The notes beneath the pieces are model-generated. The model saw nothing but the letters and a program-made list of their open reading frames with translations, had not been told where the DNA came from and ran no database searches. A DNA stretch of 64,000 nucleotides from Eledone cirrhosa (lineage: Eukaryota), in NCBI GenBank assembly GCA_964016885.1, contig OZ024742.1, positions 52,204,001-52,268,000 on the forward strand, in the 5' to 3' direction. Shown here piece after piece: positions 1 through 64,000 of this stretch. Position 1 is the stretch's first letter. Each line of letters starts with the position of its first letter. The position numbers were made by a program, and so were the translations under genes.

Positions 1-398
1 CTCTTTAACTCACTACATTCCACGACATGAAGTCTGCTATCAAAACTGACCAAGGAATCCTTCCACCTGTACCCCTCCCTCCATCCCAGTTTGTCACTCT
101 ACTTCCTACCTCTTCCCCCTTCCTCTCTATCTATACTATTCCGTTTGTCCCCTCACCTTCTGCTTTCTCTCTCTCTATACTAGTAAATACAATTCCAAAT
201 AAATGTTTTCTCTATATATTAAGAATTATTTCAAGAGTAACATACTCACTATTTTAAAAATTTGGACTGTGAACAACAATTATAATTGAGTGGCTGCCAT
301 TTGCAGTATAGTAATATAAGGTTACACTTACCAATGAAACGGTCGTAAATACCTGGATAAAATCCTTCTCTTAATGCTTACCTGTGTTTTCTCTTTTA

Positions 399-433
<35 letters not shown>

Positions 434-443
434 ATATATTTTA

Positions 444-718
<275 letters not shown>

Positions 719-1544
719 TAGAGGGGGAGATAGAGACAGAAACGTATACATATGTAGAAAAGTTCAAAATTATGAAAATACATAATGTACTTCTATACAT
801 GTTTGAGCAAGTTTGGGGGTGTGTTGTTTCGTATACAAGCGTCGACTTGTAAACATTTGTGTGATATATGTGTCTCCGCAGACATATATACATGCATGTG
901 TGTTAGTATCTACATCCACACATGTATGTTAGTATCTACATCCAGACACTTACGTATGCATATATACATGTACATTGTATATAAATCTCTGTTACGATGT
1001 CAAGTATTTAATAGAACATTGAAAGGAGAGATTGTGTGACATTCATATAGTCCTTGAAATAATAAGTGAAGAAACCTTACTTTAACTAGGAATGAAAACT
1101 GAGATATATACATAGTTTATATTTCAAACATATTAAATTTATGATCAGTTCATATATAGTTCCATAGTATCATCTGTCGCATACCTTGAAATACAAGACA
1201 ATACACATTGAATTTTTCTTTTACTTGGGCTTCTCTACATATTTTCATGAAAATTGTTATGGTGAGCTTTCCTTATGTTGTCTCGTCTTCATGAGATTAA
1301 ACGGACTTCTAGCTTTGCGGCTGTGTCTCAACACTTTACAGTCGAATTTCGTAAAAGTTATCGCAATTTCTAATCTGAGAGTGTCTTCCCTTCCCTTGCA
1401 CATCTCGCCAATGGAATTCCCCTTGTATTATTGCATTCCTGACCACTACAATTTGCAAATATTCCAAAGCTACGCCAATTGTTTTCTGCTCTCTCTCTCT
1501 CTCAATGTAGTATGTCATCAATATATATAAATATATATATATAC

Positions 1545-1583
<39 letters not shown>

Positions 1584-1706
1584 GGAGGTGAGTTTTATTG
1601 TAGTACAATAAAGCAATGCAGATATCGGATAAGAAGCACTCTACAGTTTGTGGGACTGGAGTATGCATAATATAAGATCAAAAGATGGTTAAAGGAGTTC
1701 AATATA

Positions 1707-1773
1707 TTTTATTATGCGCATTTCAAAAACAAACATCATCAAACAATAATATTTGTGTTTTCATCAGATAAAA
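1707..1773 (-). ncRNA. Type I hammerhead ribozyme (mirror of 4782-4848)
   Basis: Reverse complement reads TTTTAT-CTGATGA-[stem II]-GAAA-TGCGCA-TA-ATAAAA. Confidence 0.85.
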
Positions 1774-3011
1774 CAGGAGAACATGATATGAAGGCTAAAA
1801 AAACACTTGTTGATAGTGCAGTTTTAAATCAACATATGAAAAGTGGTTTTAGATTGATGTGTGATATTGGGAAAAATATTTTATTTAGAGAGGGGGGGAG
1901 AGAAAAGGATGAAAAGGGAAGGAGATGAGAGGGAGAGATGGGTGATAGAGAGAAAGAGATAGTTTTTATAACAGAGAGGAGATATATTTTATATAGAGGG
2001 GTTGAAAGCCGTTGGAAGATACTGTATAAATTAAAAATTTTTGAAAATTAACGAAGGGAGGATATGTGCGAGGAAAAAATATATTATATTTAGGGAGGGG
2101 TGGGGGTGGAAAGGATGAAAAAAAGGGGAGGAGATGAGAGTGAAGGTGGAAAGGGAGAGATGGGTGATAGAGAGAAAGAGATAGTTTTTATAACTGAGAA
2201 AAAGATATAATGTTTTAATATAGAGAGGTTGGGAACCGTTGGAAGATAATGTATAAATTAAAGGAATTTGAAAATTAACGAAGGGAAATTATGTATGGAG
2301 ATAGAGAGAAAAAAATAACGAAGGGAGATTATGTATGGAGATAGAGAGAAAAAAAAATAATAATTGTGGGTGAATATTCAAAAGGAGAAATGTAGGAATC
2401 TTAAAATTAGCAAAGAGAAAATGTTTATGTATAGGATTTGAGAAAAATAATGTGAAGTTAAAGTTTTTATATTGAATTCATATGTATTAATAATGAGTTC
2501 GTTGATGGGGAGAAAAAAATAATAATAAATTAAGGATGAAATTGAGATTAAAAAGATTTATGATAGAGAGAAAAAAAAATAATAATGATTGCGGATGAAT
2601 ACTCAAAATGTCAAAAACAAATGTTATTGTTTTACGAAGAGATATAATGAGGGTGATGAGTAAACGGGTATTATAGAGTGTATAATGCCCTTTAAAGTAA
2701 GGTAGATGGGTATATTTTAAAGAATATATGAGTATATATTAAAAAAAAATATATAATAATAAATTAAGGATGAAATTGAGATTAAAAAGATTTATGATAG
2801 AGGGAAAAAAAATAATAATGATTGCGGATGAATATTCAAAATGTTAAAAACAAATGTTATTGTTTTACGAGAAGATAGGATGAGGTAAATGAATAAACGA
2901 GTACTATAGAGTGTATAATGCCCTTTAAAGTAAGGTAGATGGGTATATTTTAAAGAGGTGTATGTATATGTGCCTTTGAGAAAAGATTCTAAATTGATAA
3001 AGAATTGAATA

Positions 3012-3266
3012 TTAACTGTATACTTTGTGAAAAGTTCTATGGAATTTATGGAGGCAGATGGAAAACAAATCCGAGCGTCTATTTATTATGGATTCTAGGT
3101 TAGAGATAATGGTAAATTTTTCATTTAGGCAGAGATTACAGATTTTAGATAGAGAACTGTTCAAGTACGAGGATGCAGAAGAAATCTTTTTCCAAAAGAT
3201 GTTATATTTAATGTTTTTGTCTTTTAAGGACCATATGAGTTCTGAGAGAGCAGTGTTAGTTCTTTT
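3012..3266 (-). pseudogene. PLE GIY-YIG endonuclease C-terminal fragment (mirror copy)
   Basis: Reverse complement of the 3279-3533 part of the open frame. Confidence 0.75.
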
Positions 3267-3533
3267 AAGTTTGTATTTGAAAGAACTAACACTGCTCTCT
3301 CAGAACTCATATGGTCCTTAAAAGACAAAAACATTAAATATAACATCTTTTGGAAAAAGATTTCTTCTGCATCCTCGTACTTGAACAGTTCTCTATCTAA
3401 AATCTGTAATCTCTGCCTAAATGAAAAATTTACCATTATCTCTAACCTAGAATCCATAATAAATAGACGCTCGGATTTGTTTTCCATCTGCCTCCATAAA
3501 TTCCATAGAACTTTTCACAAAGTATACAGTTAA
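3267..3533 (+). pseudogene. PLE GIY-YIG endonuclease C-terminal fragment, 5'-truncated but open
   Basis: Hand translation: KFVFERTNTALSELIWSLKDKNIKYNIFWKKISSASSYLNSSLSKICNLCLNEKFTIISNLESIINRRSDLFSICLHKFHRTFHKVYS*. The LS..IW.LKD..I.Y.I.W / CNLC..EK / R..L...C.H pattern resembles PLE endonuclease C-termini. Confidence 0.8.
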
Positions 3534-4781
3534 TATTCAATTCTTTATCAATTTAGAATCTTTTCTCAAAGGCACATATACATACACCTCTTTAAAATAT
3601 ACCCATCTACCTTACTTTAAAGGGCATTATACACTCTATAGTACTCGTTTATTCATTTACCTCATCCTATCTTCTCGTAAAACAATAACATTTGTTTTTG
3701 ACATTTTGAATATTCATCCGCAATCATTATTATTTTTTTTTTTTTTTTTTCCCTCTATCATAAATCTTTTTAATCTCAATTTCATCCTTAATTTATTATT
3801 ATATATTTTTTTTTAATATATACTCATATATTCTTTAAAATATACCCATCTACCTTACTTTAAAGGGCATTATACACTCTATAATACCCGTTTACTCATC
3901 ACCCTCATTATATCTCTTCGTAAAACAATAACATTTGTTTTTGACATTTTGAGTATTCATCCGCAATCATTATTATTTTTTTTTCTCTCTATCATAAATC
4001 TTTTTAATCTCAATTTCATCCTTAATTTATTATTATTTTTTTCTCCCCATCAACGAACTCATTATTAATACATATGAATTCAATATAAAAACTTTAACTT
4101 CACATTATTTTTCTCAAATCCTATACATAAACATTTTCTCTTTGCTAATTTTAAGATTCCTACATTTCTCCTTTTGAATATTCACCCACAATTATTATTT
4201 TTTTTTCTCTCTATCTCCATACATAATCTCCCTTCGTTATTTTTTTCTCTCTATCTCCATACATAATTTCCCTTCGTTAATTTTCAAATTCCTTTAATTT
4301 ATACATTATCTTCCAACGGTTCCCAACCTCTCTATATTAAAACATTATATCTTTTTCTCAGTTATAAAAACTATCTCTTTCTCTCTATCACCCATCTCTC
4401 CCTTTCCACCTTCACTCTCATCTCCTCCCCTTTTTTTCATCCTTTCCACCCCCACCCCTCCCTAAATATAATATATTTTTTCCTCGCACATATCCTCCCT
4501 TCGTTAATTTTCAAAAATTTTTAATTTATACAGTATCTTCCAACGGCTTTCAACCCCTCTATATAAAATATATCTCCTCTCTGTTATAAAAACTATCTCT
4601 TTCTCTCTATCACCCATCTCTCCCTCTCATCTCCTTCCCTTTTCATCCTTTTCTCTCCCCCCCTCTCTAAATAAAATATTTTTCCCAATATCACACATCA
4701 ATCTAAAACCACTTTTCATATGTTGATTTAAAACTGCACTATCAACAAGTGTTTTTTTAGCCTTCATATCATGTTCTCCTG

Positions 4782-4848
4782 TTTTATCTGATGAAAACAC
4801 AAATATTATTGTTTGATGATGTTTGTTTTTGAAATGCGCATAATAAAA
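4782..4848 (+). ncRNA. Type I hammerhead ribozyme with long G-U-rich stem II
   Basis: Stem I TTTTAT/ATAAAA; core CTGATGA 4788-4794; stem II includes CAAATATTATT/GATGATGTTTG; GAAA 4831-4834; palindromic stem III TGCGCA; predicted cleavage after AUA (4842). Confidence 0.85.
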
Positions 4849-4880
4849 TATATTGAACTCCTTTAACCATCTTTTGATCT

Positions 4881-4938
<58 letters not shown>

Positions 4939-5199
4939 GGAAAAAATGAAACGAAATTTCATTTCTCACTCTTAGTACGGCTGTTACTTAAATATAAGTA
5001 TGTATACATACATATATGTATACCGACGTACAGTAGTATGTATATATATATACATACATGCACACACATATATATATGTACTTATGGATTCACCGAACAT
5101 TTATTATAATGCTCGGTGTGTTTGTAAACAAACAACCCGAATTAAGCCGTACAATGTCTAGCAACCATCGTTGCTCATTTGTTCAACACTGACAAAGGA

Positions 5200-5242
5200 A
5201 CGCTGTACTAGTTTCAAGCTTATTAGCTATCGTCAGCAACGT
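5200..5242 (-). ncRNA. Minimal type I hammerhead ribozyme
   Basis: Reverse complement reads ACGTTG-CTGACGA-TAGCTAATAAGCTT-GAAA-CTAG-TA-CAGCGT. Confidence 0.85.
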
Positions 5243-5478
5243 ATACCTTCCTGCCAGATGGTTGAACGTCTGAAAGTATATACTTTCCCTATGCATATTA
5301 ACGGCTTAGTAGCCTAATTTGTATATCGAGTGAATTAATGGGCCGTTTATCGGCCGTTTATCGTTTTCGGTACCCCGGCCCATTAACTTACACGATATGC
5401 AAATTAGGCTGCTAAGCCGTTAATATGCATAAGGAAAGTATATACTTTCAGACGTTCAACCATCTGGCAGGAAGGTAT

Positions 5479-5521
5479 ACGTTGCTGACGATAGCTAATA
5501 AGCTTGAAACTACTACAGCGT
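5479..5521 (+). ncRNA. Minimal type I hammerhead ribozyme, stem III mutated (CTAC)
   Basis: ACGTTG-CTGACGA-TAGCTAATAAGCTT-GAAA-CTAC-TA-CAGCGT. Confidence 0.7.
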
Positions 5522-5915
5522 TCCTTTGTCAGTGTTGAACAAATGAACAACGATGGTTGCTAGACACTGTACGGCTTAATACGGGTTGTTTGTTTACAAA
5601 CACACCGAGCATTATAATAATTGTTCTGTGAATCCATACGTACATATATATATATGTGTGCATGTATGTATATATATATATATATATATACTACTGTACG
5701 TCTGTATACATATATGTATGTACGTATACATACTTATATATAAGTAACAGCCGTACTAAGAGTGAGCAATGAAATTTCGTTTCATTTTTTCCGTTAATCG
5801 TTTTCGGAACCCCGGATGATTTACTCACTCGATATGTAAATTAGGCTGCTCAGCCGTTAATATGCATGAGGAAAGTATATACTTTCAGACGTTCAACCAT
5901 TTGGCAGAAAGGTAT

Positions 5916-5958
5916 ACGTTGCTGACGATAGCTAATAAGCTTGAAACTAGTACAGCGT
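5916..5958 (+). ncRNA. Minimal type I hammerhead ribozyme
   Basis: ACGTTG-CTGACGA-TAGCTAATAAGCTT-GAAA-CTAG-TA-CAGCGT; palindromic stem III. Confidence 0.85.
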
Positions 5959-6223
5959 TCCTTTGTCAGCGTTGAACAAATGAGCAACGATGGTTGCTAG
6001 ACATTGTACGGCTTAATTCGGGTTGTTTGTTTACAAACACACCGAGCATTATCATAAATGTTCGGTGAATCCATAAGTACATATATATATGTGTGTGCAT
6101 GTATGTATATATATATACATACTACTGTACGTCGGTATACATATATGTATGTACGTATACATACTTATATTTAAGTAACAGCCGTACTAAGAGTGAGAAA
6201 TGAAATTTCGTTTCATTTTTTCC

Positions 6224-6289
<66 letters not shown>

Positions 6290-6299
6290 ATATATATAC

Positions 6300-6330
<31 letters not shown>

Positions 6331-6473
6331 TTGTTATGCTTTGGGAGGGTCATGTTGCCAATAAGAAACACACACACCTGTTGCTCCACTCCAATTTATT
6401 ATAAATTATTCAAAAACAAGATAGCGTAGGACAGAACAAAGGAGAGGCACAAAAACAAAGAAAAGAATCCCCA

Positions 6474-6516
6474 GTCATTGAAGATGTCACAGAATGTGTG
6501 ACGAAAGAATTTTGAC
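6474..6516 (+). ncRNA. Degenerate hammerhead-like motif
   Basis: GTCA-TTGAAGA-TGTCACA.GAATG.TGTGAC-GAAA-GAAT-TT-TGAC; stems I and II pair, core has U3 with G8, stem III poor. Confidence 0.45.
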
Positions 6517-6603
6517 AATATATAAACAACCGTCCGGTTGTGGAAACAACCAACCAATCGGAAATTTATAAATTTTTAAATTTATAAATTTAATTTATAA
6601 TAA

Positions 6604-6835
6604 ATTGTACGGCTTAATTCGGGCTGTTTGTTTACAAACAAACCGAACATTGTAATAAATGTTCGGTAAACCCATACATACATATATATATATATATGTG
6701 TGTGTGTGTGCATGTATGTATATATACACATACTACTGTACGTCTGTATACATATATGTATGTACGCATACATACTTACATTTAGGTAACAACCGTACCA
6801 AGATTGACAAATTTCATTCCATTTCATTATTTTCC

Positions 6836-6840
<5 letters not shown>
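6604..6840 (+). mobile_element. Diverged 3' fragment of family D
   Basis: Similar to 6003-6227 (ATTGTACGGCTTAATTCGGG..GTTTACAAAC..); another short end fragment at ~23681-23734 (-). Confidence 0.75.
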
Positions 6841-6894
<54 letters not shown>

Positions 6895-6898
<4 letters not shown>

Positions 6899-7060
6899 AA
6901 CGAGTAGAACCCCGACGGCTGAGCTCAAGCAGTTTCGACGGCTAATTCTGGAGCTCAGCCGTCGCGGTTCTACTTGTTCTTATTACCCACTCTGCTACCC
7001 TAAGTATTGAGTACTTTGGTGCGTTATGGTCCATCTGGTTCCTTACCACATTTCCTTCGT

Positions 7061-7062
<2 letters not shown>
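6895..7062 (+). mobile_element. Family B fold-back, copy 2
   Basis: Same termini and tail as 482-620, opposite orientation; (TA)n flanks. Confidence 0.85.
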
Positions 7063-7141
<79 letters not shown>

Positions 7142-7283
7142 ACAGCAACACTCATCTTTTTCCATTTCACCGAGGGTTATAAACCCCTCTATCAGGCTAG
7201 AAATTTCTTATAATTTCTAATTTCTAATTTCAAACTCGCGCACCGTTTCAAAAACATACCTACATGTTTACGTTTATAATATG

Positions 7284-7357
<74 letters not shown>

Positions 7358-7735
7358 GTTAGAGGTGCTTTAGCAGCCGAAGTGTATGATTGACAAAGTT
7401 AGTTATAGCTATATAAATATAGAGTATTCAATCGAGACTGCACCAACTTGTATAAATATATACACATATTGATTTTTTATACGTGTAAACATGTCAGAAA
7501 ATAAGAATTTCCCTGTAAGTTGAAAAACATGAGCAACATTTGAATCGATTTTCGGATATTATTAAACTCGCATCAGGTTATGTGCATATCATCCAACCAA
7601 CCACAAGGCAACATGTATTTCATGAGTATATATACTCAATCACTCTTAGTATCATTCTGAAATGTGCAAACACTTAGCGTTCTTACTGGTATTAGTAATT
7701 AATTTATATATATTAATTATATATATATATATATA

Positions 7736-7882
7736 AAGAAAAAAAGATGAAATCGATAATGCAACTGGAGTCTTATTTTTACAAAAATATATATATTTAT
7801 TTGGTTCCTTTACCGGTTTCGCAGTTCTTCTGCTTTTCAAAAGTAGAGTTGAGATGGAGGGTCTGTGGTTTTTCTGAAATCT
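7736..7882 (-). mobile_element. Solo 3' pLTR fragment of the PLE at 16.7-20.6 kb, with an intact U3-A8 HHR at 7808-7843
   Basis: Matches 20470-20612 in reverse; reverse complement reads CTT-TTGAAAA-GCAG.AAGAA.CTGC-GAAA-CCGG-TA-AAG; (TA)n on both sides. Confidence 0.8.
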
Positions 7883-7883
7883 G

Positions 7884-8041
<158 letters not shown>

Positions 8042-8046
8042 TATGT

Positions 8047-8111
<65 letters not shown>

Positions 8112-8973
8112 TAAGTATATATAAGTATATATATATATACGTATATATGTATATATAAGTGTATATATATAAGTATGTATATTTACTTACTTACGGACAC
8201 CACATGTATACTTATTTGAAACCAATAGTATTTCAACAAGACAGGCCTAAAGGCCACAAATATTTTTAATCTTACTATCAAACTGAATAAATAATGTAGC
8301 TGGTATTCTAAACTTTGTGCATGGCAGAATCATTACAATGTACGAAGTACTTGGAATATCTATTGGAAAAACATCTTATACGACAGAATGCATGGCTTTA
8401 TGAAAAGAAAGCTATGGAAGATAGTCAATATTTCGCGTAGGATCTATAGATTACATTGATTACATAGTTTTGAAATCTAGTTGATATTAGATTATATATT
8501 TGTCAATAGAAGATTTTCATCATCTAAATTTTCATAATATTTTTCTATACTGTATAACATACATATGTGCATCCTTATTTATGACGTTGCTTATCTAAAA
8601 AAAAATGGATTACCAATCCTGCCATAATATGTACACTACCCAACAGCTTGATGAGACACGTCGGAGATTATATGCTATATTCTTCCCTTTACTTAATATA
8701 TAATAAGTTTTACATAGTTATATAAGTTTCACTATAACTCTTATATATTACATGTTCGTATTAAAAAGCAGGATATAGATTGCTACATATTATTTATTAC
8801 TGAAAACGTATACTATCATATATATATATTCTTTGCTTAAACTTTAATCTGTTATTTTAATAAATATATATATATATAATTATATATAAGTATATATTAT
8901 ATATTATATATTATATATAAGTATATATTATATATTATATATTATATATAAGTATATATTATATATAAGTTTA

Positions 8974-9065
<92 letters not shown>

Positions 9066-9282
9066 TCATTACAACGTGTTACTTTGACAAATTTTAAGCA
9101 CAAACAGAAACAGGACTTACAAATATATACAGCATACAAAAGATAGCACTACTAGTCATTGCACACATATTACGAAAGGTACTATCAATACAATAGAAAC
9201 AGCATCAACAAAAACGTTACTGCTCATACCCAAGGCGCCCAGAGCTGTGCACAGTAAAGTAGTAATGATGTGCAATAAAAAA

Positions 9283-9440
9283 TAATTGTTTCTACTTTAA
9301 GCAGAGGGCCAGCAATTTGAAGGGGGTGTCGATTAAAACGATCGCAGTGTATCACTGGTACATTATTTTATCGACCCCGTAAGGGTGAAAGGGAAAATTA
9401 ACCTCGGCGAGATTTTAACTCAGAACATAGATGGCCATAA
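9283..9440 (-). mobile_element. tRNA-derived SINE fragment
   Basis: Reverse complement of the family core CCTTTCATCCTTACGGGGTCGATAAAAT and the GAGTT-AAA B-box-like region seen at 35622. Confidence 0.75.
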
Positions 9441-9489
9441 CTCGTTGCTGCAAGTAAGGGTTGGCACGAATACCAAATTGAAGCGAGTT

Positions 9490-9935
9490 TAACCTTTGCC
9501 CCCCCCCCCCCATCCGTCTTCTTCTGATTACTAAATGCTGACGCTGACGCATTACTCCAAAAGCTCCTGGATTCTTGCACTTAATTCAGCCACACGATTT
9601 CCATCATTCGTGAACACGACCCCGAGATACTTGAACTTCTCTATCTGATTCATTGGAACTCCACTTACTTTTTGAGTGCACTGTGCAGGCTTCCATGAGA
9701 GTGTCTCAGTTTCCGCATCACTGATTTTCATTCCAGCCGTGCAGCACTCGGCATCGAACCTATTGAGTGAAAGATGGACATCATTTTCTGCCGAATTAAG
9801 TAACACCATGTCGTCTGCAAATTCCAGCCGACTGGTTTTACATCTACTAGTCATGATACCACTACCAACTGCGCATGTCAATTCTGTTCATATAAATAAT
9901 GAACAGGAACGGTGACAGTATGCACCCTTGGCGGA
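9490..9935 (-). pseudogene. RTE-like LINE reverse transcriptase fragment
   Basis: ORF 9552-9881: LEFADDMVLL..GMKIS..QIEKFKYLGVVFTNDG. Confidence 0.8.
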
Positions 9936-10024
9936 GTCTGACTCTCAATTTGTTTCAAACAACTTAAAACAATCAAATCTCAGTGAGCGATGTACAGAAT
10001 CGTCCCGAGAGACCCAACAATAAA

Positions 10025-10485
10025 AATAATAGTTGTTTCTACTTTAGGCACAAGGACAGCAATTTTGAAGGCGAGAGGAAAGACGATTAAATCGACTCCA
10101 GTACGTTACAGGTACTTTATTTTATCGACGCCGTAAGGATGAAATGCAAAGCTAACCTCGGCGGGATTTGAATTCAGAACGTCAAGAGTCGTAGCTTTAT
10201 GCCACGAATCATGATGTCCAGCTCTCTACCGATACTGCCAAACCACGGTTTTAACAACAGATATATTAATAAAAACAATAATGGTTTCTGATTTAGGCTC
10301 AAGGCCAGCAATTTTGGGAAAATGTGGAACGTTGATTAAGTTCACTCCCAGTGCGTTACTTTATTTTATCAACCGCGTAAGGATGAAAGGCAAATCTAAC
10401 CTCAGCAGGATTTGATCTCAGAATGTAAACGGCGGTAGCTCTATGCTACGAAGCAGCGTATCTGATGTCCTACCGATACTTCCAA
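10025..10485 (-). mobile_element. Two tandem tRNA-derived SINE copies (~10025-10250, ~10275-10485)
   Basis: TTTTATCGAC..CGTAAGGATGAAA..AACCTCGGCGGGATTTGAA..CAGAA core present twice. Confidence 0.8.
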
Positions 10486-10982
10486 AAGAATAAATCCTTC
10501 CAGTTTAATACTCTCGTAGTTTTCATGTTATGAGGTATGAGTTTGAAGAATCAATAAACCAGTTGCTCGGTGTTAGGAACACTGGCTTATGTAAGAAACA
10601 AGAACATATTACTTTGAAATTGAAAACTTTATACTACAAAATAAGAACAACATCATCAACAACATCAGCAACAGCAACAACAACAACAACAAGTGTAACA
10701 TCAGAGCCAGCATTTATCGATGTTTGCATGCAAGAATGACGGAAAAACGAAAAATATGTATTATAATAGAACAAATAGTTGTATGGAACTCATAAATGCA
10801 GAGACTCCATAATATTGATAATAGCATTGTAGATCTTTTAAAAGCTGGCTGAAAATTTATAAATTTATATGCCACAACGCATAAGTTCTTTTCAAACACA
10901 CACACTCTCTCCCAAACACACGCTCACACACACACACGCAAACACAAACACAAACACACATACACATACACATAAACACACC

Positions 10983-11034
<52 letters not shown>

Positions 11035-12225
11035 CACGTACATGCAGGTATACATATATCAGAAATATAACATATACATGCGTGTGTATGTGGATAAAAT
11101 ACATAAAATACAATACTTTTTACAAAAGACACTAGAAGTGGAAATCGAAGCAAAATGTTTATCCATACAAGATTTTGTGAAATATAAACTATATATATAT
11201 TGCTATTGAAAGTATCTTCTTTTTATGCAACAACCACAATGTTAAAATTTGAATTTTATTCTAAAATACTTTTACATTTATTTTTATGGAATTTAAAGTT
11301 GCTTTCTATGGCATGTTTTATCTCAGGAAATATTTGAAACCATGAAAAATGGTAGTTATATTTTCTACTAGAAATGGAGCCCTAAGTTGTCAGCCAAGGT
11401 GTATGGAGAAAAACATTGTGATGAATTGTATTTTTGTTTTTGGTGACCTAAATAGCTTAATCTCTAAATAAAGTTTATGATCATTTTTACACAAGCACAC
11501 CAACACACACGCATGCACACACACACATACACACATACACACATACATACACTCTCAAACATGCACTATTTGCAAAATCATGTTCAAGTCAAGGAACATA
11601 TGAATATGCTTGACTTGTACTCATGATAATATTTCTGAAAACGTTATGTTTACAGCTAAAATCTTCATATATCATACCAGGAGATGCACCCGTAAAATTT
11701 AATGAAAAGGCACACAAATATTCAATAACGTGTGTTAGTGAAGAATTTCACTTTCAATTCATATTATAAAACCCTTTATTAGAGCTCTAGCGATAAATGT
11801 AAATGCCTGATTTGCACTCAATACTACTTAAATATATATTAATTATTTTCAGGTATCTAGATTAGTTTCATCATTTGTTCTTTTCAGAGAAAAGGATGTA
11901 GTAGAGTGAAGTTCAAGTCAACACGAATAGGAGATACATAATTCAAAAATTCATTGATAAGTTCAAAGAGCGTGTTAGAAAAGAGATTTGATAATTAAGT
12001 AAATAGCCGATTAGTTGTTTAAACGAATAAGGGATGGAATAGTTACATGATTAATAATAAAGACTGGTGAAAAACTCAAGCGGTGCGCATGATATTGGAG
12101 CCAGCATGATCTTTCTAAATTTTAGTAATATCTCTTTCATCACAACATGCTACGTCAGGAATTTCGCGATGTAAATATAAAAACAAAGTACACACACGCA
12201 CACATACAGAGACACACACACACAT

Positions 12226-12290
<65 letters not shown>

Positions 12291-12300
12291 AACCAGTAAG

Positions 12301-12394
12301 ACCCCGACAGCTGAGCTCAAGCCGTTTCGACGGCTAATTCTGGACTAAATGAAAATTTATCCTGGTATTTAAATAGCCGATCTTCTCAAGGGGT
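12301..12394 (-). ncRNA. Type I hammerhead ribozyme, U3-A8 variant (mirror copy)
   Basis: Reverse complement of 12806-12899. Confidence 0.75.
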
Positions 12395-12805
12395 AATTCC
12401 ATATATGGTCAAAGTGATTGTCAAAAATCAGTAGTAATTCTGTGGTTGCAAATTAGTAGGGGAGATGGTGGCTAAACCTGCCAGTAGGAGAAAGAGGGGA
12501 GGGGGTGGAGTAGCCCCAATCAAGCGTTTGTAGTGCCAGCTACAGCTGGGCATGAGGTCAAAGAAGATACAGGGGAGGGGGGGGGTCGGAACGGTAGGTA
12601 GAACAATGGGGGGTAGAAATAATACTGAGAGTGAAGAAAAGCAAATAAGTGTAGCTGTAGCTGGCACTACAAACGCTTGATTGGGGCTACTCCACCCCCT
12701 CCCCTCTTTCTCCTACTGGCAGGTTTAGCCACCATCTCCCCTACTAATTTGCAACCACAGAATTACTACTGATTTTTGACAATCACTTTGACCATATATG
12801 GAATT

Positions 12806-12899
12806 ACCCCTTGAGAAGATCGGCTATTTAAATACCAGGATAAATTTTCATTTAGTCCAGAATTAGCCGTCGAAACGGCTTGAGCTCAGCTGTCGGGGT
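12806..12899 (+). ncRNA. Type I hammerhead ribozyme, U3-A8 variant, long stems II and III
   Basis: Stem I ACCCC/GGGGT; core TTGAGAA; stem II GA(T)CGGCTA/TAGCCGTC; GAAA 12872-12875; stem III CGGC-T-TGAGCTCA-GCTG; GUC triplet. Confidence 0.75.
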
Positions 12900-13014
12900 C
12901 TTACTGGTTCCTATTACCCACTCTACTACCTCAAGTATTGAGTACTTTGGTGCGTTATGGTCCACCTGGTTCCTTACCACATTTCCTTCGTTATATATAT
13001 ATATATATATATAT

Positions 13015-13113
13015 ATGGTTTCTACAGGGCTAGAACTGTTTCATTCCAAGGAAATCCTCTGAGAAGCTTTGATGATTTATTTGGAATGGAAGTTATAGTC
13101 CTGTAGAAGCCAT
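13015..13113. repeat. Imperfect ~100-bp hairpin abutting (TA)n
   Basis: ATGGTTTCTACAGGGCTAGAAC..CATTCCAA / TTGGAATG..GTTATAGTCCTGTAGAAGCCAT. Confidence 0.7.
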
Positions 13114-14093
13114 GTCTATATAAGATATTTATACTCTGCTATGCATTGACTACTTTACTTACCGACCACTCTTCTCCCGTCTCTGTCCTCTGAGGCATTT
13201 TTGTTCATCGCTGTTTTTGACAGCATTTGGCTGTTTTAATGGCTGTTCTAGCGATGAGTTTTCTTATATTTATATGAATATATTCATATATACGATATAG
13301 TTATACTATATATATCTATATATGCTATATATATAAAAGTCACGCTTATATGAGTAATTTGATCGCATTCGTTTATTCAGCGACTCTTCATATTCTGTTG
13401 CTTTACAACCCCAGAATATAATAGAAAACAAATGAAATAATAAACAGCTATTAATAAAACGTTATTTATATATTATATACATTTGAACAGTTTACTCAAT
13501 ATTTGTAATCTATTTTATGAGAACAATTTAATTTATTTTGTGGCAAAACAAATTGAAATAGAATTAGATATTTCTTAACAAATATATTGGTCATCATTCA
13601 GGTTTCATTCAGTTATATATTTGTTTTGGAATATGTCTGTCTTCAAATTTAGTTACTTAAAATTGAAATTCAATGTTGTTGTTTTTTCTTTTTGTATGTC
13701 TGATTTACTTCATAGATTTAATAGGACATCGTTATTTTCTTATCTCAATTTCATACTAAAGAATACAGCAAATGTCACAAGAATATAGTGATGATATTAC
13801 TGAATATAGATTTTGTAATATTTGGTTGGATATATACCGTTATATATCATAAGGCAAGGCACGTTCTTTTGACAGTTGGTAATTTAATAGGCGTTAAACT
13901 ATTTCATTTTATACACTCATGCACATACACATGCACACATATACATGTATATAAATATACACACACACATACATATATATATATATAGAAGCATATATAT
14001 ATATATATACATGTATATATATATATATTTATATATATATTGTTATGCTTTGGCAGGGTCATGCTGTCAATATATATATATATATATACATGC

Positions 14094-14171
<78 letters not shown>

Positions 14172-14224
14172 TTTTGGAGGGTCATGTTGCCAATATATAT
14201 ATATATGTATATACATGCATAAAT

Positions 14225-14347
14225 ACATGAGGCAGATGTATAAAATTGACATGTAAAAACTGTCGTAGGGTGTATTATATATTTTTTACATGTCAATTTT
14301 TTTACATGTCAGGTTTTACATGTCAATTTTATACATCTGCCTCATGT
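14225..14347. repeat. Hairpin with ~34-bp perfect arms and internal TTTTACATGTCA repeats
   Basis: ACATGAGGCAGATGTATAAAATTGACATGTAAAA and its reverse complement ending at 14347. Confidence 0.8.
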
Positions 14348-14693
14348 CAGCTAGTTTTACACGTTAAAATCGTAGATATACTATACTTCCCACCTAGATT
14401 GATGTTGTGATTATATCAAATAATTTATTGCTAGCATTGTTGATATTGTTGTTATTGTTCTGACTGAATGCCATTACTACTACATATAGCCTGTATATTC
14501 TTTTCAAGCCTGTATATTCTTTTCATTCTCGCAAGCTCCGATGAACTGACTGGTTATAACTTTGTATTGGCGATCGAGTAACGTGAAAATAAGCGGATAG
14601 CGATCTCTAGACCTACCAGTTCAGAGAAACAATTGTCAGCAATGAGATTAAAATCCTTTTTTGTATAGCAAACTGTGTCACTCTTCTTTCCTG

Positions 14694-14752
<59 letters not shown>

Positions 14753-14759
<7 letters not shown>

Positions 14760-15023
14760 GACGTAAAATAAGAAAATTATAAAAATTAACTTACTTACTA
14801 AAATTTCACTCCTATGGAGTGACATTTTAGTAAGTAAGTTAATTTTTATAATTTTCTTATTTTACATCTCTCATATTATTGTTCTGCATCCCCATGCATT
14901 GACATCTCTCATATTATTGGTCTGCATCCCCATGCATTGAACCACAAAGTTACTAAGACAAAACCTATATATTTGCTGGCATAGGTATGCATATGTATAT
15001 ATATGTTAGTTGATATACTAATT

Positions 15024-15027
<4 letters not shown>
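14753..15027. mobile_element. Fold-back element, family F: ~120-bp hairpin plus one-sided tail with a ~40-bp tandem duplication
   Basis: Hairpin centred on CACTCCTATGGAGTG; related to 22831-23288; (TA)n flanks. Confidence 0.7.
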
Positions 15028-15082
<55 letters not shown>

Positions 15083-15318
15083 AGCAATGAATGTTTAAGA
15101 AGGGTGAGCTGGATTTGAAAATTGAATTCGAAGATTTCGCCGTAGATTTGACGAAATAAAGGAGTGTAATAATAACCTGGCGCATAAAAGCGTTGAACGA
15201 AAGATGGGCATCAGCACACATGTGTGCACATCTTCTGTTCAGTGGTTGTATATGTTCTTTTATTATTTCACTATTTCATTGAGGCAACGTTACGGCGAAA
15301 TATGGTAATTCAATATGT

Positions 15319-16640
<1,322 letters not shown>

Positions 16641-16663
16641 ATATATATATATATAAACCTCAC

Positions 16664-16705
<42 letters not shown>

Positions 16706-17774
16706 GTGAGGTTTTTTTACAAAATGAAAAATAACCGAGGTGTCCTACACGAGTGAAGGTATAGAGAGAAAAAGATGAAACCGAAAATGCAACTACAGTC
16801 TTATTTTTTTTAAATATATATATTTATTTGGTTCCTTCACCGTTTTCGCAGTTCTTCTGCTTTTCAAAAGTAGAATTGAGATGGAAGGTCTGTGGTTTTT
16901 CTCACATCTGGTTGGTCTGTGAATGTTACTTGTTTTATATGGAAAAAAGTGGCTCGAAACGTCAGGTTTTTAGAGAAGTAATTTGATTGGTTGGTCAATA
17001 AGTATAATACATGTCGCGCCAGTTCGCGTTACAATGTTCTTCAAAGTTGGTTGATGCAGTCACGTGAATAAGCACATCAGCTTTCGTGCCAGTTTGTTTG
17101 AATTTCTTTTTACTTAAAAAAAGGGGTTCGCGAAAGGTTTTTTTTATAAATGTAATTTGATTGGTTATAAATGAAATTATGATTCTCACGTGAACAAGTT
17201 CATTAATTTCATGCCCGTATTTGGGAATTTATTCTGTAGCCTTTTAGAGAATTGTATGACAAACAAAAGATAATAGTCAAGAGAAGTAGGATGGGAGAAT
17301 TGCTCTGGTTCAGTGAATATGTCTGGTTCGCTGGGGTGTCAGAATTCAGACTTTCTATTGAAATAAAGAAAGTAGAGAGATATGAATGTTTATTTGTGTG
17401 TGTGTGTGTGTGTGTGTGAGTGTGTAGGAAGATGATTCAATTAGTAGAAATGGGGGAGGGAGTTGTGTGTGTGTGTATATGGGTGTCATGTGTGTGTGTG
17501 TTGGAGTATGTTAAGGTGGAGAGAATATATATATTTTGTGTGTGTGTATGTGTGTAGGAAATTGATTCTATTAGTAGAAATGGGGGAGGGAGTTGTGGGT
17601 GTTTGAGGGCGGGGTGTTATGTGTGTGTGTATGGGTGTTATGTGTGTGTGGGAGTATGGTTAGCATGTTAAGATGAAGAGAATATATATGTTGTGTGTGT
17701 GGGGGGGGGGTGTAGGAAAATTATTCCGTTAGTAGAAATATTTTTGAATGAACTTATTTATTCGTATGTGTTCC

Positions 17775-19128
17775 AATCCCACACCAATACGGACTAGAAG
17801 CAATAGGATTCTGGCTAGAGAAATATCCCAATGAGATATCTGGCAGAATAGAAAAAAGCTTCATCACCGAGGGATTAATATTTATCTTGCAGAACAACGT
17901 TTTTGATTTCGATGGCAGTACTTACATGCAAATATCGGGGACTGCGATGCGTACAAAAGCCGCTCCAACTTATGCCAACTTAGTCATGGCATACTTAGAA
18001 GTCTAGATATATAAACAGTCCAAATCAAAATACGGATTGAACTTTCACAAATATTTATCAGAGAAATGGAAACGCTACTTGGATGATTGTCTCATTCTTT
18101 GGTCCCACACACTCGACGAACTGAATGATTTCAAAAATTTAATTAACGGCATCAATAACCACATCCAATTCACAATGGAATACAGCCAAGATCAACTCCC
18201 ATTTCTGGACATATTAATCTTAAAAAAAGATACAAATATTGAAACTGACATACACTACAAAGCAACAGATTCCAAACAATACCTGCTATTCACCTCCAAC
18301 CATCCAAAGCACACGAAGACGAACATTCCTTTTAACCTAGCAAGAAGAATTTGCCAATTGTCTCCAATTATGGAACGCGAAATAAAAACTTCAAGAATTA
18401 AAGGAAATTCTACTCGAAAGACAGTACCCAACATTACTAATAAATAATGGAATAGAAAGGGCTAAAGCAATAGGCATTGATGAATTACGAAAACAGAAAC
18501 AAATTCAAGGTACGTCCAATATTCTATCGTATATCTCAACACACAGCCCAAGAAATGCGAAAGCTTACAACACTATTCACAAGAACATCCCACTATTGAA
18601 ACAAGACCTAAGAATGAAAAAAAGCCCTTGAAACACAAAATAATCAAAAGCAAAAGACAACCGAAATCACTGAAAACATTACTCACCAATGCCAAATTAC
18701 CTACCACAAACCCACAACCAACTGTCAAAAAATGTGGGCACTCTAATTGTGGAACCTGCACTCACCTCATTGAAGGCAACACGTATACATTTCAATCAGG
18801 ACAAACTTTTGCTGTAAAAGAATCACTTCACTTGCTCATCAAAAAATCTTCTTTATGCCATTAAATGTTAAGGATGCAATGAAGATTATATAGGACAAAC
18901 TAAACTCACACTCAGAAACAGAATGACAGTTCATCGCCAACAATTACGAGATCCAGCCACGAGACAGATACTACTAAGCGCACATCTAGACATATGCGCA
19001 AGTAATAAGACACCCAAATTCCAAGTCTTCCCATTTTACCTTTGCGCAACAATACAACAGAACAAATACGAATAAATAAGGAAAATATGTTTATTCAAAA
19101 ATATAGACCAGCATTAAATATCGTTTAA
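17775..19128 (+). pseudogene. PLE RT + Cys linker + GIY-YIG endonuclease, frameshifted
   Basis: GTAMRTKAAPTYANLVMAYLE, WKRYLDDC, IQFTME, LPFLDI, SNHPKH; linker KKCGHSNCGTC; endonuclease LYAIKC..CNEDYIGQTKLTLRNRMTVH. Confidence 0.9.
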
Positions 19129-20507
19129 CATGCTAACCATCCAAACAGACACATACACACACACATAACACCTTTTACTTTAGAAAATAAAAACCCGAAC
19201 TAAATGAACCTTAACATACGTTTACGCAGACAATACAACAGAACAAATACGAATAAATAAGGAAAATATATTCATTCAAAAATATTTCTACTAACGGAAT
19301 CATCCCCCCCCCCACACACTCTCACAAAATATATATTCTCTTCATCTTAACATGCTAACCATACTCCCGCACACACACATAACACCCATACACACACACA
19401 TCACACCCCCACCAAAATACACACACAACTCCCTCCCCCATTGTAACTAATAGAGTCACTTTCCTACACACATACACACACATAAAATATATATATTCTC
19501 TCCACCTTAACATACTCCCGCACACACACACCATAACATCCATATACACACACACACACAACCCCCTCCCCCATTTCTACTAATAGAATCATCTTCCTAC
19601 ACACACACACTCATACACACACAATTAAACATACAAATCTCTACTTTCTTTATTTCAATAGAAAGTCTGAATTCTGACACCCCAGCGAGCCAGCCATATT
19701 CACTGAACCAGAACAATTCTCCCATCCCATTTCTCTTGACCATTATCTTATGTTTGTCATAAAATTCTCTAAAGGGCTACAAAATAAATTCCCAAATGCG
19801 GGCCCGAAATTCAATGAACATGTTCACGTGAGAGTCATAATTTCATTTATAACCAATCAAATTACATTTAGTAAAAAAAAAGCCTTCGTGAGCCACTTTT
19901 TTTAAAGTAAAAAGAAATTCAAACAAACTGACGCGAAAGCTGATGTGCTTATTCACTTGACAACATCAACTAACCAAACTTCACTCATATATGAAAAAAC
20001 AACCTGCCATATTCACTGAACCAGAACAATACCTCCCATCCCTTTCTTTTGACCATTATCTTTTGTTTGTCATAAAATTCTCTAAAAGGCTACAAAATAA
20101 ATTCCCAGATACGGGCCCGAAATTTAATGAACTTATTCATGTGACAGCCATAATTTCATTTAAAACCAATCAAATTTCATTTATAAAAAAAGCCTTCGTG
20201 AGCCCCTTTTTAAGTAAAAAGAAATTCAAACAAACTGGAGCGAAAGCTGATATGCGTATTCACGTGACTGCATCAAACAACCAAACTTCACTCATATATG
20301 AAAAAACAACCTGAGCCCCCCCCCCCCCCTTGTTTGAAGAACTTTGTAACGCGAACTGGCGCGAAATTTATTATACTTATTGACCAACCAATCAAATTAC
20401 TTCTCTAAAAACGTGGCGTCTCGAGCCACTTTTTTCCATATAAAACAAGTAACATTCAAAGACCAACCAGATGTGAGAAAAACCACAGACCCTCCATCTC
20501 AACTCTA

Positions 20508-20543
20508 CTTTTGAAAAGCTGGAGAACTGCGAAACCGGTAAAG
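20508..20543 (+). ncRNA. Minimal type I HHR, U3-A8 variant, in the 3' pLTR (decayed mirror at 16835-16870)
   Basis: CTT-TTGAAAA-GCTG.GAGAA.CTGC-GAAA-CCGG-TA-AAG (one stem II mismatch). Confidence 0.7.
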
Positions 20544-20622
20544 GAACCAAATAAATATATATATATATTTTTTAAATAAGACTCCAGTTGCATTTTCGAT
20601 TTCATCTTTTTCTCTCTCTCTC

Positions 20623-20739
<117 letters not shown>

Positions 20740-20886
20740 ATATATATATATATAAGCAAAGAGATATTTAATTTGCTGGTTATTCAACAAATTTATTTAT
20801 AACAGATTCGAAGCACTCTACAGATTTTCTGGAGTATAATATCAATGATATTAATAAATGGAAACTATATTTATGAAACCATATTT

Positions 20887-20945
20887 ATTTTATTATACAT
20901 ATTTCAAGGGTACCACAATTTTGGTACGTTCTCATCAGATAAAAT
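20887..20945 (-). ncRNA. Type I hammerhead ribozyme
   Basis: Reverse complement reads ATTTTAT-CTGATGA-GAAC.GTACCAAAATTGTGGTAC.CCTT-GAAA-TATGTA-TA-ATAAAAT. Confidence 0.8.
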
Positions 20946-22690
20946 ACAAAATTTGTTTTTTAAATGGTGATATACCCAAGAAACCAGACCTTATCGGTTC
21001 AGGTTCAGTTTGGATAGTGAAAGAAAAATTTCAATTCTATAGGATGAATATGTAAATGAGGGTGGAACGTAAGGCTGAAAAAGAGATCGTTATATTTAGA
21101 CGCTAGGTAAATTTAAATAATCATTAGGATAATTTATATATGGTAAAACATTTTCTAGATCAGTTTCACATCTAATTTGGTACTTAAAAAACAATAATAT
21201 TGACTATTCAATCTCTTGGGGAACGATTTAGAAAGCGCCCGCATACCGAAATATGACTCTGTCAAGAATTTGAAATTTGTGTATTACAGAAATACTTACC
21301 TGCCTATTAATAAAAAGAATGACTTTCAGAAGTATCTTTAATCTATAGAATATATTTCACTTGTTTACATTTTATGTCTTCACTATGTTTTTGTCGAGAT
21401 TTTGTGGTGATTTTAAAATTATATTTTTCTTTTTATCTTATATTTTTCAAATGATATTCTTTTTCAAATGATATTCTTTTTAATGGTTTTCAATGATATT
21501 TTGAAATATATATTTTTTTTTATAATTTTGATAATGTTTCTAAATATACTTATGATGTCTGTAATAATATTTGTTTCACTGTATAGAATTTAACACATGC
21601 ATTGATGTAGATAATACTATCTAAATGCATATATAAAAGAATTATCATCTTTGAAAATATCTAATATAAAATACTTTATAATCATATACAAAATAATATA
21701 TTAAATTTTTCTACTTATATTCCACATATATCTTAATTGTATATTTCTTTAAAAATAAATTCTAGAATTAAATGACAAATTTAACAATTATTTTAACTAA
21801 GAAACATTGGATTTATCTTTTCCTTTATAATGTAACACGCTTAAACATTCCTTCTACGTAACAACTAAATTTTACATAAATATTTATTTTCGTTGACTTA
21901 ATAAATCTTTTGTGAATCTTGATTGAAATATCTGATGTACGAAATAATCTTCTCAAATAAAATTTATAACTACGTCCATTTCTTAACTAGAATATTGAAA
22001 ATGTAAACACAAAATTCTTCGTAACCCTTAACATATATAAAAATGTATCTATCTAGTTAAAATAACAACATATATACTCACCAAAATATTTATATAAATA
22101 CATATAAATAGTTCGTTGTAATATAATAAACTAAAATATACTTACAACCTTAAAATACACTTATAAATATTATCTATATAATATTATAACTCATGATTTG
22201 AATACATCCAATAATTTGTTGTATATCTCAATTTTTTTTTAATTTTAAGTTGGTATTCTACCACTTCAACACATTCTTAACTCTCATATTATTTTCTATA
22301 GATACTATGAAAATATGTGATTGTATAATTAAATAATTAAATATAATTATATCACTCCCTTTACACCATCACACATTTCATCTTAATAATAATAGTGTAT
22401 TTCTAACTATATTTTTTTCTTATATTCATTCTTTAAATTATCTTACACACTAATATTAATATTAACCTCACTTTTTTTTTTCTTTTCTTATTCGCCCATA
22501 TAAAAATGATCCTAATAATTATTTAAATTTACCTAGCGTCTAAATATAACGATCTTTTTTCAGCCTTACGTTTTCAGCATTTACATATTCATCCTACAGA
22601 TTTGAAATGTTTCTTTCACTATCCAAACTGACCCTGAACCGATAAGGTCTGGTTTCTCGGGTATGTCACCATTTATAAAACAAATTTTGT

Positions 22691-22749
22691 ATTTTATCTG
22701 ATGAGAGCGTACCAAAATGTTGGTACCCTTGAAATATATATAATAAAAT
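22691..22749 (+). ncRNA. Type I hammerhead ribozyme
   Basis: ATTTTAT-CTGATGA-GAGC.GTACCAA.AATG.TTGGTAC.CCTT-GAAA-TATATA-TA-ATAAAAT. Confidence 0.85.
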
Positions 22750-22801
22750 AATAAAATAAATATGGTTTTATAAATACTGTTTACATTTATTAATATCATT
22801 G

Positions 22802-22830
<29 letters not shown>

Positions 22831-22834
<4 letters not shown>

Positions 22835-23288
22835 ATTTAGTATATCTACTAACATATGCGTACAGATGTACGCTAATGCTAGCAAATACACAGGTTATAT
22901 CATAGTACCTAGGTGGTTCAATGCAGGAGGATGCAGAACAATACTATAAAAGACGTAAGATAAGAAAATTTAAAAAAATTATCTTACTTACTAAAATTTT
23001 CACTCCAACTAATTAGTTTCTGCAATAGGATAAAGACAGTTACGTAATAAACTGTCGAGAATTCATTGCGTCATCAGGGAGTCTATTCTCAGCTAAGTCT
23101 CCAGGCAATGCGCGGACACTGGGGACTCATATAAAAATAATAATAATTCGGTAAATGGAACAGCTAGCGGGGACTGGATTCCATGCACTGAAAATCTCGC
23201 TGTCACTGGTCAAATGACATAACCTGTGTATTTGCTAGCATTAGCGTACATCTGTACGCATATGTTAGTAGATATACTAAATTCTCTA
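22831..23288. mobile_element. Family F element with ~70-bp terminal inverted arms
   Basis: AGAATTTAGTATATCTACTAACATATGCGTACAGATGTACGC.. and its reverse complement at ~23219-23287; homologous to 14753-15027. Confidence 0.7.
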
Positions 23289-23494
23289 TATTTATCTCCA
23301 AATTACTTATTTGTCGAGCAAACCTGCCAAAACCACTACTAATTTATTGGTGTGTTAGTAGGCTTCTGTCATCTTACCATCCCACTCCTACCGACTAGCC
23401 TCAGTGTCACGTGATTGATTCTTTAGAATCTGCCATTTGACCAGTGACAGCGAGATTTCATATAAAAAACCTCGCTAAACTAATTCATCGCCGC

Positions 23495-23661
<167 letters not shown>

Positions 23662-23753
23662 ATGTATTATATTATATTAGAAACGGAAAAAATGAGACGA
23701 AATTTCATTTCTCACTCTTAGTACGGCTGTTACTATACTTATATTATATTATA

Positions 23754-23942
23754 TTGGCAGTATCGGTAGAGAGTCTGACGCCATGCTTTGGTCCTTTATG
23801 AACTGTTATGGCCCTTTATGAACTTACTTCAAATCCCACCGAGATCACCTTTGCCTTTCATCCTTACGGTGTCGATAAAATAAAGCACCAGTAATACACT
23901 GGAATAATTGCTGGCCTTGTGCCAAATGTAGAAACAATTATA
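23754..23942 (+). mobile_element. tRNA-derived SINE
   Basis: TTGGCAGTATCGGTAGAG head, TTCAAATCCC, GCCTTTCATCCTTACGGTGTCGATAAAAT core, (ATT) tail. Confidence 0.8.
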
Positions 23943-24090
23943 TTATATATTATATTATTTATTTATGTTCATACTATCTGATAATAAATAAAATTTCTGC
24001 TCCCATCCAGGTTGAGCAATGTTTTCCTTTTTTCCTTTTCCACAATAAAGGATACTGCTACATATACATATATATATATGTATATATATA

Positions 24091-24276
24091 TAGGAAAATG
24101 TTCAAGACCCCGATGGCAGAGCTCAAGCCGTTTCGACGGTTATTTCTGGACTGAAATAGCTGTCGAAACGTCTTGAGCTCTGCCGTCGGGTTCTTGAACA
24201 TTTTCCTATTACCCTAAGTATTGAGTACACAGGTGCGTTATGGTCCATCTGGTTCCTTACCACAATTCCTTCGTTA
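24091..24276 (+). mobile_element. Family B fold-back, copy 4 (diverged subfamily)
   Basis: TAGGAAAATGTTCAAGACCCCGA.. hairpin plus the shared tail. Confidence 0.8.
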
Positions 24277-24278
24277 TG

Positions 24279-24329
<51 letters not shown>

Positions 24330-25326
24330 GTTTGTGTGTGTGTGTGTGTGTGCGTGTGTGCGTGTGTATGTGTGTATCTGTGTGTCTGTGTTTTACAAAA
24401 TATTTTTATTTATTTTTGTTTTGCTTCCCCCCTCGTCTCTTTTCGTTGTCAATGTGCTTCATCTGTCTCTTTTATCATTATTTATTTTTTATTTTTGTTT
24501 TTGAATATTTTTTGTCCTTATTCATTTATTTATTCATTATTATTACTTCATGTATATATTTGTATTTGTCTATGCCGATTGATACATATACACTTATGTG
24601 ACAGCTTATTATTTCAGTATATGAACAAAACCTGTCAAAGGGCAAAGGAGCTCTTAAGTGTCAATGACCATCCAAAATCACCGGGAGAGATGACCCCTTA
24701 GCCTTTGTCAAGGCAGAATTCTAGGAGAAGGATAACTCTCATATAACACCTGCAACCCTGATGGTATCCAATGATGTTGACTTGTTCTTCTTTTTGGTAA
24801 ATATCATCTTGGTTAAGAGAGTGGGACTGGCTTTGTGCAGTGCCTTTGCTCACTATAAAAGATTCACGGCACAGGCATTGCTTTATATCTGGAGATCTCT
24901 CTGCACTTGTTGTCACATGGTACCATGGGCCCAGCACTATGTGTCAATAATTGTCACAAGTGCAATGTTTGTACCAGAGTTTTCAAATCGCTGGCTGGAC
25001 TAAAAAGCCACACTCGTTCAGCGCATCAGTAGGGGTTCTACATGGATATGAAGTAGTGGCCGTACTCGAAAACGAGTTGGCAGCCACCATATATATATAT
25101 ATATATATATGTATGTGCATGTGTATATATATGTATATGTATATGTGTGTGTGTGTATATATACTTATATATATATATATTTTGATGCCCTAGTGGCAAA
25201 TAAAAGAAACATATATATATATATATTCCCCTTTTTTTCTTCTTCGCTCGCCGTTTCACCAGCCTCACTTTCATATTTCTTATATTTTTGTTTTAAATCC
25301 ACATTGAATAAATCACAAGGTTTTTT

Positions 25327-25386
25327 TTTCATTCTGACGACTGAAAGCAGATTTATTTGCTTTCAAGAAACCACTGGTAAATGAAA
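25327..25386 (+). ncRNA. Type I hammerhead ribozyme in a ~260-bp insert (25226-25483) between (TA)n tracts
   Basis: TTTCATT-CTGACGA-CTGAAAGCAGAT.TT.ATTTGCTTTCAA-GAAA-CCACTGG-TA-AATGAAA. Confidence 0.85.
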
Positions 25387-25999
25387 TAATCATATTATGT
25401 TGTTTATTACATAACTAATAAGCTCTGTAACCTACATAGAGCACTCTTTTTTCCGGTACCTTTCCGACGGAATTACTTCATTTATATATATATATAAATA
25501 TATAGTTAATAATTCTGATTGTTTATAATCCGTAGAGTTCTCGCTGTTATCTACTCAATCAATGGTTCTACAAAAATCTATGATTTAAATACGAATTTAT
25601 AATTGAGAGGGGACATTTTGCGTTAGTTATTATTATGTATACACCCAGACTGTACAGTTTCTACGTTACGTTCGTGTGCAAAGGTTGCACAATGAGTCAT
25701 ACACTATATTTTTAATATTACATAATCGGGGTGACGCATACATATATGTAAAAATGTATGTATGTATCTATGTATGCATGTCGATTTATGTAAATTTCGT
25801 TTAATGATTACTGAGTAAATACGTATGTGAAATGTATGAAGCTCATAATTTCTGAAAACACACAATGGCCACACCATCAGTATGCGTTTGTTTATCATAA
25901 TACGTGATGTCTTCTCTTTACAACAACTTCCTGTCTTTGTTTTGCAGTTACCAAACATGTTGTTATCAATACAGGAACGCTCGCGCACACTCACCCACT

Positions 26000-26114
<115 letters not shown>

Positions 26115-26255
26115 AGGTGTGTGTGTGTGTGTGTGTGTAGTTGTCGTTATTTATTTAAGTGTTTCTTTGCGTTTGCACCATCTCAATCAACAAACTATGG
26201 TTAGGGCAATCAACGGTCTTATGTACACACTCACACTCACGCACCCAGATATATG

Positions 26256-26376
<121 letters not shown>

Positions 26377-27429
26377 GAATTGATTGTGATTTGGGACAAA
26401 GCAACTAACTCTTCTTCAAATAGAATTATTCAAGAAATGTTGCACATTTATTTCCCAATTCACTGGCTATAAGCAATACCCTTCCATTTGTAAAATGGAT
26501 CATTACAAAAGACCATGGTCCCTTTATGAGCATGATCTTTGGTAAGTTCTTTAACTTACATCTACATTTTCCTGTATCTATCTGCTAGCTATATTATTTG
26601 GAAATAGTCATTAAACAACGATAAGTTGATATATGTAGATCTTGTGTATTCTTACTGCAATACTTTTATGACATAATCAGTTGGATACGGCCAGTTATTT
26701 AATTATTCAACACTTAATGGCACAATTCCAAATTGGAACAGTGCATCATGAGCAAATCAGCTTGACAGATTTCCTCCTTGCCCATTTATCCACAACCAAG
26801 TTGAACCTCAGTACAGTAGGCATGTAAAATAGACACCACATTGCTGATCCTGGTAACTAAAATGAGCTCTGTTTTTGTTTGTTTTTTTCCTGGTTTATGA
26901 TGATTTTTTACAGAATGGTCGAATAAACTACTTGACAACCATCCGAACAGATCACTCAAAGTTAAAACATGTTCATTTTCAAACTTTGTCTAAATAGAAA
27001 AGCGTTGATCAGAAAATGACTACAACATTAATTATGTAGAATTGCTAACTATAAAATATATTGTTAACACCAAAATATTTTGCAATGAATTTATTTTGTT
27101 CTGTGTTTCCTCTCGAATTTTTAACATGAAGGGATATACATATCCTAAAGCATTGCGATATCTAGGTATCCTGGTAAAATTGTGTCTATTTGAATGTCTG
27201 TTAAGAATTATTACACAGAAAATAACAGGTGCATCACTGAATGCTTCGTGCTCATATACATTTATCGATAGATACCAACACACCAGGACTATATTTACAA
27301 GAGATATTAAACTGTGCACTATAAGCTAATAAATCGCTGATCAGATTTTATGGCAGACGTTATATCGATACTATACCAAAAATGCGAACCAAAGCCGATG
27401 GCCAAATATCATTTGGGTAATTCGTTCTC

Positions 27430-27660
27430 CTTCAACATTCTAACAACCTCCTTAGAATCCTTGATGTTCCTAGCAAGGCTGTTTTTTGCAACAATCCCGC
27501 CCTAATGGTAATTCTCAGGTCCTCAAGCCATGCATCTCACCTTTAACTAACTGCTCCCAATGCGGCAACCAGAATCGGTATCATTTCTACATGTCTGATT
27601 ATCCATAGTTTCCTGATTTCCCTCTTCAGTTCAGTATCCAGAATACTTGCCTTCTTATTC
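27430..27660 (-). pseudogene. Old 3' fragment of an R4/Dong-like RLE element
   Basis: Minus strand ends LQKTALLGTSRILRRLLEC*, similar to LQKACLLGTARTLRYVLNI* of the 1130-aa ORF. Confidence 0.7.
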
Positions 27661-27759
27661 TTCTTTTTACGACGTCAATGTAATAATGGACCTGTCATCT
27701 CTTCATACGGAGAAGTGGCCGCTCTACCTGAAGCTACTCTCTGAACTCAGAGTTACGCA

Positions 27760-30300
27760 TTCTATCGAGTAACGTTACTTGAAGGGCCCTTCGAAAGGGT
27801 CTCATTACTGCAGCTTCTATTTGAGATCGTATCTTTCACTCATTTCCCAGAGTTAAAGGCTGGTACATATACCGAATTGAAGATAGCAAGTTTGGCGTTT
27901 GCAGTTAACTCTCTTCTGATTAACGAATGATGAACCTGGAGCATTACTGCACCAACTCTTGCAATGTTTGCACTTCATTCAACCTCTTGCCTTCCACCAC
28001 TCGTGAATACGCCATCGAGATAATTGAACTTTTCCACTTGTTTCAGTGAAACTCCATTCCCATGTAGAGTGCATTGCGCAGACTTCGTCAAGAGGACGAG
28101 TGTCTCACTCTTCTCATCACTGATTTTTATTCCGGCAGTGCAGCACTCGACATCAAACCTATTAAGTACATGTCAGAAATCACCTTCTGACGAGTTAATT
28201 AAAACAATATCGTCTGCAAATTCCAATCGAGTGATCTTACACACAGAAGTCGTGATACCACTTCCATCCCGGTTGCGCCTGACAATCCTGTTCGTGAATA
28301 ATGAACAGGAGAGGTGTTGGAGTCCGAATACAACACTAACTGATTTCGTTTCAGCACCATTTATCCGAACACATATACTCAGGCATCGGGTCAACAATAC
28401 GTTTTCCACATATCCAGTACTGAAATAGAACCCTCCATAGCAGGACGTGTGGAACGCAGTCGTATAACTTTTCGAGATCTACAAAGCAAAGGGACACCTA
28501 TTGGCAATACTGCCACAATTTCTCGAACACCTGTCACTGTGTAAATACTTGTTCGGTTGTGCTGCTCCGGGGAAAAAACCACACTGTTCATCATGAAGCT
28601 TGGACTCGACAATCCCTCTACACTATATCATACACTTGGCATAGACTTACCGAGTACGTTTAACAAGGAGAACCTTCTATAATTGGAGCAATCTCCCTTG
28701 TCTCCCAATTTTTTTTTATTCAGATTATCACTTCTGGTTGCCACTGCTTAGGTGCACTTCCAGAAATCCAGGCTATACGGAATAATTCCTTATAGTGAAC
28801 CAGATGATTCCTTTTAACATCCAGGGCAAAATTTCATCTTCCGCAGCGGCTTTGGTAGCTCTTGGGACTTCAGCTTCAGAGAGAATAGTCATCGTTCCCA
28901 GATTCATGTCGTGTACATGGGAAGTTTTTGTGATTGTGTTTAGGAGATCAGCAAAATATCCTTGTCACACGTGAGAATCCACCTCCCAGAAGAGAGGAGA
29001 ACGCATAGTGCTTTCCTCATATTAGGGATGGAGGAGGTCGTGTTATTTATTACGAAGTCAGCGGATGGATTGCCAGAACAATTTATTTTCTGATCTGAAT
29101 ACGGATTCCAGCTTAACCATTAAGTCCTCCCATGACTTAACTTGGCATGCCTTTCGTGTCTCTGCTGCATCATTCCGCGCTAGCTTTACCGCAAGTGCAG
29201 GAAAGAGAAGTTATTTCCAAGACAAGATTCGTAGGCATCCTTCTTTCCTTGAGTGGCATCTTTGACCTCTTGTTTGAACCAAGGGGTGCTCCAGCCGCCC
29301 GGCCGTACGCCAAGCGGCTTTCGCTCGTATCATTTAACGACTGAAACAAAAACTATCGATTTAAACATTCTCCTATCCGGTTCAAAGTCATCAGTTTGCC
29401 CACGGAATTCTCTGAATTTGGATGCAAAACTGTCCGTATACCTTCCTTATACGCCGGCGCTTCTCACTTTATCATATAGGTTGAGCTGGACGTGCCAGTC
29501 TGTGGTTTTCCTTGGCTTTCGGTATTCTCAAGTTGCAAATAACTAAATAGAAAGCTGATAGCAAATTCTCCCTCATAGTGGGATTCAGTCCATAACACAT
29601 TCTGAGGGACGGGGTCTCCCCTCTCCCTCCTGTGCTGTCATTTCTGGCGTCACACTTCAATAGGGAAGTTTCCTTCCTCCATCCATATCTATAGTACCAG
29701 AGTCACGGAACATTGTTGAGGAAACCCGGAGTATAACTAGCCGATAGCATCTATCCTCCTCCACTACCTGTAATGCTTGTAATATTCCAGGTTCCAATTG
29801 TTATGGTTTGCTTCCTTTCAAACACAATTTGGAGTCTCGGAATTCGCAATCTTTGTGCATCCATCCCATGACTACCAGAACCAGTCGCAGGAACATAGCC
29901 AATTTTTACAGCAGTAAATGGTGACTGCAATATACTTTTCACGACAGGGCTCTCTGCCTAAGACCTGAACGCGTGCCGTGTTAACCCATGCGAAGGAAAA
30001 TGGGGTATGATTCTTTTTGTTTCCTCATACCATATTGCAGTTTCAGTGGTCTTATTCGTGCCAGACACTGCTCTGCTACTTTTCTTCGGCACGCGAGGGC
30101 TAAGCTGTTTTAGAGGCCGCCTTTATTCACCTCGTTATAACTAAATCACTGGGTTGCCAGAGTTTTCTTGGGAACTAGACGTGTCACCCATTGCTCCATC
30201 GCCCCTATTAGTTTACCGCTGTTGATCCGAGGTTACTTAATAGCCCGACAGGTGCCAGATTATATTGCAAGTAACAATCTTATATCGTAGATGTATCGCT
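27760..30300 (-). mobile_element. Heavily decayed RTE-like LINE (APE + RT); ends approximate
   Basis: ITIGTWNITSITG (APE start, ~29800), YLVICNLRI (APE end, ~29530), CVRING..LEFADDIVLI (RT, ~28200); related to the 9.5-kb fragment. Confidence 0.7.
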
Positions 30301-31919
30301 AGAGACCACCTGCGACCCGTTCCCTAACAGAAGAGCTTTGCCGAAAAAAAAATATTTTTGGGAAAAATATGAGATAAAGAAATATAATGTCAATATTTTT
30401 TTATTTGTTTATCTGCTTATCCAGTTGTATTTTATGTATTTTTATGCCATGAGGTTCGCATATAAAATTCAGCTTTCAGTAAATATATCTAGTTAATTCA
30501 TATCAAAGACGCCATCAGTTCAATATCAGTACATGGAACTGTTTGCAGAAAATAAAATACTTAAAAGAAATGTATTGAACGAATAACATGTTATAGCTAC
30601 GTATATAATATCTACTCTATAAATAATCTTCTCTAAAGCTCTTTCTCTGAGACAAACGACTATGATGCCATGAATTCTGTCAACGTGGAAATGGTTATGT
30701 TTATATAGAAAGGAGATTGAATGTGTTTCAAATATTTGAATAACAAAAGTGTTTAAACAATGGGGAGAGACAGATATTGTTTACAAAAAGTAATTTCATT
30801 TTCTTTACTTTCGTAGTTGCTATAGTCAATGCACTGTTTTTGCTGTTGTTGTTATTGGGGTTGTTGTTGATTATGTAAATGATGAGGAGGTTCTTGTTAC
30901 TATTACACCCTCCTCTGAGGTAGCATCTCATATGAGGTTTTTCGTGTTTTAATGTTAGGAGTCAAAGCACAATTATATGAAATACCTGTCGTATCACTAG
31001 AAACCTCATTCCTATCATTAAATTGTCTAAAATCATTACATTATAAAAGACAATAGAGAAAATTGTGCAAATATAGTTAACTTAGTGTTATCATAGTTAA
31101 TGCAGGTAACATACAGTTACTAGATAAAAAATGGTTTTCGAGTGAGAAAGATAATCAATATTTGTCTATGATGAATGTTTTTCTATTTTCTGGAAGGCAT
31201 ATAAAATAACTTGGGACATGTGTCGGTCTTCTATTGATCTCTATTTGTCAAAGTAGTTACAATTGAATCCCTTCGCACAACCAATTTACAACTTTGTACA
31301 TTTGCTTAGAGATGCTTGCATTACTGTTTCGGCAAAGATAGTGAATTCTATTCAACACTAAGAAAGAAAAGTCATATATGTGATTGGCAAATATTTCGCG
31401 TTCGTTTCAGAATATTTTTTTTAGTTTTAAATATTTTTTAGTTTTAAATGTTCTTTGGATTAAATATTTCAGTATCAATTGTTTTTCAAGTGCATGACAC
31501 ATTCTGTTAACTATATTTTGAGTCCATCCTTTAAATGTAAATATACAATATCAATATGAAATTATAACTACGAGCAAAAATGATATTGGAAAAGAAATGA
31601 TTTTTTTTTTTCAATGTTGACAGTCGTACGACATATTGTATGAATGAAGATTATTGAGGAGATCCAAAGTGTATAATATCCCGTTCTGATAAAAACATAG
31701 AGACGGTGATGTTAATACTTTCTTAATGTTTTTACAAACTGTCATATTTTCAGAGATATGTTTTAATTGCTTTAAGACTATCAGTTGACGTCTGCCAGTT
31801 GTCTGGCTCAATATCTCAGATTTGTTTCTCTTTATCGCACCCCCGCCTGTCTCCCTCTCTCTATATTTATTTATCTATCTATCTATCTCTATCTCTGTTT
31901 CTCTCTATATATATACATA

Positions 31920-32259
31920 CAGTGGCAGACTGGGTCTAAAATTATTGGTTGTCAGGAAATGAAGGGGGCCCACCTACATATAGAATGCTATCACTTAATT
32001 TTTATAATGAATAAATAACGTTTTCAAAAACTACATAAGTGGAAACAAAACAGTGCAATCGAATTTTTGTGGAAAAATATCTTACCTTCTCCAATTTATT
32101 CTTTCTCTTAGACTTCGGGTATCTTTTGAAAGCTAAGCATTGGCCCCGAAAACACTAGAGTGAGCCCTGCAATGTTACTGCGGGCTCCTGTAATACTACC
32201 GTGGGCCCCTGGGGACCACTAGCCATTAAGCAACCTGGCACGTGGCCAGTCCGCCACTG
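31920..32259. mobile_element. MITE-like non-autonomous DNA transposon (possibly hAT); second right end at ~32952-33053
   Basis: TIR CAGTGGCAGACTGG / CCAGTCCGCCACTG; flanks TATACATA / TATATATA (possible 8-bp TSD, ambiguous in TA context); subterminal GGGCCC repeats. Confidence 0.7.
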
Positions 32260-32344
32260 TATATATATATTATTTGTTTGTTAAAATAATTGAATTAAAT
32301 TAATTCAACAGTTAAACACACATAGGAATAATAAGGTTGTTACC

Positions 32345-32840
32345 AAAGAGCCAGAAGTTTGAAAGGTCGACACTAAATATGACTAATAGCTCTAGGAAAG
32401 CCATGAACGACACCACTCTTTCTTAACATTGATTGTGAAATTAGGTTTATAATTATTAATTTTTATGATACTTTTGAACCTGTCTCGGCGGCTTAATTGG
32501 AGGAATCATAGACAGTGGTGATCCTGGTCTGAAATTCGATCCTGGTTGGGAGTAGGGTTCTCGGTAAAACTTTTCAGGGTTTTTTTCCAGGGGATATAAA
32601 AAAAAAATACTGAAGAAGTTGACATGTACCTCTCGACCAGGATTGAACGTAAGACCAGGATCTCCACCGTCTCTAATACATACCGATAGTCCACTGAGAG
32701 AAGTACGAAAGGTCTACTGAAAATTCATACTTATAAACCTACTTTCAAAATGTTCAAAACAAAATGATGTGGGGTCGTTCATGTCTTTCTTAATGCTATT
32801 GCTCCTACTTAAGGCCGACTTCTAAACCATTTGGCTGTTC
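32345..32840. repeat. Old diverged ~500-bp inverted repeat with tRNA-like arms
   Basis: AAAGCCATGAACGACACCAC / GTGGGGTCGTTCATGTCTTT and GGTGATCCTGGTCT..TTCGATCCTGGT / ACCAGGATTGAA..AGACCAGGATCTCC. Confidence 0.6.
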
Positions 32841-33313
32841 CATAAACTACATCCTCGTTTCTTTTCTCATCTATCTAGACTATATTTTAACCTGTAATCA
32901 ATGTTACATTTCTGTTGCACATCATTTCTCCACCTCTCTCTCTTTCTCTCTGTGGGTCCTGCAATGCTACTGTGGGCCCCTGCACGGCCACCGTAGGTCC
33001 CCTGTGGCCCACATGTTATTGGTCAACCTGGCAACCTGGCCAGTCCGCCACTGCATATATACATACATATGGTCTGCGGCAATAATAACACATATTTCAC
33101 GGACCATCTCCGATTCAAATAATTTCTCTGTTAAATATTTATCGTAATTCCTTTATTGATCAACTAATCGTGCAATCTGTACCTGATGATATCGCCAGGA
33201 TCTTACGTATCCAAGTCATTAAAAAAAAAAAAAAATATATATATATATAGTCTTTTTTTTTGCAACAATAAAGATTTAAAGGACTATTACCAGTCCGACC
33301 TTTAATCAAATTA

Positions 33314-33401
<88 letters not shown>

Positions 33402-33454
33402 TGAAAAATCCCGACCGCGGCGGTAAGCGAATGCGACATATATATGTATATATA

Positions 33455-34836
33455 TAAGCAGAAGCGACATTCAATTTGTTGGTAATTCATCAAATATAAA
33501 TGTTTATAACTGATTCAGCGCACTCTACAAATATTTTTCTGGAGTATAATATACAATGATATTAAATAAATGGAAACTATATTTATTCTATTATATATAT
33601 TTCAACGGTACCAAAATTTTGGTAGGCTATCATTAGATGAAATACGAAGTGTGTTTTATAAATTTTGACATAACCAAGGTGTATAGGAATATTATAAATT
33701 AAAAATAGTTCTGAACGTGGAATTTTGGCGATGTTTGCAAGAAGAAAATAATTCTGTTCTGAGAATAATAGAGTTTTGACAGTTAATTATATAAAAGATT
33801 TCTTCGATACACAATTTACAGAATCTTGATAAAGCCATATTTCGGTATGCAGGTGCTTCGAAATCGTTCTCCAATATATTGAATAGTCTATATTGTTGTC
33901 TTTTAAATTCCAAATTAGATGTGAAAGTGAAACGATTGATCTTCGAAAAACACATTTTTCCTCTCTCTTTTTGTTATTCGAACCTTCACACATCTTTCGA
34001 CTAAAATAATGGATCTTACACAAAATAATATATAATTTTCTCTATATATTTTGGAGTAAATCATTCATCTAATTTAATGGTTAACAAACAAAATTGGAGT
34101 TATCTTTCCTTTCTTCATCGTTCAAACATAAACATATTATGTTTGATAATCTGTATAGCTTCGGTAAATTAACAATATTCTGAAAACATTTTCAATGTTG
34201 AATAAAATTTTTGAATCCACAAATTGTTCTACTCTCACAACTTGAACCACATATTTTTAAGTAAAATACAAAATCAACATCTTCGTAACTCATATTTGAT
34301 ATATAAACAACTAATAATTATAAATTATCTTTATTTTTATTTACATATAACCTATCGTAATGTAGTAAGATAAAAATAGTTACAACCATAAATCTTCATA
34401 TAATCTAATTGATTATATATACAATATTATAACTCATAATATAGGTAAATAAATTTTTTCCCCAAAATTAACGCAAATTCTAGCTCTTCATCCTTTCTCT
34501 TCTTTCCTACGCATAAAATTAACTTAACATAATTATTTAAATTTTCCATAGCGTCTAAAATAACGGGGTTTTTTTCAGCCCTTTTACCTTAACCTCATTT
34601 GCATACTCATCTTAATAATTTGAAATATCTTACTTTTCTTTTCTTATCCCTTCACTATCCAGGGATAACTTGAACCGTTAAGGTATATTCTCCTTGGTTA
34701 TGTCAAAATTTATAAAACACACTTCGTATTTTATCTGATGATAGCGTACCAAAATTTTGGAACCCTTGAAATATATATAATAGAATAAATATGGTTTTAT
34801 AAATATAGTTTCCATTTATTTAATATCATTGTATAT
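33455..34836. mobile_element. PLE family A copy 3: arms 33549-33679 / 34692-34836, left tail, endonuclease remnant on minus strand (33692-33950)
   Basis: SLSHLIWNLKDNNIDYSIYW / APAYRNMALSRFCKLCIEE..LRTELFSSCKH; 34050-34690 (+) is homologous to the 3' region of copy 2. Confidence 0.85.
34728..34786 (+). ncRNA. Type I hammerhead ribozyme (mirror at 33585-33643 has a disrupted CTAATGA core)
   Basis: ATTTTAT-CTGATGA-TAGC.GTACCAAAATTTTGGAAC.CCTT-GAAA-TATATA-TA-ATAGAAT. Confidence 0.8.
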
Positions 34837-34881
34837 ATATAATCTCGGAAATTTTACCCGCCCTAGATAGATAAATAGATA

Positions 34882-34984
<103 letters not shown>

Positions 34985-34990
34985 TTGTGT

Positions 34991-35049
<59 letters not shown>

Positions 35050-35621
35050 CACAAGAATCGACTGAAAAGTTAATAGGTTGACCAATATACTAAAATGACC
35101 AAATAAGGTAGATTTTTCAACATAGCCCCTGGAAAGAAACAATGCAGTTGTTAATAAGAAGAGATGAAATTAATGCTTGCAAGATTTCACAGCCCTAGTA
35201 TTGCTTTTTCACACTCAGCCTACCAACTTTTCAGCCCATCCTCATATATTAATGAGGTATAGATTCGTCCGGGATCTCGAGTGGTTTGAAGCTTCTTCGG
35301 GACTTAAAATAATATCCCGTAGGAAAGAAGGGTATTTCGGGTGGATGTGTAGAATTAGGGGACATAGTAAGATCACGAAACTATGGGTGCCCAGATAAAG
35401 GGAAGTTTAGGTCAGTTAGTGACTATATGACTATAGTTTGAAAGCAAAGGGAAGTTGTGGAGGTCGGGGAGCGTCTGCAGGTGAAAGAGGACTGACTCAG
35501 GGGTCACACATACAATCATAAACAGGCATACCTTACACTCGGACACATACATATATACACCTAATAATGGTAATGCGACGAGATGTATACTTATGATTAT
35601 CTATATTAGTATCTATATATA

Positions 35622-35843
35622 GGGCGGTGGATTGGCAGTATCGGTAGAGGGTCGGACGCCATGATTTGGCGCCTGGAATTACGGCCCTTTATGATCTGAG
35701 TTCAAATCCTGCCGTGGTTAATTTTGCCTTTCATCCTTACGGGGTCGATAAAATAATGTATCAGTCACACACTGGGGTCAATTTCATCGACTTTTCTCTC
35801 TCCCAAAAATTGCTGACCTTGTGCTAAATACGAAACCTATATT
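35622..35843 (+). mobile_element. Full-length tRNA-derived SINE
   Basis: A-box-like TGGCAGTATCGG, B-box-like GAGTTCAAATCC, central GCCTTTCATCCTTACGGGGTCGATAAAAT (resembles the Meta-SINE domain); about 7 copies in the window. Confidence 0.85.
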
Positions 35844-35934
35844 AGTACCTATATAATATATATATATATATATATATTAAAATAACCTTATCGAGCCCTC
35901 TTCGGATTTTAGTCTTCACGTTTATTATTATTAC

Positions 35935-35981
<47 letters not shown>

Positions 35982-36252
35982 CAAGAAAGTACGTCCATAG
36001 AATCATTTGATAAAATATATACAGTATTTCCTCTCCCAATCAGCATAATCAACCACACACAAAATCAATTAAACAAGGCTATAAGTTTAAAAAGCACCTA
36101 TGAAGAAACAATGGATAAATAAACGATAACTATCTTATCCGCGATCAACAACCACAGAATATTTACCCAGTATTTCTAATAGCCCGTGGAAATCGATTAG
36201 ATATATAGCCAACCATACACAATTAGGTACAAAATCAAAGTTAGAAGAAAAA

Positions 36253-36294
36253 ATGTATATAAGCATACCAACATGTTGGTATGCTTATATACAT
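36253..36294. repeat. Perfect 42-bp palindrome
   Basis: ATGTATATAAGCATACCAACA|TGTTGGTATGCTTATATACAT. Confidence 0.9.
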
Positions 36295-36339
36295 AAGTCC
36301 TTCTTCCATCCAGCTCTCTTTATTCATAGTGAATAAGTC

Positions 36340-37320
36340 GGGAATGTTTGAGCTTGAAGAGTTTCGAATTTATTCAACAAACCTATGTATAAAAATAGCA
36401 AACTTGCTGCCTTAGCGCTCAAGAACAAACACAGAACAATTGAGGAAGACATCGTAATTATTGTAAAAATGATAACTGAGTGAGAGCAGGCAGAATAATT
36501 TCGTTGTCCTGTTCGCATATCGGACCTATCCGTCTGACATTTCCGTGCCTGTAGAATTTGTCTCGAAACAGCCTGCAGTGCTCCCATGCATCAGTGTTAG
36601 ATCAGGTATTTCTGATAAGTATCCATAGGCCACAGAAAGAAAGACCTCCGGAGCAGACTGGCTAGTTCGTTCTCGTTCAGTCTCCATGAGAACGTCATCG
36701 CAGTTGCTCACCACTAGTCCCCAATAGAACGCTAACGTGGAATTTCTACCGGTCGCATAATAAGTTTGATAGAGGATTGTGAGCACCTGACAAAATTCCA
36801 GATACCAGGCGCCTAGTTTCGGTCTTCGCATGACTCATAAAGGCAACTCAGACAAAAAGAGGCGTTGCGTACCGTCCTTTTTCGCAAACGCCGACCGCAG
36901 CTCTTCGCCGTTTAGGAATATCTGCAAATGCCTCAGTACGTGTTTACGCATCGTGAGCCTTGACATGCCCCGCCCTCGCGCAAAGTTGTTGGCAGTAGAT
37001 GGACTGTCTGGCCAGTGGAAACGGACCCTTCCACAATAATTGAAAGAGCAGATACTCCAGCCTGGACGATGGCCAGATGCTAATAGATGACGAAAGCTAT
37101 GCACGCGTTCACCCTACCCCTAGACATTTCAGTCAATCTTTACGTAAGAGTAACCACCCTGTTCGTTCCCTCATCCCTGTTCCTATCTACTTGGAAGTCT
37201 GGACTAAACCAAACCCCTAGTGACTTCAGCGCTCTATTCGTCCATCGTCTGGCGACGCTGTTGAACGGCATGGATTTCCTTCCCCAGGTACCGAGCTGCA
37301 AACCCACTGATATTTCCGGG
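36340..37320 (-). pseudogene. Decayed C-terminal ORF2 fragment of an L1/Tx1-like element
   Basis: GC-richer island; GRGMSRLTMRKHVLRHLQIFLNGE and RRPKLGAWYLEFCQVL..TLAFY resemble the post-RT region of Tx1-type ORF2. Confidence 0.55.
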
Positions 37321-37544
37321 CTGGTTTTTGCTCATAGTATTATGTTTATCGTTTTTTTTTGTTTTTTTTTTCAATTAACAGCGAAATTCGTTTTTACTGA
37401 CATGTTTACATGCTTACATATTAGATATGCCTACATATGAGATATGTGCATATATTTAACCGTTTATACAAATATACCTTATGCGTTTATACAAATATAG
37501 CTTTATCATAAACATGGATGCTTGCGCAATTCTTATATATCTAG

Positions 37545-37627
<83 letters not shown>

Positions 37628-37739
37628 CGTGTCTGTGTGTATGTGTGTATATATGTATGTATGTGTGTATGTATGTATGTATGCAAGTGTAGGGCATCGT
37701 CTTATACCTCAGCTAATGTGGGATATATTTTCATCCTTA

Positions 37740-37960
37740 AGCATAAATAAGTGTTTCTACTTTTGGCACAAGGCCACCAATTATGCCAGTGTATTACTGG
37801 TACTTTATTTTATCGACCCCGTAAGGATGAAAGGCAAATTGAACCTCGGTGGGATTTGAACTCAGTCCGACCCTCTACCGATACTGCCAATCCACCGCCC
37901 TTAAGCATAAATAATTGTTTCTACTTTTGGCACAAGGCCAGCGCCCTTAAGCATAAATAA
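37740..37960 (-). mobile_element. Internally deleted SINE with locally duplicated end sequence
   Basis: SINE core 37795-37900; CCTTAAGCATAAATAA occurs three times. Confidence 0.75.
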
Positions 37961-38467
37961 TGATCCTTGGATTGTCTTATAATACATTGAAAATGTGTTG
38001 TTGTTTTTTTAACCACATCTTATAACGTTAATTGTTGCTGACATTAATTAGGAAGTTGAAATCAATTAAAATGTTCAATAGAACCAAAATAACTTTATAG
38101 CCAATATGTATGGTTTTGCGTTTCAGGATCCTGTTGTGTAATAATTTTCATGGTAGATTCAATCAGGGCTAGATAGTTAAACAATTCGCTTGTTGATCAT
38201 GAGGTTTTAGGTTTGATCCCGCTTGGTTTGACCTTCAATAAGCATCTTATATTAAAACGTCGTTCGGCCCAAGCCCTGTGGGTAAAGCTGTGTACATTTG
38301 TATTAATCAAATTGCTAATCAATTATAGAAAAACACGTTAGAGTTAATGACAGCTCGCTTTTGGAGACCACGTCTAAAAAGAGACAAATGCCGTAGTTTG
38401 TCTATGATAGTAATTTGGTGTGTAAGGGGAACACTTTAGAGTACTTAACAGGTTTTAAAATTTAAGA

Positions 38468-38835
38468 TAATGATTTCTACTTTAGGCAAAGGGACAGCAG
38501 ATTTGGGCAAGGGAAAATGGATTAAATCAACTGCAGAACTTAACAGGTAGCTTTTTTGTTGATCCCTGATGTATGAAAGTCAAATTTATCATCGGCGGTA
38601 GTTGAACTCAAAATGTAAACCGCCTGAGCAAATACAGCCGCGCATTTGTCCGACGATCTACTGATACTTCCAAACACCGTCTAGTGCAAAGACGGTGTTT
38701 GGAAGTATCAGTAGATCGTCGGACAAATGCGCGGCTGTATTTGCTCAGGCGGTTTACATTTTGAGTTCAACTACCGCCGATGATAAATTTGACTTTCATA
38801 CATCAGGGACCAACAAAAAAGCTACCTGTTAAGTT
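38468..38835. repeat. Decayed SINE (-) with a near-perfect 146-bp inverted duplication (38537-38682 / 38690-38835)
   Basis: One mismatch seen between arms; 7-nt spacer AGTGCAA. Confidence 0.9.
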
Positions 38836-39369
38836 TAGGGATATATATCATATCAAACATGTATATGATAGACAATATCATGTGTTAAAAATAATTCTAA
38901 TTAGATAAACTGGACTGCTGTAAATGAATGTTTTTCTATATACAAAGTAGTCAGTTATACGAGTTTCTAATTTTATTGAACTCTTATCATTATCTCACTA
39001 TCTTTCTCTACATTAGCAAGGTGACATTGTAAACATAGATGTCAAATCTTTAATTATATCAGGCAATATCGATTTCTATAATTAAGTTCAATTTAAGCAC
39101 GCAGTATTGCCTGAAATCTACAGGTTTATTCTTTAATATATTATAGCACCAAAACACTAACGCTGATACCGGGTCCGTAGAGTACATGTATAACTATGTG
39201 TGTATAGGTGTATATACGTATGTATATGTATGTGTATGTGTGGGTGTATATATATATATAAATATATATATATATATCAATCTCTCTCCCCCATCTCCTA
39301 CCCTCTCTCCATCTTTCTCTACTTCTCTCTCTCTCTATCTCTCTCTCTCTCTATCTCTATCTCTCTCCA

Positions 39370-39438
<69 letters not shown>

Positions 39439-39745
39439 TGATAATTGTGTGAGAGTATGTGTGCGCACGTGTGTGTGTTCAACTTATTTTGCAGATCATT
39501 TGATCTGATACCGTGTGTTAAAACGGAAATAATTACATCTAACATAGAGTCAACTAAGACTTCTAAGAAGAGACTAATATAGCCTATTCACGTTTCGTTA
39601 TATCACACATATGTGACCTGCGCATTGACACAATTGAAAGCTTCTCCAATAATAACGGAAATGTGTATTACAGATTTAATGTATTCTTAAGTAGTGAAAT
39701 ATATTTCCTCCACCACGTAATTATGAATGTATGTTTGTACATATG

Positions 39746-39847
<102 letters not shown>

Positions 39848-39883
39848 AAAAGGGAGAATGGTTCTATACAAAAAAGAGGTTGT

Positions 39884-41363
<1,480 letters not shown>

Positions 41364-41820
41364 CTTTCTCTCTCTCTCTCTATATATATATCAACTAGAA
41401 ATTGATTGATATATATATAAAATAAACATATGAAACAATCACAGGGAATAATTTGTAAAAGTGTGTAAGCACACGTAGCTAGGTAGCTAACTAATTAAAG
41501 TTTAACTAGAACTTCAAAAATAGATACCTTATAAATTGATTAATCTTCCTTGTGTATATTTCATCAAAGAACTATATTTCACCATTAATCGATCGGTAAA
41601 CCACAGTAGCCAAATCTCGTATGTTCAACAAGGGAGAAGATCTAACTATCTGTGTAACAGCAAATTCAAATCTACGAATGACTAGCAGAACGTATTGCAT
41701 TTTTTTTAAATACACACATCGTACCAGCTTCATCCTAGTGGCTTGAATAGGGTTATCGACAACTAGAAATAGCAGCCGAGTCCTTTCGACTGAGTTAGCT
41801 CTACAATTAAGGGGTCGTGT

Positions 41821-42001
41821 ATATATCCAAAATTAAATTAAGGGTGTCATGTCGGAGAGACATGCGCAATATCCACCATATCCATCAATTTCTAGTTGAT
41901 ATAAAATGCTCGGATCTATGCATTGGAATCTTGGAGCATATTCTACGGTGGATATGGCACATGTCTCTCCGACATGACACCCTTAATTTAATTTTGGATA
42001 T
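41821..42001. repeat. Hairpin element with ~55-bp arms next to (TA)n
   Basis: TATCCAAAATTAAATTAAGGGTGTCATGTCGGAGAGACATG.. and its reverse complement. Confidence 0.8.
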
Positions 42002-42111
42002 TATATATATATATATGAATGTATATATAGTGTATTTTGCAATACACTGTATGTTTAATTAAAAGCATTTTGAAGACCATACGCTATGGTTTTAAAATGT
42101 CACTTATTTAA

Positions 42112-42205
42112 ATTTTCAGCAAACAGGGGAGATAAACTGACAGAGCTTTGTTTCGTACTTTTTGGTACTTATCAAAGCTCACTACTTCTCCTATTTGCTG
42201 AAAAT
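42112..42205 (-). ncRNA. Type I hammerhead ribozyme, U3-A8 variant, with long extended stem I
   Basis: Reverse complement reads ATTTTCAGCAAATAGG..GAGCT-TTGATAA-GTAC.CAAAAA.GTAC-GAAA-CAAAGCTCTG-TC-AGTTT..CCTGTTTGCTGAAAAT. Confidence 0.75.
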
Positions 42206-42389
42206 CATGTGTGTTGGATTATTATATAATTCCAGTAATAATCAGGAACTGATTATACAGAGCGGTCGCCGGTCCAGCAGAAATTTAAAATTAGAATTGG
42301 TGCTCTGAAATAGCGGATGCTTCCTCAGCTCTCTCAACCTCTTCACCTCTTCACCTTCATTATTATTATTATCATTATTATTATTATTC

Positions 42390-42995
42390 ATTCAGTTACA
42401 TTTATCTTGCTTTATGTTCATACGAGTTATCACCAAGTCACAACCAGTGACCTCAAGAGACAACAAGGTCCCCCATGTTCAAGAAAGAACATACATACAC
42501 ACACATGCATCTTTAGGTGTTTAGACTTGTGATGTACTTATAGTGACAGAATCTTCCTTAGTATATGGGCAGTTCCCATTAGTACTATCTTTTGTATTTC
42601 TCCTATACGCGGGTTTCCAGGGATTTGCGATAAGTAATCACTAGACCCCTGAGGTATCATTCCTAGAGCGCCTACAACCACTGGTATTATAATAGATCTC
42701 AATGTCCACATTTTTCCAATTTCTATCTCCAGGTCCTTATACTTGCTCAATTTTTCAAATGTTTTAGAGAGACATTCTTGTCTATTGGAACGGACATATC
42801 AATTAGTAGGCATACCCTCTTTTTAAAGTCCCTCAGTATTATATCAGGTCTATTTGCATCTATTTTTCGGTTTGTTTGTATGCTAAAGTTCCACAAGATT
42901 GAGATGTGATCTTTTTCAAGTATGGGAGGTGGTTGATGCTCTCACCAATTCTTTTGATGGCGCAGGTCAAAATGCTTACACATTATCCAATGTAT
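42390..42995 (-). mobile_element. 3' fragment of a second R4/Dong-like RLE family ending at (TAA)n
   Basis: KYKDLEIEIGKMW..IPVVVGALG..IQKIVLMGTAHILRKILSL*; upstream NRPDI motif; (ATT)n at 42359-42389. Confidence 0.85.
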
Positions 42996-42997
42996 TA

Positions 42998-43316
42998 TTG
43001 TTGATGGGTGAGAGAAGCAAGAATGGCCCGAGTGAATGGGACTACTCTGTGTATGTATCTGTAAATTAAAGGTGGAAAACTGGGAGTGGGCACTTGCCTT
43101 GGTGGTCAGGGTCACTGTGGCCTTTTACTGGGCTTTCTCCACAAATGTCCCTCCGAAGTCTCCACCCTATTGGGGAATTTTTCAATGTTATTTTTTTGTT
43201 ACATCCCCTGTTTTTGTTTTTTACACGCAGAAATGCCCATTTGTACCATCCTGTATTGTCCTGCACTTTCCTTAATGTCTACTTTATGTAAACCATTGTG
43301 GTCAATAAAGAAATCA
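42998..43316 (+). mobile_element. 3' end of a Tx1/L1-like element, copy 1
   Basis: WVREARMARVNGTTLCMYL*, 3' UTR, AATAAA, then (TTA)n; similar copy at 54378-54723. Confidence 0.6.
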
Positions 43317-43339
43317 TTATTATTATTATTATTATTATT

Positions 43340-45912
43340 GTTCTTTGAGTCTCAGTCATTGATGTTAGTTAACTGGAAAGTTTGTTGAAATGAATATCAA
43401 GCCACTAGCTGCAGCCTCAGATATTCAGGACGTATCGGAGGGTACTTGATATTCCCAGCAAGCATGCCTTTTGAAGCGTTCCAAAAAGTGTGGCGGGGCC
43501 AATTTTCTTTAACCGTCCCTGGAAACTTTTTGAGATAGTACCTAGTGCGCCTATGACAATCGGAACCACTTTGACTTCATGGCAGTTCCAAATCCTTTTT
43601 ACCTCCCACTTTAAGTCCTGGTATCGGTTAATTTTCTCCCTCTCCTTCTCTTGCACTCTCGTGTCGATCCTGCACAGTGGGCTAGCCTCCTCCTTGTAAA
43701 TATGGTTTTTCAACCATTTCGTTTTGAGGGCCTGCTCTTGCGCAGCCATTAACATTCCTTCTGTAGCCTTTTAAGGTTTCCTTTTTCAACCAGTTCCATG
43801 TCTGTGGATCTCTGAATTCAGTCTTCTCAAAGAAGGTAATATGAAGGGATTTTTCATGAAGGCTGCTCTTTCTCCTTGTTGTTATTTCCTCCTTGGACAT
43901 CCCCTGGTCTATTGTCCTCTCCTTCAGTACAGCTTTGAGCATTGGCTCCTTATTATCAGTCACGTATTTGTGTAGGTTGTTTTTCCCCATCTGAACACAG
44001 TCCTCTATGCTGATAAGACCTCTTCCACCTTCAGATCTCCTTAAGTAGAGTCTATCGACATCACTCCTCTTGTGGAACATGTTGTAGATAGTCAATAGCT
44101 TCCTAGTCTTCCTATCCATTTCTTTTTGTTCAGCAACATTCCATCTCAGAATTGCCGCACTGTACCTAATAATAGACACAGCTCGGGAATTTACTGCACT
44201 TATGGCATTCCTACTGTTCAGATGTGACTTTAATACTCCCCTTACTCTCCGAATGTATTCAGATCTTATCAATTCCTTCATTTTTTTGTTCTTGATGTCA
44301 TTCAGCCTCCAGAACACCCAAATACTTGTATCCTTCTTCAGTGTCAATTTCCTTTATCATCTCACCTGTTGGTACCTGGATTACCTTGCTTCTGCTCAAT
44401 TTACCCCTCTTCATCACAAGGACTCCACACTTACTAATACCAAATTCCATACATATATAATTGCTGAAAATACGGACAGTGTCAACAAGCACATCCAACT
44501 CCTTCTCACTCTTCCCGAAGAGCTTAAGATCGTCCATGAGGAGTAAGTGATTGATGGTAAGCTCTCCCTTTTCCAACTTGTATCCTGCTCTCACTTTTCG
44601 CAGTATAATGGTCAGGGGCATCAGGGCAAGGACAAATAAGAGAGGGGACAGACTATCACCCTGGAAGATACCTCTCTTGATCTTCACGCCTCCCGAGGAT
44701 TCTCCAGCTGATGTTAACTCTGTCTTCCAGGACTTCATACTTTTGCCCAACAACTGTCTGATGTTATCTGCTACCTTGAAGATCTCTAGGCTTTTGGAGA
44801 TCCAAGAATGAGGCACCATGTCAAATGTCTTTTTGTAGTCTATCCATCCCATGGCAAGACCAGTGTGTCTCCTCTTGCAATACCTCATTACCATCTTATC
44901 AATAAGTAACTGGTCCTTTGTACCACGGGACTTCTTTCGGCATCCTTTCTGTTCGTCCGGTAACAAGTTGTTTGTGTGGAGGTGATGGTAGATTTCCTCA
45001 GACATAATGCTTGTCAACAGTTTCCACATTACAGACAGATATGTGATTGGTCTATAGTTGGTAACATCATTACCCTTGATTCGGTCTTTCATTACCAGAA
45101 CTGTGATACATTTTGTGAACCACTCTGGTACCTCACCTGACATCAAGCAGTCATTGAACATAGTTGTCAGTTTCGGGTGGAGGGATGTTATATTTTTAAT
45201 CCAATACCCCTGCACACCATCTGGGCCTGGTGATTTCCAGTTGGTTAGTTTTTTGGCCTGTCCCTTAAGAGTTTCAACTGTGATAATCACATCAGTTTCT
45301 TGCTGTGCCTGTTCACTAATCTCTTTTTGTACTGTCTCAATCCACACTGCCTGGTCATTATGTTTAACACCCTGCTCCCATATTCCTCTCCAGAATGTCT
45401 TAGTTTGTTCCGCTTCAGGGATCAATTCGCTGCTTCTTTCTTTCCCTTCAAGCTGTCCAAACAGCCTCTTCTGGTTGTTCTCAAACATGCGGTTCTGTCT
45501 ATACTGACTGACTCTGTTCTCGTATCGCCTAGTTTTTGCACTCTTTGCTACAATGCGTTGCTTCAGTTCCTCTATGATAATATTTAGCTTTTTCCTCCTA
45601 GTTTTGTACTTTATTTCCAGTCTATTTTTAGTGTCTATGTTTTTTAGTGTCCCATTCAGTAGGGACTCAAGCTTTCGAATGTCATTTTTTCATTTACCTG
45701 ATTTGACCATTCAGTCGTTTCTTCCACCAAGGTTCTGATCTTTCTTGTTTGTTGTTTCCTCTCGCTTTTATACCAAGTAATTTCCTCTCAGCATTTTCTG
45801 TTGCTTTGAGGATATTGTTGCACTAGTGAAGGCTCCTCGCCTCAAGGTATGGGATGACTTTGTTTACCTTAGCTGTTGTTTCTTTTAACTTTTTCTTTTA
45901 ACTTTTTTCCTG
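43340..45912 (-). mobile_element. R4/Dong-like element copy 1, decayed, 5'-truncated, internal deletion at ~43667
   Basis: ORF pieces 43417-43755, 43682-44347 and 44298-45488 homologous to the 1130-aa ORF; 3' end at (TAA)n. Confidence 0.9.
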
Positions 45913-45917
45913 AAAAA

Positions 45918-48050
45918 GATCTTTTTTCTTTGTCCACAACCACCAGGTCAGGTCTATTGTGTTCCAGTTACTTGTCCGTCTGTATCCTAAAATCTCACAG
46001 CACCTTCACCTGATCGTTCTCCATCACCGCCTCTGGCTTAGGCTCATACCATTTCTCAGAATGTGGTAAACTGTTTACTTTGCACAGGTGCCAGTGGATC
46101 ACCCTGCCCATCACATCATGTCTCCAGCCCTTATAGTGGGTCTGGGCTAGGTGTTTACACTAGGATACAATGTGAGCCACAGTCTCCTCTCTCTCTCCAC
46201 AGATCCTGCACAGTGGGCTAGCTTCCTCCTTGTAAATATGGTGTTTCAACCACTTCGTTTTGAGGGCCTGCTCCTGCGCAGCCATTAACATTCCTTCTGT
46301 AGCCTTTTTGAGGTATCCTCTTCTCAACCAGTTCCATGTCTGTGGATCTCTAAATTCAGTTTTCTCAAAGAAGGTACTATGAAGGGATTTTCCCTGAAGG
46401 CTGCTCTTTCTCCTTTTTGTTATTTCCTCCTTGGACATCCCCTGGTCTATTGTCCCCTCCTTCAGTACAGTTCTGAGCATTGGCTCCTTACTATCAGTCA
46501 CGTATTTGTGTAGGTTGTTTTTCTCCATCTGAACACAGTCCTCTATGCTGATAAGACCTCTTCCACCCTCAGATCTCCTTAGGTAGAGTCTATCGACATC
46601 ACTCCTCTTGTGGAACATGTTGTAGATAGTCAATAACTTCCTAGTCTTCCTATCCATTTCTTTTTGTTCAACAACATTCCATCTCAGAATTCCCGCACTG
46701 TACCTAATAATAGACACAGCTGGGGAATTTACTGCGCTTATGGCATTTCTGCTGTTCAGATGTGACTTCAATACGCTCCTTACTCTCCGAATGTATTCAG
46801 TTCTTAACAATTCCTTCATTTTTTTGTTCTTTATGCCATCAGCCTCCAGAACGCCCAAATACTTGTATCCTTCCTCAGAGTCAATTTCCTTTATCATCTC
46901 ACCTGTTGGTATCTGGGTTCCGTTACTTCTGCTCAACCTACCCCTGCTCATCACAATGACTCCACACTTACTAATACCAAACTGTATACAAATATCACTG
47001 CTGAAAATACAGACAGTGTCAACAAGCACATCCAACTCCTTCTCACTCTTACCGAAGAGCTTAAGATCGTCCATGAAGAGGAGGTGATTGATGTTAAGCT
47101 CTCCCTTTGCCTACTTGTATCCTGCTCTCACTTTTCGCAGCATAATGGTCAGGGGCATCAGGGCAAGGACAAACAACAGAGGGGACAAACAATCTCCCTG
47201 GAAGATACTTCTCTTGATCTTCACGCTTCCCAAGGATTCTCCAGTTGATGTCAACTCTGTTTCCCAGGACCTCATACTCCTGCCCAGCAACTGTCTGATG
47301 TTATCTGCCACCTTGAAGATCTCCAGGCTTTTGGTGATCCAAAAATGAGGCACCATGTCTGTAGTCTATCCATCCCATGGCAAGATCAGTGTGTCTCCTC
47401 CTGCAATTCCCCATTACCATCTTATCAATAAGTAACTGGTCCTTTGTACCACGTGACTTCTTTCGTCATCCTTTCTGTTCGTCCGGTAACAAGTTGTCTG
47501 TGTGTAGGTGATGGTAGATTTCCTCAGACACAATGCTCGTCAACAGTTTCCACATTACGGACAGACATGTGGTAGGTCTATAGTTGGTAACATCATTACC
47601 CTTGATTTGGTCTTTCATTATCAGAACTGTGGTACCTTTTGTCAAGCACTCTGGTACCTCACCTGACATCAAGCAGTCATTGAACATGGTTGTCAGTTTC
47701 GGGTGGAGGGATGTTAAATTTTTAATCCAATACCCCTGCACACCACCTGGGTCTGGTGATTTCCAGTTGGTTAGTTTTTTGGCCTGCCTCTTAAGAGTTT
47801 CAACTGTGATACTCAAATCAGTTTGTTGGTTTGCCTGCTCACCGATCTCCCTCTGTACTGTCTCAATCCACCCTGCCTGGTCATTATGTCTAACATCCTG
47901 CTCCCATATTCCTCTCCAGAATGTTTTAGTTTGTTCCGCCTCAGAGATCAAGTCGTTGCCTCTTTCTTTCCCCTCAAGCTGTCCAAACAGCATCTTCTGG
48001 TTGTTGTCTAACATGCGGTTCTGTCTGGTTATTGTCGAACATGCGGTTCT
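45918..48050 (-). mobile_element. R4/Dong-like element copy 2, truncated at both ends
   Basis: ORF pieces 46160-47074, 47111-47356 and 47466-48014; fused to copy 1 without a 3' UTR; short duplication at the 5' junction. Confidence 0.9.
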
Positions 48051-48058
48051 GATTATTA

Positions 48059-48095
<37 letters not shown>

Positions 48096-48105
48096 GTTAT
48101 TGTTA

Positions 48106-51100
48106 TTCCTTGAATCTCAGTCATTGATGTTGGTTAACTGGAAAGTCCGTTGGATTGAATATCAAGCCACTACCTGCAGCCTCAGATATTCAGGACGTAT
48201 CGGAGGGTTCTTGCTGTTCCAAGCAAGCATGCCTTTTGAAGCGTTCCAAAAAGCGTGAAGGGGCCAATTTTCTTCAACCATCCCTGGAAACCTTTGGAGA
48301 TAGTCCCCAGTGCGCCTATGACAATCGGGATCACTTTGATTTCATGGCAGTTCCAAATCCTTTTCACCTCCCACTTTAGGTCCTGGTATCGGTTAATTTT
48401 CTCCCTCTCCTTCTCTTGCACTCTCGTGTCGAACGGGCAGGCCACATCCACAATCAGGCACGATCTTTTTCTTTGTCCACAACCACCAGGTCAGGTCTAT
48501 TGTGTTCCAGTTTTTTGTCCGTCTGTATCCTAAAATCCCACAGCACCTTCACCTGACTGTTCTCCATCACCGCCTCTGGCCTATGCTCATACCATTTCTC
48601 AGAATGTGGTAGATTGTTTACTTTGCACAGGTGCCAGTGGATCACCCTGCCCATCACATCGTGTCTCCAGCCCTTATAGTGGGTCTGGGCTAGGTGTTTA
48701 CACTCGGACACAATGTGAGCCACAGTCTCCTCTCTCTCTCCACAGATCCTGCACAGTGGGCTAGCCTCCTCCTTGTAGATATGGTGCTTCAACCACTTCG
48801 TTTTGAGGGCCTGCTCCTGCGCAGCCATTAGCATTCCTTCTGTAGCCTTTTTGAGGTCTCCTCTTCTCAACCAGTTCCATGTCTGTGGATCTCTAAATTC
48901 AGTTTTCTCAAAGAAGGTACTATGAAGGGATTTTCCCTTAAGGATGCTCTTCCTCCTTGATGTTATTTCCTCCTTGGACATCCCCTGGCCTACTGTCCCC
49001 TCCTTCAATACAGTTCTGAGCATTGGCTCCTTACTATAGGTCACGTATTTGTATAGGTTGTTTTTCTCCATCTGAACACAGTCCTCTATGCTGATAAGAC
49101 CTCTTCCACCCTCAGATCTCCTTAGGTAGAGTCTATCGACATCACTCCTCTTGTGGAACATGTTGTAGATAGTCAATAGCTTCCTAGTCTTCCTATCCAT
49201 TTCTTTTTGTTCAGCAACATTCCATCTCAGAATTCCCGCACTGTACCTAATAATAGACACAGCTCGGGAATTTACTGCGCTTATGGCATTTCTGCTGTTC
49301 AGATGTGACTTCAATACGCTCCTTACTCTCCGAATGTATTCAGTTCTTAACAATTCCTTCATTTTTTTGTTCTTTATGCCATCAGCCTCCAGAACGCCCA
49401 AATACTTGTATCCTTCCTCAGAGTCAATTTCCTTTATCATCTCACCTATTGGTATCTGGATCCCGTTACTTCTGCTCAACCTAGCCCTCTTCATCACAAT
49501 GACTCCACATTTACCAATACCAAACTGCATACATATATCACTGCTGAAAATACGGACAGTGTCAACAAGCACATCCAACTCCTTCTCACTTTTCCCGAAG
49601 AGCTTAAGATCGTCCATGAAGAGGAGGTGATTGATGGTAAGCTCTCCCCTTCCCAACTTGTATCCTGCTCTCACTTTTCGCAGCATAATGGTCAAGGGCA
49701 TCAGGGCAAGGACAAACAACAGAGGGGACAGGCTATCTCCCTGGAAGATACCTCTCTTGATCTTCACGCTTCCCAAGGATACTCCAGTTGATGTCAACTC
49801 TGTCTCCCAGGACCCCATACTCCTGCCCAGCAACTGTCTGATGTTATCTGCCACCCTGAAGATCTCCAGGCTTTTGGTGATCCAGGAATGAGGCACCATG
49901 TCAAATGCCTTTCTGTAGTCTATCCATCCCATGGCAAGATCAGTGTGTCTCCTCCTGCAATTCCCCATTACCATCTTATCAATAAGCAACTGGTCCTTTG
50001 TACCACGTGACTTCTTTCGGCATCCTTTCTGTTCGTCCGGTAACAAGTTGTTTGTGTGGAGGTGATGGTAGATTTCCTCAGACACAATGCTCGTCAACAG
50101 TTTCCACATTACGGGCAGACATGTGATAGGTCTATAGTTGGTAACATCATTACCCTTGATTCGGTCTTTCATTATCAGAACTGTGGTACCCTTTGTCAAC
50201 CACTCTGGCACCTCACCCGACACCAAGCAGTCATTGAACATGGCCGTCAGCTTCGGGTGGAGGGATGTTAAATGTTTAATCCAATACCCCTGCACACCAT
50301 ATGGGCCTGGTGATTTCCAGTTGGTTAGTTTTTTGGCTTGCCCCTTAAGAGTTTCAACTGTGATACTCAAATCAGTCTGTTGTTGTGCCTGCTCACCGAT
50401 CTCCCTCTGTACTGTCTCAATCCACCCTGCCTGGGCATTGTGTCTAACATCCTGCTCCCATATTCCTCTGCAGAATGTTTTAGCTTGTTCCGCCCCAGGG
50501 ACCAAGTCGTTGCCTCTTTCTTTCCCTTCAAGCTGTCCAAACAGCATCTTCTGGTTGTTGTCGAACATGCGGTTCTGTTTATACTGACTGACTCTGTTCT
50601 CGTATCGCCTGATTTTTGCACTCTTTGCTACAATGCGTTGCTTCAATTCCTCTATGATAATATTTAGCTTTTTACTCCTAGTTTTGTATTTTATTTCCAG
50701 TCTATTTTTAGTGCCTATGTTTTTTAGTGTCCCATTCAGTAGTGACTCAAGCTTTCCTATGTCATTTCTCATTTCCCCGATTTGCCCACTCAGTCGCTTC
50801 TTCCACCACGGCTCTGCTCTTTCTTGTCTGTTGTTTCCTCTCGCTTTTATACCAAGTAGTTTCCTCACCGTATTTGCTGTTGCTTTGAGGATATTGTTGC
50901 ACTGGTGAAGGCTCCTCGCCTCAAGGTATGGGATGACTTTGTTTACCTTAGCTGTTGTTTCTTTTAACTTTTTCCTGTCTACAAATCTTAGGTTCATAGG
51001 TCTCCCACTATCATTGTTCAATTCATCTACCACTAAATTTAGGATGTCAACCGAATCTTGTCCTAGCCCGTCAGCATTCATCTCCTCAGTGGCCGTATCT

Positions 51101-51882
51101 CTGTTCCAGGTATTATTTATCTCAGTATTCAGATCATTGTCTGCTTCGGGTGGTTCCTCCGTTCTCAGGACCTCCTCACCTTCATTTCCCACCGGCTCGC
51201 TTGTCTGGCATACTACACCCGCCATCTCCAAGCCATTCTCTCTGCTCAGTTCCTCCAGTTCCAGCTCGCTTATCCCCCCATTAGTTCTTATTACCCGAGC
51301 CTGCCCGGCCAATTTTTGTTCATCTAATTTAAATAAACCAATCTCGTTCCAGATGTTATGCATCCGTCTCCTGTAGCCCCTCTCCTTGGGGTTACTTTTC
51401 AGGTAGCATTGCATAACAGTTCTATTCAATTCTTTCGTCCAGTTGGTTCTGGCCCCTTTCCTTCTTCTTCTTCCTCCAACATCAGCAGTATTTGGTTGAC
51501 AGTCAGGTTCCTGCTGCTGAGCCAGGGGGCACCTGTTGGGTGAGAGTCTGTCACATGACGTTCTAGTCTCCATTTCACCGTTATTCGAACTGTTTATGTT
51601 CGATATTTAAACACTCTTATCGAGGATTGGCGAATGTATAGTTACATAGCCATCTGTGGATCCGCCATCCCACTTGGCCCTTGTGTGGCATTATCGCCAC
51701 GCTGTATACGAACACACATAAACAAACAAACACACAGGCAGAAAGGGCCCCAAAAATGAATAAGCATAAGTTTCATTGTAATGTAGTATTCGAATGTCTG
51801 ACTTAGTTTTTGTTTTTTAAGTTTTACTTTTTCCCCCCTCTTCTCTGTCCGTCCGCCTGCTTCTCTCTTCATTCTTATTTTC

Positions 51883-51893
<11 letters not shown>
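48106..51893 (-). mobile_element. R4/Dong-like element copy 3, near full length, one frameshift in the RLE domain (~48470)
   Basis: 1039-aa plus 89-aa ORFs nearly identical to copy 5; (TAA)n on both sides. Confidence 0.95.
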
Positions 51894-51981
<88 letters not shown>

Positions 51982-54377
51982 GTTCTTTGAGTCTCAGTCA
52001 TTGATGTTATTTAACTGCAAAGTTTGTTGAAGTATGCCTTTTGAAATGTGCCAAAAAGCGGGGCCTGGACTAATCTTCTTTAACCATCATTGGAAACTCT
52101 TTGAGATAGTACCTAGTGCGCCTATGACAATCGGGACGACCTTGATTTCATGGCAGTTTCAAATCCTTTTTACCTCCCACTTTAAGTCCTGGTATCGCTT
52201 AATTTTCTCCCTCTCCTTTTCTTGCACTCTCGTGTCAAATGGGCAGGCTACATCTACAATCAGGCACGATCTTTTTTCCTAGTCCAAAACCACTAGCTCA
52301 GGCCCATTGTGTTCTAATTTCTTGTCCGTCTGTATCCTAAAATCCCATAGCACCTTCATCTGATCGTTGTCTATCACCGACTCTGGCTTTTGCTCATACC
52401 ACTTCTCAGAATGTGGTAAATTGTTTACTTTGCATAGGTTCCAGTGGATCACGCTGCCTATCACATCATGTCTCCAACCTTTATAGTGAGTCTGGGCTAG
52501 GTGTTTACACTCGGATACAATATGAGCCACAGTCTCCTCTCTCTCTCTCTCCACAGATCCTACGCAGTGAGCTAGCCTCTTCCTTGTAAATATGGTGTTT
52601 CACCCACTTCGTTCTGAGGGCTTGCTCTTGCGCAGCCATTAGCATTCCTTCTGTAGCTTTTTAAGGTCTCCTCTTTTTAACCAGTTCCATGTCTGTCGAT
52701 CTCTAAATTCAGTTTTCTTAAGGAAGGTACTATGAAGAGATTTTTCATGAAGGTTGCTCTTTCTCCTTGTTGTTAGTTCCTCCTTGAACATCCCCTGGTC
52801 GATTGTCTTCTCGTTCAGTACAATTTTGAACATTGGCTCTCTACTGTCACTCACGTATTTGTGCAGGTTGTTTTTCTCCATCTGAACACAGTCCTCTATG
52901 CTGATGAGTCCTCTTCAAACTTTAGATCTCTTTAAGTAGAGTCTATCGACATCACTCTTCTTGCGTATCGTGTTGTAGATAGTCAATAGCTTCCTAGTCT
53001 TCCTATCCATTTCTTTTTGTTCAGCAACATTCCATTTCAGAATTCACGCATTGTACATAATAATAGACACAGCTTGGAAATTCACTGCACTTATGACATT
53101 CCTACTATTTAGATGTGATTTTAATACGTTCCTTACTCTCCTTATGTACTCAGATCTTATCCATTCCTTCATTTTTTTGTTCTTGATGTCATCTTCCTTC
53201 AGAACACCTAAATATTTTTATCCTTCTTCAATGTCAATTTCCTTTATCATCTCACCTCTTGGTACCTGGATTCCGTTGCTTCTGCGCAATTTTCCCACTT
53301 CATCACTAGGACTCCACACTTACTAATACCAAATTCCATACATATATAATTGCTGAAAATACGGACAGTGTCAACAAGTTCATTCAACTCCTTCTCACCC
53401 TTCCCAACGAGTTTAAGAACGTACATGAAGAGGAGGTGGTTGATGGTAAGCTCGCCTTTTCCCAACTTGTATCCTGCTCTCACTTTTCGCAATATAACGG
53501 TCATGGGTATCAGGGCAAGGACAAACCACAGAGAGGACAAACTATCTCCCTGCTTGATCTTCACGCCTCCCCAGGATTCTTCACCCGATGTTAACTCTAT
53601 TTCCCAGGACTTCATACTTTTGCTCAACAACTGTCTGATGTTATCTGCCACCTTGAAGATCTCTAGTCTTTTGGTGATCCAAGAATGAGGTACCATGTCG
53701 AATGCCTTTTTGTAATCTATCCATCCCATGGCAAGACCAGTGTGTCTCCCTTTGAAATTCTTCATTACCATCTTATCAATAAGTAACTGGTCTTTTGTAC
53801 CACGAGACTTCTTTCAGCATCATTTCTGTTAGTCTGGTAACAAATTGTTTATGTGGAGGTGATGGTAGATTTCCTCAGACACAATGCTTGTTAACAGTTT
53901 CCACATTACGGACGACATGTGATAGGCCTATAGTTGGTAACATCATTACCCTTGATTCGGTCTTTCATTACCAGAACTGTGGTAACTTTTGTCAACCACT
54001 CTGGTACCTCACCCGACATCAAGCAGTCATTGAACATGGTTGTCAGTTTTTGGTGGAGGGATGTTATATTTTTAATCCAATGCACACCATCTGGACATGG
54101 TGATTTCCAGTTGGCTAGATTTTTGGCCTGCCATTTAAGAGTTTCAACTGTGATACTCAAATCAGGTTGTTGGTGTGCTTGTTAACTAATCTCCTTTTCA
54201 ATCCACACTGCCTGACTATTATGTTCAACATCCTGCTCCCATATTCCACTCCAGAATGTCTTAGACTGTTCCGCCTCAGGGATCAAGTCGTTGCCTCTTT
54301 CTTTCCCTCTGTCCAAACAACATCTTGTGGTTGTTGTCAAACATGCGGTTCTGTCTATACTGACTGACACTGTTCTC
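51982..54377 (-). mobile_element. R4/Dong-like element copy 4, old and decayed
   Basis: Many broken ORFs homologous to RT/CCHC/RLE; 3' end at (TAA)n 51894-51981. Confidence 0.9.
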
Positions 54378-54723
54378 AGAGAGACGAGCTCTCTTCCCAG
54401 CATTTTGTTGAAAGATGGGTGAGAGAAGCAAGAATGACCCGAGTGAATGGGCCTACTCTGAGTATGTGTCTATAAATTAAAGGTGGAAAACTGGGAGAGG
54501 GCACTTGCCCTGGTGATCAGGGTCACTGTGGCCTTTTAATGGGCTTTCTCCACAAATGTCCATCGGAAGTCTCCCCCCCCCCCACTATTGGGGAATATTC
54601 CATTGTTATTTTTTTGTTACATCCTCTGTTTTTGTTTTTTACACGCAGATATGCCCATTTGTACCGTCCTGTATTGCCCTGTACTGTCCTTTATGTAAAC
54701 CCTTGTGGTTAATAAAGAAATCA
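54378..54723 (+). mobile_element. 3' end of a Tx1/L1-like element, copy 2
   Basis: FVERWVREARMTRVNGPTLSMCL*, 3' UTR, AATAAAGAAATCA, then (TTA)n. Confidence 0.6.
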
Positions 54724-54749
54724 TTATTATTATTATTATTATTGTTGTT

Positions 54750-57700
54750 GTTATTCCTTGAATCTCAGTCATTGATGTTGGTTAACTGGAAAGTCCGTTG
54801 GATTGAATATCAAGCCACTACCTGCAGCCTCAGATATTCAGGACGTATCGGAGGGTTCTTGCCGTTCCAAGCAAGCATGCCTTTTGAAGCGTTCCAAAAA
54901 GCGTGAAGGGGCCGATTTTCTTTAACCATCCCTGGAAACCTTTGGAGATAGTCCCCAGTGCGCCTATGACAATCGGGATCACTTTGACTTCATGGCAGTT
55001 CCAAATCCTTTTCACCTCCCACTTTAGGTCCTGGTATCGGTTAATTTTCTCCCTCTCCTTCTCTTGCACTCTCGTGTCGAACGGGCAGGCCACATCCACA
55101 ATCAGGCACGATCTTTTTTCTTTGTCCACAACCACCAGGTCAGGTCTATTGTGTTCCAGTTTTTTGTCCGTCTGTATCCTAAAATCCCACAGCACCTTCA
55201 CCTGATTGTTCTCCATCACCGCCTCTGGCCTATGCTCATACCATTTCTCAGAATGTGGTAGATTGTTTACTTTGCACAGGTGCCAGTGGATCACCCTGCC
55301 CATCACATCGTGTCTCCAGCCCTTATAGTGGGTCTGGGCTAGGTGTTTACACTCGGACACAATGTGAGCCACAGTCTCCTCTCTCTCTCCACAGATCCTG
55401 CACAGTGGGCTAGCCTCCTCCTTGTAGATATGGTGCTTCAACCACTTCGTTTTGAGGGCCTGCTCCTGCGCAGCCATTAGCATTCCTTCTGTAGCCTTTT
55501 TGAGGTCTCCTCTTCTCAACCAGTTCCATGTCTGTGGATCTCTAAATTCAGTTTTCTCAAAGAAGGTACTATGAAGGGATTTTCCCTTAAGGCTGCTCTT
55601 CCTCCTTGATGTTATTTCCTCCTTGGGTATCCCCTGGCCTACTGTCCCCTCCTTCAGTACAGCTCTGAGCATTGGCTCCTTACTATAGGTCACGTATTTG
55701 TATAGGTTGTTTTTCTCCATCTGAACACAGTCCTCTATGCTGATAAGACCTCTTCCACCCTCAGATCTCCTTAGGTAGAGTCTATCGACATCACTCCTCT
55801 TGTGGAACATGTTGTAGATAGTCAATAGCTTCCTAGTCTTCCTATCCATTTCTTTTTGTTCAGCAACATTCCATCTCAGAATTCCCGCACTGTACCTAAT
55901 AATAGACACAGCTCGGGAATTTACTGCGCTTATGGCATTTCTGCTGTTCAGATGTGACTTCAATACGCTCCTTACTCTCCGAATGTATTCAGTTCTTAAC
56001 AATTCCTTCATTTTTTTGTTCTTTATGCCATCAGCCTCCAGAACGCCCAAATACTTGTATCCTTCCTCAGAGTCAATTTCCTTTATCATCTCACCTGTTG
56101 GTATCTGGATCCCGTTACTTCTGCTCAACCTACCCCTCCTCATCACAATGACTCCACATTTACCAATACCAAACTGCATACATATATCACTGCTGAAAAT
56201 ACGGACAGTGTCAACAAGCACATCCAACTCCTTCTCACTTTTCCCGAAGAGCTTAAGGTCGTCCATGAAGAGGAGGTGATTGATGGTAAGCTCTCCCCTT
56301 CCCAACTTGTATCCTGCTCTCACTTTTCGCAGCATAATGGTCAAGGGCATCAGGGCAAGGACAAACAACAGAGGGGACAGGCTATCTCCCTGGAAGATAC
56401 CTCTCTTGATCTTCACGCTTCCCAAGGATACTCCAGTTGATGTCAACTCTGTCTCCCAGGACCCCATACTCCTGCCCAGCAACTGTCTGATGTTATCTGC
56501 CACCCTGAAGATCTCCAGGCTTTTGGTGATCCAGGAATGAGGCACCATGTCAAATGCCTTTCTGTAGTCTATCCATCCCATGGCAAGATCAGTGTGTCTC
56601 CTCCTGCAATTCCCCATTACCATCTTATCAATAAGCAACTGGTCCTTTGTACCACGTGACTTCTTTCGGCATCCTTTCTGTTCGTCCGGCAACAAGTTGT
56701 TTGTGTGGAGGTGATGGTAGATTTCCTCAGACACAATGCTCGTCAACAGTTTCCACATTACGGGCAGACATGTGATAGGTCTATAGTTGGTGACATCATT
56801 ACCCTTGATTTGGTCTTTCATTATCAGAACTGTGGTACCTTTTGTCAACCACTCTGGCACCTCACCCGACACCAAGCAGTCATTGAACATGGCCGTCAGC
56901 TTCGGGTGGAGGGATGTTAAATGTTTAATCCAATACCCCTGCACACCATCTGGGCCTGGTGATTTCCAGTTGGTTAGTTTTTTGGCTTGCCCCTTAAGAG
57001 TTTCAACTGTGATACTCAAATCAGTCTGTTGCTGTGCCTGCTCACCGATCTCCCTCTGTACTGTCTCAATCCACCCTGCCTGGGCATTGTGTCTAACATC
57101 CTGCTCCCATATTCCTCTCCAGAATGTTTTAGCTTGTTCCGCCCCAGGGATCAAGTCGGTGCCTCTTTCTTTCCCCTCAAGCTGTCCAAACAGCATCTTC
57201 TGGTTGTTGTCGAACATGCGGTTCTGTTTATACTGACTGACTCTGTTCTCGTATCGCCTGATTTTGGCACTCTTTGCTACAATGCGTTGCTTCAATTCCT
57301 CTATGATAATATTTAGCTTTTTACTCCTAGTTTTGTATTTTATTTCCAGTCTATTTTTAGTGCCTATGTTTTTTAGTGTCCCATTCAGTAGTGACTCAAG
57401 CTTTCCTATGTCATTTCTCATTTCCCCGATTTGCCCACTCAGTCGCTTCTTCCACCACGGCTCTGCTCTTTCTTGTCTGTTGTTTCCTCTCGCTTTTATA
57501 CCAAGTAGTTTCCTCACCGTATTTGCTGTTGCTTTGAGGATATTGTTGCACTGGTGAAGACTCCTCGCCTCAAGGTATGGGATGACTTTGTTTACCTTAG
57601 CTGTTGTTTCTTTTAACTTTTTCCTGTCTACAAATCTTAGGTTCATAGGTCTCCCACTATCATTGTTCAACTCATCTACCACTAAATTTAGGATGTCAAC

Positions 57701-58640
57701 CGAATCTTGTCCTAGCCCGTCAGCATTCATCTCCTCAGTGGCCGTATCTCTGTTCCAGGTATTATTTATCTCAGTATTCAGATCATTGTCTGCTTCGGGT
57801 GGTTCCTTCGCTCTCAGGACCTCCTCACCTTCATTTCCCGCCGGCTCGCTTGTCTGGCATACTACACCCGCCATCTCCAAGCCATTCTCTCTGCTCAGTT
57901 CCTCCAGTTCCAGCTCGCTTATCCACCCATTAGTTCTTATTACCCGAGCCTGCCCGGCCAATTTTTGTTCATCTAATTTAAATAAACCAATCTCGTTCCA
58001 GATGTTATGCATCCGTCTCCTGTAGCCCCTCTCCTTGGGGTTACTTTTCAGGTAGCATTGCATAACAGTTCTATTCAATTCTTTCGTCCAGTTGGTTCTG
58101 GCCCCTTTCCTTCTTCTTCTTCCTCCAACATCAGCAGTATTTCGTTGACAGTCAGGTTCCTGCTGCTGAGCCAGGGGGCACCTGTTGGGTGAGAGTCTGT
58201 CACATGACGTTCTAGTCTCCATTTCACCGTTATTCGAACTGTTTATGTTCGATATTTAAACACTCTTATCGAGGATTGGCGAATGTATGTTTACATAGCC
58301 ATCTGTGGATCCGCCATCCCACTTGGCCCTTGTGTGGCATTATCACCACGCTGTATACGGACACACATAAACAAACAAACACACGGGCAGAAAGGGCCCC
58401 AAAAATGAATAAGCATAAGTTTCATTGTAATGTAGTATTCGAATGTCCGACTTAGTTTTTGTTTTTTAAGTTTTACTTTTCCCCCCCTCTTCTCTGTCCG
58501 TCCGCCTGCTTCTCTCTTCATTCTTATTTTCTTTACGTTTTTGGGGTTTCTTTTTTTGTTTTTGTTTTTCTCTGTTTTTCTCGTTTTTTACTGTTGTTGC
58601 TGTGCTGCTTTTGTTGTTTGTTTTTTCTTTTTTCTTTTGA
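54750..58640 (-). mobile_element. R4/Dong-like RLE non-LTR retrotransposon copy 5, apparently full length
   Basis: Single intact ORF, ~400-bp 5' UTR (part shared with copy 3), short 3' UTR ending in (TAA)n. Confidence 0.9.
54830..58222 (-). CDS. RT + CCHC zinc knuckle + restriction-like endonuclease polyprotein (R4/Dong clade), 1130 aa
   Basis: YRPITCLP, WIDYRKAFDMVPH, GIFQGDSLSP, FMDD, YKYLG, GGRGL, CRICGEREETVAHIVSEC, RHD, RPDLVV..IVDVACP..EKINRY. Confidence 0.95.
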   Translation of the reverse strand: METRTSCDRLSPNRCPLAQQQEPDCQRNTADVGGRRRRKGARTNWTKELNRTVMQCYLKSNPKERGYRRRMHNIWNEIGLFKLDEQKLAGQARVIRTNGWISELELEELSRENGLEMAGVVCQTSEPAGNEGEEVLRAKEPPEADNDLNTEINNTWNRDTATEEMNADGLGQDSVDILNLVVDELNNDSGRPMNLRFVDRKKLKETTAKVNKVIPYLEARSLHQCNNILKATANTVRKLLGIKARGNNRQERAEPWWKKRLSGQIGEMRNDIGKLESLLNGTLKNIGTKNRLEIKYKTRSKKLNIIIEELKQRIVAKSAKIRRYENRVSQYKQNRMFDNNQKMLFGQLEGKERGTDLIPGAEQAKTFWRGIWEQDVRHNAQAGWIETVQREIGEQAQQQTDLSITVETLKGQAKKLTNWKSPGPDGVQGYWIKHLTSLHPKLTAMFNDCLVSGEVPEWLTKGTTVLIMKDQIKGNDVTNYRPITCLPVMWKLLTSIVSEEIYHHLHTNNLLPDEQKGCRKKSRGTKDQLLIDKMVMGNCRRRHTDLAMGWIDYRKAFDMVPHSWITKSLEIFRVADNIRQLLGRSMGSWETELTSTGVSLGSVKIKRGIFQGDSLSPLLFVLALMPLTIMLRKVRAGYKLGRGELTINHLLFMDDLKLFGKSEKELDVLVDTVRIFSSDICMQFGIGKCGVIVMRRGRLSRSNGIQIPTGEMIKEIDSEEGYKYLGVLEADGIKNKKMKELLRTEYIRRVRSVLKSHLNSRNAISAVNSRAVSIIRYSAGILRWNVAEQKEMDRKTRKLLTIYNMFHKRSDVDRLYLRRSEGGRGLISIEDCVQMEKNNLYKYVTYSKEPMLRAVLKEGTVGQGIPKEEITSRRKSSLKGKSLHSTFFEKTEFRDPQTWNWLRRGDLKKATEGMLMAAQEQALKTKWLKHHIYKEEASPLCRICGEREETVAHIVSECKHLAQTHYKGWRHDVMGRVIHWHLCKVNNLPHSEKWYEHRPEAVMENNQVKVLWDFRIQTDKKLEHNRPDLVVVDKEKRSCLIVDVACPFDTRVQEKEREKINRYQDLKWEVKRIWNCHEVKVIPIVIGALGTISKGFQGWLKKIGPFTLFGTLQKACLLGTARTLRYVLNI

Positions 58641-58791
58641 GTCTATCTATATATTTTGATGCCTTCCTCTTTGTTAGTAGTAGGAATTCTATAATGTGGA
58701 AGTGGTAGCCAGCAGAGACTAGCGGCGTTGGCGATACTGAGACAGTGGTGGCGGTGATGTCGATACCGAGGCAGCGGTGGCGGTGATGCGA

Positions 58792-59067
58792 CCGTATTAC
58801 TGTAGTGATGGTGCTGTAGCGGTGGCAGCAGCAGTGAAGGAGTCAGGGGGTGGTGGCGGCGGTGATGGGACAGCGGTGGCAATGATGGCCGTAGTGAGCG
58901 GTGGCGGTGAAGGTGAAAATGCTGTTGTGTTTAGTGTACACAGATGATGGGGTGGGTGGTGTATCTAGTTTCTGGTGTTGGTGAGTTTCGCTGTCCTATA
59001 TAGTGTAGCCAGAGGAGAGGAGGGGGGGGGGTTCTTCTTCTTCCATTTATAGCCATTTTATTTTATT

Positions 59068-59098
<31 letters not shown>

Positions 59099-59466
59099 GG
59101 ATATACAGTGTACAATACAAAGTTGAATATTTGAATATTTGAGCCGTATTACTGTAGTGATGGTGCTGTAGCGGTGGCAGCAGCAGTGAAGGAGTCAGGG
59201 GGTGGTGGCGGCGGTGATGGGACAGCGGTGGCAATGATGGCCGTAGTGAGCGGTGGCGGTGAAGGTGAAAATGCTGTTGTGTTTAGTGTACACAGATGAT
59301 GGGGTGGGCGGTGTATCTAGTTTCTGGTGTTGGTGAGTTTAGCTGTCCTATATAGTGTAGCCAGAGGAGAGGAGGGGGGGGGGGGTTCTTCTTCTTCCAT
59401 TTATAGCCATTTTTTTTTTGGATATACAGTGTACAATACAAAGTTGAACATTTGAATATTTGAGCC
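58792..59466. repeat. Tandem duplication of a ~330-350-bp GGT/GGC-rich unit (58792-59143, 59144-59466)
   Basis: Near-identical copies joined at a CC microhomology; they differ mainly in the T-rich tract. Confidence 0.9.
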
Positions 59467-59633
59467 TTATAACAATATATTTTGGGTCCGAATTTTTTGG
59501 GGCTCAAGCCGGGTGCTTTACGTAGCATTTGTACTAAGAGTTGTTATTTCACAAATGATTTAAATATGTTAAAAATTCAAAACTTACGGGAGCGATTTCA
59601 TGACCTCCGTCACCTCGTGCGTCTTCTTCCCTA

Positions 59634-59673
<40 letters not shown>

Positions 59674-59887
59674 GTTATTATTATTGGCGACCTACGTAGT
59701 AAATCGTGAGCTCCGCAAAGGTTTGTTATTTCCGTTTGTTAAAAATTGCCATTTATGGAAAATTTTTATTGTTAACTATATATAAGTGCACATACATTGT
59801 TTTCCGAAAAGGACACCCAAAAAGATTGGGGCCTTGTGCCCAAAATTTAAACTTTTATGATTATCAAAAAATTTCTTTGGAAAAAAA

Positions 59888-61848
59888 TGGCTAATTCACC
59901 TCTGCACCAAGCAGCTGAAAGCCTTCCTCACAAATTAACACCTCGCAACGACACCACCAATGTAAATGTTACTACGTTTACCAACACTACAAAAAATATA
60001 AGCAGTAGCAATATTTTAAATTTGTCTCAGGCAGACATTCATTTCCCGCCATTACCGATGACTGCAGGTGTTAAAGCCTCCACCACCACCATCGCGACAA
60101 CCACCACCCCCACCACCGCGACAACAGAAACAAGAGGAAAAAATAAATCAACTCGTGATGACGAAATAATTTCAACCAAAATGGACTCTTCCACTTCCAC
60201 ACCGAAGACCACTGACGTCACCACCACCACAACTGAAACTAAAATTAATAATAACAAAAATAACGATAGCAACAACAACAACAATGACATTAAAAAAACC
60301 ACCCTGAGTTTTGCCAGAGTAGCAAAACGGTGCGAAGCATATACGGTAACTCAGGAGGAATTAGAAAATGCCAAACAAATGGTAAAGAAAGATGGGTACA
60401 GGGTCAGCCTCACCCCCACCTAATAAAATGGAGCATCGGCGCCTATGCACCGTGTCGTATCGAACAATAAATGTAAAATCGCGCCGAGTGGAACGGGCAT
60501 CCGAGTCCCAAATCCAAAAAGCTTTGGGACATGTGTGGGCAAGAAAAACCCACATCAGACGTGGGCAGAAGTATGGAACCGTGGACGTGTTCTTTGAAAC
60601 ACCAGAGGAGGCTAGAGAACACTCCATGGCTCCATTAAGAAGTGACGACTTCACACTCGTCCCAAGCTATTGTGGCCAGAGACTCGTAAAGATCAGGGTG
60701 ACTCACGTTCCACCGGCCATCGAAATTCACTGGCTAATAGCGGCCGTCCTGGCCGGCATCGAAGGCAACACAAAGATAATAGCAATAGAAAAAGAAAAGC
60801 AGGAGAACTGGTCCGGATCTGGGATGGAGCTCCTGATCCAAGCTGGACCAAAAAAGCATTGAGGAGATTCCAGAGGTAATAGACCTCACTGACGGCAGCC
60901 ACCTCACCGTAATTGTCGAGGGCAGAAGGCCTAGGTGTGTCGTTTGTGGTGAAGGACCCCACCTAAGGGCTTTCTGCCCTCAGGCTAAAAGGTTGAGGCC
61001 ACCTCTCCTACCCACCCCAGTGACACAACCATCAACACCACCAGTAGCAGAGATGGCAGCAACAACTGTAGCAGCAACAACAGAAGCAACTATAACAGCA
61101 ACAACCCCAGCAACAGTAGCAAAACCAACACCACCACCATCCAACGCTTCAGAACTAGCACCAGCGCCTACACCATCCACCACGCCACAACCAAAACTAA
61201 AGGCTGTGGAGGATTTTCCACTCCCCGGCCTATCACAACTGGAGACAGATTGTGACGACGAAGAGTGGGAAACGATATCCGGAAAAAAAAAGAAAACAAA
61301 AAGGAAAAAATTCTCTTCCTTCCCCCTCCAAAAACAAAATACAGAGGAAAACAAATAAATTAAGAAACAAAAAAGTTAGGACAGATATGCCACCATCCAC
61401 ACCAGCATCACCAACCCCATCAACCCAAACACCAACACCATCACCATCATTAACCCCAACACCACCATCACCTACACCACAAAAGTCACCAAAATGCGAA
61501 ACAGAAACAAACCCACAACAAACGCAAACAAAACATAACAACCAAAACGATACACACTACACAGCATTAAATTTGAACAACAAGCAATTATTACACTACA
61601 TCCAACACAACACCAGCATCACAGAAAAAGACTACACAACAACCCCAAAATTCACACCACCTCCACACATACAAATCACTCGCATCACACAGAAAACGTA
61701 CATGACACTAAAACAAAAATTCCCCAAAGACATCGGAGACTTTCGACAAGCACTCTCCAGGAGGATTTATAAGGACATCCTTCCTGAGGAGGCCACAAGC
61801 AGTGAAAAGGATGGAAAAACCGTCCTTCCCCTACGAGAAGTAAGGTAA
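59888..61848 (+). pseudogene. Tx1/L1-like ORF1 (gag-like), several frameshifts
   Basis: Pieces 59857-60423, 60392-60862, 60993-61358 and 61252-61848; CX2CX4HX4C knuckle CVVCGEGPHLRAFC at ~60935-60977; Thr/Pro-rich linkers. Confidence 0.8.
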
Positions 61849-61882
61849 GTGGTCTTTCCCATCTTTTCCACTCCTTTTCAAC

Positions 61883-64000
61883 ATGACCTCACTCAGAATA
61901 GGCAGCATAAATGCGCGTAGCTTGGGGTCGTCATGGAAGCAGGGCCACCTGCTCAACGACCTCAGGTCACTAAACATAGATGTAGTGGCCATCAGCGAGA
62001 CCAGAATCTCCGGAGCACAGGCTTTCGCACCGATCTTCGGCGGCTACGATGTGGGCGCATCTCCCAGCCGTCCGGGATCGGGGGGAGGAGTTGCTGTGCT
62101 TTTTCGGAGAGTTTTGGATCTTGCCATACGGGCCATCTTCCTGGACCCAGAAGGTAAGATGGGGGTGCTGGACGTGACCAGCGGAGACGGCCAAGCTTTC
62201 AGGTTAGTGGCCGTCTATGCCCCGACAGGAGCAGGGCGGCCTGATTTCTTCCGGCGTCTGGAGACCTTTCTTGGAACGTCCCGCTCTTTAGTGTTAGTGG
62301 GCGACTGGAACGGGATCTTAGATGCACGCTGGGATTGTGTGGGATTAGTGGATAGGGAACGAGGGTGCAAGAGTCTCACCAACCTGCTCAGACGTTTTGA
62401 ACTGTCTGACAGGTACCGAATGGATTTCCCGAATGTACCAATGTGGACTTGGACAAATCGCATAGGGTCATCCAGATCATATCTAGATAGAGTATTTTGT
62501 AGGGAAATAGATAGGTCTAGCATAGGCTGTCCACAATTCAAGATAGTCAGCTACACGGACCACAAATTCGTGTTCTGTGTGCTTGACTTAGATAGGCTTC
62601 ATAGACGAGGACCCGGCTACTGGAAGCTAAACGCGTCCTTACCAGCACACAAGGCCTACAGAGACCGGATTAGCGAACTAGTTAAGCGGGCGTTGACGGG
62701 GGCCATCGTCAACAACAAGTGGTAGTTTGCTCTGAAAAGAGCAATTAGAATAGAGTCCATTAGGTTTAGTAAGACTTTAGCAATAGAGAAAAATAGAGCA
62801 GAGGGAGAATTAGTTAGAAAATTAGATGAGGCGCTTAGCAAAGGCATCGCGACCGACGTACTTGCGGCGAAATTGGCCCTTGACCAATTCTTCAATGCAA
62901 AGCACGAAGGCTGCGTTGTCAGAGCTAGGGTGCGTGCTCTCAGACACGAGGGGACGAAAGCCGTTCAATGGGCCCGAGTGGCGGAGGCGCGTCGTGGCAA
63001 CAAAGCCACGATCCGGTCTTTGGTGGACCACGACGGGCGCATGCTACTCGATCCCGAGCAAATGTGTGAAGCTTTTCAGCGACATTTCACTCAACTGTTC
63101 GGGGGCAGTGGCGGGCCGGATGGAGAGATGGACTTTAGTGTCTACCTCGACGGACTGCCGCGGCTTTCGGCCACTGAGGCGGAGTGTTGCGAAAAGCCGA
63201 TAACAACCGCTGAAGTACGGGATGCAATGACTAGTTGCACAAGGGGTAAATCGCCTGGTTTGGATGGTCTGCCCTATGAACTTTACGTACAAATGCCAAA
63301 ATTGTTCGGAGGCCTCTTGGCGGACGTCTACTGCAACTGGCAACAGAACGGGAGAATTCCCAGTTCTGTGAGCCGAGGACCGGTGGCACTGCTGAGAAAG
63401 GATCCGAACAAGGGGGATAACATAGACAATTTCCGGCCCATAACTCTGCTAAACACAGAGTTCAAGATTTTGGCCAAGGTGCTAGTAAAGAGGTTGGCGC
63501 TTGTCGTTGGTGGTCTGGTGGGAGAGGCACAGACATGCGCCATTCCCGACAGATCCATTCACGACAACCTCCACCTCATGCGATACATCGTAGAGAGGGT
63601 AGCTAGGAACCTGGCACGGGTGGGTCTTTGATCAATTTAGATCAGTCAAAAGCCTTCGATAGGGTCGACCATCGTTACCTAGCGGCAGTCCTGAGGGCGG
63701 CTGGCTTTGGGCCCGTCTTCAGAGACTGGATCGCTGCCATGCACAGCGACATCTGCTCTGTAGTGAGAGTGAACGGTCACCTTTCGGAACCGTTCAACAT
63801 CATGCGCTCGGTCCGCCAAGGATGTCTTCCCGTCCCTCTTCAGGGGGGTCCCGCGCGAACTAGGATGCGGTAGATCCGTGTCAGCTATGCGGACGATGTC
63901 ACCGTAGTGGTGTCTAACGCCAAACACATCGAGGCGATCGGCACTACACTAAGAGAATACCAAACGGTGACAGGAGCAATTTATCAACCAGGAAAAGTCA
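61883..64000 (+). pseudogene. Tx1/L1-like ORF2 (APE endonuclease + RT), disrupted, runs off the window
   Basis: IGSINARSL, ISET, VGDWN, SYLDRV, YTDH, GPGYWKLN; GKSPGLDGL, FRPITLLN, LDQSKAFDRVDH, VRQG, YADD; TAG at 62723-62725 and frameshifts. Confidence 0.92.

Follow-up and report, generated by a model that had tools for sequence, protein, structure and literature searches.

A young head-to-head palindrome of Penelope-like element copies in Eledone cirrhosa and the junction rules of its family

A palindrome inside a (TA)n tract

We analyzed a 64,000-nucleotide stretch of the Eledone cirrhosa genome (contig OZ024742.1, positions 52,204,001 to 52,268,000 of the forward strand), hereafter the window, in which positions are counted from the first letter. 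The palindrome in it is a head-to-head pair of 5'-truncated young copies of a Hydra-clade Penelope-like element (PLE), lying inside a (TA)n tract that flanks it at 1521-1580 on the left and at 4889-4935 on the right. The left arm, on the minus strand (1581-3284), corresponds to positions 2211-3910 of the element and the right arm, on the plus strand (3280-4888), to positions 2230-3824, where the element is numbered after a natural 3,910-nt unit found elsewhere in the genome (L035:2759-6668). Five nucleotides of microhomology (3280-3284) are common to both arms at the head-to-head junction. A palindrome of about 3.2 kb had been predicted from the sequence, and self-BLAST showed 99.1% identity over 3,232 columns between 1667 and 4888. 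When the arms were compared with each other, the mirrored parts ran from 1667 to 3268 and from 3277 to 4888 around a loop of 8 nt (3269-3276), and they differed by a single substitution (2845/3700) and by a poly-T that is 10 nt longer in the right arm (3733-3742). The predicted span of 1581-4888 thus holds for 1667-4888, but 1581-1666 is unmirrored and is the 86-nt tail of the element (element 3825-3910, minus strand), present on the left arm only.

Compared with the L035 unit the left arm has 8 substitutions in 1,694 aligned nt and the right arm 7 in 1,594, all 7 of which are also found in the left arm, and the two arms differ from six other copies by 1-9 substitutions per ~1,600 nt. Together with an intact parent ORF in the same genome this supports the prediction of a young head-to-head PLE insertion. 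An assembly artefact at the locus is unlikely. The arms are nearly identical, as a fold-back read or a misassembly would make them, and the junction was bridged by no contig in four public runs and was absent among the strand-switch joints listed from raw Illumina reads of two other samples, which says little about an insertion that is young and possibly polymorphic. Against an artefact, the symmetry ends at the element ends, the flanks differ, the tail sits on one arm and the arms differ at two places. The same rules were also found at dozens of loci with different centres, and in the Illumina reads of the two other samples ends of either type continue into (AT)n and four strand-switch joints are seen. 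We therefore give an artefactual origin next to no weight.

The original prediction placed the C-terminus of a GIY-YIG endonuclease at the centre of the palindrome. What lies there is the end of an intact 800-aa reverse transcriptase (RT)-endonuclease, but these last 83-90 residues come without the GIY and YIG motifs, R704, H708 and a start codon. On the minus strand the C-terminal 90 codons (aa 711-800) occupy 3012-3284 and include CxxC, E765, N778 and CxH, and on the plus strand the C-terminal 83 codons (aa 718-800) occupy 3282-3533. The ATG-less frame with these motifs is open on both strands as predicted, from stop to stop at 3246-3533 (+) and 3012-3299 (−). It had been described as a plus-strand frame at 3267-3533 mirrored on the minus strand; both are open, but the fuller frame is that of the minus strand, which is identical to the full ORF over residues 710-800, whereas the plus frame is native from 3282 only (residues 718-800) and its codons upstream of this point are junction sequence. 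The two mirror ORFs (stop to stop 3031-3321 on the plus and 3224-3514 on the minus strand) are antisense to the element frame, and the plus copy is without a Pfam match, which agrees with their description as antisense shadows. A Pfam scan of the 88-aa window peptide, which had been proposed as a check, returned no family. Because GIY, YIG and the conserved R704 and H708 are missing, the window peptide is, judged by its motifs, likely to be an inactive remnant rather than a functional nuclease, and given the few substitutions that separate it from the six other copies, its open frame reflects youth and not function. The window copy is probably inert cargo that has kept the putative promoter region, the hammerhead motif and the tail but no working protein.

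Downstream of the frame on the plus strand, and mirrored on the left arm, is the expected ~1.25 kb of non-coding DNA (3534-4781), which contains direct repeats of 153 nt at 243-nt spacing and of 81 nt at 227-nt spacing. It is followed by a type I hammerhead ribozyme motif at 4782-4848 (+), with its core at 4788, a predicted cut after 4842 and a self-complementary stem III; the mirror copy is at 1707-1773 (−), with the core at 1767. The core, stems I and II and the cleavage triplet are all present. As an Rfam scan of the window gave no family at gathering score and the monomer fold was unremarkable (z −0.89, not better than shuffles), the call is one of motif and stem pairing. Both a hammerhead and (TA)n had been predicted to follow the non-coding DNA, and both are there, the former as a motif and the latter at both flanks.

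The parent element and its clade

A search of the species' own genome (3.0 Gb) with window 3280-3560 gave 1,216 candidates, and the 40 that were scored all matched at ~100%. The recovery of a full-length RT-endonuclease copy, also proposed as a check, succeeded: an intact ORF of 800 aa, identical at three loci (L035, L021 and L024), is present in the same genome. Natural units of the element are 3,910 and 3,673 nt long. A search with the protein gave 421 relatives at E ≤1e-30. In an alignment of 36 proteins the RT motif YRDD, DKT (123-125), the CxCX5C linker, Y680, Y693-x-G695, R704 and H708 are conserved; C659, C661 and C667 are present in all 36, and C759, C762, E765, N778, C787 and H789 in 34. 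At 37-39 the protein has RWT, where aligned relatives mostly have RWR or RWK. A stretch rich in Asn between the RT and the endonuclease (L035:4640-4850, aa ~600-655) is reminiscent of the N-rich inserts in rotifer Penelopes.

Independent support for a GIY-YIG identity of the endonuclease domain is weak but consistent, by sequence as well as by model. Pfam found nothing meaningful in the entire 800-aa ORF, while the isolated endonuclease domain hit the Pfam GIY-YIG family at E 0.0026, under the curated cut-off, and 7 of 62 aligned proteins matched that family at E up to 0.01. A structural model of the domain had a pLDDT of 90.7, and its best Foldseek matches were T4 EndoII, I-TevI and Hpy188I at E 0.04-0.24, none reaching E 0.001; all three we take to be GIY-YIG nucleases. 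A PDB sequence search led by the endonuclease alignment gave weak RT matches only, and a retron RT profile matched the 800-aa protein at E 0.0016.

A single ORF with RT and GIY-YIG endonuclease (at L035, L021 and L024), together with partial tandems (pLTRs), inverted 5'-truncated copies and a tail, is the layout of an EN+ PLE. The endonuclease is C-terminal, unlike the N-terminal one of Naiad/Chlamys, and has a single Cys between Y680 and G695, so that the CCHH of Neptune, Nematis and Penelope/Poseidon is missing. The clade description in PMC8557442 gives as Hydra features a C-terminal GIY-YIG without CCHH, DKG changed to DKT, an RWK motif, a hammerhead and (TA)n targets. The element has the canonical hammerhead motif, all 36 tailed ends examined ran into an AT repeat and 47 of 49 tail-less ends continued in a TA repeat or a close variant of it. 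By these published diagnostic features we assign the element to the Hydra clade, which supports the predicted Hydra-type C-terminal endonuclease.

Hydra-clade PLEs as described in PMC8557442 have the same single ORF, DKT, an RWK-like motif, the CxCX5C linker and CxxC/CxH around E and N, and one of them, Penelope-13_HM, has an inverted 5'-truncated copy as here. The clade is already known in cephalopods through Hydra-1_Obim of Octopus bimaculoides (PMC8557442), whose N-terminal part, compared by eye, looks clearly homologous but whose hammerhead sequence differs; the element described here appears, from these proteins compared by eye, to be another cephalopod family beside it. The element differs from the clade as published in having RWT for RWK, in palindromes being its main insertion form, and in the length of its tail (86 nt against the 30-40 nt described for PLEs). 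It is also larger: Hydra-clade elements are generally <3 kb (2,507 bp for Hydra-1_Obim; PMC8557442), a non-diagnostic tendency, and the 3.7-3.9 kb found here is due to the 1.25-kb 3' region with its internal repeats.

Arms and junctions across the family

The 33-mer at the 3' end of the element has 7,917 exact copies in the genome and its reversed control 0. The first 100 matches fell into 62 loci, 61 of which were fetched, and 50 of the 61 were head-to-head; the palindrome is thus the usual insertion form of this family. Of the 48 head-to-head loci at which both ends could be typed, 46 had one tailed end (3910) and one tail-less end (3821-3830), with p 4e-12 against 50:50. The two exceptions (L055 and L070) represent one of each like-ended kind, and L024 is also like-ended. 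At that last locus two tandem copies form a near-perfect palindrome of 9 kb around a 4-nt centre; neither end has a tail, and the intact ORF is on one arm.

Over a 165-nt segment in 47 loci the arms diverged by 0.38% within a locus and by 1.96% between loci, and a haplotype of five sites was common to both arms in 44 of the 47. We consider it probable that both cut strands of the target prime reverse transcription of sense RNA at two start sites and that the cDNA ends are then joined, all in one event. In such an event the endonuclease would cut (TA)n on both strands, one strand would prime at element 3910 and the other at 3824, giving one tailed and one tail-less arm, and both cDNAs would be copied from the same RNA or from sister RNAs of one source. 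The cDNAs would stop, often close together, or run to the capped 5' end of the RNA (3653), where each would be extended by a C opposite the cap, in many cases followed by an untemplated A. The two 3' ends would be joined through microhomology (the 5 nt at the window locus) or filler, and the second strands filled in. The 86-nt tail would accordingly be the segment between the two RT start sites. In vitro, a Poseidon PLE was reported to cut and extend both strands, with the tail lying between two start sites (PMC11167929). The start sites did not differ between the strands in that work, so the strict site pairing seen here is unexplained there; our guess is that it comes from a dimer holding one RNA, with strand displacement.

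Matching arms could also arise from two separate insertions into one TA tract, or from a later inverted duplication followed by gene conversion between the arms. TA targeting is dense in the window, and one of the three loci with unmatched haplotypes, L079, does consist of two unrelated copies 2 kb apart, that is, of two separate insertions. Most centres, however, are without a TA tract, haplotypes match at 44 of 47 loci and end types are strictly paired. Six private variants were common to both arms of a locus, as gene conversion would have it, but 22 were on one arm only, so the arms are not strongly homogenised. We find this explanation hardly credible.

The arrangement of the junction centres was examined in 56 junctions from the sampled loci and those of the endonuclease search, after eight loci (L002, L022, L024, L035, L037, L038, L040 and L063) had been set aside because they were duplicates or contained tandems. 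The longer arm was the tail-less one at 26 junctions and the tailed one at 16, and at 14 both were of equal length. Filler bases were present in 25 of the 56; some long fillers (40-335 nt) are probably mis-parsed subfamily differences and make the count of longer arms less sharp. Of the 24 junctions that have no filler and whose ends are not both at the hot spot described below, 11 showed microhomology of at least 3 nt, against 6.5% in the null, and the arm ends were within 35 nt of each other in 10 of 27 sampled loci off the hot spot, against 1.3 by permutation. The window junction, with arm 5' ends at element 2211 and 2230, 19 nt apart, and its 5-nt microhomology, fits this close-ended class. 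Its longer arm is the tailed one, and it lies on a natural mini-hairpin. Some separate insertions share their truncation point on the element, exactly or almost so (L029 and the window at 2211, L027 and L022 at 2019-2021, L028 and L033 at 2100), which suggests preferred stall or RNA break sites and partly a bias of the search query.

These same features of the window locus, the longer tailed arm, the 19-nt offset, the 5 nt of inverted microhomology and the mini-hairpin, would suit a fold-back, in which priming at the tail end yields a cDNA that turns back at a small inverted repeat and serves as its own template before it is joined to the other target end at the TA-like 3824. Fold-back also accounts for identical arms and for close ends. 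It demands that the tailed arm always be the longer one, since a shorter tailed arm cannot be the copy of a longer tail-less arm, and it therefore fails family-wide on the 26 junctions with a longer tail-less arm. Offsets of hundreds to thousands of nucleotides in either direction are likewise unexplained by it. As a general route fold-back is largely refuted; it may apply at the window locus, but we regard it as an unlikely explanation of these palindromes.

Priming from both strands on a capped RNA is suggested by the hot spot at element 3653. Of 100 arm 5' ends, 35 were at 3651-3658, and about 1,690 palindromes genome-wide are centred there (1,688 in forward and 1,696 in reverse searches). 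The native base before 3653 is C. Loci at which both arms have a non-native G there number 130, against 6 with C and 1 with A in both. Among the first 50 listed, the G and the C of the cDNA side are mostly separated by AT, but also by nothing, by one base, by AA or by a longer or asymmetric spacer. Twenty double-G loci were fetched and 19 typed, and all 19 had one end of each type. Reverse transcriptases are known to add a templated C opposite an m7G cap and then an untemplated A. The non-native G therefore looks like a copied RNA cap, and two cDNAs ending in C or CA and joined end to end would give the observed spacers. From these bases we infer a capped sense RNA that starts at 3653, and two first-strand cDNAs of it; in the window the putative transcription start lies at 4718 (+), mirrored at 1837. 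A hairpin origin is disfavoured at double-G centres, since fold-back would there need loops of 0-2 nt without primer pairing.

The same hot spot bears on self-priming on an antisense RNA template, which was proposed for rotifer Penelope palindromes of the same head-to-head geometry (PMC3846280) and would also yield identical arms. The sharp stop at 3653 and the non-native G that both arms have on their sense side point to a capped sense template, and self-priming has the same tail problem as fold-back, as the shorter arm may carry the tail. We hold it to be very improbable here.

Tandem copies behave differently from palindrome arms on reaching 3653. We found 226 seamless tandem junctions, and in 40 tandem loci that were fetched, 17 upstream copies ended before 3653, 23 passed it and none stopped there. 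Stops at 3653 thus amounted to 0 of 23 on the second pass, as compared to 35 of 79 arms on the first (Fisher p 2.5e-5). Two other end points were considered and rejected. A cDNA stop at the hammerhead cut (3778) was not borne out by any pile-up, the first 50 listed of 159 centres near it being spread out, and 1 of 40 tandem copies began at 3779; full-length copies starting at the cap site numbered 0 of 23. As there is neither a stop at 3653 on the second pass nor a pile-up at the hammerhead cut, the long copies seem to come from a template without an end at either site, which would be either a circle closed by religation or an array of several units, as at L021/L022, that is read through. Circles have been reported for retrozymes (bioRxiv 10.64898/2026.07.22.740005). 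A wider reading, which we put forward tentatively and at somewhat less than an even chance, is that the family's junctions record the whole of PLE integration: a dimeric RT-endonuclease cuts both strands with one RT start site each, palindromes are the normal product, and two templates are used. The capped linear RNA would give only a ~430-bp MITE-like palindrome (the about 1,690 copies), and the endless template, most likely a hammerhead-made RNA circle, would give the ORF-bearing and tandem copies.

Comparison with known systems and neighbouring repeats

L1 twin priming likewise starts cDNA synthesis on the element RNA from each of the two target strands and joins the ends through microhomology. 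Twin priming inverts non-overlapping segments, whereas here the same segment is copied twice, giving an inverted duplication. The Poseidon PLE PAc of Anolis carolinensis resembles the present element as we model it in that both strands of AT-rich DNA are cut and extended in vitro and two internal RT starts bound the tail, hammerhead cleavage being dispensable (PMC11167929). It differs in belonging to another clade and in its starts, which fall within the beginning of the ORF, at most some tens of nucleotides from each other. That paper does not settle how the second strand is made and the ends are joined, does not validate what follows priming, and does not tie the two sites to the arms of inverted insertions. 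Penelope of Adineta vaga shares head-to-head inverted pLTRs, junction palindromes and a tail on one inverted pLTR (PMC3846280), but is of low copy number and was explained by antisense self-priming. Non-LTR retrozymes are, like the present element, related to pLTRs and hammerhead-bearing; they are non-coding, and rolling-circle copying has been proposed for them (bioRxiv 10.64898/2026.07.22.740005). They are tandem monomers, whereas the short class described here is a ~430-bp palindrome with arms that start at the putative cap site.

Published work already covers Hydra PLEs as well as inverted copies, tails and TA targeting (PMC8557442). The element itself is a variant within an established clade; what makes it interesting is a set of junction rules by which a mechanism still open can be tested, the origin of tandem and inverted PLE structures being named as an open task in PMC8557442. 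A literature search outside older PLE reviews and most subscription papers gave no report of paired end types, of a cap-like G on both arms or of double priming for PLE palindromes. The rules that separate the models can be counted: end types are paired, either arm can be the longer, a cap-like G may stand on both, and tandems do not stop at the cap site. With its intact 800-aa protein, its simple (TA)n target and its predicted positions for the RNA start and the two RT starts, the family also lends itself to direct work in vitro. Young palindromes number in the thousands in this 3-Gb genome; they are real, may be mistaken for assembly errors or MITEs, and are likely to be dsRNA sources and fragile sites.

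Several other repeats are found in the window. In the palindrome's TA tract, 4934-6228 holds a second, non-coding family of ~437-nt units, with one inverted and two tandem copies and hammerhead motifs at 5236 (−), 5485 (+) and 5922 (+). It has 2,772 candidates in the genome, others of which are likewise inverted or tandem, and looks like a retrozyme or a non-autonomous PLE. Older relatives of the same clade lie at 20835-22810 and 33574-34797, with degraded endonuclease C-termini (43-53% identity to the 800-aa ORF), related hammerhead motifs at 20938 (−), 22698 (+) and 34735 (+), and inverted ends. Further inverted repeats, with arms of 260-720 nt and in some cases next to TA tracts, are found at 12286-12914, 15640-16639, 16763-20617 and 38537-38835, the last being a near-perfect 300-nt palindrome, and a short repeat family in inverted arrangements adjoining TA tracts occurs at 479-619, 6897-7065 and 12286-12914. 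On the minus strand, 43682-58255 consists of about five related non-LTR retrotransposon copies in tandem, which we take to be R4/Dong-like; two of them have long ORFs (1,050 and 1,141 aa) with RT, CCHC and restriction-like endonuclease motifs. The element at 59851-63631, presumably L1/Tx1-like, has Gag-like, AP-endonuclease and RT frames and an in-frame stop at 62723-62725. Finally, 9277-10455 contains three copies of a SINE-like repeat, presumably of the octopus type.
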